Shown here piece after piece: positions 1 through 64,000 of a stretch of DNA of 64,000 nucleotides. Location: positions 1,900 through 65,899 of the forward strand of contig JAFLTY010000003.1 in NCBI GenBank assembly GCA_022509065.1, given 5' to 3'. The translations under genes and the position numbers were made by a program. The notes beneath the pieces are model-generated. The model had not been told where the DNA came from. It was given only the letters and a program-made list of their open reading frames with translations, and ran no database searches. Positions within the stretch are counted from its first letter, which is position 1. The number at the start of each line of letters is the position of its first letter. The DNA comes from Muribaculaceae bacterium (lineage in GTDB: Bacteria > Bacteroidota > Bacteroidia > Bacteroidales > Muribaculaceae).

Positions 1-700
1 CCTCGACGTTTCCGGGACGTGAACCGTCGGCAATCTCACATATATCTTTGGGCTCGAGGTTGTGATTATAGTCACCGGAGGCCTCGGCATAAACACGCTT
101 GATGGCACGCACGGCAACACCCTCTTCGACTATGATGCCGTTTTTGGTTTTATGAGGCAGACAGAATGTCTCGACGCACGAGTTATCGCCTTGGTTCAAC
201 TTGCCGTTGATGACAAGTCCCACACCGAAACCTGTGCCGAAAGTGTAACCGAGCAGATTCTTGTAACGCTTGGTGCTTCCGGCTTCGGCCAACCTGCGGT
301 TCAAATCGGGGAGAGCTCCACAAAGCGCCTCGCCGTATGCGAAAAGGTCGCCGTCATTGTTGATATAAACCGGAATGCCAAACTCATTCTGGAGAAAAGC
401 CCCGAGTGCCACCCCATCACGGAACGACGGAAAATTGGGCAGGTAGCCGCCTATGATGCCGTTAGGATAGTCAGCGGGACCCGGGAATGCGAAGCTTATA
501 GCCACCGGTTTCTCGTCAAGCGAGTCGATGACCTGTCGGAAGCCTTTCACCATGGTGTCCAGACACATGTCCAAATCATGGGCGTTGGACGGATAGGTGA
601 CCGGATCAGTGATATACTCGCAACCACGCATGGCGCCGAACACCAGATTGGTGCCACCGGCGTCGAGGGTTATAACTATACGATTGTCGTGAATGTACAT
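1..700 (-). CDS. ROK/ASKHA-type sugar kinase (glucokinase-like); C-terminal part lies beyond the left window edge
   Basis: Absent from the ORF track because there is no stop in the window. The reverse complement from the ATG (rc of 698-700) reads MYIHDNRIVITLDAGGTNLVFGAM...PVAISFAFPGPADYPNGIIGG...LGYTFGTGFGVGLVINGKL. It has the DxGGT phosphate-1 motif and G-rich ASKHA blocks. The listed + ORF 62..718 is its antisense shadow. Confidence 0.6.
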   Translation of the reverse strand, partial: MYIHDNRIVITLDAGGTNLVFGAMRGCEYITDPVTYPSNAHDLDMCLDTMVKGFRQVIDSLDEKPVAISFAFPGPADYPNGIIGGYLPNFPSFRDGVALGAFLQNEFGIPVYINNDGDLFAYGEALCGALPDLNRRLAEAGSTKRYKNLLGYTFGTGFGVGLVINGKLNQGDNSCVETFCLPHKTKNGIIVEEGVAVRAIKRVYAEASGDYNHNLEPKDICEIADGSRPGNVE

Positions 701-734
701 AACGATATATGTTTTTAATGTTGATGAATATTCT

Positions 735-2984
735 TTATTTGCGCGTAAGTCGGTTCAATTGCCGGTTGGGTTGCAGGACATTGCCAACTGTTTTTGTCAG
801 CGGCTTTTTCTGATTGAATGACGCTGTTGCCCTTATATCGTTAGCAGAGGCTCCGAACATCAACCGGTAATTGCCGGCTTCGGTTTGCCACTGCGACGAG
901 TCCTCGTTAAACGATGCCAAATCCATGCTGTTAACCACAAATCTGAGTGTCTGGCTCTCACCGGGCTGTAAGGCGGCAGTCTTTGCGAATCCCTTTAATT
1001 CAAAAACCGGTTTCTCCATCTCACCGGCCGGAGCACCCACATACAGCTGCACAACCTCCTTGCCGGGGGCGTTGCCGGTGTTTTTAACATCTATACTGGC
1101 TTCGAAACCATCTCTTGTCGCGCGTACGACAGGTTTGCCATATTCGAATTCGGTATAACTCAGACCATAGCCGAAAGGATAAGACACCGGTTTATCGAAC
1201 GAGGTAAAATATCTGTATCCCACATAAATGTCTTCGTCATGGAGCGTGTAATCGTGATTGCGACGTGCATCGCCAAAGTCGGAGCCGCTTCCAGTGGGGA
1301 AATTGTTGTTTGCCGGGACATCTGAGACAGTCAGAGGGAACGTCATCGACAGTTTTCCGGATGGAAACGCCACGCCTGATATGACATCGGCCACTGCATT
1401 GCCTGCTTCCTGACCAGGTTGCCACGCCAGCAAGATGGCATCGGGGATATGTTTCCACGAAGCTGTTTCCATGACTCCACCGGTATTGAGCACCACTATC
1501 ACTTTCTTGCCAAGAGCGTGGAAGGCCTCCGTCACTCTTTCGAGCAATGCGCGCTCGTCGTTACTTATGTTAAAGTCATTGTCTATATGCCTGTCTGCCC
1601 ATTCGCCGGCCTGGCGACCGAATGTTATGACAGCGACATCATTATCTTCTGCGAGTCGAGCTATATTGCGATCTGAAAGCACTGGTTCGAAGTCAGCCGA
1701 CCATTCGCCGGCTATTTCCTTTGTCTTCTCACGCAAGTTTCTCTGTGCCTCGTAATAGTTTTTCAGTCTACCGTCTACTTGAAATCCGGCGTTAGTCAAC
1801 CCATCACTCAGGTTGACTATATAAGCCTTATTGACATCGCCCGACCCAAGTCCTCCGGCCATAAAATCGTATGATGTTCGGCCAAAAAGGGCTACTTTTC
1901 CAGGATTGACTATGGGTAAAGCGCTGTCGCGGTTTTCAAGAAGCACCATCCCTTCGGGAGCGGCAGAGCGTGTCAACGCCGCATGAGCTTTCAAATCAGG
2001 TTTGTTACTAAAGCTGTATCCCTTATAATGAGGTGTTTTGAGAATCAAATCAAGGACATGACGTACCTGACGATCTACATCTTCCATTGACAACGATCCG
2101 TTCCGGACGCTTTCTATAATATCTGTTTCCTGTTCGGCATATCCTGGCATCAGCAGTGAATTTCCGGCATATACTCTTTCAGCTGACGGTCGTCCGTCTG
2201 TCCAGTCGGTCATTATCAAGCCGTCATATCCCCATTCGTCACGCAATATGTCGGTCAGAAGCTCCCGACTTGACTGAGTCCATGTGCCGTTAAGACGGTT
2301 GTAACTGGACATTATTGTCCAAGGGTTGGATTTCGACAATGCTATCTGGAAAGGTTTGAGGTAAATCTCACGTAAGGCACGCTGGGACACGACCTCATCC
2401 ACTTCAAAGCGGTTGGTTTCCTGCGAGTTGACAGCAAAATGCTTCACGCTTGTTCCAACTCCGTTGGATTGCACGCCGTTGACATAAGCCGCGGCTATAT
2501 TTCCGGCGAGCACCGGATCCTCCGAGAAATATTCGAAATCACGGCCACATAACGGACTGCGATGAATGTTGATTCCTGGCGCAAGTAAGACATCGCATCC
2601 GTATTCGAGCACCTCATTACCAATGGCAGCTCCTATCTCCTCAACCAAATCGGTGTTCCATGTGCAAGCCAACGCTGTCCCTATGGGAAAGCCTGTTGCG
2701 TAATACGTGGCTGTGTCACCGGGACGCGTCGGAGCGATACGCACACCGGCAGGACCGTCGGTCAGCGCCACAGGAGGTAACCCGAACCGTTCGATATCCT
2801 GGATAACACCTGCTGCTCCGGGAACTCCTTTACCATTGTCGTAGCGGCCTACCAACAACCGTGCTTTTTCTTCGAGAGTTAGCTCTTTTATGACTTCATC
2901 AATGTTGTCCGGAGTGAGAAGTGTCTGCTGAGCATTTGTGATTACGGCAATCAAGAGCGTAAAGGTGAATATCGTCTTTTTCAT
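735..2984 (-). CDS. GH3 family beta-glucosidase-like exo-glycosidase (secreted)
   Basis: GH3 motifs are present: LTDGPAGVRI, KHFAVNSQETNR and GLIMTDW (nucleophile Asp context). Signal peptide MKKTIFTFTLLIAVITNA starts at the ATG at 2984. The track start 3014 is a TTG. Confidence 0.85.
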   Translation of the reverse strand: MKKTIFTFTLLIAVITNAQQTLLTPDNIDEVIKELTLEEKARLLVGRYDNGKGVPGAAGVIQDIERFGLPPVALTDGPAGVRIAPTRPGDTATYYATGFPIGTALACTWNTDLVEEIGAAIGNEVLEYGCDVLLAPGINIHRSPLCGRDFEYFSEDPVLAGNIAAAYVNGVQSNGVGTSVKHFAVNSQETNRFEVDEVVSQRALREIYLKPFQIALSKSNPWTIMSSYNRLNGTWTQSSRELLTDILRDEWGYDGLIMTDWTDGRPSAERVYAGNSLLMPGYAEQETDIIESVRNGSLSMEDVDRQVRHVLDLILKTPHYKGYSFSNKPDLKAHAALTRSAAPEGMVLLENRDSALPIVNPGKVALFGRTSYDFMAGGLGSGDVNKAYIVNLSDGLTNAGFQVDGRLKNYYEAQRNLREKTKEIAGEWSADFEPVLSDRNIARLAEDNDVAVITFGRQAGEWADRHIDNDFNISNDERALLERVTEAFHALGKKVIVVLNTGGVMETASWKHIPDAILLAWQPGQEAGNAVADVISGVAFPSGKLSMTFPLTVSDVPANNNFPTGSGSDFGDARRNHDYTLHDEDIYVGYRYFTSFDKPVSYPFGYGLSYTEFEYGKPVVRATRDGFEASIDVKNTGNAPGKEVVQLYVGAPAGEMEKPVFELKGFAKTAALQPGESQTLRFVVNSMDLASFNEDSSQWQTEAGNYRLMFGASANDIRATASFNQKKPLTKTVGNVLQPNRQLNRLTRK

Positions 2985-3010
2985 ATTGTCGTTTTTTATT
3001 ATACTATAAA

Positions 3011-4948
3011 TCAATGATTATCATACACATGGATTCGGTTTATGAAATGCATTGCTGACCCGTCTGTCGAGGTTGTCAAAGCGGCATCCCCTACTCCGCG
3101 CCCGGTTAACGTGTTCGCGGTCGATATTCCTGAGACCTTAATCTCGTTAAGGCTCTGTGCAAAGTTAACAATTTTGCCATTGTTGTCAAGTTTCATCGGA
3201 GAATATATTTCGAGACTTGACTTGAGCATTTCGCCGTCATGATGGGCTCGCATTTCGTCTTCGTTCATACCGGCACGCCACAGTGCTATTTCGGACACGC
3301 AGACACTCGATCCAAAATCTTTACTACCGGCAACAGTGAATCCTCCGTTCAAATTTATGTTTTCGTGAACGTGTGCAACCTCTTTTCCATCAATGTACAA
3401 AGCCGTGTATCCGCGCGCATAATAATGAGATAAGGCTATATCGTGCCAATCGCCGTCGTTCACAGCAGACTCTGATGCAGTTACACTGCCATTTCTTGGC
3501 GAGTTGTATGTAACGGTTCCGTCACCGTTAAGCCAAAGAGAGCCGGTGCCTGTTAGACTACCCGTTTCATGCGCGAAATTAAGCAACCGACAGGCACCCG
3601 TTACCTTAACGCGAAAACACAGTGTGAACGGATGCAAAGTTCCTTCGGGGGTGATTACAAGCGTCATATTTTCTTTAAGCTCGATTTGCTGCGATGTGTC
3701 GCGTCGGGGATGTGACTTTCCTGCGAGTATAGCATCGAAAAGCGAAGGGACGAAAGCACACATAAACTCCTTATGGCCTTGAGTGTTGGGATGGGCGACA
3801 TCAGCAATATAACCCACCGACCATTTACCCGTTCCGTCATCGATAGCGCCGAGGGAATTTATCGAAGGGACATCCCACCCGTGAATAAGAAGGTTCATTT
3901 TTTTCACACAGCCATAGTCCGATTCATTATAGTCACCACGGGTGTAATTGTTTACAACGACAGGTATCTTGCCATCGCTTCGCAGTTTATTTATAAGTGT
4001 CAGCATGTTAGTGACAAACCCGTTAAATATCGCTTCTTGATTCGTACTTTCGTGAATTCCCTCGTTGCCCAATGAAAGTCCTATGATGACATAACGGCCA
4101 AAATCGTTAAGAACGTCCGGATATCTGTCAAGAAGATTAGCAGTGTTGTTGCCGCCAATTGATACACCCGATGTATAGAACCCGTTTGGGCTCTCACCGT
4201 CTGCATACCGAGTCCGCAGCTGTTCGCCCAGCAAATAGGCGTAACCATGCATCAACTCAGCGCCTTGGCCGTTGGCCACCGACGAGCCGAAAACAGAAAT
4301 GCGCTCTTCGTCAACCGGGCTGTCTATCGCATAGGTGTAATCGCTCATATCGAGGGTGATGTCGTAGACTCCCCGGTTTATGCGAATGTTTTCGAGACCT
4401 GAAATTTTATTGTCTGACGTTGCTACCCGGAATGTCCCGGGAATGGGACGAACAGCTTGGTTATCATCATTGTTGAAGACGAAATAAAAATAGCGGTTGA
4501 GATATTCGTCGACAGTCTCACCCGACAAATTGACGCTACCGCGCCAGACCCCTTTCCCGACATAATCAAGGCATGTCTCATCGGGTACCACCGTACCTTT
4601 CAATGAAAGGGAAGATATTGGCTTGATTTGGAGCGAAGAGTCTGAGACATCATAGGTCATTTTCACCACAATGGATGTGTCAACAGTCACAGCTACGCCG
4701 TCAGCCGAGACCTTACCATAATCGTCAATTCCCAACGCCACTGCGTTGCCTCGCGAGTCTGTTCCATTCAACGTAAAAGTACCCGGGGACAGGCTAAGGT
4801 AAGATACATACCGATTGTCCAACTGTCGCATAGGCATCTCGCCTTCTTCAACGGCACTTCCCGAGACAGACAGATGTGAGAATTGCACCCCCATTGCCGA
4901 GAGTGCAATAACCATCGAAAGAACTATTATATAGATACGCTTTATCAT
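3011..4948 (-). CDS. Secreted SGNH/GDSL-fold protein with N-terminal beta-sandwich region and C-terminal LamG/concanavalin-like domain
   Basis: SGNH blocks are FGSSVANGQG (I), GLSLGNEG (III) and DVAHPNTQGH (V). The C-terminus LWLNGDGTVTY...DGDWHDIALSHY...LYIDGKEV is LamG-like. The ATG at 4948 (MIKRIYIIVLSMVIALSA) overlaps the upstream stop as ATGA. Confidence 0.7.
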   Translation of the reverse strand: MIKRIYIIVLSMVIALSAMGVQFSHLSVSGSAVEEGEMPMRQLDNRYVSYLSLSPGTFTLNGTDSRGNAVALGIDDYGKVSADGVAVTVDTSIVVKMTYDVSDSSLQIKPISSLSLKGTVVPDETCLDYVGKGVWRGSVNLSGETVDEYLNRYFYFVFNNDDNQAVRPIPGTFRVATSDNKISGLENIRINRGVYDITLDMSDYTYAIDSPVDEERISVFGSSVANGQGAELMHGYAYLLGEQLRTRYADGESPNGFYTSGVSIGGNNTANLLDRYPDVLNDFGRYVIIGLSLGNEGIHESTNQEAIFNGFVTNMLTLINKLRSDGKIPVVVNNYTRGDYNESDYGCVKKMNLLIHGWDVPSINSLGAIDDGTGKWSVGYIADVAHPNTQGHKEFMCAFVPSLFDAILAGKSHPRRDTSQQIELKENMTLVITPEGTLHPFTLCFRVKVTGACRLLNFAHETGSLTGTGSLWLNGDGTVTYNSPRNGSVTASESAVNDGDWHDIALSHYYARGYTALYIDGKEVAHVHENINLNGGFTVAGSKDFGSSVCVSEIALWRAGMNEDEMRAHHDGEMLKSSLEIYSPMKLDNNGKIVNFAQSLNEIKVSGISTANTLTGRGVGDAALTTSTDGSAMHFINRIHVYDNH

Positions 4949-6075
4949 GTCGAAACAACATTTCGAGTATATGTCGCGCGTCTGCTCAATCCCACCATCC
5001 AATGACAACCCGGTATTAATGCTATAATTTTAGCGGTGAGCCAACAACTCAAAAAAGTACACGCGGCAATGGCGGGGATGGCAACAGCGGTATGAAGCGC
5101 CATGTCATCCTTTAGTACTCCTACCCACAACCCGAGCCAGAATATATGCATCAGGTACATGCCGTAACTGAGGTTGGACAACTCGGTTACCAATCGCGGC
5201 GCGGTAGTTTTTTGTATGCAAGTGAAAAGGAGGAACGCTCCGGCAGTCAGTAGGAGACAGTTTATGGTGCAAAAAGACCACCCTATCTCGAGTACGGGGG
5301 TAACGTGCAAGACTCCGGGAACGGCTTGCACGTAGAATGACAATATTGTCCAAACCGCTCCGGCTACAAACAGCGACAGGCCGACAGTCATGCGCTTTTT
5401 GACGCTCCAGTCAAGATGCTTGCGGATATAATGAGCAAGAACCAGATAGCCCAGATAGCCCGAGAAGTACCACAACGCATGGAATTCGTTCCAAAAACAT
5501 TGACCCCATATCTCATCAAAAAATCGGTTTAGATACGGCATACATGTGGACACTGCAAAAAGCATGATGAAAAAACGCTCCTCGCGTGCCGATGCCTTGG
5601 CTAACCACGGCGAGATAACCGGGATGAAAAGGTACAGACTAATCAACGGATACATGAACCACAGATGCCCCGCCAACGTTGGGAAATTGAGCGGCAAACG
5701 CGACAAATCGGTCAGCGAATCTTCTAACTCTATTTGTCCCCACAGCTGAGGCACCGTTGAATAGAGTATCATAAAAAATATAAATGCAGGAAGGATACGC
5801 GCCGCGCGGCGTCGATAAAACATCGATGCCGTCTGTCCCTCGCGGAGGGGCACAAGCAGGAAGGCAGACACTATCATGAAGAGAGGAACAGACATTCGTG
5901 AAATCCCGTCATACACCGACACCCAAAGGCGGTCGGTTTCATTGGCCAGGAAAGACTGCGGTCCCGCCATATCCGTAGCACCGGGCGCACCGTAGAAATT
6001 TTCGCTGGCATGAACGAGCATGACAAGGAAACAGGCGACTATGCGAACATAATCGAGAAAAACTACTCTCTTCAT
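4945..6075 (-). CDS. Acyltransferase-3 (AT3/OafA-type) integral membrane protein
   Basis: The N-terminus MKRVVFLDYVRIVACFLVMLVHA is typical of acyltransferase family 3. About 10 hydrophobic helices run along the 376 aa. Confidence 0.8.
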   Translation of the reverse strand: MKRVVFLDYVRIVACFLVMLVHASENFYGAPGATDMAGPQSFLANETDRLWVSVYDGISRMSVPLFMIVSAFLLVPLREGQTASMFYRRRAARILPAFIFFMILYSTVPQLWGQIELEDSLTDLSRLPLNFPTLAGHLWFMYPLISLYLFIPVISPWLAKASAREERFFIMLFAVSTCMPYLNRFFDEIWGQCFWNEFHALWYFSGYLGYLVLAHYIRKHLDWSVKKRMTVGLSLFVAGAVWTILSFYVQAVPGVLHVTPVLEIGWSFCTINCLLLTAGAFLLFTCIQKTTAPRLVTELSNLSYGMYLMHIFWLGLWVGVLKDDMALHTAVAIPAIAACTFLSCWLTAKIIALIPGCHWMVGLSRRATYTRNVVST

Positions 6076-6094
6076 GATGGTTAGGGTGCCGGGC

Positions 6095-7231
6095 TTATTC
6101 GGCTACCGAAAACTTATAAGTGCAGTTGCTCGTATAGGTTTCACCTGGTCGTACAATCACCGACGGCCATTGTGACTTGTTGGGGCTATCGGGAAAATGC
6201 TGGCTCTCCATACAGATGGCCGCGCGTTTGGGATAGGCGATGCCCTTTTTACCGGTTACCGTTCCGTCAAGGAAGTTGCCGACGTAGAACTGAATTCCGG
6301 GTTCGGTTGTATAAACATCCATCTTAATACCGGTCGAGGGGTCAATTATATAAGCGGCGGGAGCGTTGACATCACGGTTGGAATTAAGCACCATGTTATG
6401 ATCATATCCCATGCCGTTGGCGAGTTGCTCATCGTCGGCATTGATATCCTGACCAACCGGTTTTGCCACTGTGAAGTCAAACGGGGTGCCTACTACCGAG
6501 AGTATCTCGCCCGTTGTCATGAAAGTGGAATCGATGGGAGTGAAGCCCTCGGCATCAAACCAAACAATTTCGTCAAGAATGTCATGCGAGGGGTCGCCAC
6601 TCAGGTTGAAATACGAATGGTTGGTGAGGTTGAGAATGGTAGTCGAGTCTGTTGTAGCCTTATAGGCTATGTCAAGGGCATTGTCATGCGTTAGGGTGTA
6701 CACCACTTCGACATTAACGTTGCCCGGGAAACCGGCCTCACCGTCGGGCGACATCAAAGCCAGGCTTAATGTCGAGTCAGTGACATTGGTCACATCCCAC
6801 ACCGAATGATGAAAACCTTTCGGTCCACCGTGGAGACAATGTCCGTAGTTGTTTTGTGGAAGCTGATATTCACGGCCACAAATCGAGAAATGTCCTTGAT
6901 TGATTCGGTTGCCGTAACGACCTATGAGCGCACCGAAGTTACCGTCCACGTTTATATAGTCAGCTATCGAGTCATGTCCCAAAACAACGTCGACAAACTC
7001 GCCGTTCTTATCGGGAACCATCAGCGATACAACGCGTCCGCCATAATTGGTGATACACGCTTCCAAACCGTTTGCGTTGGTAAGCGTATACAAGCCGACA
7101 TTCTTGCCGTCGACTTCAGCGACAAAATCTTCGGGATTAAGACCGGACTTTGTCAACGTCGTGGTTTCTTCATGGTTGGCACACGAGGCCATCATCAATG
7201 CTGCAGCAGCAATAAAAAAGCAATTCTTCAT
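6095..7231 (-). CDS. Aldose 1-epimerase (mutarotase) with lipoprotein signal peptide
   Basis: Mutarotase blocks are present: GALIGRYGNRI, LHGGPKGFHHSVW, TNHSYFNL. The ATG at 7231 gives MKNCFFIAAAALMMASC (lipobox). The longer track ORF adds an unlikely 29-aa extension. Confidence 0.85.
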   Translation of the reverse strand: MKNCFFIAAAALMMASCANHEETTTLTKSGLNPEDFVAEVDGKNVGLYTLTNANGLEACITNYGGRVVSLMVPDKNGEFVDVVLGHDSIADYINVDGNFGALIGRYGNRINQGHFSICGREYQLPQNNYGHCLHGGPKGFHHSVWDVTNVTDSTLSLALMSPDGEAGFPGNVNVEVVYTLTHDNALDIAYKATTDSTTILNLTNHSYFNLSGDPSHDILDEIVWFDAEGFTPIDSTFMTTGEILSVVGTPFDFTVAKPVGQDINADDEQLANGMGYDHNMVLNSNRDVNAPAAYIIDPSTGIKMDVYTTEPGIQFYVGNFLDGTVTGKKGIAYPKRAAICMESQHFPDSPNKSQWPSVIVRPGETYTSNCTYKFSVAE

Positions 7232-7307
7232 TTTTATTAAGATAATTGGATTGGTTTTATGTCGTGTTTGTATAATTAAGTTTTTACACCGGGGTCGATC
7301 CGGGTTA

Positions 7308-9350
7308 TCACATTTCAACTATTTTTCCGGGCAGTATCATGATGTCGCTTTCGACACGGCGGTCGCCATCATACTGGGCTTTAGTGAACAGCAACCAGAC
7401 AGTGGTGTCGTCATAGAGGAAAAATGAATTATAATAGGCACCGCATTGCGCCGGCAAAACATTGCCCGAAAGTGGTGTTTTAAAGTAATAGAAACCGTGT
7501 CCACTGTTATCGGTCAGAGCTGTCTGTGGCCTCGAAGTCTGCCAAACAGCGCCGGTTTGGTCGGAGTGAGCCATTATGAGGAATTCTCCCGTAGGTAGCT
7601 GTATCATATAAGGAGCGCCAGCACCTGTCTTAAAGCCTGTGCGCCAGCGGTCTTTGTCGTCCTGGGCGTTCCAGGCCAGAGTATCCCACTCTTTGTCCAG
7701 GTCGCGATGTTGTATTGTAGGTGGGATGCCTCCGTTAACACTCTCTTCGATGAACACCACCCCTTTATTGCCCTGCATCACCACGGCAACCGGCATTCCG
7801 TCACGAGCACCTGCCTTATAACTGGCTCGCTTATACTGAGTCCATGTAAGTCCGTTGTCAGTCGAACGTGTGGAGACGATTTCCTGATTCAACGCACCGC
7901 CTTGTTCCCACCACGTGGCTTCGGACGATACCAACAGTTCCAATTCGCCATTGGGCAACTGCACCACTTGGGGCTCCCAAGTGCGACCGCGACCCACCAC
8001 TATGGGGTCGCTCCAGCTCTCGCCACCGTCTTTCGATATGGTAGCCAGAACCTTACAGTTAAAATTTGTCTCCGGATTGGCATTAGCGACACATGTCAGT
8101 ATAACCCAACCGTTTGCCAGTCTGGTCATCTCGGGGTTGACTATACGCCAATATCCGCTACCCAGGAAAGTGTTTGTTTTGTTAAAAATTTCTTCGGCAT
8201 CTGTCCAGGTACGGCCGTTATCGTAACTTTTTGATAGGTAGCAATTATGCCAGGCATCGTTTTCTCCGCCATGATATGCGAGCAATATCTTGTTTTCATC
8301 AACGCGACACATTCTCGGATACTCAACCTGCAGTTTGTCGGGAGTCAGACAAATAAGATTGGTGTTGTCCCAATCTATACCGTGGGTTACAGGTTTCACG
8401 GTCTTATCCACTTCGAAAGTCGAGTAATCAGACCAGGTCGTCACGTTTTTTTCTATTTCAAAAACATCTTCGCCGATGCGCGCTTTGACAACGGCCAAAT
8501 ATGTCGTGCCGGGCGTCAGATTCTTTAAGTTCTGCGAGCAATACTTATTGTTTCCCAAAGCTTTGATATCGCATTTCTCTAAACTTGACTTATCGGCGCC
8601 AAACCACAACTCAGGCTCTTCAGACAGTTCGGTCGTTGATGAGAAGGGTATCTGGACGGTATTTTTTTCGATTATCCAGTCCTCCGAGTCAAAAGCTATT
8701 CCATCTTTTGTTTTTGCGGATTTAGCCGCCCCGAAAAGCACAGAGCCGTCCGCTGTCTTGAAATAGGGACGCAACGAATACGATGTACCGGGAAGGAGTC
8801 CTGCGCAGGTCATCACGAATTGTTCACCCGGCAGACTGTCACCCACTTTAACTCTTTCAATCAGAGTATGGGGACGGTTCAGGCCTCCGAGACTGACAGC
8901 ATATCCGTACTCAGCCAAATCAACGTCAACGAGAAGAGGCGCGCTTACTGTGATGTTTATGTAATCGCTGCCGCTCTCGGCCACGCGACCGCTTATATCA
9001 ACCAATCGAACCTCTCGTACTTCTGTTATCGCAGGACATGAAGGGTCTCCCTCTATGACAACGCGGTAAAGACTCGGAGAGTCATTTTTCATGATATACG
9101 AAAAACTCGGTTTTGTCGCATCTTTGATTGCAGTCCAAGTCTCGCCGTTATCGGTCGATTGCTCCCACTGCAACTTACCATAGTTTTCAGATGTCCAGGT
9201 AATATTAAACTTTACTTCCTGTCCTTGTACGGCATAACAAATCTGACGCTCGGCGTGTATCGTTGTGAAAGCGCTCAACAACGCGAATATGCCCACTAAT
9301 ATTTTTTGCTTCATGACTGTGTTCTTTAAGTATTTACCCCGATTAATCAT
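7308..9350 (-). CDS. BNR/Asp-box repeat, sialidase-fold beta-propeller protein with N-terminal Fn3/Ig-like domains
   Basis: Four Asp-boxes (SxDxGxTW): STDNGETW, SYDNGRTW, SKDGGESW, STDNGLTW. It has a signal peptide. Start is either 9350 (ATGA overlap with the upstream stop) or 9314 (MKQKILVGIF...). Confidence 0.7.
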   Translation of the reverse strand: MINRGKYLKNTVMKQKILVGIFALLSAFTTIHAERQICYAVQGQEVKFNITWTSENYGKLQWEQSTDNGETWTAIKDATKPSFSYIMKNDSPSLYRVVIEGDPSCPAITEVREVRLVDISGRVAESGSDYINITVSAPLLVDVDLAEYGYAVSLGGLNRPHTLIERVKVGDSLPGEQFVMTCAGLLPGTSYSLRPYFKTADGSVLFGAAKSAKTKDGIAFDSEDWIIEKNTVQIPFSSTTELSEEPELWFGADKSSLEKCDIKALGNNKYCSQNLKNLTPGTTYLAVVKARIGEDVFEIEKNVTTWSDYSTFEVDKTVKPVTHGIDWDNTNLICLTPDKLQVEYPRMCRVDENKILLAYHGGENDAWHNCYLSKSYDNGRTWTDAEEIFNKTNTFLGSGYWRIVNPEMTRLANGWVILTCVANANPETNFNCKVLATISKDGGESWSDPIVVGRGRTWEPQVVQLPNGELELLVSSEATWWEQGGALNQEIVSTRSTDNGLTWTQYKRASYKAGARDGMPVAVVMQGNKGVVFIEESVNGGIPPTIQHRDLDKEWDTLAWNAQDDKDRWRTGFKTGAGAPYMIQLPTGEFLIMAHSDQTGAVWQTSRPQTALTDNSGHGFYYFKTPLSGNVLPAQCGAYYNSFFLYDDTTVWLLFTKAQYDGDRRVESDIMILPGKIVEM

Positions 9351-9952
9351 TTCTTAATAATACGGGTGACATATACCTTGTTATCGACTCCGGTAAGGGT
9401 GATGATATAAGTACCCGGAGCGAGTTGAGATAAATCGGCCGATACAAAGGCCTCTCCCCCATTATCGACAAGGGCGCATAGTGTGCCCGACGTTGAAATG
9501 GCTGTCAATTGTACAGCCGGTGTCGCGCTAAACTCAACATGACCTGTAGTGGGATTTGGTGATACATAAAATTGAGCGAAACGCGGGTCAGAAACTCCGG
9601 CGGTAGTTACATCAAAAGTCACTGTCTGCATGCAGTCGCAAGTGTCCGATATGTCGAGGTGATACTTACCCTCATCATAAACGGTAATCGTTTCGGTTTC
9701 TCCTAATGTGCGACCCGTGTCATCATACCAGCGGTAGGTATATTCTCCGCTGCCTCCCTTGACTACAAGGTTGGCGCCAAGGAGCAATTGTCCGCCTTCA
9801 GCGGGAAGTGCTGTGTTAATCTGGTCGGTAAAAATCTCAAAAAGCGGATTTTGATTAATCCGCATCTCGACGACTGACTGCGCCGAGACTTTTGCGCATG
9901 CCATCACAGAAAGGAGAACAAGTGCAAAAGTGAAGTTTTTTTTCATAAACAT
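9347..9952 (-). CDS. Small secreted protein: Ig-like module plus full-length T9SS type-A C-terminal sorting domain
   Basis: Signal peptide MFMKKNFTFALVLLSVMACAKVSA. The GGSGEYTYRW motif is SprB/PKD-like. The C-terminus FYVSPNPTTGHVEF...LAPGTYIITL...VYVTRIIKK matches the Por-secretion tail pattern. Confidence 0.6.
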   Translation of the reverse strand: MFMKKNFTFALVLLSVMACAKVSAQSVVEMRINQNPLFEIFTDQINTALPAEGGQLLLGANLVVKGGSGEYTYRWYDDTGRTLGETETITVYDEGKYHLDISDTCDCMQTVTFDVTTAGVSDPRFAQFYVSPNPTTGHVEFSATPAVQLTAISTSGTLCALVDNGGEAFVSADLSQLAPGTYIITLTGVDNKVYVTRIIKK

Positions 9953-9995
9953 TATTTAATTCTTAGAATTTCATGGTTGATTTGTCAGACTGGCG

Positions 9996-11561
9996 TCATT
10001 TACCCAACACCACTTTGCTGTGGCCAACGATATAGACATCTTTGGGGAGAGAATCCCTGACATTTTTCAGGGTACCGATGTGACGGCCGGTCAGCGAATA
10101 GACTTCTTCTTCATCGTCCACATTTCTCATGATGATATCTTCTACGGCGTTCATCTGGTCTTTCGAAAGCAACCACTTTGCCAACAACGCATATTCAGAA
10201 GCAAAAGCGAACTGATGGAAGGCTTTTGTCACCACATCGTTACCCCAGCCGTCAAGCAGTCGAATGGGCAAAAGGTTATTGCGATTGTGATTTTCAAAAG
10301 CATAATCCAACGTTGTCTGAAACGAGGTCAATCCCGTGTTGGCCGATGTGTTCGTCGTGTAGGGATATGCATCGACATACGAACGCATGAGAACATCGTT
10401 AAACCAGGTGTTAAACCCGGATGTCGCTGTCGCGTCGGTGTTAAACTCGTAGGCATTCTGTTTGCGCACATATTTGGCAAATTTGTTCAGAGATGCCTTG
10501 CTGATTGTTGAAAGATCGTCGCGATAGTCCTCATCATCTGTGACACGGAAAAGTTCAGCGGCACCGGCAATCATTGTGCCTGTGTTGTAACTATAAAAAT
10601 TTCCTGTGGGACCGCCACAATCGACATGCTGGCGAAAACCCCTCGACACGATTATTTCACCGGGAGCTCCCATCATGTCCCAGAAAACGCCGGACGAATG
10701 TTGGAGCTTGTCTTTCTGCCAGTGATAGATGCGTTTGGCAAAATCAAGATAGTAGTCGGTTCGTGGTAATGTTTCCTTTACCACATTGTTTGTTTCTGCT
10801 TGCCGATAACAATACTGGACAGTATCGTCGCGGTCAGAGTATATGTCAGAGAGCCACACAAGCGGCTGAATAATGGGCGAGTTACTGCAAGCGTGTTTAG
10901 AGTTGTAACCGGGTCCCCATGTAATGCCGCCGTATTCCTCACCGTTTTCGTCTCGCCAGCAATCCCATCCTTCAAGGACATAGTCTGTCAGATAGGACGC
11001 AAGCTCCAGATAATCTTCGTTGTCAGTTAACCTATAGGCGCGGATGAGTTCGCGAGCCAACCACATCTGGTCATCGTAGACATTTAGGATGCCGGTGACA
11101 TTTGCCGTACCGCGAACCGAAGCTCGGGGCACAGCATATACGCTCCACTCTTTATTGCTGGTAGCATACGAAGACAGCCGATAGGTTCCTCGGTAATATT
11201 CGAGATTATCAATAAGGCGAATAAGCTGTTCCTTATATTTGTCAAAGTAGTCGTCGTAAAGTATAGGGTCAATTTCCTTTAGCTCGTTAAGCGCCTCGAG
11301 GATAGAGTTATGTGCCTCGATAGCCGCGGTGTACGGCCAAACATCGCTTGGACCGCTGGCGCTCCCGGTCTGGGTGTTATAAGTATCGGCCATGTACATG
11401 TTGTCTTCCGTACCCTTCATCGAGGAGGACCATGCGGCATCGGCTATCGCCATGGCGCGCGTGATGTTATTTACCGCCGTCTGCTGAGCGTCGGTCAACT
11501 GACCTACGACAGCACAACTCGACCAAAGAATCCCTGTCAACAACAATACTACTTTTCTCAT
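9996..11561 (-). CDS. GH76-like alpha-1,6-mannanase candidate with short T9SS-like C-terminal tail
   Basis: YDDQMWLARELIRAY shows the Asp-Asp pair context of GH76. GGITWGPGY and VWPYTAAIEAH blocks are also present. N-terminal signal is MRKVVLLLTGILWSSC. The tail is VYSLTGRHIG...DVYIVGHSKVVLGK. Confidence 0.6.
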   Translation of the reverse strand: MRKVVLLLTGILWSSCAVVGQLTDAQQTAVNNITRAMAIADAAWSSSMKGTEDNMYMADTYNTQTGSASGPSDVWPYTAAIEAHNSILEALNELKEIDPILYDDYFDKYKEQLIRLIDNLEYYRGTYRLSSYATSNKEWSVYAVPRASVRGTANVTGILNVYDDQMWLARELIRAYRLTDNEDYLELASYLTDYVLEGWDCWRDENGEEYGGITWGPGYNSKHACSNSPIIQPLVWLSDIYSDRDDTVQYCYRQAETNNVVKETLPRTDYYLDFAKRIYHWQKDKLQHSSGVFWDMMGAPGEIIVSRGFRQHVDCGGPTGNFYSYNTGTMIAGAAELFRVTDDEDYRDDLSTISKASLNKFAKYVRKQNAYEFNTDATATSGFNTWFNDVLMRSYVDAYPYTTNTSANTGLTSFQTTLDYAFENHNRNNLLPIRLLDGWGNDVVTKAFHQFAFASEYALLAKWLLSKDQMNAVEDIIMRNVDDEEEVYSLTGRHIGTLKNVRDSLPKDVYIVGHSKVVLGK

Positions 11562-11603
11562 ACAAATATTTTTCTCATTTAGAATAAATTCTTGAATAGG
11601 ATT

Positions 11604-11662
11604 AGTGGAACACCCGACTCCACTTACAATTGACTCTCTTTATACACGTCGGGCGTTCCACT
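11604..11662 (-). promoter_or_regulatory. Intra-operon stem-loop (15-bp arms, 14/15 paired, 29-nt loop) between surface-lipoprotein gene and GH76 gene
   Basis: AGTGGAACACCCGAC (11604-11618) pairs with GTCGGGCGTTCCACT (11648-11662). It lies inside the 182-nt gap of an otherwise tightly packed operon. Confidence 0.45.
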
Positions 11663-11743
11663 TACTGATAACATACATTCATTTGATTTTGCACGAAGTA
11701 ATTTTTATCAGTACCTAATCAAAAACCTAAAATTAACCTGTTC

Positions 11744-12814
11744 TTATTCAAATACAATCTGGTCTTCTTCCGGCATCTGGGTGTTGAGCTTACGTTCCAT
11801 TGTCATGTTACCGGTGACATTGTAGGTAATAACCGAGCCGGGAGCGGTACGATAGTCGTCAAACGTATAGTTAACATCGCTGACAATCAGCGTACGTCTG
11901 ACAATATACGATTGAACCTCGTCTTCTTGTTCGATGATAGTGTACGAGGCAAGACCATTTTGCGAGAAGTTTAGCTGTTCATTGTCGGTAAACAGTTCGA
12001 CAGTGCCCGAGGTGCCCCCTACCTTATTGGGAGTGAAGCGAGCAAAAATTTTGAAATCTTTGCGCAACTGGCTGCTTTCGTCAAATGTACCGGCATAGAA
12101 GAACACCGTGTTTTGGTCGACGGCATAAGTCTGTACCGTCGTCATGGCACCGGGTTCGTTGTCAACGACACCGCCCGATATGATGTAGAACTTCATGTTG
12201 GTTGCCTGAAAGACACCCGAAAAGTCTGTATAGGGCAGTATGCGCAACATGGCGGTGGCATAATTTTTGCGAGGATTTCGGAAGCAACCGTCAGACTGGT
12301 TTTCAACCACAGTCAGAGGAAGCACATAACGGTCGCTAAGATCGATGGTACGGAAATCCATCATGATGGGTAGCAACCCTATGTTTTCTCCTTTGGGAAT
12401 CTTTATTGATTCGGGGTAAGATGCATATTCCGACATATCTTTATACCATATCTCGGGACGGTTGATACTGAAACGCTCGATATTAAGTATGTCCAGAGTG
12501 TCAGAGTGAGCAACATGCGCTATGATATCGCGTGCGTTATCTGTCGATCCGCTGACAATCATGGGCAGATTGTAACTTGACAGACCTTCGCCATAGATAG
12601 GAGTGCCATCTTCGTTAACCCTCGTGAAAGGTATGTACACGGTGGTGACACCAACGCTTGAACCCTCGGTGTCGAGCGGTGCTTTGAAACTCACATACTG
12701 GAAATATTGTTCTTCGGTCCAGTCATTGTTACATGATGTAAGGCCAACGGCAGCAAGCATAAGAGCCGAACCCATCATGAACACCTTGTTATATTTGCTT
12801 ATATTCATTTTCAT
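11744..12814 (-). CDS. PUL-associated surface lipoprotein (SusE/F-position, DUF1735/DUF4361-like; candidate glycan-binding protein)
   Basis: Lipoprotein signal ...LAAVGLTSC. It sits immediately downstream of susD. The sequence is beta-rich with no catalytic motifs that I recognise. Confidence 0.5.
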   Translation of the reverse strand: MKMNISKYNKVFMMGSALMLAAVGLTSCNNDWTEEQYFQYVSFKAPLDTEGSSVGVTTVYIPFTRVNEDGTPIYGEGLSSYNLPMIVSGSTDNARDIIAHVAHSDTLDILNIERFSINRPEIWYKDMSEYASYPESIKIPKGENIGLLPIMMDFRTIDLSDRYVLPLTVVENQSDGCFRNPRKNYATAMLRILPYTDFSGVFQATNMKFYIISGGVVDNEPGAMTTVQTYAVDQNTVFFYAGTFDESSQLRKDFKIFARFTPNKVGGTSGTVELFTDNEQLNFSQNGLASYTIIEQEDEVQSYIVRRTLIVSDVNYTFDDYRTAPGSVITYNVTGNMTMERKLNTQMPEEDQIVFE

Positions 12815-12856
12815 GCGTGTAAGTTTTTAATCGGTTGATATGATTGGTTAAAGCCA

Positions 12857-15034
12857 TTAGTCTTGTGTCTGCCAACCGGGATTCTGTACCAACTCTTTGT
12901 TGCGTTTCAGCTCGTCAAAACAGATGGGCCAGAAATACATCTTGTCGGCGAAAACTGTCGGAAGGTTATAGATAGGCACTACGCGTTGGAATTCGTCAGG
13001 CTGCTTGGAAGTCATCATGACATTACATCCGTAAATTGTCTTCGATTCTTCGACGGGAGCATCCATCCAACGACGAAGGTCGTAATAGCGCTTGCCTTCG
13101 CCCATAAGCTCAATCATGCGTTCGCGTTTGATTTTGTTGCGTAGTGTCATCTGGTCACCGTATTCGCCGGGTGTGTAATCGGGCAAACCGGCACGACAGC
13201 GAACGGGACGTATGCCACGCTTCATTTCTGTCACATCGCGGCTTATGTTGTAGGTTTTCTTGCCATCCCACGACGGAATTGAGTAGGAACCGTTCAGTTC
13301 GTTAAGCGCCTCGGCATACATAAGGAGGATGTCGGCATAGCGTATGGCAGGTTCCCATTTATGCACGATATTGTCATAGTCACCGCCATCACGGATTGTG
13401 CGGTAATCGTTAGGATTCACCCATTTCTTGCAACCGATGCCGGTACGCAGGTAGTACGAGTTGTTCTGATAACCATTGTTGGTTGTTGTCGATGTACTTG
13501 AACCGTCGCTCGAACCTCCGGTGCTTGTGGTACCGCGGTAATAGAATATCTGCTGATATCTGTTCGAGTTGCTGCGTGTGGGACACGGATCCCACCAGTA
13601 CGAACCGTTAAACGACACGCAAGCATAGAAGCGAGGTTCGCGATTGGCGTATTGCATCGACACGTTGGGGCCAAGAGGCGGGAAGTTGGTGTAGACGTTA
13701 GCACCACGGGTTGTCGTCCATTCTTTCGAACGTTCCGAACCGTCACCACCGTTAAGCTCGCTGTCTTTACCGGCAACATCGGTACCGTCGTTCATATAAT
13801 AAGCGTCAACCATTTTCTGGGTAAGACCGTGACTGTTGAAACCGAACAACGAGTTAGGCATTTGGTGTGTCACAAAGCCATCGACATTCGAGTGCCAGCT
13901 ATAATCGGCGTTGTAACCGCGCGAGAAAATAATTTCAGAGTTGTCCAGACCTACGACACCGTTAAAGTAATCGCGGTACGACAGATACGGGTCAATGTCC
14001 ATCCATCCGTCAGGCCAAGCTTTCGTCGAGAAATCGCCGTCATCGGGAGGAGTTATTGTTTTGGGATAACCGGTGTTCTTGTTATCGCTGGTATTTACAC
14101 CGGCATGGTAAAGTTCGTAGTGTGCCTCACACTCGATGACGTCGCGGCAGGCAGCAGCGGCGCGCGCCCATTTAGATTCGTCGTAAGTGAGCGACAACAG
14201 AGGCTGACCGTCACGATTGCGTAAGTTCTGGGCAAAAGCATCGGTTACACCGGCGGGATGATAGCCGTTGGCAAGCTGACCGTTGGCAAGGGGACTTGCG
14301 GCATAGAGATAGGCCAACGCGCGGGTGGCAAGAGCTGCACCTTTGGTGGGACGTATAATCGCTGTAGCGTCGGTGTTACCCTGGAAACGGCTCCACGACT
14401 GCAGTTCTTCGCAAGCTTGTACCATTTCGGCTCCGATGAACTCGGCTACCTCTTCGTAGGTGCTACGCGGTGTGGCCAGTTCCTCATAAGGAAGCGTATA
14501 GTCAGCTCCGTTTTCAGGCATGATGGGCACAGGACCGTAACGGCGCAACAACAACCAATAATAATATGCGCGTACGAAACGAGCCTGACCTTTCATGTCA
14601 AGACGTTCCTCAAGGGTCAGTTTATCGTTCATGTCTATGTTCTGAATGAACACCGATGCTTGATAAATACCCTTGTAGGCGTTGTACCACGCGTTCTGTG
14701 CAAAGTTCTCGTTGTAGTCGCCTTGTTTTATCGCATTGTATGACTCCATGTAGGGGTAGGCATCGCCGCGATATTCGTCACGGTCGCCATAGTACATATC
14801 GTCAGCAAAACACTGGAAGTAGGTTCTTTCTTTTGTTTTGCAGTCGGCCAAATCGCCACGGAGAAAAGAGAATGATTGGGTAAGCCAGGCGTTAGTCTGG
14901 TTTATATCGGTGAATACGCTCTCGAGCGTTCTACGGTCTTCGAGGTACTTGTCGGCATCGAGAACGTCGCTGCACGATGTCAATGCGGTGAGAGCACCGG
15001 TAACGAATAATATTGAATAAAATTTATTTTTCAT
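12857..15034 (-). CDS. susD: SusD/RagB-family nutrient-binding outer-membrane lipoprotein (long, 725 aa)
   Basis: Lipoprotein signal MKNKFYSILFVTGALTALTSC. It lies 13 nt downstream of SusC. The helical N-terminal half is SusD-like, with conserved C-terminal YFWPI...EL..N....QNPGW. Confidence 0.85.
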   Translation of the reverse strand: MKNKFYSILFVTGALTALTSCSDVLDADKYLEDRRTLESVFTDINQTNAWLTQSFSFLRGDLADCKTKERTYFQCFADDMYYGDRDEYRGDAYPYMESYNAIKQGDYNENFAQNAWYNAYKGIYQASVFIQNIDMNDKLTLEERLDMKGQARFVRAYYYWLLLRRYGPVPIMPENGADYTLPYEELATPRSTYEEVAEFIGAEMVQACEELQSWSRFQGNTDATAIIRPTKGAALATRALAYLYAASPLANGQLANGYHPAGVTDAFAQNLRNRDGQPLLSLTYDESKWARAAAACRDVIECEAHYELYHAGVNTSDNKNTGYPKTITPPDDGDFSTKAWPDGWMDIDPYLSYRDYFNGVVGLDNSEIIFSRGYNADYSWHSNVDGFVTHQMPNSLFGFNSHGLTQKMVDAYYMNDGTDVAGKDSELNGGDGSERSKEWTTTRGANVYTNFPPLGPNVSMQYANREPRFYACVSFNGSYWWDPCPTRSNSNRYQQIFYYRGTTSTGGSSDGSSTSTTTNNGYQNNSYYLRTGIGCKKWVNPNDYRTIRDGGDYDNIVHKWEPAIRYADILLMYAEALNELNGSYSIPSWDGKKTYNISRDVTEMKRGIRPVRCRAGLPDYTPGEYGDQMTLRNKIKRERMIELMGEGKRYYDLRRWMDAPVEESKTIYGCNVMMTSKQPDEFQRVVPIYNLPTVFADKMYFWPICFDELKRNKELVQNPGWQTQD

Positions 15035-15047
15035 GAGTCAGACAGGA

Positions 15048-18000
15048 TTAAAAGTTAAGTTGGAAACCTACTGTCACTGATTTTGTCAGCGGGTATGCCT
15101 CGCCGTTCGAGCTACCCATTTCGGGGTCCCAAAGCTTGAAAGCGGAGAATGTCAACAGGTTTGTGCCTTGCAGGAAGAAACGGCAACTTTCGAAATGAAT
15201 AGCCTGCATCCATTTGTCGGGGAGGTTGTAACCCACTTCAAGGTTTTTGAGTCGCAGATAGCTTATGTCACGCATCCAATAACTCGACGCGCGGTAGTTG
15301 TTGTGCGAAGCGTTGCTCTGAAGATAAACCAGGCGGGGATATGTGGCGTTGGGATTCTCGTTAGCGGGTATACCGAGCTGGGCGGCTGTTTCCGAATCAA
15401 CCCAACGGTCATTGACCATGTCCTTAAGAATCTGGCCGTAACGGTCCTGGCTGAAAGCCCATACTGTCTTGCCTGAAAGCAATACTGTCGACTTACCGCT
15501 TCCCTGGAAGTGAACGTTAAAGTCAAATCCGCGCCATTGTACCGATACACCGACACCATAAATAAGATTAGGTGTGCTTGTCGCGCCGATGGCCACTTCG
15601 TCGCTGCTGTCCACTATACCGTCACCGTTGACATCCTTATACTTGATATCACCGGGCTGAACGTCACCGAACATCTGTTTGGGCGAATTGCGGATATCTT
15701 CATAATCCTCGAAAAGTCCCAGAGCCACAAGACCGCGCTGTTGGTTGATGCGATAGCCGGTTTGATACTGATAGGGATAAACGGCGTTCTCTACGTCATA
15801 GTCAAGAATGGTGTTCTTACTGTAGGTAAGGTTGCCGCGTACTGTCACTGCCACTTCGCCGAAGCGTTCGTTGTAGAAGAAGTTACCGTCCACACCTTCC
15901 GATTTGACGGCGCCTACGTTAGCCCACGGTGCTGATTCAAGACCCATGGAACCGGGCAGGAAGTTACGTATCATGTAAATACCGGTACGTTTTTCGTGGA
16001 AGTAGTCGGCGGTGATGTTGAAACGGCCGTTGAAAAGGCTGAGGTCAACACCCACGTCTTGCTTCGTCGATACTTCCCAGGTAACATTTGTGGCGGCAAG
16101 CGACGCAAAGTGCATACCTTGCATATAGGCGGCTCGTGTCTGGTCGGTAAGCGTACCGAAGTTATAGATATTGTCGCCTGTATAGTCGATGGTGTACAGA
16201 TAGGGGAAACGGGTACCCATTTTGTCGTTACCTACCTTACCCCATGAGTAACGTATCTTGAACATGTTAAGCCATGAACCAGCGCCGGACATCCACGGTT
16301 CGTTTGCAACGTTCCATGCCACCGAGAAAGCGGGGAAGAAACCGAAGCGGTGTCCTTTTGCGAAGTTTTCCGAACCGTTATAACCGAAGTTGAAATCGGC
16401 GAAGTAACGGTACTTATAGTTGTAAAGCACCTGGCCGGCAAGTGCCATGTTTTTACGGGCGATACCGTTTTTGATATCATCGCCGATGTTCTGTGTGGCG
16501 ATACTCGAGTCGTATGTGTATTTAACAGTAGCACCTACGTTATTTCCACCTTTGAACTCGCGGCTGTATGTCAGCATAAGGTCAAGGAATGTGCGGCGCG
16601 AACCGTCGTTACCCGAAGCCTGATACATATCGACTTTATCTTTGATTTTGTCGAAAATGAGTTCGCCGGTCACGTTGTCACGTCCATTGGCGTACCAACG
16701 GTCGGGTTGCTGAAGATGATCGATGTAGTTGTAGTTATATGTGTCGTAACCGAAGCGACCCACAAAACGCAAGCCGGGGGTAACGAACTTAAGATCCTGT
16801 TCGAGAGAAACGTTGTTTTGAAGGTTGTTGTTCCATTCCTGACGATAACCGGTCTGGGTTGTCATTACCCACGGGTTGGTGCGAAGATCGTCACGATTCA
16901 TATTGATCATGGGCACATAACCGTTGCTGTACATGATAGGAGTAAGAATGGCATTGTAACCGAACAACGAGTTCCATGCGTCGCCGTCACCCATACCAGG
17001 AGCGTTACGCAACGACAAGTCGCCCGATGTGCCTATTCTCAACAGTGTAGTCGAGGTGATGTCTATGTCAAGATTTACGCGGTAGTTCCAACGGCTATAG
17101 TTGGCGTTGGTGTTGTAACGTTCGCGCAGTGTGGCATCGGTCTTGTACATACCTTCTTCGTTGACATACGACACTGAAGCATAGTAACGCACGTTACGCG
17201 CACCGCCGCTCAGGTTAAGATTGGCGCGATAGCTCATGGCGCCGTCCTTCAGAATAAGGTCTTTCCAGTCCACATTGGGATAGAGGTCGGGGTCGAGACC
17301 GTTTGCAAACAGTTCGAGCTCGGTGGGAGTAAAATATGTACCGTTGCTTCGGGTGATATTGGCTTCATTGAGCAACGAGGCGTATGTCAAACCGTCAACA
17401 AACTCGGGAGTGCGTGTACGTGTGTTGTATGCACTCTCGAACTTTGCGTTTATCTTGATTGAGCCTTCGTTACCGTGTTTTGTGGTGATAAGCACAACGC
17501 CGTTAGCGCCCTTCGAACCGTAGATGGCGGTTGCCGATGCGTCCTTGAGGACTGTGAAGGTCTCGATATCCTCGATATTGAGGTCGTCGATGTTTTCACG
17601 CTCGAAACCGTCCACCAGAATATAGGCCGATGAGCCGGCACCGAATGTCGAGATACCGCGAATCCAGAATTCCGACTTGTTCTTACCGGGCTGACCGGAT
17701 GTCTGCATCGCGATAACACCGGGAACGTTACCTGCAAGAGCGTTAGACAGGTTGGAGGTGTTGTAGTGTTTGATGTCATCTACGTCGATAGCCGTCACAG
17801 CACCCGTCACCGTGATTTTCTTACGGGCACCCATACCGGTTACGACAACCTCGTCAAGAATATTATTGGATTTCATGCGGACAACGAAATCGCTGGCAGG
17901 TATTTTATCAATATGGAATTCCTGCGGATCCATGCCCACATAGCTTATAACAATTGCTTTTGCCGATGCCGGCACGTCAATTTCAAAATTACCGTCAATG

Positions 18001-18176
18001 TCGGTGGCAACGCCCACTTTCTGACCCTTGACCACTACTGACGCTCCGATAAGGGGTTCGTCATCTTGGTCATCAAGGACAGTACCTTTTATAATCTTTG
18101 CCGAAGCCAGGGGCATAATGAAAACCAGCGCGGCAATCAAGGTGAATAGTCTTTTCAGTAACATATCGTTGATCAT
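15048..18176 (-). CDS. susC: SusC/RagA-family TonB-dependent outer-membrane transporter
   Basis: 1042 aa. The carboxypeptidase-regulatory-like N-domain reads GTVLDDQDDEPLIGASVVVKG...TDIDGNFEI. A plug and a large barrel follow. The terminal aromatic ...VGFQLNF is present. Confidence 0.9.
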   Translation of the reverse strand: MINDMLLKRLFTLIAALVFIMPLASAKIIKGTVLDDQDDEPLIGASVVVKGQKVGVATDIDGNFEIDVPASAKAIVISYVGMDPQEFHIDKIPASDFVVRMKSNNILDEVVVTGMGARKKITVTGAVTAIDVDDIKHYNTSNLSNALAGNVPGVIAMQTSGQPGKNKSEFWIRGISTFGAGSSAYILVDGFERENIDDLNIEDIETFTVLKDASATAIYGSKGANGVVLITTKHGNEGSIKINAKFESAYNTRTRTPEFVDGLTYASLLNEANITRSNGTYFTPTELELFANGLDPDLYPNVDWKDLILKDGAMSYRANLNLSGGARNVRYYASVSYVNEEGMYKTDATLRERYNTNANYSRWNYRVNLDIDITSTTLLRIGTSGDLSLRNAPGMGDGDAWNSLFGYNAILTPIMYSNGYVPMINMNRDDLRTNPWVMTTQTGYRQEWNNNLQNNVSLEQDLKFVTPGLRFVGRFGYDTYNYNYIDHLQQPDRWYANGRDNVTGELIFDKIKDKVDMYQASGNDGSRRTFLDLMLTYSREFKGGNNVGATVKYTYDSSIATQNIGDDIKNGIARKNMALAGQVLYNYKYRYFADFNFGYNGSENFAKGHRFGFFPAFSVAWNVANEPWMSGAGSWLNMFKIRYSWGKVGNDKMGTRFPYLYTIDYTGDNIYNFGTLTDQTRAAYMQGMHFASLAATNVTWEVSTKQDVGVDLSLFNGRFNITADYFHEKRTGIYMIRNFLPGSMGLESAPWANVGAVKSEGVDGNFFYNERFGEVAVTVRGNLTYSKNTILDYDVENAVYPYQYQTGYRINQQRGLVALGLFEDYEDIRNSPKQMFGDVQPGDIKYKDVNGDGIVDSSDEVAIGATSTPNLIYGVGVSVQWRGFDFNVHFQGSGKSTVLLSGKTVWAFSQDRYGQILKDMVNDRWVDSETAAQLGIPANENPNATYPRLVYLQSNASHNNYRASSYWMRDISYLRLKNLEVGYNLPDKWMQAIHFESCRFFLQGTNLLTFSAFKLWDPEMGSSNGEAYPLTKSVTVGFQLNF

Positions 18177-18215
18177 GTATTTCTAAGGTCGTGAATAAAT
18201 GTGTTCTGAGGTACC

Positions 18216-19787
18216 TTACTCTGCGTTTTCTGCGTTTTCTTCGCCACCTTCTTCATCGTCTTCGTCACCACCGTTTATGATAGTGTCTTCACTTTCTTTA
18301 CCGATGGTACGTATGCGGCGGTTGTTATGGTCAAGTACATAGAAACGTTCGCGGGTCTCGTCGTAGACAATGCCTGTCACATCGCGGAAACGTGCAGCGG
18401 TGCGCAAAGCGCCGTCTTCAGTGCCCCAGATGTTACCGTTGGTCGAGGGAGCGCGTCCTGCGTATGTGCGCACAATGCCTTCGGGAGTAATGTAACGGAC
18501 ACAGAAATTAAGACAGTCGGCAAAATAGAAGTCGTAAACATCCGACTTGCCTTCGTCAACATACTGCTGGTTTTTAACAAAGACACCCTGATAGGGACGG
18601 TTCACGCGGGCGTTAGTGCCAACGGCATCCACCCAGTTGCCACTGCCGTTAGAGCCGGCCATTACATACGGGGTCATGAATTCCTTCTTGTTCCAGTCGT
18701 AGTCCGAACGGAGTATATAGCTGCGGTTGATGACAACCAGATAAGCATAGTCGCCCGAGGGATGGATGATTGTGGCAAACTCGTACGAGGGGTCTTGAAT
18801 CTTGAAAAGTTCGCGGAATGCGCCATCTTCACGATAGCCCGTCCATCCGGCTACCTCGCCTGTTTCCGGATCGGGTTCGGTGGCCTTGAAATAGTCATCA
18901 AGTTCCATGCGGAAGAGTTCACCGTTACTGTAACTGTTGAAATAAACCTCTCCGTTGACCGGGTGCACAGCCACACCATTACATTGTTTATATGCGACAA
19001 GGGGTTGGCACGACGAACGGTCGCTGAAGGTGCCGTCTGAGTTGCGCGTTACAATCCACACACTTGTCGAGTTGAAGCCTTGGTCGGCACGGTCGGTCGA
19101 TACCAGCATATATTTGCCGTCGAGCGAGAAATCAACGTTACGCAAGCGTTGTGTTCCGAATTTGTTCGCTGTCATCAACGGTGTGCATTCGCGAGCGTCC
19201 AAATCCAGTTGAGCTATCATACCGGCTCCCTTATCGTATGTTATATACACGCGGTTGGGATAAAGCGGGTCGATTGCCAGCGTACCTTCGGCGTTAAATC
19301 CGGTGCAGACATCGAACGAACCCCACAGTTCACCTTGACTGTCGTTATCGTTCTGATAGCCGCAAAGAGTACCCACAACGGGCAGAGCGTCATAGACGAA
19401 TCTTTTCGAGCTAACAACCGAATGGGGATTATTGGCGCTGTCATAGACAGTCAGAACTATTTCGCCAGAAAATGCCTGCGGCGGAACGAAAGCGTAAAGC
19501 TTGTCGGACATCACATTGATGACCACAGCGTCTTTACCGCCAATGCTAAGCGAAATTTTGTCCTTATCATCACCGAAATTGCTACCCTTGATGATGATCT
19601 GCTCGTAAGCGCTGCCGTTCTCGGGTGTGAACGAGTCTATAACGACAGGTTTCGACGGGTCAAAGGGAACCGAGACATCGACTGTCTCCTCATCCTTGCA
19701 CGACGAAAGAAAACCACAGAAAAGCACGCCGAAAAGCATGACTTTACTCATGGCTTCCAGTTTTTTCTTAAGTTTGAAGTTTTTCAT
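18216..19787 (-). CDS. IPT/TIG-domain surface lipoprotein with beta-propeller (NHL-like) body and acidic tail
   Basis: Lipobox ...CGFLSSC. The IPT/TIG region is VIDSFTPENGSAYEQIIIKGSNFG...GGKDAVVINV. The C-terminal tail is GGDEDDEEGGEENAENAE. It is the first gene of the susC operon. Confidence 0.7.
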   Translation of the reverse strand: MKNFKLKKKLEAMSKVMLFGVLFCGFLSSCKDEETVDVSVPFDPSKPVVIDSFTPENGSAYEQIIIKGSNFGDDKDKISLSIGGKDAVVINVMSDKLYAFVPPQAFSGEIVLTVYDSANNPHSVVSSKRFVYDALPVVGTLCGYQNDNDSQGELWGSFDVCTGFNAEGTLAIDPLYPNRVYITYDKGAGMIAQLDLDARECTPLMTANKFGTQRLRNVDFSLDGKYMLVSTDRADQGFNSTSVWIVTRNSDGTFSDRSSCQPLVAYKQCNGVAVHPVNGEVYFNSYSNGELFRMELDDYFKATEPDPETGEVAGWTGYREDGAFRELFKIQDPSYEFATIIHPSGDYAYLVVINRSYILRSDYDWNKKEFMTPYVMAGSNGSGNWVDAVGTNARVNRPYQGVFVKNQQYVDEGKSDVYDFYFADCLNFCVRYITPEGIVRTYAGRAPSTNGNIWGTEDGALRTAARFRDVTGIVYDETRERFYVLDHNNRRIRTIGKESEDTIINGGDEDDEEGGEENAENAE

Positions 19788-19824
19788 TATTGGTTTTTGA
19801 TTGGTTTAGATTCTTTATCGACTA

Positions 19825-19832
19825 CAAATTTA
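19825..19832 (-). promoter_or_regulatory. Bacteroidetes -7 promoter box (TAAATTTG on minus strand) for TIG-susC operon
   Basis: The reverse complement of caaattta matches TAnnTTTG. It lies 37 nt upstream of the ATG at 19787. Confidence 0.5.
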
Positions 19833-19863
19833 TGTTCGATTTATAGCAACAAACAATAAAATG

Positions 19864-19893
19864 TGTTCAAATAAGTGAAATTTCTGTTCAAAT
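19864..19893 (-). promoter_or_regulatory. Direct repeat operator candidate: 2 x TGTTCAAAT (sense ATTTGAACA), 21-bp spacing, 31 nt from -7 box
   Basis: Perfect 9-mers at 19864-19872 and 19885-19893. The same geometry occurs at three other promoters in the window. Confidence 0.55.
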
Positions 19894-19993
19894 CGCTTGT
19901 TTTAGCGCTTATAAAAGGCTTGAAAAACATTCTTGCCCAATTATTCATGTTATATGACACAATTTTTTTATTTCACATTTTATTAAATTTTTG

Positions 19994-20001
19994 TATTTTT
20001 G
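19994..20001 (+). promoter_or_regulatory. Possible -7 box (TATTTTTG) for the GH43-like gene
   Basis: TAnnTTTG match directly upstream of the in-frame ATGs at 20005, 20014 and 20023. Confidence 0.3.
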
Positions 20002-20013
20002 CGCATGTCAACC

Positions 20014-21033
20014 ATGAAAAATATGAAAATATTAGTCTATATCGCCGCCCTCTGTTTAATTTTTCTTAGCGGATGTTCCAAAAAAGCCGAAACTGTAAGC
20101 CAACAGCCAACACTGCTTTTTGAAGGAGCGGCATATCCTAATATAACCTTTCACAACGGCAAATATTATTTCACTTGCCAGAGTCCCGACATTAATTTAT
20201 ATGTGGCGGATAACATTGACTCGCTTGCCACCGCGTCGCCCATTGTCATACTCAACGGCGCAGAAAACGGCATGATGAATATATGGTCTCCCGAAATTTC
20301 CCGCATAGGCGACAAATGGTATATATATTTCGAGGCAGACGACGGCAATACCGACAACCACCAGCTGTATGTGCTTGAAAACACGGAAGAAGACCCGCTG
20401 GAAGGCGAATGGTCTCTACATGGCCCCATTATCACCAACGAAGAGTGGAACTTCGGCATTCATCCCTCAACCTTTAACATCGGTGAACGTCAGTTCCTGT
20501 TATGGTCGGGCTGGGAGCATCGTCGCGCCGAAACAGAGACGCAATGTATTTTTATAGCCGAAATGGAAAATCCATGGACTCTCAAGTCGGGACGTGTCCT
20601 GTTGTCGCGTCCGCAGTATGAATGGGAAAGACAGTGGATAACTCCCTATGGCACACGCAGCGCATACCCGATTTTTGTGAACGAGAACCCGGAAGGGTTC
20701 CTGTCACCGGACAGCAGTCGGGTTTTCATAGCATATTCGGCCAGCGGTATATGGACACCCTACTCCATCGTAGGAATGCTTCATGCCGATGTCAATTCCG
20801 ATTTGCTTGAGCCGGCTTCGTGGACAAAATTGCCCGAACCCATGTCGCCCGTCTACGACACCAACAGCGACATTGTGGGTATATCAAACATTTCTGTCAT
20901 AACGCCGACGCCCGACGAACCGACCCTGGTCCTTTTCCAGGGACATCATCTTGTCGACGATCAGAAATACTCTGACATTTATGTACAGAATGTGACTTGG
21001 TCACCCGACGGACTTCCATCTTTCAATTTTTAA
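20014..21033 (+). CDS. GH43-like five-bladed beta-propeller glycosidase (lipoprotein)
   Basis: IWSPEISRIGDKWYIYFEADDG...HQLYVLEN...DPLEGEW and ...VNENPEGF are GH43-type blocks. Signal is MKNMKILVYIAALCLIFLSGC. The track start 19999 is a TTG that overlaps the putative -7 box, so the start is uncertain (20005, 20014 or 20023). Confidence 0.6.
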   Translation: MKNMKILVYIAALCLIFLSGCSKKAETVSQQPTLLFEGAAYPNITFHNGKYYFTCQSPDINLYVADNIDSLATASPIVILNGAENGMMNIWSPEISRIGDKWYIYFEADDGNTDNHQLYVLENTEEDPLEGEWSLHGPIITNEEWNFGIHPSTFNIGERQFLLWSGWEHRRAETETQCIFIAEMENPWTLKSGRVLLSRPQYEWERQWITPYGTRSAYPIFVNENPEGFLSPDSSRVFIAYSASGIWTPYSIVGMLHADVNSDLLEPASWTKLPEPMSPVYDTNSDIVGISNISVITPTPDEPTLVLFQGHHLVDDQKYSDIYVQNVTWSPDGLPSFNF

Positions 21034-21097
21034 CGTTATTGGTGCTGATGTGCTGACCGCACTGACCTATGTGCGTCGCCCCTGCATGCATTGCCAG

Positions 21098-24000
21098 TCA
21101 GGACTCAGCTCCCTCTGTTTGCGGAGGATAATCGCTTGGGAGCACACCGAATTTTTCACGGAAACATTTTGCGAAATAGGATGACGAGGTGAATCCCACC
21201 CTCTCTGAAACCTCTGTAACACGATAACCGTCGCGCAACAGCTGAGCGGCGTGGTTGAGGCGGAAGTTTTTAAGATACTCGTTGGGCGACATTCCTGTGA
21301 CCGCTGTTATCTTACGGTAGAAACTTGACCGGCTCATATTGAGGCGCTGTGCCAACAGGTCGATAGAAAATTCTTCGTTGTTTATCGACTCGGTAATGAG
21401 AGCGTTCATCTTTTCAAGGAACTCGGCATCCATCTTATTAAGACCTGCCATAGGCGACTTCGCATCGGGCAGATTGTTCTCGGAAGCCAGTTTCTCATAA
21501 ATAAGTCGGCGTGATTTCAACAGATTCTCTATTTGCAGGACAAGTTGTCGCATCGGGAACGGTTTCTCCAGATATACCTCGGCGCCACACATCAGTCCCT
21601 CCTCGTGTGCTTCGGGCGACGTCATGGCGGTGAGCAACACAAAGGGTATATGCGAGTAGTTGATATCGCCCTTAACTTTACGACACAACTCCAACCCGTC
21701 CATAACATCCATCATGACATCACTCACAATGATATCAATCTTATTGTCTTTCAGGACATCGAGCGCTTGCTGTCCATTCGATGCCGAAACGACGGTATAA
21801 TGACTGGCAAGCGTTTCGGTAATCATTTCGCGAAGGTCATCGTTGTCGTCCACAAGTAACACCGTTACATCCTGACGGGTTGCCACAGCATCCTCTCGCT
21901 CGTTAAAATCATCGTATTCTTTATCGTTAACAACCTCGAGATTATCGCCTTTCGGAATAGTAAGCGTAAACAAGGCACCTCCGTCTTCGGCACTTTCACC
22001 CACGATGATGTTTCCGCCATGCGCGTTGGCTATAAGCTTGGCGTAAGCGAGTCCAAGCCCGGTACCGAGAGTAGCGGCAACCTTATCGTTACCAATCTGG
22101 TAGTAAGTGTCAAAGATGCGCTCGCGCTCTGCTTCAGGTACACCGGGACCGTCATCGGCCACGGTCAGCTCTACAGTGCCGTCTTCTGTCTCCCGTAACG
22201 ATATGACCAATCGCGATTTAGCATATTTCATACCGTTGCCCAGCAAGTTCATAAACAGGCGTTCTATCTTATCGACATCGATAGTGGCACGCACATCATC
22301 CTCTGGCAGACGCAATACAAGATCCTTGCCTCGCACTCGCATGGGCTCTTCGAAACGCCGGTATATGTTACGCAACATATCCGAGACGTTGCAACGCGAA
22401 AGATTCAACCTTATCTCACTGTCACTTTCCGCACGGCGAAAATCCAACAGTTGGTTAGTAATACCAAGGAGATAGTCGATGTTGCGTTGCATTGACTTGA
22501 TATATTTGTCATTGGAGCTCTTGTTGTCAGATGGCTTCCCGGTTGTGGTCTCGCCGGCAAGCTGTTCCAGAGGCAGACTGATGAGCATAAGGGGCGTCCG
22601 TATCTCATGCACCAGGTCGACAAAGTAGCGGGTCTTGGCTTCGAAAACCTCGCGTTCCTTCTGCACTTGCACTTCCTGCATTTTTCGTTGCAGATTCCTT
22701 TGCACCAGTACGCGTCCTATCTTATAGGCCATCCAACCGAGCAGAATCAGCAAGATAAGATACGCCAAGAACGCCCAGTCGGTACGATACCATGGAGGAA
22801 GTATCGAGACACCCATGCGCGTAACCTCGGCATCCTTAAGTCCATGAGGACGTAGCAGAAACTCGTAATTTCCCGGCGACAGATTGTTATATGTCACTTC
22901 AGCTACGTTCGACCCTATTACCCATCCTTTGTCAATGCCTTCGAGCATATAGTCATAGCGCAAGTCGGATTCGCTGAGCGGTCTAATCGCGGCAAAACTT
23001 ATCGTAAAGGTATTGTCGGTATAGGGTAATTTAATATTATCCCGTGTATATAACGGCACGTTCAGGTTACGGCTGCTAAGTTCGTCCGAGTCATCGGGGA
23101 GAACCGGCAACGACAGAGCCAGAGGATATACTCTTGGCTTGTAATCATATTTTTGCAAACTGGCGGGGTTGAACAACATAAGCCCGTCGACACAACCGAT
23201 AGCCATCCAACCCTTGTCAAGGACAATAGCGGGACTACTGACAGGTATCTGGGCAGCTTGACGTGAAAAGTTAAAATAGCGATGGTTATCACCTTCGTCA
23301 GCCCTTACGAGCCATTCATCGGTTCCAAGCCAAATATTGCCAAGGTCGTCCGACCCCATAAAAGCTGTCAGCACATTATTCACCGCGGGCATTTCTATCT
23401 GTCTGAAATCCTCGATGCTGTCGTTATAAACGTATATTTCACCCTTTGATGATGCAGCCCATATACGTTTTTCGTTATCAAAAGCGAAAGCTGTTATCGG
23501 CGATGTATTAAGCGACTTACACCAGAAAGCGCGACTGAACCGCGGGTCATCGGGGCGACGGTAGTACAACCCGTTGTTCGAGGACGATATCCAAATACCA
23601 CCCGCATTGTCCTCCTGCATGCCCATGGCACGTGTATTCTGTTCGAACTCGGGTAGTTGCGGAAAATTGTCTCCTGCCTCGTCATAACGACACACACCCC
23701 AGTCGGTAAGAACGAGAATCTGACCCGATCGGGTGCATCCGATATGATTTATATTATTGCTTATGACAGTGTAGGGCTTATTCGGGTCGTATGTATAATG
23801 ACTTATAATGCCGTTGCGTGTGTCACACTTGTATATGCCGTCGTTGTGTGTTCCTATCCATAATTCCTCGCCTTTAAGCACCATGGTGGTCACAGACACA
23901 TCAGACAAATCGGTCACTATCGAAGGTCGGAATTGACGACTCGCGATATCGAAGACGCACACCCCGTCGTCAGTGCCTACCCATATTACATCGCGGCGAG

Positions 24001-25084
24001 GCGCAAAGGCCATCGCCCTTATGGCCGAATTAGCTTTCGGCAATCCCGTACCTTCCCATCCGACAAAGATAAAGGGCATTGAGCGCGTCATCAGTAGTTC
24101 CAAACCGCCAATACTTCTGACAACGATAAGGTTTCCGTCAGAGTCTTCTATCACCGATACGATAGGAGTGACCCCCGACGTGCTCGAGTTATATTGGCTG
24201 ACTTCGTTGAACTTTCCACTGATAGTCCCATACTGCCAGATACCTTCGTCACTGCTGATAAACAGCGAGCCGTCAGGCCGTGTTATCAAAGAGTTAGCCA
24301 CACCGATAAATCCGGGGGTGGAGATGGCTTTAATCTCGCCGGTCAAGCCCTCAAGAACATATAGACCGTTTCCCGAAGTCACCCAGAGGTCACGACCCGA
24401 AGGAGACAGCAATACGGCGTTTTTACTATTGACAAATCCGGGAATATGATATGACTTAATCATTTCGCCGTTGTCGTCGAACGACTGTATGTCGCCATCA
24501 AAAGTTGCCGCGTAAATAAGACCGTCGGCGCCTGTCACTATATCGCTATAGAATGACCCGTGGCGGCTGTTCTGTTTGAGCTCTGACTCAGAAGGGTCGT
24601 ATAAAAATACGCCTTGACCGAGGGTTCCTATCCATATCTTACCTTTTTCGCCGGCTATCACTCCGCTTACCTGAGAGCTTATGGTAACACCATATTTTGT
24701 GGTTGCAATAAATTTCTCAATAGTATTGTTGGCGCGGTCGTAAGTATAAAGCCCTTTATCGGTGCCTATCCACACCTTGTCACCATCCTCATAAAATGTC
24801 AGCACGGACATTCCCGAGATATTTTGTAACACTCGCGATTGGTTGCCAAAAACCGGCATACCGTTACCGTCGAAACACTCCAATCCGGAAGCTGTCCCTA
24901 CCCATAAAAATCCATATCGGTCGCGGAAGGCGCTAAGATTTTCTGTTTTATTCGCAACATCTGTCTTGATAATTTCGAAAATGGGAGAAGCGGCGAAAGA
25001 CACCTGACAGAAAAGACACCCAAGCAAGAGTACGCACATTGTGCGCAGTTTAAAAATCGATGTTTTTGTAGCTTTTTTATTCAT
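21098..25084 (-). CDS. Hybrid two-component system (HTCS) sensor kinase / response regulator with AraC-type HTH output
   Basis: The periplasmic region has beta-propeller repeats and a Y_Y_Y-like part. A TM segment follows, then H-box HEIRTPL, ATPase G-boxes DDGPGV and GTGLGLAYAK, and receiver LLVDDNDD...SDVMMDVMDG. The C-terminal AraC HTH reads SPNEYLKNFRLNHAAQLL. The ATG at 25084 gives MNKKATKTSIFKLRTMCVLLLGCLF. Confidence 0.9.
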   Translation of the reverse strand: MNKKATKTSIFKLRTMCVLLLGCLFCQVSFAASPIFEIIKTDVANKTENLSAFRDRYGFLWVGTASGLECFDGNGMPVFGNQSRVLQNISGMSVLTFYEDGDKVWIGTDKGLYTYDRANNTIEKFIATTKYGVTISSQVSGVIAGEKGKIWIGTLGQGVFLYDPSESELKQNSRHGSFYSDIVTGADGLIYAATFDGDIQSFDDNGEMIKSYHIPGFVNSKNAVLLSPSGRDLWVTSGNGLYVLEGLTGEIKAISTPGFIGVANSLITRPDGSLFISSDEGIWQYGTISGKFNEVSQYNSSTSGVTPIVSVIEDSDGNLIVVRSIGGLELLMTRSMPFIFVGWEGTGLPKANSAIRAMAFAPRRDVIWVGTDDGVCVFDIASRQFRPSIVTDLSDVSVTTMVLKGEELWIGTHNDGIYKCDTRNGIISHYTYDPNKPYTVISNNINHIGCTRSGQILVLTDWGVCRYDEAGDNFPQLPEFEQNTRAMGMQEDNAGGIWISSSNNGLYYRRPDDPRFSRAFWCKSLNTSPITAFAFDNEKRIWAASSKGEIYVYNDSIEDFRQIEMPAVNNVLTAFMGSDDLGNIWLGTDEWLVRADEGDNHRYFNFSRQAAQIPVSSPAIVLDKGWMAIGCVDGLMLFNPASLQKYDYKPRVYPLALSLPVLPDDSDELSSRNLNVPLYTRDNIKLPYTDNTFTISFAAIRPLSESDLRYDYMLEGIDKGWVIGSNVAEVTYNNLSPGNYEFLLRPHGLKDAEVTRMGVSILPPWYRTDWAFLAYLILLILLGWMAYKIGRVLVQRNLQRKMQEVQVQKEREVFEAKTRYFVDLVHEIRTPLMLISLPLEQLAGETTTGKPSDNKSSNDKYIKSMQRNIDYLLGITNQLLDFRRAESDSEIRLNLSRCNVSDMLRNIYRRFEEPMRVRGKDLVLRLPEDDVRATIDVDKIERLFMNLLGNGMKYAKSRLVISLRETEDGTVELTVADDGPGVPEAERERIFDTYYQIGNDKVAATLGTGLGLAYAKLIANAHGGNIIVGESAEDGGALFTLTIPKGDNLEVVNDKEYDDFNEREDAVATRQDVTVLLVDDNDDLREMITETLASHYTVVSASNGQQALDVLKDNKIDIIVSDVMMDVMDGLELCRKVKGDINYSHIPFVLLTAMTSPEAHEEGLMCGAEVYLEKPFPMRQLVLQIENLLKSRRLIYEKLASENNLPDAKSPMAGLNKMDAEFLEKMNALITESINNEEFSIDLLAQRLNMSRSSFYRKITAVTGMSPNEYLKNFRLNHAAQLLRDGYRVTEVSERVGFTSSSYFAKCFREKFGVLPSDYPPQTEGAES

Positions 25085-25092
25085 AAAGTACA

Positions 25093-25100
25093 CAAAGATA
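25093..25100 (-). promoter_or_regulatory. Possible -7 box (TATCTTTG on minus strand) for HTCS gene
   Basis: The reverse complement of caaagata matches TAnnTTTG. It is very close to the ATG at 25084, so it is uncertain. Confidence 0.25.
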
Positions 25101-25236
25101 CAAATTATTCGCAATTCATATGACAATCCGAAAGTTTTTTCATTCGTATCTGCCTTTTCAGACCCATTTCATGTTATTAAACTCTGCTATTTGGGAATGT
25201 TCTCCCCAAAAAACGTGACGCATGGATAGATATAAA

Positions 25237-25276
25237 AACGGAGGACCTCGCTAATCATGTCTATCGGTCCTCCGTT
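25237..25276 (-). terminator. Rho-independent-type terminator after the GH127/146 gene
   Basis: Perfect 11-bp arms AACGGAGGACC / GGTCCTCCGTT with an 18-nt loop. It is flanked by an A-run (plus strand, a T-run on minus) and a T-run, so it could act bidirectionally. Confidence 0.6.
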
Positions 25277-25427
25277 TTATTTGTTAACAGATTTTTTTGA
25301 CATTCAATCCCTTATAATAAAATATACTTATAGATAAGAAATTGTAATTATATCATTTTCAATGTGTCAAAGACACGTCCTTATATTTTCAGGGGAAATT
25401 TTAGGAATATAAGCGTCCGCCTTACTG

Positions 25428-27473
25428 TCAGTTTGCTCGAGGGAAAGCAGCTATTCTGAGTCGCGCCGCTCCCATAGGTATCAGTGTAATAGAAGTTTCC
25501 TGGTCGCTCTGTGGCACAAACTTGGTGGGCAACAGGTCGGTAAGACCGGTTTCGTCGTATCCCCACGAAGGGATTTGACGGCCTACAGCCTTAAATTCGA
25601 AAGGCACGCTTTCGGGGGTGAAAGGCATGTTGTCAGCAGGCCATTCTTTTTTTGTAACCACGAAATCAACTGGCAAGTTATTGTCATCGACTTTGAGAGC
25701 ATAGTTCCAAGCAGATCCGGGACGTAACACATAGCATGGCCACAACGAAGCGTCCACACCCTCCTGCCAATGCGAGTCATCCTGCACGAAATCGGTGTCG
25801 CGGCTATCATGAGGTTCTATTATCTCGTCTATCTTGAGCGACAGGGTCAACGGACCGTAGTTGACACTTACGCTCGATTTGTTTTGTTGCCACACATCGG
25901 CTGTAACCGACATGGGTAAGGTGAGGCGCACTTCGTCGCCATCTTTCCATTCCCGGTTGAGACGTATGTATTTCCCTTCGGCTGCGGCTATGTCCTGAGC
26001 CTCCCCGTTAACGGTCACCGAAGCGTCTTTCGCCCATGCGGGAACACGAAGATACAACGGGAAAGACACAGTGCCGTCGGTATTGACAGTTATGGCTACT
26101 GTCTCGTCAAAGGGATATTCTGTTTTCTGAGTCAGTGTCACTTTCTTTCCGTTCGCGACGTTTGCAGTCGTTGTATTGGCGGCATATAGCATTGTGGCGA
26201 GTCCCCCGTCGGCGGTGGCCATCACCAGATGCTCGGCGTAATATGGCCAACCCATACCGTGATTATGCTGGCAACAACGGCTACTGAAAGGGCTCATCGA
26301 AAGCATACCGCGTAAATTGTTATCAATGCCGGGTCCATGCAGTTTTTCGTCACTGATGGCCATATTGGCAGATGTGATGTACCGCAACGATTTCATGTCG
26401 GGCATCAAAGCGGCGGTAAACGAGTTCAAAGCTACGTTCTCGCAGTGATCCGCCCAGAAAGGGTCACCGGTTATGCCCATCAGTATCTCGTCACTGGCCA
26501 TGTGTTCGACAAGAGCGCATGTCTCGGCGCCTTGACGAGGATCGAAATATCCCGCGCGTGCATTCTCGTCGGCGGCATACATACCGCCGGGCATCTGTCC
26601 GTAGCGGACTCGCATGGTGTTAAAATTATCATAGGTATGACGTAACATGGCCTCGTCGCCGGTGTACATGTAATAGGTCGCCGGTTCGCGAAAACCCTGT
26701 GCAACGTTAACTCCGTGCCAGTTAGGCAGATCGTTGTCGAGCGTCCAGTCGGATGTGTTTCTGTGAAGCTTGTCAATGAGCGGCAGGACACTTTCGTCTC
26801 CCGTACGGTTATACAGCCATAGGACACTCCATAGGTTATCGCCACCACGTTTCTCCTGCCACAGCCCTTTGAGGAACTGTGAGTCGGGGACGGTCATCTC
26901 CCATTTGAAATAATTTGTCATAGCGTCAAGGACACGCTCATCACCGCTGTTTTCATAATATGTCTGAAGAGCCCAAAGCATAATCATCTGCGCCCACAGT
27001 TCGGGGTTACCGTTTTCGTAGTTGTGCGGTCCCAGGAAACCGTCTGACTTTAGATTGGACAGCACAGCGTCAAACCACACCTGCGCCTCTTTTTTCATTT
27101 CCTCGTCATCAAGGATATACGCCAGGCTGCAATAACCTCGCAACCAATATGGCACTTCTTCCCATCCGTGGTCGCCACTGTCGCTCAGCCATTGGTTATT
27201 GTTCTTATCCAACCATGCGCTTACAGTGCCAAGTTTGCCGTTAAGTCCCTCTTTTTGTAATTCGAGATACTGACGTAGCCAACCACCAGGTTGAACAGCA
27301 CCGACCGGCAACTTTAACAACGGAGCCTGCACGAGGGGTGCGCGGAAGTTGGTATAATTCTGATTAGTACCCTCTAAGGGTCGTTCGACCACTGTTGTCT
27401 GACCGCAAACCCCCATGGCACCTATTGACATGGCCAAGGCCGCAAGCACGGTTTTTATATTGATTTTGTTCAT
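25428..27473 (-). CDS. GH127/GH146-type (DUF1680) beta-L-arabinofuranosidase-like cysteine glycosidase
   Basis: GAETCALVEHM (Glu-x-Cys) and SRCCQHNHGMGW (Cys-Cys) match the Zn/Cys catalytic signature known for the GH127 enzyme HypBA1. It has a signal peptide. It starts only 29 nt after the stop of paralog A. Confidence 0.75.
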   Translation of the reverse strand: MNKINIKTVLAALAMSIGAMGVCGQTTVVERPLEGTNQNYTNFRAPLVQAPLLKLPVGAVQPGGWLRQYLELQKEGLNGKLGTVSAWLDKNNNQWLSDSGDHGWEEVPYWLRGYCSLAYILDDEEMKKEAQVWFDAVLSNLKSDGFLGPHNYENGNPELWAQMIMLWALQTYYENSGDERVLDAMTNYFKWEMTVPDSQFLKGLWQEKRGGDNLWSVLWLYNRTGDESVLPLIDKLHRNTSDWTLDNDLPNWHGVNVAQGFREPATYYMYTGDEAMLRHTYDNFNTMRVRYGQMPGGMYAADENARAGYFDPRQGAETCALVEHMASDEILMGITGDPFWADHCENVALNSFTAALMPDMKSLRYITSANMAISDEKLHGPGIDNNLRGMLSMSPFSSRCCQHNHGMGWPYYAEHLVMATADGGLATMLYAANTTTANVANGKKVTLTQKTEYPFDETVAITVNTDGTVSFPLYLRVPAWAKDASVTVNGEAQDIAAAEGKYIRLNREWKDGDEVRLTLPMSVTADVWQQNKSSVSVNYGPLTLSLKIDEIIEPHDSRDTDFVQDDSHWQEGVDASLWPCYVLRPGSAWNYALKVDDNNLPVDFVVTKKEWPADNMPFTPESVPFEFKAVGRQIPSWGYDETGLTDLLPTKFVPQSDQETSITLIPMGAARLRIAAFPRAN

Positions 27474-27502
27474 AAAGATACTGCTGTTTAGATAGGAGAT
27501 GA

Positions 27503-28801
27503 TTATTTGATAATTAATTTCTTTCCGTTTTGTATATATATACCGGGAGCAAGCCCTTTTGTGTCTGTGCTGATGTATCTTCCGTAAAGGTCATAAATCC
27601 GATTGTCGGCAAAGCTTTTCTCTTCGCTAACAGGGAAGAACACAAAGTTTTGACTATATGGCATTTCTACAGCGAGTCCATAGTCAATATGGCCACCTCC
27701 GGCACCTTGCATCAATGATACGGCAAGTATGTTATCGCCCTCGTGAAGCAACGCTTTCTGCTCAGCGTTGAAGTTAAGACGGGCGTAGTCGTTATCGTTC
27801 CAGCCGGAGGCACTCCATAGCTGCGTGCCGTTTAGATACATGACAGGGTTTTCGTCATAGCTGCATGTCATAACCACACGGGAGTCCTCGTTGTTAATAG
27901 CCGCCATGTCATCGGCTGTAAGCGTAAAATGCCGTCGGACAAGAATGGGTCGTACCTGGCTTGGCCATTCCGTGACAAGGAACATATTCCTGTCGTTACT
28001 GAACGGTCCCACACCTTCAATCCAGAAAGTCTCGTCCTCGTCGCTACCGAACCATTCGGCGCGCTCGGCAGGTTCGATGTCTGTGTTGTAGTTAAGTATA
28101 TAGTATTTGCAGGGCCATGAGCCATCGGCAACCGTGTGCAGCAAAGTCCTGGTGACGGTCACGTCGGCGCCGTAGAGTCCGCAGTCGGCGAAAGCGCCTC
28201 CCCAGTTCTGATGGACATGGACTGCAATTATATTTTCTCCTTGTTTTAACAATGCTTTCTTATCGTCAGAAAGAAGCACGTATTCGTCATTGTTCCAGCC
28301 GTCCGTGACGCTGTGAACCATTTCTCCGTTTATATACCATTCGGACGGCGCGTCATCGTGTCCGCATGCCAGATATACAGGGCTGTCAGGCACGTTATCG
28401 AGTGTGAAAGTGCGCCGCAAATAAATCTCACCGGTTATGTCCGATGTTATCCAACGATATGAAGTCTGGCCATTGTAAACGGCGTCCGAGCTGAACGGAG
28501 CCCGTTGGATGCTCCACCCTTCTTCACCGTTATATCCGGGCATGTACCATGCATTCCCCTCATCGTCGGCGCCCGGTGTCGCCCATATCCTGTTATAGTC
28601 GGCGTCTGCGTAACGTTTGCCTTCGTTAAACACCCATACATTCGCTTCATAAGGAAGTGCGGGCGTGTACTGAGATGAAGGTAGAATAATGTTGTTGGGA
28701 TTGAAAGTGCTTCGCAACTCGTCCGTTACAGCCATAGCGCTAAAAGATGTTGACACCATGACGAGAGCCACTAACATTCCGGGATATTTGTTTTGTAACA
28801 T
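27503..28801 (-). CDS. Paralog A: secreted protein made of two jelly-roll (galactose-binding-like) modules plus short T9SS-like tail
   Basis: Signal peptide. Module 1 ends AVHVHQNWGGAFADCGLYGAD and module 2 ends AVSLMQGAGGGHIDYGLAVEMP. The tail is NRIYDLYGRYIS...APGIYIQNGKKLIIK. It aligns with the N-terminal halves of paralogs B and C. Confidence 0.7.
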   Translation of the reverse strand: MLQNKYPGMLVALVMVSTSFSAMAVTDELRSTFNPNNIILPSSQYTPALPYEANVWVFNEGKRYADADYNRIWATPGADDEGNAWYMPGYNGEEGWSIQRAPFSSDAVYNGQTSYRWITSDITGEIYLRRTFTLDNVPDSPVYLACGHDDAPSEWYINGEMVHSVTDGWNNDEYVLLSDDKKALLKQGENIIAVHVHQNWGGAFADCGLYGADVTVTRTLLHTVADGSWPCKYYILNYNTDIEPAERAEWFGSDEDETFWIEGVGPFSNDRNMFLVTEWPSQVRPILVRRHFTLTADDMAAINNEDSRVVMTCSYDENPVMYLNGTQLWSASGWNDNDYARLNFNAEQKALLHEGDNILAVSLMQGAGGGHIDYGLAVEMPYSQNFVFFPVSEEKSFADNRIYDLYGRYISTDTKGLAPGIYIQNGKKLIIK

Positions 28802-28814
28802 ATAGGCTTTTTTA

Positions 28815-28853
28815 AAGTGCGCCTCGAAAGTTCGAGTCTTTCGGGGCGCACTT
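28815..28853 (-). promoter_or_regulatory. Strong stem-loop (16-bp arms, one mismatch) between paralogs B and A
   Basis: AAGTGCGCCTCGAAAG pairs with CTTTCGGGGCGCACTT across a 7-nt loop. No T-run follows on the minus strand and no TAnnTTTG box was seen upstream of A. It is more likely an attenuator or processing site than a full terminator. Confidence 0.45.
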
Positions 28854-28889
28854 ATTGTGTAATATAGTCAGAATCTAACTATGGGGTCA

Positions 28890-31577
28890 TTAGCGAACAA
28901 TAAACTTCTTACCGTTGCGGATATAGAGGCCGGGAACATTGGCGTTCTTAACTTCGATACCCTGCAGGTTGAAGATGCGGTTGTCTTCTGTTTCGGGAGC
29001 TACCTTAACGTCTTCCACACCGTCAACTACGGGTTTGCCAAGGTAAGTCAGTTTGAAGTTGTCAACGACAACCCAGTCTTGTTCTGCGTCAGACTGATTT
29101 TTGTAAACACCTATTACGGCTTTTTCCTGGCCTTCTTCGACTGTGAAGGGAACTACTGTCTTGTAAAGACCGGCTTTAAAGTAGCTGGTTACTTGCATGC
29201 ATCCGTCGGGGAACTCTACTTGCTCGCCGTCCTCGGTAGTTGTCACGCGACCTTCACCGGGAGCCATATTGCTTTCGCTCAGGATGTTGGGAAGTTCAAC
29301 GTCTTCGCCATCTTCATCGCTTCCTGCCACTACATAAGCGTACTGGGCGCGGTCATTGTCCACTTGATAATCGAAGCTGCCATTACGATAGAAACCTTGT
29401 ACTGTGAGTACATAGTCGCCTTCGGGAAGGCCTTCGATGAACTGGTTTAAGGTCATATCACTCGTATTCCACGATTCGAGAACGAAGTCATAATGATTTC
29501 CACCTCTTTCCCAAACACTGGCGTTCTCGATTTCCCAAGCATCCATAGTTACGCGTTGGTTGAAGCCGGGATTGACGATAAAGAGCGATGCGTCAACAGG
29601 ATTTTCTTCGCTGGCTTCGTCAAGAAGGGCAAGACGTTCTTCGCGAGTAACGAGTTTCCACATTGCGTTTTCGTTGGCTTTGTCAAGGTTGCGCGATTCG
29701 GTGCATACGTTTGTTTCGTCGCTCTGACCGCCGTCAACGCTTCCGTAGGGATCCCACTGTATGTGTACGTCGGGATAATCGCTCTGTACGATAAAGTAAA
29801 TATTGTCACGACCTTCTACGGGGACAAACGCCCAACCGTCCTGACCTACTGTGTGGCCGGCATCCATATAGCCGCGATAGTTCAGATAATGGTTGTTTTC
29901 ACCGTTATAAAGACCTGTTTCGATAACGAACGAAGGAACTCCAGCTTTGCTGTCCTCGATTTTTTCCATGAGGGTAAGTTCGTCGCCATAGAAGCCGAGA
30001 GCTGCGTGAGCACCCCAGTCTGAACCGCCCTGGAGGAACTGTTTCTGACCTACGTTGTAAAGATAGAATTTGCCTTCGGCGGCTTCGTTGCCTTCAAATA
30101 CATCTTCGTGTTTGTCGGCGGCTGCACGACGGCGAGCGTAACGCAGCGTGCGCAGAGCGTTATTGTAATCATCGCGTGTCTTAGCGGCAGCGAACTGCTC
30201 GACAGCGGTAGCGTCACTGTAAATCTTAAGAGTTGCGTTGAAGTTATTGATAGCTTCCGAAGCGTCGCGTACAGCGGCTATAGCGCCCTGAAGAGCATCT
30301 ATGGCACTATCGAAATCTTTCACGTTTTCACCGGTGGCCAATACTGCTTCGGCTGTTTCTATTGCTTTTTCAACTTGAGGTGTCTGCAAAGCTTCACGGG
30401 CTTCTTCTATGAGCTGAGAGAGAAGAGCTTTATGCAGAGTAAGGTCTTCGGTGAAAGTGAAACCGTCGCAAGGCATTTCAACATAGAGACCGAAATCGAT
30501 GTGACCGCCGCCACTGCCTTGTTGAGCCGATACGCCAATCACGTTTTTACCTTCCACAAACAGAGCTATTTGGTCTGGGTTGAGTTCGTGAAGGGCATAA
30601 TTGGAGTCGTTCCAACCTTCGGCACTCCAAATTTCAGTTCCGTTCAGATAAACATGAGGGTATTCGTCATAGCTGCAAGTCAGATATACTTTGCCATGAT
30701 CTTTAAGAGCTTCAAGGCTTTCGTCTGTCAATGTGAAATAACGACGAACCAGTATGGGGTTAGCATCGCTGTTCCAATATGTTGTGCGGAATTCGTCATT
30801 ACTGTTGCTGTAGGGACCCGAAGCTATTGTCCAGTTCGAATCATCAGCATTGATAGCAAAGCAACCGTCGGCCACTGCACCGGCGATAGCATCGTTATTT
30901 TCAACGAGAGTATATTTGCTTACCCAGCTCTTACCTACTGAAACAGGAGCGTGGATGTATAGTTTTACGTCAGCGCCATAAAGACCGCAGTCGGCGTAAG
31001 CGCCACCCCAGTTCTGGTGTACGTGAACGGCCATAAGGTTTTCACCTACCTGCAGAGCAGCTTTTTCTTCGTCCGAAAGAAGTACAACGGCTCCTTCGTC
31101 CCATCCTTCAGTTTCGAAATGAACGAGTTTACCATTAATATACCATTCTGACGGGGCGTCGTCACGACCGCAAGCAAGATAAACGGGACCTTCAGGAATT
31201 TCATCGAGAGTGAAAGCGCGACGTATATAGATGTCACCCATAATTTCTCCGGCAATCCATTTGTCAGTGGTGAAAGGAGATTCCTTTACTTCCCAGTCGA
31301 TATCAGCGCTGTTTGTAAGAGTATATGCGTTTTCAAACCACTCGTTACCTTCAGCATCCGCTTCGGGAGTGCCCCAGATTTTGTTGTAATTAGGTTCGCT
31401 ATACCTTTCGCCGGTATTTACAATCCATACATCGGCTGTCCAGGGACTGTCCGGAGTGTGACGCGATGACGGTAGTATCACCTTGTTTGTGTTAATTGAC
31501 ACAACTGTTTCTCCGTTTGCGTAACCACTAATTATGGTAGCAACGGCAACGGAAAGGGTTAATAAAAATTTTTTCAT
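28890..31577 (-). CDS. Paralog B: two jelly-roll modules + helical linker + ~430-aa C-terminal beta-rich region + short T9SS-like tail
   Basis: The ATG at 31577 gives MKKFLLTLSVAVATIISGYA; the track start 31610 is a GTG. Blocks HVHQNWGGAYADCGLYGAD, GSGGGHIDFGLYVEMP, YLYNVGQKQFLQGGSDWGAHAALG and NAMWKLVTR are present. The tail is NRIFNLQGIEVKNANVPGLYIRNGKKFIVR. Confidence 0.7.
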   Translation of the reverse strand: MKKFLLTLSVAVATIISGYANGETVVSINTNKVILPSSRHTPDSPWTADVWIVNTGERYSEPNYNKIWGTPEADAEGNEWFENAYTLTNSADIDWEVKESPFTTDKWIAGEIMGDIYIRRAFTLDEIPEGPVYLACGRDDAPSEWYINGKLVHFETEGWDEGAVVLLSDEEKAALQVGENLMAVHVHQNWGGAYADCGLYGADVKLYIHAPVSVGKSWVSKYTLVENNDAIAGAVADGCFAINADDSNWTIASGPYSNSNDEFRTTYWNSDANPILVRRYFTLTDESLEALKDHGKVYLTCSYDEYPHVYLNGTEIWSAEGWNDSNYALHELNPDQIALFVEGKNVIGVSAQQGSGGGHIDFGLYVEMPCDGFTFTEDLTLHKALLSQLIEEAREALQTPQVEKAIETAEAVLATGENVKDFDSAIDALQGAIAAVRDASEAINNFNATLKIYSDATAVEQFAAAKTRDDYNNALRTLRYARRRAAADKHEDVFEGNEAAEGKFYLYNVGQKQFLQGGSDWGAHAALGFYGDELTLMEKIEDSKAGVPSFVIETGLYNGENNHYLNYRGYMDAGHTVGQDGWAFVPVEGRDNIYFIVQSDYPDVHIQWDPYGSVDGGQSDETNVCTESRNLDKANENAMWKLVTREERLALLDEASEENPVDASLFIVNPGFNQRVTMDAWEIENASVWERGGNHYDFVLESWNTSDMTLNQFIEGLPEGDYVLTVQGFYRNGSFDYQVDNDRAQYAYVVAGSDEDGEDVELPNILSESNMAPGEGRVTTTEDGEQVEFPDGCMQVTSYFKAGLYKTVVPFTVEEGQEKAVIGVYKNQSDAEQDWVVVDNFKLTYLGKPVVDGVEDVKVAPETEDNRIFNLQGIEVKNANVPGLYIRNGKKFIVR

Positions 31578-31636
31578 AAAATATTGATTTAAAAAGTTAA
31601 GTTGGTTCACGGTACAGATTGCTACTTTTAGCGCTA

Positions 31637-31644
31637 CAAAATTA
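31637..31644 (-). promoter_or_regulatory. -7 promoter box (TAATTTTG on minus strand) for paralog B
   Basis: The reverse complement of caaaatta matches TAnnTTTG, about 60 nt upstream of the ATG at 31577. Confidence 0.5.
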
Positions 31645-31675
31645 TGGTCAATATATCGTGTTTGTTAATAATATT

Positions 31676-31705
31676 TGTTCAATATATAGTATTTTTTAAT
31701 CATTT
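31676..31705 (-). promoter_or_regulatory. Operator candidate for paralog B (TGTTCAATA proximal, degenerate TAATCATTT distal)
   Basis: The proximal 9-mer is exactly 31 nt from the -7 box and the distal one is 21 bp further. This is the same geometry as at 19864-19893 and 34852-34881. Confidence 0.45.
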
Positions 31706-31869
31706 TTACTTGTTTGGCTGCATTGTTTAGTGTGTATGTAGCGTGGGGTCGCCCGTAAGTGTTCTTTACGACCAAAAACATGTCAAATCCCGGCTCACAT
31801 ACCGCTAATCGACAACTGCATCATGCAAAGTAAAACTTTTTTTAGAGCTGCCTCCTAAACTTCCTTAGC

Positions 31870-31894
31870 AAAAAAAGCCTCGCCGGCGCGAGCC
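31870..31894 (-). terminator. Rho-independent terminator after paralog C
   Basis: The minus strand reads GGCTCGC-GCCG-GCGAGGC followed by TTTTTTT (the plus-strand A-run at 31870-31876). Confidence 0.55.
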
Positions 31895-31929
31895 AACGAG
31901 ACTTTTTATTATTAAGAGTTGGAGTTGTC

Positions 31930-34749
31930 TTAACGGACAATGAACTTCTTACCGTTGCTGATGTAGATGCCGGGAGTGTTGGCATTTTTCACTTCCATAC
32001 CCTGGAGGTTGAAGATACGGTTGTCAGCGGGACGTGCCACGCTATCGAACATAACATCTTCGACACCTGCAAGGTAATCTTTAACAGCCTGTTTGGTTGT
32101 GTCCTTACCGTAATATTTCAGACGGAAGTTGTCGACTACAATCCAGTCACCGGGTTCGTCACCGGCTTCTTCTTTGTACACACCGACCGACATATCAACG
32201 CCATCACCTTGTTCCACTACGGTATAGGCCTTATAAAGACCGAGTTTGAAGTAATTGGTGGCCTGGTTGCAGTATTCGGGAATGTGCCAGTTCTTTGTGC
32301 CATCGGCATTGCTGTAGTCTGCACCTTCGCCGGGAGCTTTTCCGCTTTCCGAAAGGATGTTGGGAAGCTGGACGTCGTCCTCATAGTCATTGCCGGCGAA
32401 AAGCCATGCATTCTGTTTTTCGGGCAGGTTGGCCTGACCTAAGCATTCGTAACCGTCGATATTGTCATGATATTTGTGTGAACCGTTACGGTAAAAACCT
32501 GTAACACTTACTTCATAGATACCTTCGGGAAGACCTTCGACCATTGTTACGAGTTCCGAGCTTTCTTGGTTCCACGATTCAGCTGTGAAATCGGGATAGT
32601 TGCCGCCACGTCCCCAGAATGCGAAGTTAGTTACAGACCAATTGTCAATGGTTTCGCGCTGATTGAAGTTGGGGTTGACGATGTAGTACGAAAGGTCAAC
32701 GGGGTTTTCGAGCGATGCGGTGGCGATAAGAGCGTCGCGTTCGGCGCGTGTCACCAGTTTCCACATAGCGTCTTCGTTAGTGGGATCGAGATTGCGAGAC
32801 TCGGTGCAAACGTTTGTTTCGTCGTTGTTGCCACCGTCTACGCTTCCGAAGGGATTCCATTGAACGTGTACATCGGGATAGTCAGCCTGTACAATATAAT
32901 ATGTGTTAGTACGACCTTCAACGGGAAGGAATGCCCAACCACCGGCACCTGCGTCGTAACCGCTGTCCATATAACCGCGATAACCGAGGAAATGTTGTTC
33001 GGCGCCGTTATAGAGACCGGTTTCGATGACGTAAGCTTTTGTTCCGGCGTTAGTTTCGGCTATTTCGTCGATGAGGTTGATTTCGTTACCGATAATACCG
33101 AGAGCGGCGTGTGCGCCCCAGTCAGAACCGCCCTGAAGGAACTGTTTCTGACCTACGTTGTAAAGATAGTAAGCGCCTTCGGCGGGTTCAGCGCCTACAA
33201 ACACGTCTTCCTGAGTTTCGGCAACCGAACGACGGCGAGCGAAACGCAGAGTCTTGATAGCGTTTGCATAATCGTCGCGTGTTTGAGCAGCTTCGAATTT
33301 AGCTGTTGCTTCCGCATCGGTAAAGATGGACTGAGTGTCATAATAAGCCTGAATGTCGTTGCGTGCAGCACGGATAACGGCTATGGCGCTCTGTAGTTTA
33401 TCGATAGCTTCGAGAAGAGCTGTCGATGTGGGTGTGCCGGCGAGGATAGCTTCGGCATCTGCTATCTGAGTAGCAAAGTGAGGTGTCGTGGGAAGCGACT
33501 TAGCCTGGTCGATAAGTGCCTGCAGCTGTTCCTTGAGAGGTTCTGTACCGCCACTCATCTCAACATTGTCGCAATAAGATACTGAATAGAAACCGTAGTC
33601 AATGTGACCACCGCCACCACCGCGCTGTACTGATACTGCAAGAACGTTGTCACCTTCAACAAGAAGAGCGACCTGTTCGGGGGTCAGTTCGTATGTATCG
33701 TAGCGTGCATCGTTCCAACCGTCTGCGCTCCAGATAAGTTCGCCGTTGAGGTAAACTTTAGGATACTCGTCGTAGCTGCATGTCAGGAAAGCGTTGCTCA
33801 TAGCAGCGATTTCCGAAGCGGTAAGGGTGAAGTGACGACGAACGAGCAGGGCTGTACCCATATTCTCTTCACCAAGGTCAGTGTTACTGTTCCAATAGGT
33901 AACACGGAACTGGTCGTCGCTGTTACTGAACGAACCCTGACCTACTGTCCAGTCGGATTCGTCAGCGTCTTTGGCAAAAGCGCCGGCTTCGACTGCGGCA
34001 GCGATATCTTCGTTAGTGTCAATTAATTTATAAACACAGTCCCAAGCACCGTCAGCAACGGTATTGAGGTAGCTTGTCTTATAGTCGGCAGCGTACAGAC
34101 CGCAGTCGGCGAAAGCACCGCCCCAGTTCTGGTGCACATGCACGGCTAATACGTTTTCGCCCGGCTTAAGAAGAGCCTTCTGCGACTCTTCCAAAAGAAC
34201 ATATTCTCCGTTGTTCCAACCGTCGGCAACCATGTGTACAAGGACACCGTTGAGATAGTATTCAGCGGGAGCGTCATCGTGTCCGCAAGCAAGGTAAATG
34301 GGACCGTCGTGTACTGTGTTGAGAGTGAATGTGCGACGCATGTAGAAATCGCCCATGATGTCGCTGGTGATCCATTGGAATGATTTGTTGTCTTTATAAT
34401 ACTCGTCCGAGCTGAAAGGAGCGGTTTCGAGAGTCCATTCCGAACTTTCACCGTTAACAGGCGAGTAATTCACCGCATACCATGCGTTGCCGGCTGCGTC
34501 GTTGGCGGGCACGCCCCATACATGGTTGTAGTTTTCGTTTTCGTAACCTTGCGCACCTTCGTAACGTTGACCTGTGTTAACAACGTAGACAAGAGCCTGA
34601 TAGGGAAGGTTGGGTGTATACTCCGACGAAGGGAGTATAACATTGGCAGCATTCCACGTCGGTGTAACGTCACCTTCGGCATACGCTGCGACGGGAGCCA
34701 TCGCTATGGCGGCGACAGCAAACATCCCGGCTAAGTAAAATTTTTTCAT
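31930..34749 (-). CDS. Paralog C: same architecture as B (939 aa)
   Basis: Signal MKKFYLAGMFAVAAIAMAPVAAYA. Blocks HVHQNWGGAFADCGLYAAD, RGGGGGHIDYGFY, YLYNVGQKQFLQGGSDWGAHAALG and DAMWKLVTR are present. The tail is NRIFNLQGMEVKNANTPGIYISNGKKFIVR. Confidence 0.7.
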   Translation of the reverse strand: MKKFYLAGMFAVAAIAMAPVAAYAEGDVTPTWNAANVILPSSEYTPNLPYQALVYVVNTGQRYEGAQGYENENYNHVWGVPANDAAGNAWYAVNYSPVNGESSEWTLETAPFSSDEYYKDNKSFQWITSDIMGDFYMRRTFTLNTVHDGPIYLACGHDDAPAEYYLNGVLVHMVADGWNNGEYVLLEESQKALLKPGENVLAVHVHQNWGGAFADCGLYAADYKTSYLNTVADGAWDCVYKLIDTNEDIAAAVEAGAFAKDADESDWTVGQGSFSNSDDQFRVTYWNSNTDLGEENMGTALLVRRHFTLTASEIAAMSNAFLTCSYDEYPKVYLNGELIWSADGWNDARYDTYELTPEQVALLVEGDNVLAVSVQRGGGGGHIDYGFYSVSYCDNVEMSGGTEPLKEQLQALIDQAKSLPTTPHFATQIADAEAILAGTPTSTALLEAIDKLQSAIAVIRAARNDIQAYYDTQSIFTDAEATAKFEAAQTRDDYANAIKTLRFARRRSVAETQEDVFVGAEPAEGAYYLYNVGQKQFLQGGSDWGAHAALGIIGNEINLIDEIAETNAGTKAYVIETGLYNGAEQHFLGYRGYMDSGYDAGAGGWAFLPVEGRTNTYYIVQADYPDVHVQWNPFGSVDGGNNDETNVCTESRNLDPTNEDAMWKLVTRAERDALIATASLENPVDLSYYIVNPNFNQRETIDNWSVTNFAFWGRGGNYPDFTAESWNQESSELVTMVEGLPEGIYEVSVTGFYRNGSHKYHDNIDGYECLGQANLPEKQNAWLFAGNDYEDDVQLPNILSESGKAPGEGADYSNADGTKNWHIPEYCNQATNYFKLGLYKAYTVVEQGDGVDMSVGVYKEEAGDEPGDWIVVDNFRLKYYGKDTTKQAVKDYLAGVEDVMFDSVARPADNRIFNLQGMEVKNANTPGIYISNGKKFIVR

Positions 34750-34812
34750 AATTGGTAAATTTGATTAAATGGAATTTTGTTCACGGTTTAGACTTGTGCT
34801 TTTTAAGCGCTA

Positions 34813-34820
34813 CAAATTTA
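34813..34820 (-). promoter_or_regulatory. -7 promoter box (TAAATTTG on minus strand) for paralog C
   Basis: The reverse complement of caaattta matches TAnnTTTG, 63 nt upstream of the ATG at 34749. Confidence 0.5.
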
Positions 34821-34851
34821 AAGCCGCTATATTACAACCCATAAAAATCGC

Positions 34852-34881
34852 TGTTCAATTATCGTTACATTCTGTTCATTT
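34852..34881 (-). promoter_or_regulatory. Operator candidate for paralog C (TGTTCAATT, TGTTCATTT; 21-bp spacing)
   Basis: The proximal 9-mer (34852-34860) is exactly 31 nt from the -7 box. The distal one is at 34873-34881. Confidence 0.5.
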
Positions 34882-34919
34882 TATTAAAAACCGTATCAGT
34901 AGCCACGTCAAAAATCTTT

Positions 34920-34960
34920 ATTTGACCACATTTCAACGATATTTGAACAAAATTTGACCA
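34920..34960 (+). promoter_or_regulatory. Operator candidate for the 1504-aa gene (ATTTGACCA, ATTTGAACA, extra ATTTGACCA)
   Basis: The 9-mers at 34920-34928 and 34941-34949 are 21 bp apart, and the second ends exactly 31 nt before the -7 box. A third copy sits at 34952-34960. The set is the mirror image of 34852-34881. Confidence 0.5.
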
Positions 34961-34980
34961 AAATTCTTGTTTTGTTGGAT

Positions 34981-34988
34981 TAATTTTG
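34981..34988 (+). promoter_or_regulatory. -7 promoter box (TAATTTTG) for the 1504-aa gene
   Basis: TAnnTTTG match 65 nt upstream of the ATG at 35053. Confidence 0.5.
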
Positions 34989-34991
34989 CGA

Positions 34992-35037
34992 CACAAGGAA
35001 AAATAACCAAATTCCACAAGGAAAAATAACCAAATTC
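34992..35037 (+). repeat. Perfect tandem duplication, 2 x 23 bp (CACAAGGAAAAATAACCAAATTC)
   Basis: Read directly: 34992-35014 is identical to 35015-35037. It starts 3 nt after the -7 box and ends 15 nt before the ATG. Confidence 0.95.
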
Positions 35038-35052
35038 AATACCGTAATAAAA

Positions 35053-38000
35053 ATGAAAAAAATCAGTCTGTACCTATCGGCACTATCGTTAATGGCCACG
35101 GCTTCCCTGCCCGCCACAGCTCAGACAGCAGCCGATTTCGTTCCCTACCGGCAAACCGACATTCGTATGCCGTCGGTTCCCCTGTTGGTGAACGACCCCT
35201 ATTTCTCTATCTGGTCTAACTATGACGCACTCAACGGCGGTCCCACACGCATGTGGTGCGAACATGAAAAAGCAATTGAAGGCATACTGCGCGTTGATGG
35301 CACAGCCTATCGCTTTATGGGCACAGGCATCAAAACGCTGTTGCGTCCCATCGCCGGTATGACTGTCGACGGCACCGACTGGTCGGGTAGAGTCAGCTAC
35401 AACAAACGCACTGACGCCCAATGGGCAACTCCCGGCTTTGACGACAGCAGTTGGGCTGTCGAGGAGGCCGCATGGGGAACACCCGGTGAATATCCCAATG
35501 TCAGAAACAAATGGACCGGCGACAACAAAGATATCTACGTGCGCCGTACCGTTACCCTCACTCCCGAGGACTTGGAGAAAGACCTGTGGGTAATGTACTC
35601 GCACGATGACGTTTTCGAACTCTACGTTAACGGCACACGCGTTGTATCGACAGGCGAGACATGGCGTCAAGGCGAGCAACACCGCCTCAGCGATGCCGAA
35701 AAAGCTCTTCTTAAACCCGGCGACAATATCATAGCAGGCTATTGCCACAATACAACCGGTGGCTCGTACATCGATTTCGGTCTGTATGAAAACACTCTGC
35801 CCGAGGGAGCCGATACCCAGATGGCTCAACAGAACTCGGTTTATGTCCTTGCCACAAGTTCCTACTACAACTTCACCTGTGGGCCTGTAAACCTCGACTT
35901 GGTGTTTACCGCCCCCATGCTGATTGACGATCTCGACCTTATCTCTACTCCCATCAACTTCATTTCCTATCAAGTGACAGCCAACGACGGTAAGGAACAT
36001 GACGTGCAGTTCTATCTGGGCACATCGGCACAGCTCACTGTCAACGAGATGAGCCAACCCACCATAACCACCACTGTCAAGGAAGGCGGAATAACATACG
36101 CCAAAGCTGGCTCCGAGGCTCAGAATATACTTGGACGCTCGGGCGATATGATTTCGATTGACTGGGGTTATCTCTACATACCAGCTATTAACGGCGAAGT
36201 CAGTGTGGCTCCTGTCGAGACATCCGAAGCTTACTTCATTAAAACAGGTAAACTTCCCGAAAATGTCAGCGGCGAAATACGCAGTACAAACCGCGCCAAC
36301 ATGCCTGTCATTAACTTCGTTAACGATATGGGTAAAATAAAAGAAGGCCGCTCATTTATGATGATAGGCTATGACGAAGTGTACGACATGCAGTATATGC
36401 ACAATAACTACAAGGCATACTACGCTCGTAACGGCAAAACAATATTTGACGCATTTAAAGAGTTCAACCGCGACTATTCCAGCCTGATGGAGCGTTGCCG
36501 CGCACTTGACAAAATGATATACGACGACGGCCTTGCGGCAGGCAATGTCAAATATGCCGAACAACTTTCGGGTTGCTACCGCCACGTCATGGCCGCTCAC
36601 AAACTCTTTGAGGACAACACAGGTAAAGCACTGTATTTCTCGAAAGAAAACAAGTCTAACGGTTGCGTTAACACCGTCGACCTTACATACCCCGAATCGC
36701 CTCTCTATCTCCTCTACAACCCCGAGTTGCAGAAAGGTATGATTCTTTCAATACTTGACTACGCATTGTCCGACGCACGCAAGGGTAAAAACTGCGCCGC
36801 CCATGACCTGGGACAATATCCTCTGGCAAACGGACAGGTGTACGGCGACACAATGCCTCTTGAAGAATCTGCAAACATTATCCTGTTGGCCGATGCTATT
36901 TGCCGTATCACCGGCGATGGTGAATGGCTAAAACCCTATCGCAACGTCCTGAAAACATGGGCCGACTACTGTTATGCAGAAGGCCAGAATCCCGGCAACC
37001 AGCTCTGTACAGACGACTTTAAGGGTCCAAGCGAACAAAACACTAACCTTTCCGTCAAGGCCATTATGGCAGTGGCCGCTTACTCAAACCTTATCCCTTA
37101 CATCGGAGCTAATGCGCGTGACATCGAGAAATATCAAAAATACGCACAGGATATGGCTCTTATTTGGGAAGGAACCGCACGCGACGGTGACCACTACCGC
37201 ATGGAATTCCACAAACCGGGCACATGGAGTCAGAAATACAACCTTGTATGGGACAAAATGTGGGGTCTCGAGCTTTTCCCACAGGAAGTACTCGACCGCG
37301 AAATCAAATTCTACCTCAACCATCAGCAGAAATACGGACTGCCCCTTGACAGCCGCGACTTCATGACAAAGAGCGACTGGATAATGTGGACTGCCTCAAT
37401 GGCTCCCGACACCGAAACATTCCTTAAATTCTCGGACAAACATTACGACTACATCAACGAAACCACCTCGCGAATACCGTTGAGCGACTTCTTCTGGGCT
37501 CACACCGGCGTATCGTGCAACTTTAGCGCACGTTCGGTCATTGGCGGTCTGTGGATGAAAGTCCTCATGGATAAATACGCCCCCGTTAAGGAAGCTACCG
37601 CTTGGTCGCCCAAAGGAAACCACATCAAAACACGTTGGGCAGAACAAGTCAATCCCGAGTGTCCTCTTCCTGAACATCCCAAACCTCTGATGGTACGCAA
37701 CGAATGGAAAAACCTCAACGGACTTTGGGAATATGCCATAGGCGAATCAAACGGCACAGCGCCGACAGTTTGGGAAGGCGAGATTCTCGTTCCCTACCCC
37801 ATAGAGTCAAGTCTGTCGGGCGTTATGCGTCCTCTCGAACCGGGCAAAGCGCTTTGGTATAAAAAAGACATAGTTGTTCCCGAGGAATGGGACGGCAAGA
37901 AAGTGCTTCTGAACTTCGGAGCTGTCGACTATCAGGCAACCGTGTATGCCAACGGAACAAGCGGGCGCAACCAGATTGGTTCGCATATCGGTGGCCATAC

Positions 38001-39567
38001 GGCATTTACTGTTGACCTCACCAATTATCTCACCGATGGTAAAGCGACAGTCTACGTCAAAGTTATCGACAACACTGACGAGGGCAGACAACCTGTAGGC
38101 AAGCAGCGTCGTTATCCCGCCGGAAACGGTGACATCAATTACACCTCGACTTCAGGCATCTGGCAGACCGTATGGTTGGAAGCCGTTCCCCAAGCCTACA
38201 TCACCGACATACGCACTACTCCCGACGTAGATAACAGCAACCTCACTTTCGATGTCGCTCTGAAAGGTACTATAGGCGGCGAAGTTGAAGTCAAGGTTCT
38301 TGACGGTAACACTGTTGTGGCACAGAAATCTGTACCTGCAGCCAACACCACGACATTAACCCTCGATATTCCCGACGCTAAGTTGTGGAGTCCGGCACAT
38401 CCCAACCTCTATAACGTGCAAGTGACTTACACCAACGGCGATAACATCGATAAGGTTGACAGCTATGCCGCTCTTCGCAAGATATCATACGCCAAAGACG
38501 ATAAAGGGTTCTGGCGCCTTCAACTTAACAATAAAGACCTTTTCCAATTCGGTCCTCTTGACCAAGGTTATTGGCCCGACGGCCTGTTGACAGCTCCTAC
38601 CGACGAAGCTCTTCGCTTTGATTTGGAAAAAACAAAAGACTGGGGCTTCAACATGGTTCGCAAACACATGAAAGTCGAACCGGCACGCTGGTATTGGCAC
38701 TGCGACAGCCTTGGATTACTGGTATGGCAGGATATGCCCTCGCAATTCACCACCGACGAAGGCGACTGGCACGTCTTTGACTGGTATCCCGAACATAACT
38801 GCTCGATAGACCCGACAATCGAGAAAAATTTCAAAAACGAATGGCAGGAAATCATCGAACAGCACTATTCTAACCCGTGTATTGTCGTTTGGACACCGTT
38901 TAACGAACGCTGGGGTCAGTTCAAGACAGCCGAGATAGTGGCTTTCACTCAACAACTCGATCCCACGCGCCTGGTTAACCCGGCCAGTGGCGGCAACCAC
39001 TACAAACTTGGCGAAGGTACATTTGTGGATCAACACACCTATGACCAACCGATAGTCGTTTACGAAGGAGTGTTCGACTATACACGCCCCTACGTGTTGG
39101 GCGAGTATGGAGGCCTTGGTCGCAACATATCCGGTCATCGCTGGTATGAAAAAGACTCGCAGACATACAACACCTACCCCAACGAAAAAGCCATCACGGA
39201 CGCCTACGTCACACTGGTGGGTCAAATACAGAACATCGCCAACGGATACGTTAACAACGGACGCCATATTTGCTATGGAGCCGCGGTTTACACACAGACC
39301 ACCGATGTCGAAACAGAAGTAAACGGCATCATGACATACGACCGCGAAGTCATTAAGTTTGATGAAGACCGTATACGCGCTGCCGCCCACGCGCTAACCT
39401 CGATGTTTGGAAATGAAGACTCGGGCGTGGCTGTAGTCCCTTTCGTTGACGGCACCGGTGAACCTATCTATTATGATGTAATGGGGATTCGTCATAATGC
39501 GCCGGTGCCCGGAATCAATATAATTCTAAACCCCGACGGTTCAGCTTCTAAACAGCTGATTAAATAA
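35053..39567 (+). CDS. 1504-aa chimeric secreted enzyme: glutaminase-A-like (DUF4964/DUF5127/DUF4965/DUF1793-type) module with inserted jelly-roll, fused to a complete GH2 module, plus T9SS-like tail
   Basis: The N-terminus PSVPLLVNDPYFSIWS...LRVDGTAYRFMG is glutaminase-like. The insert WATPGFDDSSW...IYVRRTV...LSDAEKALLKPGDNIIAGYCHNTTGGSYIDFGLY aligns with paralogs A-C. The (alpha/alpha)6-type part reads VDLTYPESPLYLLYNP...AHDLGQYP...EESANIILLA. From about nt 37600 the GH2 blocks are NFGAVDYQATVYANG, GIWQTVWLE, WTPFNERWGQF and VLGEYGG. Confidence 0.7.
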   Translation: MKKISLYLSALSLMATASLPATAQTAADFVPYRQTDIRMPSVPLLVNDPYFSIWSNYDALNGGPTRMWCEHEKAIEGILRVDGTAYRFMGTGIKTLLRPIAGMTVDGTDWSGRVSYNKRTDAQWATPGFDDSSWAVEEAAWGTPGEYPNVRNKWTGDNKDIYVRRTVTLTPEDLEKDLWVMYSHDDVFELYVNGTRVVSTGETWRQGEQHRLSDAEKALLKPGDNIIAGYCHNTTGGSYIDFGLYENTLPEGADTQMAQQNSVYVLATSSYYNFTCGPVNLDLVFTAPMLIDDLDLISTPINFISYQVTANDGKEHDVQFYLGTSAQLTVNEMSQPTITTTVKEGGITYAKAGSEAQNILGRSGDMISIDWGYLYIPAINGEVSVAPVETSEAYFIKTGKLPENVSGEIRSTNRANMPVINFVNDMGKIKEGRSFMMIGYDEVYDMQYMHNNYKAYYARNGKTIFDAFKEFNRDYSSLMERCRALDKMIYDDGLAAGNVKYAEQLSGCYRHVMAAHKLFEDNTGKALYFSKENKSNGCVNTVDLTYPESPLYLLYNPELQKGMILSILDYALSDARKGKNCAAHDLGQYPLANGQVYGDTMPLEESANIILLADAICRITGDGEWLKPYRNVLKTWADYCYAEGQNPGNQLCTDDFKGPSEQNTNLSVKAIMAVAAYSNLIPYIGANARDIEKYQKYAQDMALIWEGTARDGDHYRMEFHKPGTWSQKYNLVWDKMWGLELFPQEVLDREIKFYLNHQQKYGLPLDSRDFMTKSDWIMWTASMAPDTETFLKFSDKHYDYINETTSRIPLSDFFWAHTGVSCNFSARSVIGGLWMKVLMDKYAPVKEATAWSPKGNHIKTRWAEQVNPECPLPEHPKPLMVRNEWKNLNGLWEYAIGESNGTAPTVWEGEILVPYPIESSLSGVMRPLEPGKALWYKKDIVVPEEWDGKKVLLNFGAVDYQATVYANGTSGRNQIGSHIGGHTAFTVDLTNYLTDGKATVYVKVIDNTDEGRQPVGKQRRYPAGNGDINYTSTSGIWQTVWLEAVPQAYITDIRTTPDVDNSNLTFDVALKGTIGGEVEVKVLDGNTVVAQKSVPAANTTTLTLDIPDAKLWSPAHPNLYNVQVTYTNGDNIDKVDSYAALRKISYAKDDKGFWRLQLNNKDLFQFGPLDQGYWPDGLLTAPTDEALRFDLEKTKDWGFNMVRKHMKVEPARWYWHCDSLGLLVWQDMPSQFTTDEGDWHVFDWYPEHNCSIDPTIEKNFKNEWQEIIEQHYSNPCIVVWTPFNERWGQFKTAEIVAFTQQLDPTRLVNPASGGNHYKLGEGTFVDQHTYDQPIVVYEGVFDYTRPYVLGEYGGLGRNISGHRWYEKDSQTYNTYPNEKAITDAYVTLVGQIQNIANGYVNNGRHICYGAAVYTQTTDVETEVNGIMTYDREVIKFDEDRIRAAAHALTSMFGNEDSGVAVVPFVDGTGEPIYYDVMGIRHNAPVPGINIILNPDGSASKQLIK

Positions 39568-39581
39568 TCGACCTTCCTAAA

Positions 39582-39616
39582 AATATAGGGACATGCTCAC
39601 AGTGTGTCCCTATATT
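39582..39616 (+). terminator. Stem-loop (perfect 12-bp arms) after the 1504-aa gene; terminator or attenuator
   Basis: AATATAGGGACA pairs with TGTCCCTATATT across an 11-nt loop. The following T-run is weak, and I found no clear TAnnTTTG box before the next gene. Confidence 0.5.
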
Positions 39617-39673
39617 CAAAAGAAGGGTTGATATTTCATTTTCCCCTAAAACTGTTTCCCTTAAATCCGATAA

Positions 39674-40645
39674 ATGAGAACTTCAATAAGCTTATTTTCC
39701 ATCATATCAGCAGTTTTTCTGACATTAAACGCAGGCAATCCGGTCTTCGAGGGTTGGTATGCCGACCCCGAAGCTGTAATTTACGATGATACTTACTGGA
39801 TATACCCGACTTATAGTCAGCCCTATGAAAAACAAGTGAAGATGGATGCCTTCTCGTCGAAAGATCTTCTTCACTGGACACGTCACGAAAACATTATTGA
39901 CACAACAGCTGTCCAATGGGCCGAAAAATGCCTGTGGGCACCGGCTGCTTTGCGTCATAACGGCAAATATTATCTCTTTTTTTCGGCCAACGATGTTCAT
40001 CCCGGAGAGACAGGTGGTATAGGAGTCGCTATTGCAGACAGTCCCGAAGGCCCTTACCGCGACGCCCTGGGTAAACCCCTTATTAACGACAATGTGAATG
40101 GTGCTCAACCTATTGACCAATTTGTTTTTGTAGACGAGGATGGCTCAATATATATGTATTACGGCGGCTGGGGACATTGCAACGTCGTAAAACTCACTGA
40201 CACCCTGACCGAACTGAAGCCGTTCGAGGACGGTACATTTTTCAAAGAAATCACTCCCGAAAAATATGTTGAAGGTCCGTTCATGTTTAAACGTGGAGGC
40301 AAATATTATTTTATGTGGAGTCAAGGAGGTTGGACAGGTCCCGACTATTGCGTGGCGTATGCAGTGGCCGACAACCCTTTGGGTCCCTTTGACTCACGTG
40401 GAGAAATTCTCAAACGAGATGAGATGATAGGCACAGGCGCCGGTCACCATTCCGTCATTCATATACCGGGAACAGATGACTATTATATAGTCTACCACCG
40501 TCACCCGCTCGGAGCCGATGACGGCAATAATCGCGTTACATGTATCGACCGCATGTATTTTGATACCGAGGGAAACATACTCCCCGTCAAAATGACATTC
40601 GACGGCGTCGAACCGCGCACTCTATCAGATTTAGAAAAAAATTAA
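39674..40645 (+). CDS. GH43 family glycosidase (arabinofuranosidase/xylosidase/galactofuranosidase-type fold)
   Basis: NPVFEGWYADPEAVIYDDTYWIYPT, LWAPAALRHNGKYYLFFS and EGPFMFKRGGKYYFMWS are classic GH43 blocks containing the catalytic Asp and Glu. It has a signal peptide. Confidence 0.85.
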   Translation: MRTSISLFSIISAVFLTLNAGNPVFEGWYADPEAVIYDDTYWIYPTYSQPYEKQVKMDAFSSKDLLHWTRHENIIDTTAVQWAEKCLWAPAALRHNGKYYLFFSANDVHPGETGGIGVAIADSPEGPYRDALGKPLINDNVNGAQPIDQFVFVDEDGSIYMYYGGWGHCNVVKLTDTLTELKPFEDGTFFKEITPEKYVEGPFMFKRGGKYYFMWSQGGWTGPDYCVAYAVADNPLGPFDSRGEILKRDEMIGTGAGHHSVIHIPGTDDYYIVYHRHPLGADDGNNRVTCIDRMYFDTEGNILPVKMTFDGVEPRTLSDLEKN

Positions 40646-40672
40646 TCCAATTATATAAAACCAATCTGACAA

Positions 40673-42988
40673 ATGACAATCAAAAAAAATATACACCTCT
40701 TGAGTCTGACTTTTACTATGTTTAGCGGCACTTGGTTCGCCCAATCGGTGCAAGCCAAAGTGCCCGAAACACCGGTTGACTACGTCAGCACTCTTGTAGG
40801 CACCCAATCCAAGCATTCTCTTTCGACCGGAAACACCTACCCTGCTATAGCTCTTCCGTGGGGTATGAATTTCTGGACACCGCAGACCGGTCGCATGGGA
40901 GACGGATGGGCATATACCTATGATGCGGATAAAATACGGGGGTTCAAACAGACACACCAGCCAAGCCCGTGGATAAACGACTACGGTCAGTTTGCAATCA
41001 TGCCGGTCACCGGGCGTCCGGTTTTTAATGAGGATGAACGCGCAAGTTGGTTCTCACACAAAGCTGAAGTTGCTTCACCGTATTATTACCGCGCTTATCT
41101 CGCCGATCATGATGTAGTGACAGAGATAACCCCGACAGAACGCGCGGCCATGATGCGATTTACCTTTCCCGAAACTGAAGACGCCTATGTCATAGTAGAC
41201 GCCTTGGATAATGGCTCTTCGGTGACAGTGATTCCCGAACAAAATAAAATCATCGGGTACACAACAAAAAACAGTGGAGGCGTCCCCGACAATTTCAAAA
41301 ATTATTTCGTCTTAGAATTCGACAAACCGTTTACTTACACGGCAGCAGTAACCGACGGCAATATAGACACAGCCAAATTGACCTCGACAGCCAATCATTC
41401 AGGAGCAATCATCGGTTTCAAAACGAAAAAAGGAGAACAAGTCAATGCACGTGTAGCTTCCTCCTTTATCAGTCCCGAACAAGCCGAACTCAACCTGAAG
41501 GAACTCGGTAAAGACACTTTCGAGCAAATAAAAGAAAAAGGACGCGACCGTTGGAATGAGGTTCTGGGAGCCATAGAAATCGAAGACGAAGATTTGGACA
41601 ACAAGCGAACTTTCTATTCTTGCCTCTATCGTTCACTCCTGTTCCCTCGCTCTTTTTACGAATATGACGCCGAGGGCAACGTCGTTCACTACAGTCCGTA
41701 CAACGGAGAGGTACTTCCCGGATATATGTTTACCGACACCGGCTTCTGGGATACTTTCCGCTCGCTTTTCCCGTTCCTTAATCTCATGTATCCGTCAATG
41801 AGCGAAAAAATGCAGGCCGGTCTTGTCAACACGTATAAGGAGAGCGGTTTCCTCCCCGAATGGGCCAGCCCCGGACATCGCGGTTGTATGGTAGGCAATA
41901 ACTCGGCTTCGGTAGTGACAGACGCAATCCTCAAAGGTGTTGACTGCGGTGAGGCAGACATATTGTGGGAAGCTGTGGTACACGGGGCTAACAATGTTCA
42001 TCCCCACGTACCGTCGACAGGTCGTCTCGGTCATGAATATTACAATACGTTGGGTTACGTCCCTTATGACGTCAATATCAACGAAAACGCTGCTCGCACT
42101 CTTGAATATGCCTATGACGACTGGTGTATCTATCAGTTGGGCAAAAAACTCGGTAAATCACAAACCGAACTTGCTCCGTTCAAAAAGAACGCCATGAACT
42201 ATAAGAACCTTTTCGATCCGTCGCACAATCTTATGCGCGGCAAGAACAAGGACGGCAAGTTTCAGGAACCTTTCAATCCTTTGAAATGGGGCGATGCCTT
42301 TACCGAAGGTAATAGCTGGCACTACAGCTGGTCGGTTTTTCACGACCCCGAAGGGCTCATCTCTTTGATGGGAGGTAAAGAAATCTTTAACAATATGCTT
42401 GATTCGGTATTTATTGTGCCTCCTGTTTTCGACGAAAGCTATTACAACAGCGTGATACACGAAATCCGTGAGATGCAAATCATGAACATGGGTAACTACG
42501 CTCACGGCAACCAGCCCATCCAGCACATGATATATCTGTATGATTATTCGGGAGAACCTTGGAAAGCCCAATACTGGATACGCCAAGTCATGGATAAAAT
42601 GTATAATGCCCATCCCGACGGATATTGTGGTGACGAAGACAACGGCCAGACATCTGCATGGTATGTATTCTCGGCTCTCGGTTTCTATCCCGTATGTCCG
42701 GGCAGCAATGAGTACGCTTTAGGAACCCCTTTGTTCAAAAAAGCCACACTCAACCTTGAAAACGGTAAAAAAGTCACGATAAGCGCACCTAACAATGCGG
42801 ACAATAAGCCTTATATACAGGCTATGACAATTGACGGCAAACCTTACACAGCCAACTATATCGACCATGAAACTCTGAAGAAAGGCGCTAAGATAGTCTA
42901 CGTGATGTCTGAACAACCCAATACACAACGCGGAACAGCTCCATCCGATGCGCCATACTCTTTCAGTAAAGAAATCGCAGACAAATAA
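40673..42988 (+). CDS. GH92 family alpha-mannosidase
   Basis: VDYVSTLVGTQS...GNTYPAIALPWGMNFWTPQT...GFKQTHQPSPWINDYG and ...AHPDGYCGDEDNGQTSAWYVF are GH92 signatures. Length is 771 aa with a signal peptide. Confidence 0.9.
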   Translation: MTIKKNIHLLSLTFTMFSGTWFAQSVQAKVPETPVDYVSTLVGTQSKHSLSTGNTYPAIALPWGMNFWTPQTGRMGDGWAYTYDADKIRGFKQTHQPSPWINDYGQFAIMPVTGRPVFNEDERASWFSHKAEVASPYYYRAYLADHDVVTEITPTERAAMMRFTFPETEDAYVIVDALDNGSSVTVIPEQNKIIGYTTKNSGGVPDNFKNYFVLEFDKPFTYTAAVTDGNIDTAKLTSTANHSGAIIGFKTKKGEQVNARVASSFISPEQAELNLKELGKDTFEQIKEKGRDRWNEVLGAIEIEDEDLDNKRTFYSCLYRSLLFPRSFYEYDAEGNVVHYSPYNGEVLPGYMFTDTGFWDTFRSLFPFLNLMYPSMSEKMQAGLVNTYKESGFLPEWASPGHRGCMVGNNSASVVTDAILKGVDCGEADILWEAVVHGANNVHPHVPSTGRLGHEYYNTLGYVPYDVNINENAARTLEYAYDDWCIYQLGKKLGKSQTELAPFKKNAMNYKNLFDPSHNLMRGKNKDGKFQEPFNPLKWGDAFTEGNSWHYSWSVFHDPEGLISLMGGKEIFNNMLDSVFIVPPVFDESYYNSVIHEIREMQIMNMGNYAHGNQPIQHMIYLYDYSGEPWKAQYWIRQVMDKMYNAHPDGYCGDEDNGQTSAWYVFSALGFYPVCPGSNEYALGTPLFKKATLNLENGKKVTISAPNNADNKPYIQAMTIDGKPYTANYIDHETLKKGAKIVYVMSEQPNTQRGTAPSDAPYSFSKEIADK

Positions 42989-42994
42989 ACGACT

Positions 42995-43681
42995 ATGCCA
43001 AGATACGGAATATTAACCGCTTTGACCATGTCAGCATTGGTTACCTTGCCTGTGTTTGCCGGCAACAAAGACTGGGCCGGTATTAACCGCTACCAACAGG
43101 CCAATAAAGAAATCACCGCAAAGCCCGACGTTGTCTTTATCGGTAACTCGATTACAGACTACTGGATAGACTTTCATCCCGATTTCTTTGCATCGAATAA
43201 CTATTTGGATAGAGGAATCGGAGGTCAGACATCGTCGCAGATGTTGCTTCGTTTTCGCGAAGATGTGATTAAACTTAATCCCGAGGTAGTAGTCATCAAT
43301 GCCGGGACAAATGATTGCGCAGAAAATACCGGTCCGTTCGACGCAGACTTTACGTTCGACAATATTGTCTCCATGGCCGAACTGGCAAAAGCCAATGGTA
43401 TAAAGGTCATTTTAGCTTCTATCTTACCGGCCTCTTCGTTTGGCTGGAATCCCAATGTAACTGACGCTGCCACCCGTATTGCCGATTTGAATAGTCGTAT
43501 CAAGGAATATGCCTTAGCTAATGGCATACCCTTTGCCGACTATTATACCCCGATGGTTTACGGCAATGACTTGGCTCTTAATCCCTCGTACTCAAACGAT
43601 GGTGTCCATCCTACAGCCGAAGGCTATGTCGTGATGGAAAGTGTTATTAAACCTATTATTGAAAAAACTTTAAAACCCTGA
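42995..43681 (+). CDS. SGNH/GDSL-family esterase (small, secreted)
   Basis: Blocks are VVFIGNSITDYW (I), GIGGQTS (II), INAGTNDC (III) and DGVHPTAEGY (V). It has a signal peptide. Confidence 0.8.
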   Translation: MPRYGILTALTMSALVTLPVFAGNKDWAGINRYQQANKEITAKPDVVFIGNSITDYWIDFHPDFFASNNYLDRGIGGQTSSQMLLRFREDVIKLNPEVVVINAGTNDCAENTGPFDADFTFDNIVSMAELAKANGIKVILASILPASSFGWNPNVTDAATRIADLNSRIKEYALANGIPFADYYTPMVYGNDLALNPSYSNDGVHPTAEGYVVMESVIKPIIEKTLKP

Positions 43682-43683
43682 CA

Positions 43684-45498
43684 ATGATTTATTCTAAAAT
43701 TAGACTCGCTGTTGTTGCCATACTTTCTACACTTGTATTGACCGACGCGTATGCCGGTGATAAAATACAAAGTCGATGGGCTGATGAAATCGACACCGCT
43801 CAACCTTGGAACGTTTACCCACGCCCCATGCTCGAGCGCGATAATTGGAAAAATCTAAACGGCTACTGGCAATACGCTATAGTTCCCCAAAAAGCGGGTC
43901 TTCCCACCGAGTGGCAAGGAGATATTCTGGTTCCTTATGCTGTGGAGTCCAGTCTATCGGGGGTTGAGCGCAGAGTTCGTGACAACGAAGCATTGTGGTA
44001 TAACCGCACTTTCACCGTCCCATCTTCATGGAAAGGCCAGGACATCATGCTCAATTTCGGAGCTGTCGATTGGTCATGCGAGGTCTGGGTAAATGACATT
44101 AAGGTTGGCTCACATAAAGGTGGTTACACTCCTTTCAGTCTTAACATAACCCCGGCTCTCAATAACAAAGGCGAAAACACCCTTACAGTGCGTGTTACCG
44201 ATCCGACCGACCATGGCTATCAACCCCGAGGCAAACAAGTCAATCGACCCGGAGGAATATGGTACACTCCTGTGACGGGCATTTGGCAGACTGTCTGGAT
44301 GGAACCGGTCAATAAAAATCATATCGCCTCTATCAAAACAACCCCCGATATCGACCGAAATGTAGTCAAGGTAGAGGTAAATCCTGTCGGAGGTGAAAAC
44401 AACATAGCTCAAATCGCAATTATTGACAACGGACAAACGATTGCAAGCGGCAAAACTGTGGCTGGTGAACCAGTGGAAATCCACATGCCTGAAAACGCAC
44501 ATTTATGGTCGCCGGATTCTCCTTATCTTTACGACATGGAGATAGTTTTGCTCGAGAACGGCAAAGTTGTCGACAAAGTGAACTCCTACACCGCCTTGAG
44601 AAAGTTTTCGACTGCTCGCGATGACAAGGGGATTGTGCGCTTACAGCTCAATAATAAGAACCTTTTCCAGTACGGTCCTCTTGACCAGGGATGGTGGCCT
44701 GACGGCCTTTATACGGCTCCCACATACGAAGCTATGATCTATGACATAGATAAGACCAAAGACTGGGGTTTCAATATGATTCGCAAGCACGTAAAAGTTG
44801 AACCGGAACTTTGGTACGCGTATTGCGACCGAAAAGGCATTCTCGTGTGGCAGGATATGCCAAACGGTGACAACAGCCCCGAATGGCAGGCTCATCAGTT
44901 CTTCAATGGGGCTGAAAAACAACGGTCGGCAGAAAGCGAAGCCAATTACCGCCGCGAATGGAAAGAAATAATAGACGCAAACTACAACCATCCCTGTATA
45001 GCCACATGGATTCCCTTCAACGAAGCGTGGGGACAATTCAAAGGTCCCGAAATAGCTGAATGGACCAAATCATACGATCCTTCCCGTCTTGTCAACCAGT
45101 CAAGCGGTGGCAACCACTATCACGTAGGCGATATGATAGACACGCACCATTATCCCGCACCCAATGTATCCGTTATCGATGGTGCACGAGCCAATGTACT
45201 TGGTGAATTCGGCGGAATAGGTATGGTAGCTGAAGGACATCTTTGGGCTCCTGACCGCAACTGGGGTTATGTCCAGTTCAACACGCCTAAACAGGTAACC
45301 GACGAATACGAAAAATACATTCGCAAACTTATCGATTTGGCCAAATCCACCTACTCCGCCGCTGTTTATACTCAGACAACAGATGTGGAGGTTGAAGTTA
45401 ACGGTCTTATGACTTACGATCGCGAAGTCATTAAAATTGATGAGGATAGAGTGCGTGCAATAAATCAGGAATTGTGCAATTCGCTAAACGTAGACTAA
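43684..45498 (+). CDS. GH2 family glycosidase (stand-alone paralog of the C-terminal half of the 1504-aa protein)
   Basis: NFGAVDWSCEVWVNDIKVGSHKGGYTPF, GIWQTVWMEP, WIPFNEAWGQF (acid/base NE) and VLGEFGG (nucleophile Glu). It is colinear with residues ~865-1440 of the 35053..39567 product. Confidence 0.8.
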   Translation: MIYSKIRLAVVAILSTLVLTDAYAGDKIQSRWADEIDTAQPWNVYPRPMLERDNWKNLNGYWQYAIVPQKAGLPTEWQGDILVPYAVESSLSGVERRVRDNEALWYNRTFTVPSSWKGQDIMLNFGAVDWSCEVWVNDIKVGSHKGGYTPFSLNITPALNNKGENTLTVRVTDPTDHGYQPRGKQVNRPGGIWYTPVTGIWQTVWMEPVNKNHIASIKTTPDIDRNVVKVEVNPVGGENNIAQIAIIDNGQTIASGKTVAGEPVEIHMPENAHLWSPDSPYLYDMEIVLLENGKVVDKVNSYTALRKFSTARDDKGIVRLQLNNKNLFQYGPLDQGWWPDGLYTAPTYEAMIYDIDKTKDWGFNMIRKHVKVEPELWYAYCDRKGILVWQDMPNGDNSPEWQAHQFFNGAEKQRSAESEANYRREWKEIIDANYNHPCIATWIPFNEAWGQFKGPEIAEWTKSYDPSRLVNQSSGGNHYHVGDMIDTHHYPAPNVSVIDGARANVLGEFGGIGMVAEGHLWAPDRNWGYVQFNTPKQVTDEYEKYIRKLIDLAKSTYSAAVYTQTTDVEVEVNGLMTYDREVIKIDEDRVRAINQELCNSLNVD

Positions 45499-45521
45499 CA
45501 ACCCATTACGCCATAATCATC

Positions 45522-46985
45522 ATGAAAATCAATCATCTTGCCATAACAACCGCTCTTGTCGCACTTGGTCTTTGCTCCACCAAAATCTATGCGCTTCCCA
45601 CCCCGGTGTGCGAAGCTGACAACACACGTGCGACATCGGAAAAATATATGGTTACCAATCGACCTCCGGTAAACGAACGTTTGTTCAAATCCGATGAGGT
45701 GGAGAGGCAGATATTACGTGTCAAATCGCTTCTGACAAACCCCAAGTTGTCTTGGATGTTTGAAAATTGTTTTCCTAACACCTTAGACACAACCGTACAT
45801 TTTCGTCTTGACGACGAGGGCAAAAATGACACTTTCGTGTACACCGGTGATATACACGCCATGTGGTTGCGTGACTCAGGCGCTCAGGTTTGGCCTTATG
45901 TCCAGTTGTCAAACGCCGACGACGCTCTCAAAAACATGGTTGAAGGCGTCATTCGCCGACAACTGCAATGCATACTGCTCGATCCTTATGCAAACGCGTT
46001 CAATGATGGTCCGACCGGCGGCGAGTGGATGTCGGATAACACCGCGATGATTCCCGATGTCCATGAACGTAAATGGGAAATCGATTCGCTTTGTTATCCC
46101 ATACGCCTTGCTTATGAATACTGGAAAGTGACCGGAGACACTTCTATCTTTGACGAAACATGGCTGGCAGCGGTAAACAAGATTTACGACACGTTTGTCG
46201 AACAACAAAAAAAAGATGGACACGGTTCGTACACCTTCACACGTAAAACAGACCGAGCCTTCGACACTTTGAGTAACAATGGAATGGGCACGCCGGTCAA
46301 ACCTTGCGGTCTTATTGCGTCCGCTTTCCGTCCCTCGGACGATGCCACAACTCTGCAATTCCTCGTGCCTTCAAACTTTTTTGCCGTTTCATCTTTGCGT
46401 AAAGCCGCTGAAATACTCCAAACAGTAAACAATGAACCGGCATTGGCTCAAAAGTGTGAAACTTTGGCCGAAGAGGTCTCAAAAGCTCTTAGCGAATACG
46501 CCCTTTACCAACATTCTGAATTCGGCACGATATATGCCTTCGAAGTGGATGGTTTTGGTAATCATCTTCTGATGGACGACGCCAATGTACCCAGTTTGCT
46601 CGCAATGGCATACTTAGGCGATGTCGATGTCAACGACCTCATATATCAGAACACTCGCCGTTTCGTTTGGAGCGAATATAACCCTTATTTCTTTCGTGGC
46701 ACTGCGGGAGAAGGAATAGGAGGTCCTCATGTCGGATACCGCATGGCATGGCCTATGAGTATAATGATGAAAGCCTTCACCAGCACCGATGACAACGAAA
46801 TTAAAGAATGCCTGACAATGTTGTTGAACACCGATGATGAAAAAGGGTTTATTCACGAATCGTTTAATGTCGATAATCCGGCCGACTACACTCGCGACTG
46901 GTTCGCATGGCAAAACACCCTTTTCGGGGAACTTATATTAAAACTCGTCAATGAGGGCAAGATAGACCTTCTAAACAGTCTATAA
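45522..46985 (+). CDS. GH125 family exo-alpha-1,6-mannosidase
   Basis: DTFVYTGDIHAMWLRDSGAQVWPY is the GH125 hallmark. The ATG at 45522 gives signal MKINHLAITTALVALGLCS. The track start 45474 overlaps the GH2 gene. Confidence 0.85.
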   Translation: MKINHLAITTALVALGLCSTKIYALPTPVCEADNTRATSEKYMVTNRPPVNERLFKSDEVERQILRVKSLLTNPKLSWMFENCFPNTLDTTVHFRLDDEGKNDTFVYTGDIHAMWLRDSGAQVWPYVQLSNADDALKNMVEGVIRRQLQCILLDPYANAFNDGPTGGEWMSDNTAMIPDVHERKWEIDSLCYPIRLAYEYWKVTGDTSIFDETWLAAVNKIYDTFVEQQKKDGHGSYTFTRKTDRAFDTLSNNGMGTPVKPCGLIASAFRPSDDATTLQFLVPSNFFAVSSLRKAAEILQTVNNEPALAQKCETLAEEVSKALSEYALYQHSEFGTIYAFEVDGFGNHLLMDDANVPSLLAMAYLGDVDVNDLIYQNTRRFVWSEYNPYFFRGTAGEGIGGPHVGYRMAWPMSIMMKAFTSTDDNEIKECLTMLLNTDDEKGFIHESFNVDNPADYTRDWFAWQNTLFGELILKLVNEGKIDLLNSL

Positions 46986-47017
46986 AAGCCGATTCGACTA
47001 AATCATAAACAGCATCC

Positions 47018-49171
47018 ATGTCTTTCCGAACTTTCATTACCCCACTAATTTTTCTTGCCGCTTTCACAGCCGCAAAAGCGGAAAACCTCATAAAAATTGA
47101 AAGTGACAACTACATCATTGTCTATGATGTGGCCGGTAATAATCGCGTTTATCAACGTTATCTGGGTAAGAAATTACGTCATCCCGACGACTATTCCCGA
47201 ATAGCCAACAGTCGCGAAGCTCTTCTTACCCACGGAATGGAGGACTATTTCGAACCCGCCATCCACATCAATCACGCCGACAACAACCAGTCGACTCTGC
47301 TTGAGTACACGAATCATACTCAAACAACCGCTCCCGATGGAAGCACATGCACTGTAATATCGCTCGCCGACCCGGTGTATAACAGCAAAGTAAACCTTTG
47401 TTGTACTGTCTATCCTGAAAACGACGTCTTTAAGATTCACACCGAAATAATAAACGGCGAGAACGAGCCTGTCCAAATCGAGAAATACGCATCGGCATTA
47501 CTCCATTTTGACCGACCGTCATATTACCTCACGCAATATGACGGTGATTGGGCTACCGAAGCAAACATCACCGAGTCACAGCTGTCTTTCGGAAAAAAAG
47601 TTCTTGATAGTAAACTTGGCACTCGAGCAAATATGTTTTGCGCTCCTTTCTTCAATATCAGCTTTGACAATCCTGGTAATGAGACTTCTGGTGACGTGCT
47701 TACAGGAACTTTGGCATGGACAGGAAATTTCCGTTTTACCTTCGAGGTTGACCACAACGGTGGTTTAAGACTGATTTCCGGAATCAATCCTTATGCCTCT
47801 CAACGTGTCCTCAATCCAAATGAAACTTTTATAACTCCCGACTTTGTCTTCACCCTCTCCGATTCAGGAACCGGCAAAGCAAGTCGAAATCTTCATGACT
47901 GGGCGCGCAACCATCAGATTGCCCATGGCAACGATGACCGGATGGTGCTTCTCAACAATTGGGAAACTACTTTTTTTGACATCAACGAACAAAAAATAAC
48001 CAATCTCATTCACCAGGCCAAAGACTTCGGTTTTGATCTGTTTCTGCTCGATGACGGTTGGTTCGGTAACAAATATCCTCGTCACAACGACACCCAAGGT
48101 TTGGGTGACTGGGATGAGAATTCAAACATTTTCCCTAACGGCATCGGGGTGCTCACTGCGGCTGCTAAAAACGACTCTGTGAAATTCGGAATATGGATAG
48201 AGCCAGAAATGGTGAATCCCAGAAGCGAACTATACGAAAACCACAAGGATTGGGTAATCACGCTTCCAAACCGCCCGGAATATTATTTCCGTAATCAGCT
48301 TGTGCTCGATCTTACAAATCCTGAAGTTCAGGATTATGTTTTCGGCATTGTGGATACGTTGATGACCCGATATCCCGACATATCGTTTTTCAAATGGGAT
48401 TGCAACTCTCCTATCACAAACATCTATTCCAATTACGAGAAAAATAGGCAATCACACCTTTATGTCGATTATGTCCATGGATTATATAATGTTTTGGAGC
48501 GCATCAGAACCAAATACCCCGACTTGGTCATGATGATGTGTTCAAGCGGTGGAGGCAGATGTGACTACGGAGGTCTCGAATACTTTGATGAATTCTGGAC
48601 CAGCGACAATACCGACCCTCTCGATCGTCTTTTTATTCAGTGGGGATTCTCTCAAATTTTTCCCGCCAAGGTTTTATGCGCTCATGTGACCAACTGGAAC
48701 CGCAACACATCTCTTAAATTTAGAACCAACGTGGCTATGATGGGTAAACTGGGTTTCGATTTAAACCTAAGCGATTTAAACCAACAACAAGCCGCTTACT
48801 GTCGTCAAGCCATAAAAAACTATAATTCGTTCAAAAACACGGTACTTAACGGTGACATCTACCGCCTTGTATCACCTTATAAAACGGAACATGCAGCTAT
48901 AATGTATGTTGATAAAACCGGTGATGACGCAGTTGTTTTCACTTTCGACATTTCTCCGAGATTCAATACAAATATACTTCACACCCAACGCGTTGTACAT
49001 CTACAAGGGCTCAATCCCGATTCACAATATCGTGTCAAAGAAATTGACCGACCTGATGCCGAAGATGCCGAATGGGGTACTTTCTCGGGCGAATACCTGA
49101 TGACCATCGGATTACCGATGCTCACATCATCACGCATGAACAGTCGAGTATTCCGAATCGAAAAAATATGA
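47018..49171 (+). CDS. GH36 family alpha-galactosidase
   Basis: FLLDDGWFG, GIWIEPEMVNPRSELY..HKDW, FFKWDCN (nucleophile context) and CSSGGGRCDYG are GH36 motifs. Confidence 0.85.
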   Translation: MSFRTFITPLIFLAAFTAAKAENLIKIESDNYIIVYDVAGNNRVYQRYLGKKLRHPDDYSRIANSREALLTHGMEDYFEPAIHINHADNNQSTLLEYTNHTQTTAPDGSTCTVISLADPVYNSKVNLCCTVYPENDVFKIHTEIINGENEPVQIEKYASALLHFDRPSYYLTQYDGDWATEANITESQLSFGKKVLDSKLGTRANMFCAPFFNISFDNPGNETSGDVLTGTLAWTGNFRFTFEVDHNGGLRLISGINPYASQRVLNPNETFITPDFVFTLSDSGTGKASRNLHDWARNHQIAHGNDDRMVLLNNWETTFFDINEQKITNLIHQAKDFGFDLFLLDDGWFGNKYPRHNDTQGLGDWDENSNIFPNGIGVLTAAAKNDSVKFGIWIEPEMVNPRSELYENHKDWVITLPNRPEYYFRNQLVLDLTNPEVQDYVFGIVDTLMTRYPDISFFKWDCNSPITNIYSNYEKNRQSHLYVDYVHGLYNVLERIRTKYPDLVMMMCSSGGGRCDYGGLEYFDEFWTSDNTDPLDRLFIQWGFSQIFPAKVLCAHVTNWNRNTSLKFRTNVAMMGKLGFDLNLSDLNQQQAAYCRQAIKNYNSFKNTVLNGDIYRLVSPYKTEHAAIMYVDKTGDDAVVFTFDISPRFNTNILHTQRVVHLQGLNPDSQYRVKEIDRPDAEDAEWGTFSGEYLMTIGLPMLTSSRMNSRVFRIEKI

Positions 49172-49175
49172 TATC

Positions 49176-50117
49176 ATGCTGAAACGCCTCTTTCTCGTCA
49201 TCTTCATATTATTCCTTTCGTCATTTAGCAGCTGGTCTGTCGAGAAGCCCGCGATATTCAATGTGGCCACATACAATCTTCGACAACTCAATGCTGACGA
49301 CGACTCCCACGGTGACGGGTGGTCGAACCGGTGCCCGGTAATAGCAAAGATCATACAGTTCTATGATTTCGATATTTTTGGCACTCAGGAGGGGTTCAAG
49401 TCTCAGTTGGAAAATCTTAAAGACAGTCTTCCATTTTATGACTATATCGGAGTGGGTAGAGAAGACGGTAAAGAGCAAGGCGAACACTCGGCAATTTTCT
49501 ATAACACAAAGAAGTTCGAGCTGCTCGATAAAGGCGATTTCTGGTTATCTGAAAATCCAGACCGTCCCGGACTCGGATGGGATGCCGCTTGCACACGCAT
49601 CTGTTCTTGGGGTCATTTTCGTCATAAAGAAACAGGCAAAGAATTTAGATTTTTCAACCTGCATCTCGATCACGTAGGTGTCCGCGCACGTATTGAGAGC
49701 GTATTGCTTGTCCAACAAAAAATAAGAGAGTTCGGAATCGATAAACCGACATTTTTAACAGGCGACTTTAATGTGGACCAACATAACGAAATGTATTCTG
49801 TCCTTACTTCATCCGACTTCCTTGATGATTCATTTCATACAGCCGAACTGGTGTTTGCCTTGAATGGCACTTTCAACGGATGGCAAACCGAAGGCTTCAC
49901 GGACAGTCGAATTGACCATATTTTTGTCACTAAGGACATTGCGGTTGAAAAATACGGAATTTTGACCGACACTTATCGCACCAAACTTCTTGAAAATGAG
50001 ACTTCCGATAGTTCAACAGTGCCCCACGCCGACAAGCCGGATGAAATAAATGTTGTGAAATATAGGGCACGAATGCCTTCGGACCATTTCCCTGTGCTAA
50101 TAAAAGTGGAACTTTAA
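49176..50117 (+). CDS. Endonuclease/exonuclease/phosphatase (EEP) family secreted phosphoesterase
   Basis: FNVATYNLR near the N-terminus, ...FNLHLDH..., and C-terminal PSDHFPV are EEP catalytic blocks. It has a signal peptide and starts 4 nt after the GH36 stop. Confidence 0.8.
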   Translation: MLKRLFLVIFILFLSSFSSWSVEKPAIFNVATYNLRQLNADDDSHGDGWSNRCPVIAKIIQFYDFDIFGTQEGFKSQLENLKDSLPFYDYIGVGREDGKEQGEHSAIFYNTKKFELLDKGDFWLSENPDRPGLGWDAACTRICSWGHFRHKETGKEFRFFNLHLDHVGVRARIESVLLVQQKIREFGIDKPTFLTGDFNVDQHNEMYSVLTSSDFLDDSFHTAELVFALNGTFNGWQTEGFTDSRIDHIFVTKDIAVEKYGILTDTYRTKLLENETSDSSTVPHADKPDEINVVKYRARMPSDHFPVLIKVEL

Positions 50118-50150
50118 GCCACAACTTGCTTAGCCAATCAACATTGTCCT

Positions 50151-51794
50151 ATGAAGAATCCAATAGCAATAACATTCCTTGTCCTTTTATCAATGCCGGT
50201 AATTGTTCTAAGTCAACAAACCGATGTTGAATTCGAAGTTAGGGCCAAATATCTTAACATCCCCGTTTCTCATGCTTCTGAAAGATTGCACATGCAAATG
50301 AGTTCTGACCCAATGGATACGTTGCCCTTCGAAATTCGACTGGCATCGCAAGTGCCCGATTATTGGATGTTCAAAGATATTTCTTCTCTAAAAGGTAAAA
50401 AACTGAAAATTCATACCGACAGACCGAGTGTCGGACTCAATGCAATATACCAGGCGGACACTATTGCCGGCGAGTCAACTATTTACCACGAACGTCAACG
50501 TCCCCAATATCACTTCACCTCAAAGCGCGGATGGCTCAACGACCCCAACGGGTTAGTGTATCATGATGGCGAATACCATCTTTTCTATCAGCACGATCCT
50601 TACGACCGGGACGGACTTCATAAACACTGGGGTCATGCCGTAAGCACTGACCTGATACACTGGCAGGAGCTTCCTTCAGCAATTTTCCCTGACACCAAAG
50701 GAGATATATGGTCGGGAACCGCTGTCATGGATGTAGCGAACACCTCAGGTTTCGGCAAAGACGGTAACCCGGTAATGGTGGCCGCTTATACAGTAGACAA
50801 CGGTGCGACTGAGACTCAACATATCGCCTATAGTAACGATCGTGGACGCTCCTTTACCAAATATGCTTCGAATCCAGTTGTGGCGAGCAATGACAAGTGG
50901 CACACAATTCACACTCGCGATCCAAAATTGTTACGTTACGACGATTCTCATTGGGTCATGGTTTTATGCGAGCGCGACGGTCATTCCATTTATACTTCGG
51001 ATAATCTTCGCGATTGGACATACCGCAGTCACATAACCGGTTTCTGGGAATGCCCCGAACTTTTCGAACTGGCTATTGACGGAAATCCCGAAAATACCCT
51101 TTGGGTAATGTATGGTGCATCCGGTACGTATATGCTGGGGAACTTTGATGGTTACGTTTTCACTCCGGTCTCAGGTAAGCATAAATACACCGGAGGCTCG
51201 CTATATGCGGCTCAGACATTCAATAATATGCCGGATAATTATGGTCGCCGTATTCAAATCGGTTGGGGAAGAATATCGATACCTGACACTCCTTTCAACC
51301 AACTAATGCTCTTGCCCACCGAACTGACTTTACAAACCACAAAAAATGGAGTTCGAATGATTAATCGGCCGGTACGTGAATTAGACGCTTTGTGTCATTT
51401 GCTCGATAAAGACGTGGATTTGTCGCAACAGAGTGCCACGGATTTGCTCAACCGATTTACAGAAACAGACGGGTTGCGCATCAAGGTGACCATAGAATTG
51501 TCACATGCCACCGATGCATCATTGTGGTACGGCGGACAACGCATCATCGACTATGACCTAAACGGCACTTCAATGAACGGACACTTCTATTCTCCACAAG
51601 ATCCAACTGACATGTGTTTGACAGCAGACATTTTTATTGACAGGATGGTGGCAGAGGTGTATATAGATGGTGGTCTGTTTTCTGATTCTATGTCACTTAA
51701 TCCATATATTGAAAAGCCTCGGTTTGAGTTTAAAGGAAACAATATAAAAATAAAAAATATCGAGGTTTACAGTGTGGATTCCATTTGGAATTAA
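50151..51794 (+). CDS. GH32 family beta-fructofuranosidase-type enzyme
   Basis: QYHFTSKRGWLNDPNGLVYHDGEYHLFYQHDP (WMNDPNG block), HTRDPKL (RDP) and FWECPELF (EC) are all present, so all three catalytic signatures are intact. It has a signal peptide. Confidence 0.85.
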   Translation: MKNPIAITFLVLLSMPVIVLSQQTDVEFEVRAKYLNIPVSHASERLHMQMSSDPMDTLPFEIRLASQVPDYWMFKDISSLKGKKLKIHTDRPSVGLNAIYQADTIAGESTIYHERQRPQYHFTSKRGWLNDPNGLVYHDGEYHLFYQHDPYDRDGLHKHWGHAVSTDLIHWQELPSAIFPDTKGDIWSGTAVMDVANTSGFGKDGNPVMVAAYTVDNGATETQHIAYSNDRGRSFTKYASNPVVASNDKWHTIHTRDPKLLRYDDSHWVMVLCERDGHSIYTSDNLRDWTYRSHITGFWECPELFELAIDGNPENTLWVMYGASGTYMLGNFDGYVFTPVSGKHKYTGGSLYAAQTFNNMPDNYGRRIQIGWGRISIPDTPFNQLMLLPTELTLQTTKNGVRMINRPVRELDALCHLLDKDVDLSQQSATDLLNRFTETDGLRIKVTIELSHATDASLWYGGQRIIDYDLNGTSMNGHFYSPQDPTDMCLTADIFIDRMVAEVYIDGGLFSDSMSLNPYIEKPRFEFKGNNIKIKNIEVYSVDSIWN

Positions 51795-51850
51795 ATGTTT
51801 TTATTTAAATTTGCAACTATAAATCAATCAATAACCCTAATCTCAAAGTT

Positions 51851-52990
51851 ATGGAACTTAAAGAAATAATCCGCAAGGAATTTAAACAGCGTTTCGGAGT
51901 AGAAGGCACAGTATATGCATCGGCCGGTCGCATAAATCTAATTGGAGAACATACCGACTACAACGGCGGCTTTGTTTTTCCGGGGGCTATAGACAAGGTC
52001 ATAATGGCAGAACTGCGTGCCAACGGTACCGACAAAGTCAAAATCTTCTCGATTGATATTAACGAGTATGTAGAATTCGGTCTTAACGAAGAAGACGCTC
52101 CCGTTGCTCAATGGGCACGCTACATTTTCGGTGTATGCCGTGAAATAATCAAACGCGGTGGCCGAGTAGAGGGTTTTGATGCCGTCTTTGCAGGTAATGT
52201 TCCTCTGGGCGCCGGTTTGAGTTCTTCGGCTGCCCTCGAGTCATGCTTCGCTTTTGCACTTAATGACATGTTTAACAACGGATCGATTGACAAGTTCGAG
52301 CTGGCTCGTATCGGTCAATCAACCGAACATAATTACTGTGGTGTCAACTGTGGCATTATGGATCAGTTTGCCAGTGTCTTCGGCAAAAAAGATCACCTTA
52401 TGCGTCTTGACTGCAGATCTATGGAATATGAATATTTTCCTTTCCATCCCGAAGGTCACAAGCTCGTTCTGCTTGATTCGGTAGTCAAACACGAACTTGT
52501 GGATTCTCCTTACAACAAACGCCGCGAATCGTGCGAACGCGTAGCCAAACGTCTTGGCATTGAAACATTGCGCGATGCCACACCCGAAATGCTTGAATCA
52601 ATAAAAGATGACATTAGCGAAGAAGACTATCGCCGAGCAAAATTCGTAATTGGCGAAAAAGATCGTGTATTGGCAGTTTGCGATGCATTGGTCAAAGGCG
52701 ACTATGAAACAGTCGGACGGTGCATGTATGAGACACACAACGGCTTGTCGAAAGAGTATGAAGTTAGTTGCGAAGAACTCGACTATCTTAACGATATCGC
52801 CAAGGAATGCGGTGTAACAGGTTCACGAATAATGGGCGGTGGTTTTGGTGGATGCACCATCAACCTGGTAAAAGACGATCTTTACGACACATTTATCGAA
52901 ACAGCAAAAAAACGCTTCAACGAAAAATACGGTCATGAGCCTAAAGTGTACGATGTAATTATTAGCGACGGCGCTCGCCGTGTGGAGTAA
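51851..52990 (+). CDS. galK: Galactokinase
   Basis: GRINLIGEHTDYNGGFVFP (galactokinase signature) and GAGLSSSAALE (GHMP ATP motif). Confidence 0.9.
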   Translation: MELKEIIRKEFKQRFGVEGTVYASAGRINLIGEHTDYNGGFVFPGAIDKVIMAELRANGTDKVKIFSIDINEYVEFGLNEEDAPVAQWARYIFGVCREIIKRGGRVEGFDAVFAGNVPLGAGLSSSAALESCFAFALNDMFNNGSIDKFELARIGQSTEHNYCGVNCGIMDQFASVFGKKDHLMRLDCRSMEYEYFPFHPEGHKLVLLDSVVKHELVDSPYNKRRESCERVAKRLGIETLRDATPEMLESIKDDISEEDYRRAKFVIGEKDRVLAVCDALVKGDYETVGRCMYETHNGLSKEYEVSCEELDYLNDIAKECGVTGSRIMGGGFGGCTINLVKDDLYDTFIETAKKRFNEKYGHEPKVYDVIISDGARRVE

Positions 52991-53001
52991 TAATCTGTGA
53001 T

Positions 53002-54051
53002 ATGATAGCAAAAACAATCCACACCTCGCCTCATGGCGATATCACGCTGTTGAGGCTGACCAACTCTTCAGGAGCTTCTGTCGTTCTCAGCACACTCGGT
53101 GCCGGTATCATAGAAGTCAACGTGCCCGACTCTAACGGGAGAATGGATGACGTAGTTTTGGGCTACGCAAATCCGGCTGATTACATGGCTGACGGACCCT
53201 GCGCGGGGAAATGTCCCGGACGGTATGCGAACCGCATAGCCAAGGGTGTTCTGGAAATTGACGGTAACAAATACTCCTTACCGATAAATAACGGTCCGAA
53301 CCATCTTCATGGTGGCCCGGAAGGTTTTCAAAACCAGATCTGGACCGTGGTTGAAGCCAATGACAACACCGTGGAAATGCAATATGTTTCAGCCGATGGA
53401 GAACAAGGATATCCCGGAACACTAACGGCTACGGCAATCTACACTTGGACCGACCAAAACCAACTAAAGCTCACACTCAAAGCTCAGGTTGAAGGCAAGC
53501 CCACAGTTGTCAATCTTACAAACCATGCTTATTGGAATTTGTCAGGACATGACGCAGGCAACGCGCTCAAACAAACATTACAACTGAACGCCTCCAAATA
53601 TTTGCCCACCGATGATACCCTTATTCCGACGGGTGACTTTGCCGACGTAAAGGATACCCCGATGGATTTCACTTCACCCAAGTCACTGGATACAGACATA
53701 CATGCAGATTTCCCGGCACTTGTTTTTGGCAAAGGGTACGATAACTGTTGGGTAATTGACAACTTCGACAACGGTAAGGAAAAAACAGCAGCCATACTGA
53801 CCGATGACAAATCCGGTCGCGTCCTTACAGTTACCACCGACCAACCCGGGGTGCAGATATATACTGGCAATTGGCTTGCAGGCTCGCCCACAAACAAAGC
53901 CGGACGTCCTTATGCAGACTACGACGGCGTGGCTATAGAGTGTCAGGATTTTCCCGATGCTCCTAATAAGTCTAATTTTCCCGGCACTGTGCTGCGTCCG
54001 GGCGAGGTTTATTGCCGACACATAACATTTACGTTCTCAACAAAAAAATAA
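53002..54051 (+). CDS. galM: Aldose 1-epimerase (cytoplasmic mutarotase)
   Basis: GRYANRI, NHLHGGPEGF and TNHAYWNL blocks. There is no signal peptide. Confidence 0.85.
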   Translation: MIAKTIHTSPHGDITLLRLTNSSGASVVLSTLGAGIIEVNVPDSNGRMDDVVLGYANPADYMADGPCAGKCPGRYANRIAKGVLEIDGNKYSLPINNGPNHLHGGPEGFQNQIWTVVEANDNTVEMQYVSADGEQGYPGTLTATAIYTWTDQNQLKLTLKAQVEGKPTVVNLTNHAYWNLSGHDAGNALKQTLQLNASKYLPTDDTLIPTGDFADVKDTPMDFTSPKSLDTDIHADFPALVFGKGYDNCWVIDNFDNGKEKTAAILTDDKSGRVLTVTTDQPGVQIYTGNWLAGSPTNKAGRPYADYDGVAIECQDFPDAPNKSNFPGTVLRPGEVYCRHITFTFSTKK

Positions 54052-54956
54052 TGAAACCCACACTTTTTATACTCGCGGCAGGCATGGGCAGTCGCTATGG
54101 CGGCTTAAAGCAACTCGACGGTCTGGGTCCCTGTGGCGAAACAATCATGGACTATTCAGTCTACGACGCTATTAAAGCAGGCTTCGGCAAGATAGTATTC
54201 GTCATACGCAAAGACTTCGAAAAAGACTTTCGTGACAAAGTTCTATCGAAATACGAGGGCAAAATCCCGGTGGACATCGTTTTTCAGTCTGTCGATAAAT
54301 TGCCCGACGGCTTTGTTTGCCCACCCGATCGCACAAAGCCATGGGGTCCTGCACACGCAATCCTTATGGCAAAAGACACAATTAAAGAACCATTCGCCGT
54401 TATCAACGCCGATGATTTTTATGGCCGCAACTCTTTCGAAGTAATGGCAGCAGAACTTAACCGACAAAAAGAGGAACCAGGTCAGTACGCTATGGTAGGT
54501 TTTGCTGTTGGTAACACAATGACCGAAAACGGCATAGTGGCTCGTGGTGTCTGCGAACGTAAGGACGGATACCTTACCTCGGTGGTCGAACGCAAGACTA
54601 TAACGTACAACGACAAGGGAGACATTATATTCACCGATAACGAAGGCATTGAACACACACTTGACCCTTCAACCCCGGTTTCAATGAATATGTGGGGATT
54701 TACTCCTGATTACTTCGCCGTGGCTGAAAGAGAATTCACCGACTTCCTCAAACGAGACATAAATACTCCCAAAGCCGAACAAGTCATACCCGATGTCATC
54801 GGGAATTTGATACGTTCAAACGAAGCTAAAGTCAAAGTCCTGGATACTAATTCCCGGTGGTTTGGCGTTACATATGCTGAGGACAGACCAAAAGTCGTAC
54901 AAAAATTCGCCGAACTTCATCAATCCGGCCAATATCCTACCCCACTTTTCCGATAA
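54051..54956 (+). CDS. Sugar-phosphate nucleotidyltransferase-fold protein
   Basis: The ATG at 54051 overlaps the galM TAA by 1 nt. MKPTLFILAAGMGSRYGGLKQL is a G-rich NTP-binding loop of the nucleotidyltransferase fold. ...PWGPAHAIL...VINADDFYG is also present. Confidence 0.65.
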   Translation: MKPTLFILAAGMGSRYGGLKQLDGLGPCGETIMDYSVYDAIKAGFGKIVFVIRKDFEKDFRDKVLSKYEGKIPVDIVFQSVDKLPDGFVCPPDRTKPWGPAHAILMAKDTIKEPFAVINADDFYGRNSFEVMAAELNRQKEEPGQYAMVGFAVGNTMTENGIVARGVCERKDGYLTSVVERKTITYNDKGDIIFTDNEGIEHTLDPSTPVSMNMWGFTPDYFAVAEREFTDFLKRDINTPKAEQVIPDVIGNLIRSNEAKVKVLDTNSRWFGVTYAEDRPKVVQKFAELHQSGQYPTPLFR

Positions 54957-54985
54957 CATAACCAATAAATTAACCATACCAAATC

Positions 54986-56335
54986 ATGACAACTAACAAT
55001 CAAACCAACCAACCACGCGGAAACTATTCACTCCCCATAGTGATTATGTTCGCGTTGTTCTTCATGATTGCTTTCGTTACCGGCTATCAGAACCCTCTTG
55101 GCGAAGTAATCAAAAACATGACAGGCGGTAACGCCATCCTGTCACAGTTAGGAACCTTGGCCAATTTCATAGCCTACGCATGTATGGGATATCCTGCCGG
55201 TATCCTCCTCGAAAAAAGCGGATACCGTGTAACTGCACTTTGGGCAGTGACCGTAGGATTCCTGGGTGTACTCATAACTTACATCTCAGGGTTTATCGGC
55301 ACCAATATCCCCGCTGTGATAGTTTACCTCATTGGCGCTTTTGTTGCCGGCTTTTCAATGTGTATGCTTAACACAGTTGTCAATCCCATGCTTAACTCTC
55401 TGGGAGCTACACAAAAACAAGGCAACCAGCTCGTACAGTTCGGTGGATCGTGCAACTCTCTTGGCGCAACCCTCGCACCGGTCATCGTAGGTGGCCTTAT
55501 CGGCGGACAGGCAAGCTCTATATCGTCGGCTAACCCCGTTTTCTATCTCGCAATGACAATCTTTGCCGTTGCATGGATAGTGCTTTACCTGTCAAAACTC
55601 CCCGAAGCTCCAGACTTGGGTAAGAAAAAAGAAAAAATTAACGCCGGTGGAGCTTTCCGTTTCGCAAACTTCACATTCGGCGTGATTGCCATCTTCTTCT
55701 ACGTAGGTATAGAAGTTGGTATCTCCAACTGGACATTCCAGTATCTTAAAGAAAGTGAAATAGTAGGACTCGCCAATCCCGCCTTTGAAGCAGCTGCCAT
55801 TGCCGGAACCGTTTGCGGTATCTACTGGCTTCTCATGCTCGTAGGTCGCCTTATTGGCGGAGCAATAGGAGGTGCAGTGTCAAGCCGCGTCATGCTTATT
55901 GTGACATCGCTCGTCGCCATTATACTTCTCGTATTGGGCATCTGCACTACCGAGTCTGTAGTACCCTTCATTGGCTTTGACTCCAAGAACATGCTCTTCA
56001 GCGTCGTACAAGTACCGCTTAACTCCATCTTCTTTATAGCGTGCGGACTATGTACATCGGTGATGTGGGGCGCCATATTCAATCTGTCCGTTCAGGGTCT
56101 CGGCAAATATACCGCTGTAGCATCCGGTCTGTTTATGACCATGGTATGCGGAGGTGGCATAATACCCGCTCTCCAGGGCATCATTGCCGACTCTTCAATA
56201 CTCGCCTCATTCTGGCTCCTTGTGGCAGTCACAGTATACCTCCTCATCTACGCGCTTTTCCTGTCAAGACCCTCTAACAAAATGCCGCAGGAAAAAGAAA
56301 TCCTGTACGAAGACGGTCACGAAGTACAAGCTTGA
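54986..56335 (+). CDS. MFS sugar:H+ symporter (FucP/GluP glucose-galactose-fucose permease type)
   Basis: 449 aa with about 12 hydrophobic helices. It has the FucP/GluP-like N-terminus and central loop KLPEAPDLGKKKEK. It lies next to galK and galM. Confidence 0.75.
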   Translation: MTTNNQTNQPRGNYSLPIVIMFALFFMIAFVTGYQNPLGEVIKNMTGGNAILSQLGTLANFIAYACMGYPAGILLEKSGYRVTALWAVTVGFLGVLITYISGFIGTNIPAVIVYLIGAFVAGFSMCMLNTVVNPMLNSLGATQKQGNQLVQFGGSCNSLGATLAPVIVGGLIGGQASSISSANPVFYLAMTIFAVAWIVLYLSKLPEAPDLGKKKEKINAGGAFRFANFTFGVIAIFFYVGIEVGISNWTFQYLKESEIVGLANPAFEAAAIAGTVCGIYWLLMLVGRLIGGAIGGAVSSRVMLIVTSLVAIILLVLGICTTESVVPFIGFDSKNMLFSVVQVPLNSIFFIACGLCTSVMWGAIFNLSVQGLGKYTAVASGLFMTMVCGGGIIPALQGIIADSSILASFWLLVAVTVYLLIYALFLSRPSNKMPQEKEILYEDGHEVQA

Positions 56336-56364
56336 CCGTAGGCTACATATCATCCAATTCACTT

Positions 56365-56395
56365 ATCCCCGGAGACTATAAAATCCTCCGGGGAT
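56365..56395 (+). terminator. Stem-loop terminator after the permease gene
   Basis: Perfect 10-bp arms ATCCCCGGAG / CTCCGGGGAT with an 11-nt loop. Confidence 0.5.
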
Positions 56396-56479
56396 GAATT
56401 TTAATGTTAAAAATGCTTGTTTCCCAAACCATAAATACAAAAAACAGCAATAACATTATTTCAAATCAAAAAAAATCTA

Positions 56480-56487
56480 TAAATTTG
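56480..56487 (+). promoter_or_regulatory. -7 promoter box (TAAATTTG) upstream of tRNA-Leu
   Basis: TAnnTTTG match about 65 nt before the tRNA 5' end. Confidence 0.4.
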
Positions 56488-56551
56488 CACCCACAAAGAC
56501 CAAAGCTCACACGCAGGTCGGCTTTTAGACTGTTCGATGACAGACTACAAA

Positions 56552-56633
56552 GCCCGGATGGCGGAATTGGTAGACGCGCTGGTCTCAAACACCAGTGGGG
56601 CGACCCATCCCGGTTCGAGCCCGGGTCCGGGTA
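56552..56633 (+). tRNA. tRNA-Leu: tRNA-Leu (anticodon CAA), class II with long variable arm
   Basis: Hand-folded. Acceptor GCCCGGA/TCCGGGT (one terminal G-U). Anticodon stem CTGGT/ACCAG with loop CTCAAAC. Variable arm GGG-GCGA-CCC. T arm CCCGG-TTCGAGC-CCGGG. Discriminator A. CCA is not encoded. Confidence 0.9.
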
Positions 56634-56636
56634 CTG

Positions 56637-56678
56637 AATTGGAGACTCCTGTTTTCGGGGTTTCCAATTTCTTTTTTA
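56637..56678 (+). terminator. Terminator after tRNA-Leu
   Basis: AATTGGAGAC pairs with GTTTCCAATT (9/10) and is followed by TCTTTTTT. Confidence 0.5.
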
Positions 56679-56907
56679 TCCCCTCGTAACCCTCTGGTCT
56701 GTTTATAGATAAGGTCGAGTACCATGTTCAACTTTTTGGTTCGATATGATCCTACCTCAACTTCTCTTATTCCGTATCAATCGGGACAGGTCAATCCGAT
56801 GCTCCCAAAGCCTCGTCGCCTTGCAACTGTGCTCCATAATAAACAATGGGCAAAGTATTTGCAAAAGGCTTCCGGGCTTTAGCTCGCAAATACTCAAATC
56901 TACATTC

Positions 56908-58398
56908 TCATCGACTAAACTCAATAACCGACATTACCGGCAGATGGTCGGAAGCAGTGTCTTGTCCTGAGGAGCCTTCGGAAGTTTCGATTAGCTTAAA
57001 ATCGGCTTTCGGTGTTCCCCATATATAGTCGAGCCGGCTAATGGGTTCTTTAGCCGGGAATGTAGGTGCGGTTCCGGACAAGAGTTCAAAACAGCTTTTC
57101 ATTGTCTCGATTGGCGCCGAGTTTAAGGTGCAATTAAAGTCCCCTGCTATAATAGCCGGGATTGGAGTATCGGCAAACCGGTTGACAACACACTGCGCCT
57201 GAAGCGACTGTGTGTCTTCAGACTTGTAATCGAAATGGGTCGACGCGAAGATGAACGGCAGTTCTTCCTCCATTCTGAATGTTCCTATCAATATTATGCG
57301 CGGTTCTTCATTTTTAGGGTTAGGCAACGGTATTGTGTTAAGCTGATCGGCTGGATAACGTGACAAGATTCCTACGCCGTAATAACCGCCCGGGACGCTG
57401 AAGTTGATAGTTTTGCCGAAATAACCGAACATTCCAGTCTTGGCGGCCAATTCGTTGATAAAGTTGACACCGTTGTTATGGGGCGCCATTTTACGCATGG
57501 TGTTAATGTCCACCTCCTGAAGAGCAACGAAATCGGGGTTGAAAGCTTTAATCTCGCTGGCCAGACGTTCCATAGTAGCTAATTCTCCGAAACGCAAGTT
57601 ATACGACATGATACGCAGAGTAAGGGTTGCATAAGCCTCTTCGATGAGTTTCTGGGCGAGTTCGGGGTCGTTAGTAGTGATAAAATCCACTCCTTGCTCA
57701 ATACTGTAACGAATATCACCCTCACTGTTCACCGTCCAGATGTTCACAGGCATGCCCATAGCGTGAAACTTTTCTATCCAATCGGGATTTTTGCGAAAAT
57801 GGCCGATATTGAAATCAGGGCCCGTCGCACCTAACTCTCTCACGGCTTCAGGAGTAGTTCCCGTAAGATAATACACCGGTCTGTCGGCCTGCTCGACAAG
57901 AAGACGACATGCGTTTTCTGAAAAAGTTATATAGGTTGTTCTGTCCTTCAGCCCTTTGGAGTCTATCATGTCAATTATCAGGGGCACTGCTACATTCTCC
58001 CGTGCAGAATCTTTATGAGGTTTAACCTCAAGAACCAATCCGACATTCAACGTCTTGGCAGTGTCGAGGAAAGTGTCAAGCCGTGGGATAACTTCACCAT
58101 TAGGTAGGTGACATTTATCTATCACATCGGATGTTGAGGTTTGAATTACCACCCCGTTAATATCGGAATTATGATTGACGTATAGCACATCATCGGCCGA
58201 TATCCATACGTCGAATTCGGTCTGTTCAACCCCTATCGAATCGGCCTTTACCAAAGACCGTATGCTATTTTCGGCCGAACCTGGCGCCTGATGATATCCA
58301 CGGTGAGCAACAACCTGCGGACGTGAAGCATTTGCTTTGGGACAAACCGAAATAACAAAGAAAAAAATGAAAAGCGTTGCGAAAAATGAGTACTTCAT
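56908..58398 (-). CDS. Secreted two-domain phosphoesterase: glycerophosphodiester-phosphodiesterase (GDPD) domain fused to EEP domain
   Basis: The N-terminal half has QVVAHRGYH...ENS...TEFDVW (GDPD HR...E...E/D blocks). The C-terminal half has LRIMSYNLRFGE ... ASDHLPV (EEP). Signal peptide is MKYSFFATLFIFFFVISVCPKANA. Confidence 0.75.
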   Translation of the reverse strand: MKYSFFATLFIFFFVISVCPKANASRPQVVAHRGYHQAPGSAENSIRSLVKADSIGVEQTEFDVWISADDVLYVNHNSDINGVVIQTSTSDVIDKCHLPNGEVIPRLDTFLDTAKTLNVGLVLEVKPHKDSARENVAVPLIIDMIDSKGLKDRTTYITFSENACRLLVEQADRPVYYLTGTTPEAVRELGATGPDFNIGHFRKNPDWIEKFHAMGMPVNIWTVNSEGDIRYSIEQGVDFITTNDPELAQKLIEEAYATLTLRIMSYNLRFGELATMERLASEIKAFNPDFVALQEVDINTMRKMAPHNNGVNFINELAAKTGMFGYFGKTINFSVPGGYYGVGILSRYPADQLNTIPLPNPKNEEPRIILIGTFRMEEELPFIFASTHFDYKSEDTQSLQAQCVVNRFADTPIPAIIAGDFNCTLNSAPIETMKSCFELLSGTAPTFPAKEPISRLDYIWGTPKADFKLIETSEGSSGQDTASDHLPVMSVIEFSR

Positions 58399-59063
58399 AT
58401 TATTTAAAAAACTCGTTGGTTGAATTAATTCGTTAAAAAATTATTGGGAAACGATAACCAACCCCTTATATGGAGTCGGAAAACTAACCGGTTGGCACTG
58501 TCAGAGCAAGAGGCGGTTCAACATTTCCTCACAAATGTCGTGAGAATTTGATAAATCTGCAAGTAATAGTAACACTAAAATCGGAATAAATGTCCTCCGA
58601 GGAGGCTATATGTATCAATTTTTATCATCCTTTCGTCCGTAAAAACTAAGGCTCTAATGCATTTCGTATAATAAAATGGTACTTTCGTATATCATGGCAA
58701 AAAATACTTGGGGAATATATCCATATTTTCTTCCTTTGCTCAACAATAGGCAATTTCGGTTTGGTCATGCCTATTGTTCTGCATATGTAGTAATAAAACG
58801 ACAGGAGTTAAACTCAATAGATGCTAATATTCGATTTTATTGATAGAATAATATAATGATATCAAAACCTTTAACGTTAAAGGATTTGGAGAATTGTCGG
58901 GAATCCCTGAACCTCAAATGCATCAGTTCCGGTAAATCACATGAGTGGAGTGTAGATAAATATTAGTACATTTTATGATCGCCGTTTCTAAGACAATATA
59001 CTTTAAATCAAACCGTTTTCTTATTAATATGTTTTAGCTTTTAATAAAATCTAATTTATTATT

Positions 59064-60509
59064 ATGTCAATCGTTCGCATTCTTTGTCTCGCTTCAATAT
59101 GGAACGTATGTTTGAGTTCATTTGCGATTAATGTTTCAGTAGATGAAAATGTAGAATTTATTAGTGCCATTTGTCGAACTGCGGGATTTGAAGAATATAT
59201 TGACGACACCAATCAATCTTACGCAAATGCTGTTGATTCGTTAATGTCTCCATACAAAGGTCACGATGCAATAAAGTATCTTACTAAAGTAAGGAATAAA
59301 CAAGGAGTGGGATTTGATGCCATAGCAAATCTTGCTGTTCATACAGAAATAGTAAACGGGAATCTAATCTTAAAAGATGGGGCTGATCTATCAAAGGTTG
59401 ATTCAAGGTGGGAGTCGGGGCAAGACAAAGAGATTGTCTTGTTGTTGAATGATTTGTATCACAAATCTAACTTCTCAAAATTTTTTAATGATAATGCTTC
59501 TTTTTATGAAAAAGTAAGCTCTAATGGCCAAGAATTATTATCGCAATGTGATATTGACTGGCTTGATAATTTCTTTGGAAAAAAGCTCTCCAATAGTAGA
59601 GTGGTGGTTTCTTTGTTGAATTGCGGAAATTATGGAATGACACAAAAGTTACAGAATAATCCTGATGAAGCGGTAATAATTGTTTGTTGTACAAATCTTG
59701 ACGAACAAAATATTCCGGTTTTTAATTCTTTTAGAAACCAATCGCTTATTGTTCATGAAAGTTCCCATCCCATGACAAACCCATTGATTGACTCCAACCT
59801 TGAAAATTTCAATGGCAACATTGAGACCATGGCATCCTTAATGTCAAAAGAATTAAGAGGAGGAGCCTATGCCGGAGGAAGGACAATGATGGCAGAGTCA
59901 ATGGTTCGTACAGTGGAAATAATGTATAAAAAAGCTCATTCTAAAGGTTATGACGAAGAAAGTGCCGAATCTGAAATTAAAAGACTCATGTCTCGGGGCT
60001 TCATGTTTATACCTGAGGTTTATGAAGGTTTCACGATTTATGTTGAAAATCGTGAACAATATCCGATTATCGACAATATAATGCCACTTATTATAGAAAA
60101 AATTAACAATGTTGATGTAGCAGCACGGTATGCAGAGTACATAGATGACACTCCGACATTAATAGGCTGCTCAATGCCGATGGATGCAAAAGACATTGCA
60201 CCATCAGATTCTATTAAAATTTCGTTTTATTTCGATAAACCGATACGTAAAGGGCCTTGGGGTTGGAGGAATTATAACGATAACGAAGATATTGAACCCG
60301 AAAAAGTTACCCCAAAAATCTCTAAAGATGGAAAAGAAATAATCGTTGAAATTGAAGCTACAAAACCTAATTCAGAATATGGGTTTGGTATTGATGGATA
60401 TCTTTTCACAGGATTAAAAGGATATCCAGCCAAAGGGTCTCAAGATGTCCATTTCTTTACAGGCGATAAACCTGAAAATCTGAGGTTCATTGGTAATCTG
60501 CAACAATAG
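59064..60509 (+). CDS. Secreted DUF4932-like protein with HExxH motif and C-terminal Ig-like domain
   Basis: Signal peptide. The N-terminal pattern is VDENVEFISAICRTAGFEEY...YKGHDAIKYL...GFDAIANLAVH. LIVHESSHPMTNPL contains the HExxH motif. Confidence 0.5.
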   Translation: MSIVRILCLASIWNVCLSSFAINVSVDENVEFISAICRTAGFEEYIDDTNQSYANAVDSLMSPYKGHDAIKYLTKVRNKQGVGFDAIANLAVHTEIVNGNLILKDGADLSKVDSRWESGQDKEIVLLLNDLYHKSNFSKFFNDNASFYEKVSSNGQELLSQCDIDWLDNFFGKKLSNSRVVVSLLNCGNYGMTQKLQNNPDEAVIIVCCTNLDEQNIPVFNSFRNQSLIVHESSHPMTNPLIDSNLENFNGNIETMASLMSKELRGGAYAGGRTMMAESMVRTVEIMYKKAHSKGYDEESAESEIKRLMSRGFMFIPEVYEGFTIYVENREQYPIIDNIMPLIIEKINNVDVAARYAEYIDDTPTLIGCSMPMDAKDIAPSDSIKISFYFDKPIRKGPWGWRNYNDNEDIEPEKVTPKISKDGKEIIVEIEATKPNSEYGFGIDGYLFTGLKGYPAKGSQDVHFFTGDKPENLRFIGNLQQ

Positions 60510-60762
60510 AATAAATTTTAGCAAAAATACTCATTTCTCGAATCTCCATCGAAAAAGATTTTAAATCATTCAAATCTTATGCCGTTCATTTGGATGATTT
60601 TCTTTTTATGAGATTAAACTTTTTCATCAAGAATCCGTTACGGTAATCTTTTGCTTATAAATAGAGTTATCTAAATTGTGAAAAATATATAAATTCTTTT
60701 TCTTGTGTAATTTTTATAAAAGTTGTGCAACATATGAGATAAAGAAACTAAAAATTAAAATA

Positions 60763-61251
60763 ATGATTGACCTTCCACAAAAAGAAAAAGAATTTATAAA
60801 TCTTATTGAGAACCATTCACGACTCATCAATCAGATTTGTTACTTCTATTCAACTACACAGAATCCTTTTGAAGATTTAAGACAAGAGGTATATATTAAC
60901 ATCTGGAGGGGCATTGAAAAATTCAGAGGCGAAAGCAAAATTTCAACTTATATTTATAGAATTGCTTTAAATTCAGTCTTAATGGCTCTTCGAACCTCCA
61001 AAACAAAAATTGAAACTGTACCTATTGATTTGGAGTTAAATTTATCTATGTCTTTTGATGATGATCAAAAAGAGAAACTGGAACTTATGTATCGTCTAAT
61101 TAATAATCTCGATGATATTGAAAAAGCTATCATTTTACTTTGGTTAGATGAAACCTCATACCACGAAATAGCAACCATCGTCGGAATCACCCCGGAGAAT
61201 GTAGCCACCAGAATTTACAGAATTAAAAAGAAACTCTCAAACTCGTTATAA
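60763..61251 (+). CDS. ECF-type RNA polymerase sigma-70 family factor
   Basis: Region 2 reads EDLRQEVYINIWRGIEKFRGESKISTYIYRIALNSV. Region 4 reads LWLDETSYHEIATIVGITPENVATRIYRIKKKL. The ATG is at 60763; the track start 60703 is a TTG. Confidence 0.8.
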   Translation: MIDLPQKEKEFINLIENHSRLINQICYFYSTTQNPFEDLRQEVYINIWRGIEKFRGESKISTYIYRIALNSVLMALRTSKTKIETVPIDLELNLSMSFDDDQKEKLELMYRLINNLDDIEKAIILLWLDETSYHEIATIVGITPENVATRIYRIKKKLSNSL

Positions 61252-61252
61252 T

Positions 61253-61804
61253 ATGGATATCGCGGAAATGAAAAAAAACCTGTCGCTAATTGACAAATTA
61301 CTTGAACGCGCTAACAGCCCTGTTCAGATCGACACTCAACGGGTGCATACTGCAAAATCCAAGCTCGAAAAGAAATTTTTTGAAGCTATTAAAGTCAATA
61401 CGCTAATCTGTGTCATATTCTTGATTATCTGGCTTAAGGACGGTAACGACATTAATATATCAATACCTTACAGACTTATAATCTCTATTGTTACTTTTAT
61501 CGGAAGTCTTTGGTATCTTTATCTATATCAGGCCGTCAAGAGGATTGACATTTATACTCTCACTCCAAGACAGCTTTTCTCAAAAATCTCAGGTTTGAAA
61601 TTAAAAATATATTCCGGAGAAATTGCTATCGGGATGATACTTGTAATACTTTTTACGTTGTTTCTCCCACAAATTTTCCAAGCTTCCTTACTCGGTTTTT
61701 GGTTATGCATCATAACAATATGTTTTGCGATAGCTATTTCATTGATAGTGTATATTCCCCGTTATAAAAAGATATTCAACGATTTGACTGCTATAAAAAA
61801 TTAA
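61253..61804 (+). CDS. Small 4-TM membrane protein coupled to the ECF sigma gene (possible anti-sigma; no recognisable FecR/zf-HC2 domain)
   Basis: It starts 1 nt after the sigma stop. About 55 soluble N-terminal residues are followed by four hydrophobic helices. Confidence 0.4.
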   Translation: MDIAEMKKNLSLIDKLLERANSPVQIDTQRVHTAKSKLEKKFFEAIKVNTLICVIFLIIWLKDGNDINISIPYRLIISIVTFIGSLWYLYLYQAVKRIDIYTLTPRQLFSKISGLKLKIYSGEIAIGMILVILFTLFLPQIFQASLLGFWLCIITICFAIAISLIVYIPRYKKIFNDLTAIKN

Positions 61805-61835
61805 GTTTTCTATATAGTCAATTAGACGTGTTTAG

Positions 61836-61861
61836 ATGTGCCGGGTATTTTCTTGGCACAT
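61836..61861. terminator. Weak stem-loop between convergent genes
   Basis: ATGTGCC pairs with GGCACAT across a 12-nt loop. Confidence 0.3.
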
Positions 61862-61927
61862 TTAACATGTTGTTACAATCCGGAAAGCTCAATTGATTTA
61901 GATTCAACCTTTTCGACGAACCGTCTG

Positions 61928-63034
61928 TTAGCTTGTAGATGAGATTTCGTTACGCAGGGGATAATTGTCGCGAAGCGCCTCGAAACGTTTGGCAACCTCT
62001 ATGTCTGACAATTGTCGCGCATAGGCATCGTTGACCGATGCTCTTCCATCAAACGATCCGTCATTGTTTGTAGAGGGTTGTGACAATAGAACACTTCGCA
62101 TATAATGGCTGTCATCGAAGGGATTGTATGACTCAAGAATTTGAGGCACTGTAACTTCAGCCGGTATGGCAACGGCATCTCTGCTGTCCGCTTTTAGTGC
62201 CGGTAATTCGAAATGCCTGGAAAGTGCATCAAGAACCATTTGAGTCGCCCTTATCTTTCCGTCTCGGCTATAACCGGCGATATGAGGCGTCGCGATATCC
62301 ACAGCTTTCATAAGTTCAAGGTTTATATGTGGTTCACCCTCCCAAACGTCCGCTACGGATGCGCCAAGGCGCCCTTCGCGTATGGCCTGCAACCATGCGG
62401 CGTTATCGACGACAGCTCCACGCGAAGTATTGATAACTATGGGACGTTTGACCAACGACTCGAAGAAGCTTTGGCTTCCCAAGCCAAGGGTCGCGTGTTC
62501 TCCATCTCTTGTCAACGGCACATGAAAAGTAATAACATCGGCCGTAGCAGCTACCTCCTCAAGGGTAAACCAGGTCTTTTCCGGCTCGCGAATCGCTCTC
62601 ATAGGGTCAACAAGCATTACTTTGAAACCCAACGAACGACACCATCGCTCAACCAGACGGCCTACGTTGCCTACTCCAACAATAGCAACCGTAGTGTCCT
62701 TCATATCAGACTTTAGCAGTCGCAGTAACGACGCCATAACATACTGGGCCACTGCCGGAGCGTTGCATCCGGGAGCACTGACGGCGGTGACATCGTTATT
62801 TTCACACCAACACTCGTCTATATGGTCACGGCCTATGGTAGCTGTAGCTATAAAACGACATTTGGAACCACTTAACAAATTACCGTCAATACGTGTGCGC
62901 GTTCGTACAACGAGTGCGTCGGCGTCTCTAACTGTCTCCGGCGTTATATCGTCGGGCGATAAATATTTCACCTCAGCGTATGGTTCCAGAACTCCCTGTA
63001 TGTAAGGGATGTATTTGTCAATGATAATTTTCAT
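61928..63034 (-). CDS. pdxB: 4-phosphoerythronate dehydrogenase (D-2-hydroxyacid dehydrogenase family)
   Basis: MKIIIDKYIPYIQGVLEPYAEVKYL...ALVVRTRT is a PdxB-type N-terminus. The NAD motif is VGVGNVGRLV. HIAGYS contains the catalytic His. The ATG is at 63034. Confidence 0.75.
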   Translation of the reverse strand: MKIIIDKYIPYIQGVLEPYAEVKYLSPDDITPETVRDADALVVRTRTRIDGNLLSGSKCRFIATATIGRDHIDECWCENNDVTAVSAPGCNAPAVAQYVMASLLRLLKSDMKDTTVAIVGVGNVGRLVERWCRSLGFKVMLVDPMRAIREPEKTWFTLEEVAATADVITFHVPLTRDGEHATLGLGSQSFFESLVKRPIVINTSRGAVVDNAAWLQAIREGRLGASVADVWEGEPHINLELMKAVDIATPHIAGYSRDGKIRATQMVLDALSRHFELPALKADSRDAVAIPAEVTVPQILESYNPFDDSHYMRSVLLSQPSTNNDGSFDGRASVNDAYARQLSDIEVAKRFEALRDNYPLRNEISSTS

Positions 63035-63193
63035 GTCCTTTTTATTTGACAAAGGTAATAAAATAGCTCGATATGGGACTTTTTATCTATGAAAAACACC
63101 ACAAAAATCACTGATTAGAGCTCGGATTGGCTTATATTGAGCCATTAAAGCAAATTATGCGACAGATTTTGAGCAAAAGTGAAAAAAAAATGC

Positions 63194-63201
63194 TAACTTT
63201 G
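63194..63201 (+). promoter_or_regulatory. Possible -7 box (TAACTTTG) for the coiled-coil/zapA genes
   Basis: TAnnTTTG match 15 nt upstream of the ATG at 63217. Confidence 0.35.
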
Positions 63202-63216
63202 TCAAAAATTGGACTT

Positions 63217-63510
63217 ATGGCATCTGACTTGGATTCTACTCTAAAGCGCTTGGCTGAAAAATCCCGGTTTATGACCGAGCGGTTCAAAGTGGTTACAAGG
63301 CAACGTGACGAAGCAATCGCACGAATCGCCGAACTTGAAAAAGAACTACACGAACGCGACCGACGCTTGGAGTCGATGCAGACAGAACTCGAGTACTTGA
63401 AAGTCTCGTCGGTGTTGTCTCCCACTTCCGAATCAGTGGCAGCGACACGAGCCATCATAAAAGGGTTGATCAGTGACATCGATCGGTGTATCGCCGATAT
63501 CAGAGATTGA
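63217..63510 (+). CDS. Small coiled-coil protein (ZapB-like position upstream of zapA)
   Basis: MASDLDSTLKRLAEK...IAELEKELHERDRRLESMQTELEYLK is heptad-rich. The start is chosen downstream of the putative -7 box, so the track ORF from 63127 is probably too long. Confidence 0.45.
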   Translation: MASDLDSTLKRLAEKSRFMTERFKVVTRQRDEAIARIAELEKELHERDRRLESMQTELEYLKVSSVLSPTSESVAATRAIIKGLISDIDRCIADIRD

Positions 63511-63576
63511 CAGTCGACGCACTGTGCCCTTGGAGAGTCCTGAAACTAAAAAAAACTATAAACAGAAACAAATACA

Positions 63577-63906
63577 TTGAGCAGCTCTCAACAAAAAATA
63601 ACCATACGCATCGCCGATGTTTCGCCCATCGGCATGAAGATTCCGGCTGACACCGAAGAAGTGGTGCGCAGGGCTGAATACAATGTGAATAAGGTTTGGA
63701 ACAAATGGCGTAACGACCTATCCAAACTATCAGGAAAAGAAGTGCTTGCCATGGTTACTTTTCAGTTTGCAAAACACTATTATCAGTTGCTTGAACAGGT
63801 TGAACGAGAGCAATCACTTCTTGAGAATTTCGAAAAAGAACTTGATGTCCTGCTTGATATTTATTCGCCGGACAGCGCGAAGACATCAGACGCACAAAAA
63901 TCATAG
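63577..63906 (+). CDS. zapA: Cell division protein ZapA-like
   Basis: KITIRIADVSPIGMKIPADTEEVVRRAEYNVNKVW... shows a ZapA-family pattern. It has a TTG start with no nearby ATG. It is in a conserved neighbourhood with pdxB. Confidence 0.5.
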   Translation: MSSSQQKITIRIADVSPIGMKIPADTEEVVRRAEYNVNKVWNKWRNDLSKLSGKEVLAMVTFQFAKHYYQLLEQVEREQSLLENFEKELDVLLDIYSPDSAKTSDAQKS

Positions 63907-64000
63907 TTTCATACTTCAAGTATCTTTTTCAGGCGTTTCTGTCTTAAAATTTTTAGTTTCAGAGCTTTCAATATCCGATTTTTGCTCGTCTCCTACCCGG

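Follow-up and report, generated by a model that had tools for sequence, protein, structure and literature searches.

Four promoters of a mannan-type PUL share one operator geometry, the probable binding site of its hybrid two-component system

Four promoters in a mannan-type PUL, located in the metagenome-derived genome of an uncultured member of the Bacteroidales, share a common layout: a TTGAACA-like 7-mer, 14 nt, a second 7-mer, exactly 31 nt, and the sequence TAnnTTTG. This shared geometry is a real feature of the locus and not a product of chance. [quoted passage not shown] Such a regulon would tie together a Sus-like transporter operon, an uncharacterised secreted paralogue array and a large hydrolase operon, and the repeats provide concrete sites to mutate. 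The initial annotation had proposed both the HTCS operators and the single regulon, and this proposal is supported computationally by the conserved register, the presence of a sole regulator, the conservation of its DNA-binding domain and the published 21-bp binding mode.

A common layout at four promoters

The window (the whole stretch of DNA analysed, 64,000 nucleotides) contains two leftward gene groups that flank the HTCS gene, and a rightward operon (Table 1). The first unit probably extends further left than the coordinates given. Within the paralog array, a terminator-like hairpin (31879-31892) follows paralog C, and paralog B was therefore considered a separate transcription unit, with which the short paralog and GH127 are probably co-transcribed. 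The gene for the 1504-aa enzyme is followed on the same strand by genes encoding GH43, GH92, GH2, GH125, GH36 and GH32.

Table 1. Transcription units, operators and -7 boxes in the window
Feature	Coordinates	Strand	Content or remarks
First unit	9996..19787	-	TIG-domain protein, SusC, SusD, DUF4973 protein, GH76
TIG-susC -7 box TAAATTTG	19825-19832	-	31-nt spacer 19833-19863 from proximal core
TIG-susC operator	19854..19891	-	distal half-site TTGAACAGAAATTTCAC 19875-19891; proximal half-site TTGAACACATTTTATTG 19854-19870
TIG-susC operator 7-mer cores	19885-19891, 19864-19870	-	both TTGAACA
HTCS gene	21098..25126	-	hybrid two-component system, proposed binder; Pfam and sequence motifs
Paralog array	25428..34749	-	paralog C, paralog B, short paralog, GH127
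GH127	25428-27473	-	behind paralog B
Short paralog	27503-28801	-	behind paralog B
Paralog B gene	28890-31610	-	own promoter
Paralog B -7 box TAATTTTG	31637-31644	-	31-nt spacer from proximal core
Paralog B operator	31666..31703	-	distal core ATGATTA 31697-31703; proximal core TTGAACA 31676-31682
Paralog C gene	31930-34749	-	own promoter
Paralog C -7 box TAAATTTG	34813-34820	-	31-nt spacer from proximal core
Paralog C operator	34842..34879	-	distal core ATGAACA 34873-34879; proximal core TTGAACA 34852-34858
1504-aa gene operator	34922..34960	+	distal core TTGACCA 34922-34928; proximal core TTGAACA 34943-34949
1504-aa gene -7 box TAATTTTG	34981-34988	+	31-nt spacer from proximal core
1504-aa GtaA-like/GH2 fusion enzyme	35053..39567	+	first gene of rightward glycoside-hydrolase operon

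The layout reported for the four promoters in the initial annotation agreed with the sequence at every coordinate, to the base. Its spacing of 21 bp between half-sites was likewise borne out at all four promoters, a period of 21-22 bp was present at 16 related promoters, and self-similarity arose at period 21 only. The distal core of paralog B is degenerate, with three mismatches. Perfect TAnnTTTG sequences, which correspond to the published sigma-ABfr -7 consensus, are located approximately 30-64 nt 5' of the four start codons and represent candidate -7 boxes. An anchored promoter alignment revealed no conserved TTTG at a fixed -33 distance, only T-rich B-box positions, and weak or variable -33 elements are compatible with promoters that depend on an activator. 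A 10-mer, TTTTAGCGCT, was also observed at three of the promoters; in B and C it closely follows the -7 box, within the initially transcribed sequence, while in the TIG promoter the operator is downstream of it, and because of this difference in position no common role is evident.

While each repeat had been described as a 9-mer, only part of this description was retained: the last seven bases form the conserved core, whereas the half-site runs approximately 10 nt further downstream to include a second sub-site (B-box). In an anchored alignment of 20 PUL-family promoters, information peaks were confined to the -7 box, the two 7-mers and a TT that follows each 7-mer by 4-5 nt. Counted from the T that opens TAnnTTTG, the distal half-site occupies positions -59 to -43 and the proximal half-site positions -38 to -22, which places the former exactly two helical turns upstream of the latter, as in class-II AraC/XylS systems. 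Regulon specificity probably lies in the B-box after each 7-mer. The same anatomy accounts for a supposed extra copy of the repeat at 34952-34960, which is instead the B-box of the proximal half-site (TTTGACC lies inside it, giving an 11-bp periodicity).

Chance and paralogy were both rejected as the origin of this layout, on the evidence of shuffles, simulated windows, an offset scan and the B and C promoters, which retain the cores but have unrelated spacers. Exact matches to ATTTGAMCA numbered six in the window (1.8 expected), five of which fall inside these promoters. Of 383 -7-like boxes that the window contains, 3 passed a loose fixed-geometry filter, compared with 0.27 expected; all three are PUL promoters described here, and neither the window nor the flanks of the syntenic loci L001-L005 yielded another promoter that passed. 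With a weight matrix to which other genomes alone contributed sites, scores of 30.4, 27.8 and 27.6 bits were obtained for the TIG, C and B sites, respectively, against a maximum of 17.6 bits in the 40 simulated windows that defined noise. The site of the 1504-aa gene is weak on this other-genome matrix, at only 12.3 bits, and was accepted because its geometry is exact and its orthologous promoters have good sites. The matrix scan detected no further site above noise in the window, including at the GH43 gene at 19999, at the HTCS gene's own promoter (25127-25427) and at internal promoters. No site in the window was recognisable for the GH43 gene that lies divergently next to the TIG promoter, and no clear second tandem site was seen over the core promoters in the window site scan.

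Conservation and reach of the 31-nt register

The geometry was repeated at orthologous promoters in five syntenic genomes and four metagenome contigs, the nearest genomes used being MAGs labelled Muribaculaceae or Bacteroidales. Flanking DNA has diverged while the sites upstream of orthologous genes have been kept, forming a phylogenetic footprint. Sites orthologous to that of TIG-susC were identified in L001 and L003-L005, and those orthologous to the paralog C site were located upstream of paralog-B/C-like genes in L003-L005 and in L041. Orthologous promoters of the 1504-aa gene with good sites were found in L003-L005 (the 'left' genes), L006, L029 and L041. When the window and L001-L005 were pooled and offsets from 15 to 49 were scanned, 14 matches occurred at N31 and between 0 and 3 at each other offset. 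The genes for the HTCS, GH43, TIG, SusC, SusD, DUF4973 and GH76 proteins are kept together with the sites in all five syntenic loci.

The initial annotation had anticipated that the same geometry at many unrelated promoters would mark a generic promoter feature. A strict-pattern scan of metagenomes did recover the N14/N31 geometry at many other promoters, among them promoters beside unrelated HTCSs, but these were HTCS-linked or carbohydrate-gene promoters and not generic ones. They neighbour HTCS genes or precede genes for SusC, GH95, CBM-containing and NHL-repeat proteins; approximately half of the strict-pattern matches fell in coding or repetitive DNA and not in promoters. At L026, an exception, the site points at a cation-efflux gene. 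Because its recurrence at other promoters points to HTCS-linked and carbohydrate genes and not to generic ones, the assignment of the repeats to the HTCS class is strengthened, not refuted.

Published sequences of the B. thetaiotaomicron promoters bt4114, bt4116, bt4136 and bt4672 display the same N14/N31 register. Since the register is common to these promoters and to those of unrelated HTCSs, the geometry, and in part the core, marks the HTCS class and not this regulon alone. We lean slightly towards a phylum-wide rule for HTCS promoters, in which the register is fixed, the A-box, often TTGnnCA, is generic in part, and specificity resides in the remaining A-box positions and the B-box. The window operators follow an architecture already described for Bacteroides HTCSs, and the fixed 31-nt register may be an unreported general rule: it was not found in the main text of Ravcheev et al. 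2013 or by targeted literature searches. A literature search for TTGAACA itself returned primer sequences only.

If general, the register would fix where an HTCS touches sigma-ABfr RNA polymerase, and would indicate that activator and polymerase make a conserved contact where the -33 element lies. For most PULs of gut and marine Bacteroidota no operator is known. With a fixed register, regulon prediction would become a simple anchored test instead of motif discovery, such that, with the -7 box as the anchor, HTCS regulons and transcription starts could be predicted for thousands of PULs from uncultured Bacteroidota.

The adjacent HTCS as the proposed regulator

The HTCS gene sits between the proposed regulated units, and is likewise clustered with the sites in syntenic loci L001-L005. 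No other transcription factor was found in the locus or the window using Pfam, leaving the HTCS as the only regulator. Its domains are Reg_prop and Y_Y_Y (periplasmic sensor), HisKA, HATPase_c, Response_reg and an AraC-type HTH_18, and the receiver carries a canonical SHIP latch motif; its start codon is uncertain (25126, 25084, or 25039 in the public gene call). No database record matches the exact protein in its 1328-aa reading, and the TIG protein was recovered from two metagenome contigs only. Across the syntenic loci the DNA-binding domain is 75-84% identical, compared with 39-47% for the whole protein, and the recognition helices SRSSFYRKI and SSSYFAKCF are invariant.

These observations are consistent with a model in which the HTCS acts as a membrane-anchored dimer whose protomers carry two helix-turn-helix motifs apiece in a terminal AraC-type domain. 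One such domain would bind one half-site of approximately 17 bp, composed of an A-box (TTGAACA), 2-4 nt, and a T-rich B-box such as ATTTCAC. Because the direct repeats are 21 bp apart, we propose that both domains occupy one helical face. At -38 to -22, the proximal half-site lies next to, or overlaps, the location of the weak -33 element. Sensing of an oligosaccharide and phosphorylation of the receiver would release the DNA-binding domains, which, like a class-II AraC/XylS activator, could recruit sigma-ABfr RNA polymerase or stabilise it. Four units would thereby be switched on jointly: TIG-susCD-GH76; paralog B with the short paralog and GH127; paralog C; and the 1504-aa enzyme with its hydrolase operon.

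The TTGAACA core and its geometry were also found at HTCSs whose DNA-binding domains are only 32-39% identical to that in the window. It follows that the core alone cannot tell which HTCS binds, and that a paralogous HTCS encoded outside the locus could cross-regulate. We regard it as unlikely that the repeats, though real HTCS-type operators, are bound (alone or additionally) by a different HTCS encoded elsewhere in the genome. Such an arrangement would accommodate the TTGAACA-type cores found in the same register beside HTCSs of very different sequence. It would also suit the dozens of HTCS paralogues per Bacteroides genome, where paralogue pairs such as BT4111/BT4124 share a motif, and the documented cases of PUL-PUL cross-regulation. 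Against it, the adjacent HTCS, its DNA-binding domain and the sites are conserved jointly in five of five syntenic loci, and published HTCS regulons are overwhelmingly local.

Less likely again is repression or fine-tuning by the bound HTCS. Relative to the -33 position the sites are entirely upstream, a placement typical of activators that does not occlude the promoter, and the weak or variable -33 elements are those that activator-dependent promoters would have. HTCSs with non-consensus latch motifs can repress, but the latch of this receiver is canonical. A precedent for repression is a constitutively active BT4124 fragment that repressed bt4108 and bt4114, which have the same site architecture; given that BT4124 repressed in cells at this architecture, activation is not guaranteed here. 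Yet bt4114 has a second footprinted site nearer the start codon, which has no clear tandem counterpart in the window, and the present locus encodes a single HTCS.

That the repeats lack a specific regulator, being a generic Bacteroidota promoter part (UP-like or an extended -33), a remnant of promoter duplication or chance, is very improbable. In favour of such readings, paralogous genes stand behind the B and C promoters, the TTTG of the -33 element is also present in the 9-mer, and the geometry occurs at many metagenome promoters. Against them, the TIG and 1504-aa promoters are not paralogous, the B and C spacers share no relationship beyond the kept cores, the filter selects nothing but these PUL promoters among the -7-like boxes, the runner-up site pair in the window scores no better than noise, and metagenome matches in true promoter contexts are linked to HTCS or carbohydrate genes, the rest being in coding or repetitive DNA.

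Comparison with known systems

HTCS motifs have been described as direct repeats approximately 21 bp apart, an architecture predicted for 16 B. thetaiotaomicron HTCSs (Ravcheev et al. 2013). DNase footprinting of BT4124, one of these 16, confirmed the prediction by identifying two half-sites approximately 21 bp apart, bound through two helices in the manner of AraC/MarA (J Biol Chem 2026), and both BT4124 and BT4663 bind their predicted sites in EMSA, the target of BT4663 being the bt4662 promoter (mBio 2024). A xylan paper (ISME J 2025) was set aside as not relevant, its subject being a Vibrio XylR-like regulator.

The HTCS_Rgu-1 sites (BT4111/BT4124; bt4114, bt4116 and bt4108), predicted in Ravcheev et al. 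2013 and RegPrecise, resemble those of the window in having an A-box ending in AACA and a B-box of ATTnCAC arranged as 21-bp direct repeats, and in both cases the sites are upstream of susC-type operons that adjoin an HTCS gene. The bt4114 promoter shares the register, AAAAACA-N14-AAAAACA-N31-TAATTTTG, and its half-site is identical to the distal TIG half-site at 11 of 17 positions. In contrast, the first three A-box bases are AAA there and TTG here, and the PUL targets pectin whereas the present locus is of the mannan type. HTCS_Rgu-1 further differs in that two paralogous HTCSs share the motif, active BT4124 repressed, and a second footprint is located nearer the start codon.

Predicted operators of HTCS_Hep (BT4663) and HTCS_Fru (BT1754) at bt4662, bt4675 and bt1763 are likewise tandem with a period of approximately 21 bp, and their cores (TnAACA, TGCACA/TGAAACA, GCAACA/GAAACA) resemble those of the window. 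The promoter of BACEGG_00070 reads TTGCACA-N14-TGAAACA-N31-TATTTTTG, with distances that were taken from a machine-read supplement and are perhaps 1 nt off. These systems differ from the window in their B-boxes and substrates (heparin and fructan), and the sensor domain of BT1754 is different.

The locus plan matches that of HTCS_Man-1/2/3 (BT2628, BT3302 and BT3786; alpha-mannan PULs), with an HTCS, a surface beta-propeller/TIG protein, SusC, SusD, hypothetical proteins, GH76, GH92 and GH125. The HTCS_Man motif consists of two 16-bp direct repeats with a 5-bp spacer, again a 21-bp period (Ravcheev et al. 2013). The TTGAACA repeat was absent from the published sequences upstream of BT2629 and BT3784 (machine-read text), and the recognition sequence of HTCS_Man therefore differs from that of the window. 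Despite the similar gene content, the window HTCS was not assigned to the HTCS_Man regulon as an orthologue of BT2628, BT3302 or BT3786, on account of this motif.

Class-II AraC/XylS activators (AraC at I1-I2, XylS at Pm, RhaS and MelR) bind tandem direct half-sites of approximately 17 bp with a 21-bp period, using two helix-turn-helix motifs per half-site, and their proximal site abuts or overlaps the -35-equivalent. The window differs in its sigma-ABfr promoters, which combine the -7 sequence TAnnTTTG with a weak -33 element. The proposed activator differs as well, being a membrane-anchored fused kinase-regulator that would dimerise via its kinase and not via a ligand-binding domain.

A probable operator layout common to four promoters

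The promoters of the TIG-susC operon, paralog B, paralog C and the 1504-aa gene all present, in sense-strand order, a 7-mer core, 14 nt, a second 7-mer core, exactly 31 nt and a TAnnTTTG -7 box (Table). Every element listed in the initial annotation was located in the window sequence where it had been placed. The repeat unit had been described there as a 9-mer; its last seven bases constitute the core, while the first two are weakly conserved. Exact matches to ATTTGAMCA number six in the window against 1.8 expected, and five of the six fall within the four promoters. A weight matrix was trained on sites from five syntenic loci of other genomes alone (L001-L005), with the noise level taken from 40 simulated windows. 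The TIG, C and B sites scored 30.4, 27.8 and 27.6 bits, respectively, compared with a simulated maximum of 17.6. The 1504-aa site, at 12.3 bits, lies below this maximum and was accepted because of its exact geometry and the sites of its orthologues. The four-promoter layout is far beyond chance.

Cores and -7 boxes of the window promoters and of published HTCS-regulated promoters. Distances for the published promoters were counted from alignments in machine-read supplement text.
Promoter	Strand	Distal core	Proximal core	Proximal core to box	-7 box
TIG-susC	minus	TTGAACA	TTGAACA	N31	TAAATTTG
Paralog B	minus	ATGATTA	TTGAACA	N31	TAATTTTG
Paralog C	minus	ATGAACA	TTGAACA	N31	TAAATTTG
1504-aa gene	plus	TTGACCA	TTGAACA	N31	TAATTTTG
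bt4114		AAAAACA	AAAAACA	N31	TAATTTTG
bt4116		AATAACA	AAAAACA	N31	TACATTTG
bt4136		TTAGTGA	TTAGTGA	N31	TACTTTTG
bt4672		TCGTCCT	ATGTCCA	N31	TATCTTTG
BACEGG_00070		TTGCACA	TGAAACA	N31	TATTTTTG

The syntenic loci, obtained by scanning one genome per species, share 70-76% (TIG), 72-80% (SusC) and 39-47% (HTCS) identity with the window. The layout was found, with TTGAAyA-like cores, at the TIG promoters of L001 and L003-L005, and also at the GtaA-TIG promoter of L002, in each case within diverged surroundings. It is present at the paralog-A-like gene of L001, at the paralog-B/C-like genes of L003-L005, and at the divergent genes to the left of the latter, whose N-terminal sequences identify them as orthologues of the 1504-aa gene. 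The mirror-image pair of divergent sites at 34750-35052 recurs in a further locus, L041. A loose filter applied to the pooled window and L001-L005 yielded 14 matches where the offset was 31 nt, compared with zero to three for each other offset (15-49 nt). For the GH43 gene that diverges from the TIG promoter, no site could be recognised in the window (19894-19998). Its orthologues carry inverted tandem half-sites (L003 9789-9816, L004 9793-9820, L005 ~9740-9790). A TATATTTG box stands 42-43 nt away from them in L004 and L005, roughly one helical turn beyond N31 (L005 by eye); in L003 no clear box follows the pair.

Half-site anatomy and gene content

An anchored alignment covering 20 promoters, all from this PUL family, has its information peaks at the two 7-mers, at a TT 4-5 nt past each 7-mer, and at the -7 box. 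The half-site is therefore predicted to span ~17 bp, comprising an A-box (TTGAACA), 2-4 nt and a T-rich B-box (ATTTCAC in the distal TIG half-site). What had been read as an extra repeat copy at 34952-34960 proved to be the B-box of the proximal half-site of the 1504-aa promoter rather than an additional unit, and this B-box produces the 11-bp periodicity reported by Tandem Repeats Finder at 34930-34965. No conserved -33 TTTG was detected among the 20 promoters; the proximal B-box occupies its expected place. A third half-site-like element, TCGAACA (19833-19839), abuts the TIG -7 box on its upstream side; it scores at noise level and lies 31 nt from the proximal core, not 21 or 42.

The locus is a predicted polysaccharide utilisation locus of alpha-mannan type. 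The window derives from an uncultured Bacteroidales, and database records of its TIG protein are limited to two metagenome contigs. By Pfam it encodes a TIG-domain surface protein, SusC, SusD, a DUF4973 protein, GH76, GH92, GH125, GH43 and GH127, together with GH2, GH36, GH32 and GH3. The three paralogs (27503-28801, 28890-31610 and 31930-34749) have no Pfam family, and neither B nor C gave any Pfam match. Their common N-terminal module also occurs in a segment of the 1504-aa enzyme (35053-39567; tblastn cross-hits), their C-termini (...GIYI.NGKK.I..) resemble a type IX secretion sorting domain, and their homologues adjoin the HTCS in every syntenic locus. Paralog B has its own promoter, given the terminator-like hairpin that stands behind paralog C. 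L002 has a separate GtaA-like gene (7424-11503) directly upstream of TIG, which bears the proposed operator and is a homologue of the 1504-aa protein's N-terminal half; the window protein is therefore a lineage-specific fusion of GtaA-like and GH2 modules. In the presumed 5′ untranslated region of its gene, between -7 box and start codon, lies a perfect 23-bp tandem duplication (34992-35037, two copies of CACAAGGAAAAATAACCAAATTC). Directly past the -7 boxes of paralogs B (31626-31636) and C (34801-34812), in the initial transcribed region, stands TAGCGCT(T)AAAA. Unlike these copies, the same AGCGCTAAAA at 19900-19909 lies upstream of the TIG operator; in L041, TAGCGCT is found 14 nt past the -7 box (~3168-3174). 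The element has no evident common role; it may have been left behind by the B/C duplication or may serve as a start-region signal.

The 31-nt register beyond this locus

Published promoters show the same register (Table), as do three orthologues of bt4114; bt2818 and bt0367 have a conserved repeat in the B-box register. A strict-pattern search of metagenome contigs (TTGAACA-N14-TTGAACA-N31-TANNTTTG) gave 37 stretches, roughly half of them in coding or repetitive DNA and four of them homologues of the window PUL. Sites in L007, L011, L014, L022 and L036 directly adjoin HTCS genes whose DNA-binding domains are 32-39% identical to that of the window HTCS, and L017 and L038 contain the same site as L011. 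Further sites precede SusC, GH95, CBM35/PA14, NHL-repeat and other secreted carbohydrate-related genes. A perfect TTGAACA-N14-TTGAACA-N31-TACCTTTG in L026 (3036-3102) is directed at a cation-efflux (CDF) gene, whereas homologues of the 1504-aa gene and of the acyltransferase are encoded on the other strand; a rearrangement may have left it as a relic promoter.

Four further HTCS loci were picked solely by homology of the receiver and DNA-binding region (43-48% identity). The PUL promoters of these loci again have direct repeats at 21 bp in this register, built on different cores (TTGGGGC/CTGGGAC, TTGGGAC/ATAGGAC, TTGAACG/TTGGTCT and TTCACCA/TTCTCCC). Pooled with nine published promoters, identity to the base 21 nt upstream was 58% at 22-38 nt upstream of the box, compared with 29% nearer to it and 31% farther away, and other periods (18-20 and 22-24) gave 31-36%; the test is only partly blind, since the -7 box in the new loci was picked after matches had been seen. 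The C-terminal-region protein search returned mostly short proteins because HTCSs are called as two genes in several public assemblies (L045, L046, L048-L051), a sensor-kinase part and a receiver/AraC part of 257-324 aa, with four pieces in L045. Frameshifts or errors of assembly within long HTCS genes seem to account for these calls.

Thus the geometry, and in part the TTGAACA core, marks the HTCS class and not the window regulon alone; regulon specificity must then reside in other positions. The main text of Ravcheev et al. 2013 does not mention promoter elements, and targeted searches of a collection of papers found none tying HTCS sites to the -7 element. The constant 31-nt register may thus represent a useful general rule that had not been stated before.

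The adjacent HTCS and known operators

The HTCS (21098-25126) combines a Reg_prop/Y_Y_Y sensor, HisKA, HATPase and receiver domains with an AraC-type HTH_18, and by Pfam the locus contains no other transcription factor. Its start is ambiguous (25039-25126): the longest ORF begins at TTG 25126, the initial annotation chose ATG 25084, and the public gene call of 1313 aa starts at 25039. The gene is syntenic with the sites in five of five related loci. Across them, identity is 75-84% in its DNA-binding domain and only 39-47% over the whole protein, and both recognition helices, SRSSFYRKI and SSSYFAKCF, are invariant. Its receiver contains the SHIP latch motif typical of HTCSs under canonical regulation. 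This evidence, indirect but consistent, points to the adjacent HTCS as the probable binder, and comparison supports the proposal that the repeats are HTCS operators joining the four transcription units in one regulon. Cross-regulation of the sites by a paralogous HTCS from another part of the genome could also occur.

Most likely, a dimeric, membrane-anchored HTCS would place one AraC-type domain on each half-site. The proximal domain, positioned over -33 or just upstream of it, would recruit or stabilise sigma-ABfr RNA polymerase at promoters with a good -7 box and a poor -33 element, activating transcription from the putative start sites in a class-II AraC/XylS arrangement.

The motifs predicted for 16 B. 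thetaiotaomicron HTCSs are all direct repeats, averaging 21 bp between sites, which was read as two monomers on the same helix face (Ravcheev et al. 2013). BT4124 and BT4663 shifted the predicted promoter fragments, and DNase footprinting of BT4124 on bt4114, published in 2026, agrees with the prediction, revealing two half-sites with hypersensitive sites ~21 bp apart. These motifs and binding data place the proposed window operators in an established class, and the window sites add to an already known operator kind. BT4124, at sites of this architecture, behaved as a repressor. The half-site suits an AraC-type domain with two recognition helices in adjacent major grooves, the arrangement modelled for BT4124 and observed for MarA.

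Follow-up and report, generated by a model that had tools for sequence, protein, structure and literature searches.

The combination of GH76, GH92 and GH125 enzymes with an EEP phosphatase is a hallmark of α-mannan PULs, such as the yeast-mannan PULs of B. thetaiotaomicron. With regard to galactofuranose (Galf), the Streptomyces enzyme ORF1110 hydrolyses Aspergillus fumigatus galactomannan (PMC11627007), and PDB 9J6M has been placed in the furanose-specific group III of GH2_18, which also holds α-L-arabinofuranosidases (PMC12243196). Bacteroides finegoldii BACFIN_04787, from a Bacteroides PUL, represents a "previously unidentified exo-Galf family", now GH182 (Al-Jourani et al. 2023, PMC10115798), which is listed among the Galf-ase families in PMC11627007.

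The "glutaminase-like" (GtaA-like) family was founded on fungal enzymes that had been purified as glutaminases (cited in PMC9668830). An activity-based probe for retaining β-glucosidases labelled a fungal member, and a Streptomyces member had weak activity on pNP-β-Gal and no glutaminase activity (PMC9668830). For GtaA-like members from Bacteroidota, no enzyme activity was described in the literature searched. Here, we analyzed a 64,000-nucleotide stretch of DNA from a Muribaculaceae bacterium (the window), in which a GtaA-like hydrolase and a GH2_18 module are encoded by one gene.

Gene content of the locus

Pfam searches assigned the genes of the locus to SusC/SusD, HTCS, GH76, GH92, GH125, GH36, two GH43, GH127, an EEP phosphatase and an MFS transporter. 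Galactokinase (galK) and aldose 1-epimerase (galM), both of galactose catabolism, are encoded in the same operon. A GH43 gene (39674..40645, + strand; Pfam) lies immediately downstream of the fusion gene. The same gene content recurs in other loci with the fusion. The locus is an α-mannan-type PUL with galactose catabolism genes.

Architecture of the fusion gene

The ORF list and translation confirmed that the ORF at 35053..39567 (+ strand) is real, with an ATG start, 1504 aa and no interruption; the assignment of the whole gene as GtaA-like hydrolase plus GH2_18 was based on these, on Pfam and on homologues. The encoded protein consists, in order, of a signal peptide, DUF4964, a jelly roll of 173 aa, DUF5127, the GtaA six-hairpin domain, a linker, GH2 and a tail. 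The signal peptide (35053..35121) was read from the sequence as SPI type, MKKISLYLSALSLMATASLPATA/QT, without a lipobox cysteine, and its cleavage site after MKKISLYLSALSLMATASLPATA was inferred in the same way rather than with a prediction tool. In the structure model, aa 1-21 had pLDDT < 50. DUF4964 (aa 18-94, 35104..35334; PF16334, E 2e-25) forms the first part of the N-terminal β-sandwich, and DUF5127 (aa 268-492, 35854..36528; PF17168, E 1e-54) forms the rest of it. The six-hairpin (α/α)6 domain follows (aa 500-836, 36550..37560; PF16335, GtaA_6_Hairpin, E 4e-116). These Pfam assignments bear out the sequence-only reading, which had recognized the block order of "glutaminase-like" proteins.

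The two halves are separated by the 8-aa linker APVKEATA (about aa 843-850, 37579..37602; from alignment). Its end was placed by aligning the GH2 half with 7SF2 and 9J6N: GH2 begins at aa 850-851, which corresponds to the mature N-terminus of the free enzymes. In the model, aa 849-860 had pLDDT < 50. The complete GH2_18 module, with jelly roll, Ig-like domain and TIM barrel, spans aa 851-1445 (37603..39387; PDB sequence matches), within which Pfam located GH2_N (aa 886-1009), GH2 Ig (aa 1048-1142) and GH2 TIM (aa 1185-1432). The gene ends with a tail (aa 1446-1504 plus stop, 39388..39567) carrying the sorting-like motif ...IYYDVMGIRHNAPVPGINIILNPDGSASKQLIK, found by motif comparison.

For the inserted jelly roll (aa 95-267, 35335..35853), there was no Pfam match over its 173 aa. 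Modelled alone with AF2, it formed a β-sandwich (pLDDT 93.8), whose best Foldseek matches were domain 1 of GH2 β-galactosidases and β-glucuronidases (6sd0, E 3e-7, TM 0.57). BLAST aligned it with both modules of a tandem pair in each of three ORFs lying upstream (29-38% identity, E 3e-17 to 3e-7), in agreement with the earlier claim that it resembles paralogue modules. These ORFs, all on the - strand, encode paralogues of 432 aa (27503..28801), 906 aa (28890..31610) and 939 aa (31930..34749), each carrying a pair of insert-type modules together with the tail seen in the fusion protein (BLAST, motif). The 939-aa paralogue is transcribed divergently from the fusion gene, and this divergent pairing was kept in four further loci (L001, L003, L006 and L033). 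Among the Bacteroidota relatives, whether or not they carry GH2, 78 of 79 have the jelly roll at this site, after DUF4964 and before DUF5127, and about 120 of the 148 more distant representatives lack it. This distribution marks it as an old insertion specific to the clade and rules out that this protein acquired it from the neighbouring paralogues. The "three-part chimera" of the sequence-only reading thus gives way to a two-part fusion, since the jelly roll is ancestral to the Bacteroidota clade.

The fusion is genuine and widespread

The full architecture was found in at least 120 protein clusters (ENA, Logan, JGI, NCBI) with ~100% coverage and 53-78% identity, and the fused ORF was uninterrupted in 8 GTDB species-level genomes. 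Some homologues carry an extra N-terminal GH76, giving a single GH76-GtaA-GH2 chain. The fusion is thus not a one-off but a protein widely conserved in gut Bacteroidales; it is common, and public databases already list it with DUF or "glutaminase" annotations. A rival reading is that the junction near nt 37600 is an assembly or frameshift artefact joining two separate genes. The two genes are indeed separate and adjacent in some genomes, and the close relative L002 has a true stop after the GtaA-like part. However, the identical unbroken junction in these independent clusters and species-level genomes rules out an assembly artefact; moreover, the GH2 half has the 8-aa linker in place of a signal peptide, and base composition is uniform along the whole gene. 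The artefact reading is effectively refuted, with a probability that we consider close to nil. These results support a genuine fusion of two catalytic-looking modules.

The C-terminal GH2_18 half and the free paralogue

The fused GH2 matched the PDB sequences 7SF2 (E 5e-176) and 9J6N/9J6M, the ORF1110 Galf-ase (E 5e-142, 43% identity). As the sequence-only reading had proposed, a full GH2 with both catalytic residues is present: the acid/base motif N1284-E1285 (WTPFNERW, codons AAC GAA, 38902..38907) aligned with ORF1110 N463-E464, and the nucleophile E1351 (VLGEYGG, codon GAG, 39103..39105) aligned with E530. These residues also held on careful alignment. K212, Y228, H401, N463, E464, E530, Y551 and E594 of ORF1110, as well as its Mg ligands D157, D201 and Q213, are kept in both the fused and the free GH2 and in nearly all 119 homologues. 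All residues with which ORF1110 grips O5/O6 of Galf were found in the fused GH2. The module can therefore be named more precisely than before, as GH2_18 of predicted β-D-galactofuranosidase type. It is a well-supported prediction that the C-terminal half is a retaining exo-β-D-galactofuranosidase of GH2_18 with E1285 as acid/base and E1351 as nucleophile.

The free GH2_18 of 604 aa (43684..45498, + strand; Pfam, alignment) has an SPI signal, no tail and the catalytic residues N447-E448 and E508. It is 63% identical to BACCELL_01794 (7SF2) and is a predicted periplasmic Galf-ase. The sequence-only reading had called it a colinear "twin" of the fused GH2. The colinearity stands (47% identity across 602 aa), but this degree of identity makes it an old paralogue rather than a recent twin.

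The tail and export

The last ~35 aa of the fusion protein carry a motif common to the 432-, 906- and 939-aa paralogues. Run over every six-frame ORF of 150 aa or more, the tail regular expression matched only the fusion and these three paralogues; a diverged form occurs in the GH76 at 9996..11561. The motif is conserved in fusion homologues. The earlier description of a "T9SS-like tail" holds as a motif-level resemblance but not as HMM identity, because no T9SS sorting-domain model of NCBIfam or Pfam matched the tail, even at E <= 10. Export to the cell surface or medium, as the SPI signal and shared tail might suggest, is therefore a guess. Both the fused protein and the free GH2 carry an SPI signal, but only the former also has the shared tail, so the two could plausibly act in different compartments.

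The N-terminal GtaA-like half

Domain-resolved searches and structure prediction, both suggested earlier, gave the Pfam order described above and a model of the N-terminal half with pLDDT 82.5 and pTM 0.84. Its best Foldseek match was TxGH116 (E 4e-15, TM 0.51-0.57), and further best matches were the GH116 exo-β-D-arabinanase ExoMA2 and GH52 xylosidases. A profile search against PDB sequences gave no match for this half. In the six-hairpin domain, the carboxylates E532, D543, E604, E605, D654, D655, E750, D766, D775 and D812 are conserved, and their codons were checked. Of 16 family-wide carboxylate positions, 13 were acidic by direct check; the other three (D486, D585 and D734) aligned as D. 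The GH116 nucleophile and acid/base could not be mapped onto the GtaA-like domain, and the case for catalytic competence of this half is therefore one of conservation only.

Coupling of the GtaA-like and GH2_18 families

We compared fused and split genes in 79 loci, each of which had been retrieved with a peptide specific to GtaA. The GtaA-like gene was fused to GH2_18 in 8/79 loci; GH2_18 was its immediate same-strand neighbour in 7/79 (gaps of 1-323 nt, both orders) and lay within 10 kb in a further 4/79. An independent fusion in reverse order, GH2_18 then GtaA, was found in P0147, and fused or adjacent genes occur in both orders in distant Bacteroidota. Other GtaA-like fusions join GH43, GH76 and GH27. 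One of them, P0346, contains the orthologue of the GH43 encoded at 39674..40645 (58% identity). All fusion partners found were glycoside hydrolases, except for one PI-PLC-X domain. The independent fusions, both gene orders and the distant adjacency strongly back the earlier proposal that both halves target a single glycan motif, a coupling shown by genomics only. Neither GH2_18 nor GH76/92/125 was present within 10 kb in 42/79 loci, and in Bacteroides intestinalis a GtaA-like gene lies in an α-mannan PUL without GH2. The association may thus be with fungal mannan generally rather than with Galf.

Discussion

The reading that we favour, and hold to be probable with some reserve, is that the fusion encodes a secreted enzyme with two glycosidase parts, which removes Galf side chains from fungal galactomannan, within a fungal-galactomannan PUL of an uncultured gut Bacteroidales bacterium. 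The target would be fungal-type galactomannan, an α-mannan with β-galactofuranose side chains. The GH2_18 half would remove β-D-Galf in exo fashion, and the N-terminal half, which we infer to be another glycosidase attacking these side chains, may act on a linkage or stub out of GH2's reach. The polymer would be debranched at the cell surface or in the medium, opening the mannan core to GH76, GH92 and GH125; imported oligosaccharides could be finished in the periplasm by the free GH2_18, and the released galactose could pass to galK/galM.

The N-terminal half could itself be a GH182 exo-β-D-galactofuranosidase, giving a double Galf-ase whose halves differ in linkage preference (for example, β-1,5 versus β-1,6 or the Galf-Man stub). 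Such an assignment would sharpen the favoured reading rather than contradict it. Among unclassified families, the GtaA-like one was found to be the most tightly tied to GH2_18 Galf-ases in Bacteroides-type PULs, of the kind from which BACFIN_04787 defined its family (PMC10115798). Furthermore, BACCELL_01794 is 72% identical to GH2 partners adjoining GtaA-like genes in L027 and L042, and it was through Galf-induced PULs of its species that BACFIN_04787 was reached. Against this, the domain make-up of BACFIN_04787 is absent from the text and the searched supplements of PMC10115798, the clusters inspected included no BACFIN-tagged member, no NCBIfam Galf-ase model matched aa 1-850, and the 2025 Pfam and NCBI names are "Glutaminase A six helical-hairpin" and "glutaminase domain-containing". 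We regard this assignment as tentative. The same annotation, and the Aspergillus and Cryptococcus glutaminases that gave the family its name (cited in PMC9668830), would fit a true glutaminase or amidase acting on peptide or amino-acid material that is set free along with fungal cell-wall glycoprotein, with an incidental GH2 fusion. This is very improbable given that a bacterial member had glycosidase but no glutaminase activity and a fungal member reacted with a glycosidase probe (PMC9668830), the GH116- and GH52-like modelled fold, the nearly exclusive glycoside hydrolase partners (GH2_18, GH43, GH76, GH27) and the position of GtaA-like genes inside PULs.

The N-terminal half could also be without catalysis of its own, serving as a large module that binds carbohydrate or acts as a scaffold and so positions GH2 on the polymer. 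This would agree with its extra jelly roll, of a kind with which certain enzymes bind sugar, and with its lack of assigned catalytic residues. However, the family-wide carboxylates are kept, barrel identity is high across the fusion homologues, and the majority of relatives, at ~830 aa, stand alone, where a mere appendage would serve no function; we therefore find this improbable. Another furanoside glycan as the target is rather unlikely, be it a bacterial Galf polysaccharide or LPS, a galactan of mycobacterial type or the L-arabinofuranosides of plants. In its favour, mycobacterial galactan is a substrate on which gut Bacteroides employ Galf-ases, and bacterial LPS can contain Galf (PMC10115798); the α-L-Araf-ases of GH2_18 (PMC12243196) and the GH127 and two GH43 genes of the locus point the same way. 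On the other side, GH76, GH92, GH125 and the EEP phosphatase recur with the fusion, even as the GH76-GtaA-GH2 chain; the residues that bind O5/O6, and so distinguish Galf from Araf, are retained, and the operon holds galactose catabolism genes.

The pairing of GH2_18 with GtaA offers a testable clue to the role of the large orphan "glutaminase-like" family. Compared with known systems, the modelled N-terminal half has a fold like that of the retaining β-glycosidases of GH116 and GH52, and the fused GH2 keeps all the catalytic and Galf-recognising residues of ORF1110, a crystallised Streptomyces Galf-ase.

Architecture of the fusion gene

The target gene at 35053–39567 (+) is a single uninterrupted ORF of 1504 aa in both the ORF list and the translation, and all of the sequence strings quoted by the sequence-only reading were found in this translation. 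In the Pfam analysis, the N-terminal half carried three GtaA-family domains in the canonical order, all above their gathering thresholds: DUF4964 (aa 18–94; 88.7 bits against a cut-off of 30.7), DUF5127 (aa 268–492; 186.1 bits against 28) and the GtaA six-hairpin domain (aa 500–836; 388.5 bits against 24.9). A 173-aa stretch (aa 95–267) without a Pfam match lies between the first two. The C-terminal half contained the GH2 domains PF02837, PF00703 and PF02836, in this order, at aa 886–1432. NCBIfam matches were confined to the GH2 half, and none came near the cut-offs set for named equivalogs. After an 8-aa linker, the GH2 part begins precisely at the start point of the mature free enzymes and has no signal peptide of its own; base composition is even along the gene.

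A search of 5.8 billion proteins recovered the full-length fusion architecture in at least 120 clusters from ENA, Logan, JGI and NCBI assemblies, with 53–78% identity at ~100% coverage. A GH76 domain was added in eight of these clusters, giving proteins of ~2000 aa. Few clusters were named, for example as "glutaminase domain-containing protein [Prevotella sp.]". An uninterrupted fused ORF was also present in 8 of 79 related loci on one-genome-per-species contigs, and GH76 stood in front of it in two of these. An assembly artefact joining two genes at the junction is ruled out by the many independent full-length homologues. A plasmid or mobile origin was likewise rejected after a megablast search of PLSDB returned no match, and scans for sigma-70 promoters and terminators stayed at background level. 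The fusion is real and ordinary in kind, namely a multi-catalytic enzyme of a polysaccharide utilisation locus (PUL).

The GH2 half and the free GH2

The GH2 half aligned over its full length to 7SF2 and 9J6N and comprises a jelly roll, an Ig-like domain and a TIM barrel. Its best solved relative was 7SF2 (BACCELL_01794 of Bacteroides cellulosilyticus, uncharacterised; E 5e-176), followed by 9J6N/9J6M (the β-D-galactofuranosidase ORF1110 of Streptomyces sp. JHA19; E 5e-142) and 7XYR (E 2e-83), and ordinary glucuronidases scored ~1e-22. Over ~600 aa, the fused GH2 was 43% identical to ORF1110 and 49% to 7SF2, and the free GH2, a 604-aa paralogue at 43684–45498, was 63% identical to 7SF2. 9J6M has been placed in subfamily GH2_18 and 7XYR in GH2_19, both within the furanose-specific group III of GH2 (PMC12243196). 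On alignment, the GH2 half is assigned to the known subfamily GH2_18.

In ORF1110, E464 is the acid/base and E530 the nucleophile, the sugar is contacted by N463 (O2), H401 and K212 (O3), Y551 and E594 (O5), and K212, Y228 and E594 (O6), and D157, D201 and Q213 form the Mg site (PMC11627007). Galactofuranose (Galf) and arabinofuranose (Araf) are discriminated by the O5/O6 network, and the enzyme hydrolyses Aspergillus fumigatus galactomannan (PMC11627007). All eleven of these active-site and Mg positions were identical in the fused GH2 and the free GH2. Among 119 fusion homologues, ten of the eleven were kept in 112–119 sequences and Y551 in 110. The sequence-only reading had proposed an acid/base NE and a nucleophile E; the alignment confirmed both, as N1284-E1285 and E1351 of the fusion protein match N463-E464 and E530 of ORF1110, with no loss of catalytic residues. 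Since all ORF1110 active-site positions are kept, the fused GH2 and the free GH2 are both predicted to be exo-β-D-galactofuranosidases. The free gene had been described as a colinear twin of the C-terminal half: the colinearity holds, and an identity of only 47% over 602 aa shows that the two are not recent twins.

The GtaA-like N-terminal half

No PDB sequence relative of the N-terminal half was found with either the single sequence or a 44-member family profile, and Pfam gave no GH116 or GH52 match. An AlphaFold2 model built with 32 homologues (pLDDT 82.5, pTM 0.84) showed a beta-rich first part and about a dozen helices at aa 464–842. In Foldseek, the top match of the model was the TxGH116 β-glucosidase (E 4e-15, TM 0.51–0.57), with further matches to TeGH116, the GH116 exo-β-D-arabinanase ExoMA2 and GH52 xylosidases, and remoter ones to GH63, GH94 and GH65. 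The superposition on GH116 and GH52 enzymes covered E values of 4e-15 to 5e-10 at probability 1.00 and TM 0.46–0.60. The domain-resolved HMM search and structure prediction place GtaA-family domains on a modelled GH116/GH52-like fold, in agreement with the similarity detected by HHpred (PMC9668830). In the same study, a fungal family member was labelled by an activity-based probe for retaining β-glucosidases, and a Streptomyces member had weak pNP-β-galactosidase activity and no glutaminase activity (PMC9668830). No characterised Bacteroidota member of the family was found in the literature search.

Across 148 family representatives clustered at 50% identity, thirteen carboxylates were conserved at ≥90%, and all are present in the target: D312, D365, D441, E532, D543, E604, E605, D654, D655, E750, D766, D775 and D812. 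Guessing from their spacing, E604/E605 together with D766/D775 might be the catalytic residues. By its domains, the N-terminal half belongs to the GtaA-like Pfam family; it is not a sequence member of GH116 or GH52 and, at most, may work like the enzymes of clan GH-O.

The jelly-roll insert and its three paralogues

The insert (aa 95–267), modelled alone, formed a β-sandwich (pLDDT 93.8). Its best structural matches were to domain 1, the "sugar-binding" jelly roll, of LacZ-type β-galactosidases and gut β-glucuronidases (Foldseek, E 3e-7 to 5e-5, TMq 0.47–0.58). The insert also matched two tandem modules in each of three ORFs upstream of the target (29–38% identity, E down to 3e-17). These are the 432-aa (27503–28801, −), 906-aa (28890–31610, −) and 939-aa (31930–34749, −) paralogues, each with two insert-type modules and the C-terminal tail of ~35 aa seen in the target. 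Their modules gave weak Pfam matches to Glyco_hydro_2_N, Glyco_hydro_2_N2 and BetaGal_ABD2, and no family match was obtained for the three proteins in Pfam, NCBIfam or the PDB sequences. These three tandem secreted paralogues may bind glycans at the cell surface or represent a new family of enzymes. Four other genomes (loci L001, L003, L006 and L033) also have a gene like that of the 906- or 939-aa paralogue upstream of the fusion gene, in divergent orientation.

In tblastn searches, the insert was present between DUF4964 and DUF5127 in 78 of the 79 Bacteroidota loci, with L048 as the only exception. The carriers include Prevotella, Muribaculaceae, Bacteroides, Dysgonomonas, Pedobacter, Sphingobacterium and Chitinophagaceae, and two loci from rumen genomes hold two tandem copies (L024, 1954–2835; L025, 10319–11233). 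In the wider family, the insert was absent from ~120 of the 148 best representatives, which are mostly 650–700 aa long. When the insert alone was used as the query for homologues, nothing but short N-terminal fragments of the GtaA-like family came back. This sequence distribution indicates that the insertion is ancestral to the ~830-aa Bacteroidota clade.

Genes containing DUF4965 have been found to be enriched as inversion targets (PMC9881135). A recent copying of the insert from the neighbouring paralogues, or its shuffling with them by programmed inversion, was considered and rejected because the sole shared inverted repeat is 21 nt long (I3), DNA identity is otherwise undetectable, the proteins are only 29–38% identical and the insert is ancestral in the clade. 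The sequence-only reading had described a three-part chimera. Of this, the fusion to GH2 stands, and the separate acquisition of a jelly roll does not; given an ancestral insert, the protein has two fused parts, a standard Bacteroidota GtaA-like protein and GH2_18.

Genomic coupling of GtaA-like and GH2_18 genes

Recruitment of all 79 loci relied on a GtaA-specific peptide, which keeps the counts free of a GH2 bias. That the adjacency count was inflated by the GH2-derived pattern DQGYWPDG can be dismissed, as all 79 loci also carry the GtaA-specific pattern. In addition to the eight fused cases, GH2_18 was the immediate same-strand neighbour in seven loci, with gaps of 1–323 nt, and a GH2_18 gene lay within 10 kb in four more. 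The GH2 gene came first in the adjacent pairs of Bacteroides, Pedobacter steynii and Sphingobacterium zeae, and the GtaA-like gene came first in those of Tannerella and Paludibacter. In a rough neighbour-joining tree, the adjacent cases were scattered over distant clades, and the fused cases fell into two gut-Bacteroidales subclades, mixed with unfused members; L002, a close relative, has a true stop after the GtaA-like part, and L010 (Prevotella) has a stand-alone relative.

Other fusions were also found among public GtaA-like proteins. In P0147, an independent fusion, the order is reversed, with GH2_18 preceding a GtaA-like protein that lacks the insert. GtaA-like domains are joined to GH43 in P0346 (whose GH43 is 58% identical to the window's GH43 directly downstream of the target), to GH76 in P0140, to a GH27 α-galactosidase in P0144 and to PI-PLC-X in P0254, and GH76-GtaA-GH2 chains exist too.

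Within 10 kb of the 79 GtaA-like genes, GH76, GH92 or GH125 occurred in 27 loci, a GH2_18-like gene in 20, GH43 in 23 and GH127 in 18, and 42 loci had neither a mannan-type gene nor GH2_18. In Bacteroides intestinalis, BACINT_01208 (L080–L083, 10001–12517) is the last gene of a GH76-GH125-GtaA operon, which adjoins GH38, GH97, GH76 and an HTCS regulator and has no GH2; this locus is an α-mannan PUL without GH2. BACINT_01208 is a prevalent human-gut GtaA-like protein, with a cluster of 1222 members. Taken together, these data tie the GtaA-like family to fungal-mannan PULs generally and to furanosidase families particularly.

Content of the locus

Upstream of the target, the window holds GH3, GDSL esterase, acyltransferase_3 and aldose epimerase genes, then genes for a BNR protein, GH76 and a DUF4973 protein, then SusD, SusC and a TIG-domain protein, all on the reverse strand. 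These are followed by a GH43 gene on the forward strand and, again on the reverse strand, by an HTCS regulator, GH127 and the three jelly-roll paralogues. From the target onward, the following genes lie on the forward strand: the fusion gene, GH43, GH92, GDSL esterase, the free GH2_18, GH125, GH36 and, at 49176–56335, an EEP phosphatase, a GH32 with DUF4980, galactokinase, aldose 1-epimerase, a nucleotidyltransferase and an MFS transporter. The GH43 next to the target had only generic xylosidase and arabinofuranosidase relatives in the PDB, with no subfamily call. Other fused loci also contain HTCS, a divergent gene like that of the 906- or 939-aa paralogue, GH92, GH125, GH43, GH127, GH76 and SusC/SusD. 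The α-mannan set, combined with the two predicted Galf-ases, GH36 and galK/galM, suggests that the locus targets a fungal mannan decorated with galactose or Galf.

Several further features of the window were observed. GH32 is a fructan-type family and was unexpected in a mannan/Galf locus. The GH125 ORF, as listed, begins with a GTG at 45474, within the last 25 nt of the free GH2 gene (45474–45498), pointing either to coupled translation or to a true start further downstream. A perfect 23-nt tandem duplication (two copies of CACAAGGAAAAATAACCAAATTC) occupies 34992–35037, 16 nt upstream of the ATG at 35053 and just downstream of TAATTTTG. TAATTTTG fits the −7 promoter box of Bacteroidetes, TAnnTTTG; the duplication is probably within the 5′ UTR of the fusion gene. 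GC content at 58001–62000, which contains a DUF4932 gene (59064–60509), is 0.33–0.36 versus 0.44–0.51 elsewhere, and this stretch may be a foreign insert at the PUL edge.

Protein ends and predicted localization

Read from the sequence, the target starts with an SPI-type signal that has no lipobox cysteine. Behind the TIM barrel lie another ~60 aa, and the last ~35 carry the motif I-Y-Y-D-x-M-G-...-P-G-I-N-I-...-K-x-x-I-K, which is conserved in the fusion homologues. Among six-frame ORFs of ≥150 aa in the window, only the target and the three paralogues have this motif. We take it to resemble the last strands of type-A T9SS sorting domains, at about half their usual length. The tail had earlier been called T9SS-like; the ~35-aa motif is present, but the T9SS sorting-domain HMMs (TIGR04183/PF18962) gave no match at E ≤ 10 with the tails of the target, the three paralogues and the GH76, and the domain was also absent from whole-protein Pfam scans of the target and the paralogues. 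Two kinds of sorting signal coexist in the GH76 at 9996–11561 (−): a lipobox-like cysteine (…LWSSC, Cys16) and a tail motif in diverged form (…EEVYSLTGRHIGTLKNVRDSLPKDVYIVGHSKVVLGK). In the free GH2, an SPI signal is present and the tail is missing. With a tail on the fused protein and none on the free GH2, a split in which the fused GH2 would act at the surface and the free GH2 in the periplasm is plausible.

Proposed mechanism

A mechanism can be outlined from the observed architecture, the conservation of both active-site sets, the fold and the genomic coupling. The fusion protein would be exported and would strip the polymer of Galf side chains: the GH2 half would take off terminal β-Galf, and the GtaA-like half, as a retaining glycosidase, would cut a linkage of the same side chains that is beyond the reach of GH2. 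The mannan thus exposed would be cut by GH76 and imported via SusC/SusD, after which GH92, GH125 and the free GH2_18 would complete the breakdown and the released galactose would enter through galK.

Discussion

The main value of the fusion is the link that it makes between the "glutaminase-like" family and the degradation of Galf or fungal mannan. To our knowledge, the DUF4964/DUF5127/GtaA-six-hairpin family counts thousands of proteins from bacteria and fungi, annotated almost everywhere as "glutaminase", and few enzymes that remove Galf are known. Galf is absent from mammals and is a signature of Aspergillus and other fungi, mycobacteria and some parasites. In the fusion, a confidently predicted Galf-ase is joined with a member of this very large orphan family, and the recurrence of the fusion in both orders, together with frequent neighbouring, offers a concrete and cheap experimental route to the function of the GtaA-like family. 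The system is not categorically new: PULs often encode multi-catalytic enzymes, and public databases already contain the sequences. With this type of PUL, Muribaculaceae and Prevotella-like bacteria of the gut and rumen are probably feeding on mould cell walls, which goes further than the yeast-mannan PULs described before.

Whether the N-terminal half already has a family depends on GH182. This CAZy family was founded on BACFIN_04787 from a Bacteroides finegoldii PUL, a "previously unidentified" exo-Galf-ase that acts on Galf polymers and was in no CAZy family before 2023 (Al-Jourani et al. 2023; PMC10115798). The domain make-up of BACFIN_04787 is not given in the publication text, preprint, supplements or cluster names. 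The GtaA-like family is still named glutaminase in Pfam (2025 copy) and at NCBI and has no NCBIfam model match. We regard it as rather unlikely that GH182 is the GtaA-like family. If it is, the N-terminal half would be an already known kind of Galf-ase; if it differs, the GtaA-like family stays an orphan with a strong functional pointer. As a conjecture with a reasonable, though not prevailing, chance of being right, we propose that the GtaA family comprises retaining glycosidases with a GH116-like fold, that its Bacteroidota branch acts on Galf or other side-chain decorations of fungal mannans and that the fusions with GH2_18, GH43, GH76 and GH27 reveal the substrate; the family, if not GH182, would then be a new CAZy family.

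Comparison with known systems

The GH2 half shares its three-domain build with ORF1110 and BACCELL_01794, and with ORF1110 also the catalytic pair, the residues for Galf O2, O3, O5 and O6 and the Mg site. ORF1110 is a stand-alone secreted enzyme with a C-terminal AbfB/CBM42-like domain, whereas the fused GH2 has no signal peptide of its own, stands behind an 850-aa GtaA-like hydrolase and ends in a different short tail.

The N-terminal half has the Pfam domain order and the conserved carboxylates of GtaA proteins such as Aspergillus oryzae GtaA, Phanerochaete Phchr2|3002168 and Streptomyces misionensis WP_074995790. The fungal proteins have been described as glutaminases, the activity from which the family name originates. 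ABPP labelling and the weak pNP-β-Gal activity suggest that the family has a retaining-glycosidase character. Unlike the target, these proteins are ~690–750 aa long, lack the jelly-roll insertion, lie outside PULs and are not fused to GH2. With GH116 (TxGH116, ExoMA2) and GH52, the modelled N-terminal half shares an N-terminal β-sandwich and an (α/α)6 barrel; however, there is no detectable sequence similarity, identity in the structural alignments is 11–13%, and GH116 and GH52 lack the inserted jelly roll of the target. The founder of GH182, an enzyme of Bacteroides, is also encoded in a PUL and has the activity that may be expected of the partner of GH2_18.

The yeast α-mannan PULs of B. thetaiotaomicron reportedly contain a set of GH76, GH92, GH125 and EEP-type phosphatase (Cuskin et al. 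2015). The window's locus resembles them in this core enzyme set, in SusC/SusD and in the HTCS regulator. Beyond them, it has two GH2_18 genes, the GtaA-like protein, GH43, GH127 and GH36, three jelly-roll proteins of no known family and galK/galM, and several of its enzymes end in the C-terminal tail, which the lipoprotein-type enzymes of B. thetaiotaomicron lack.
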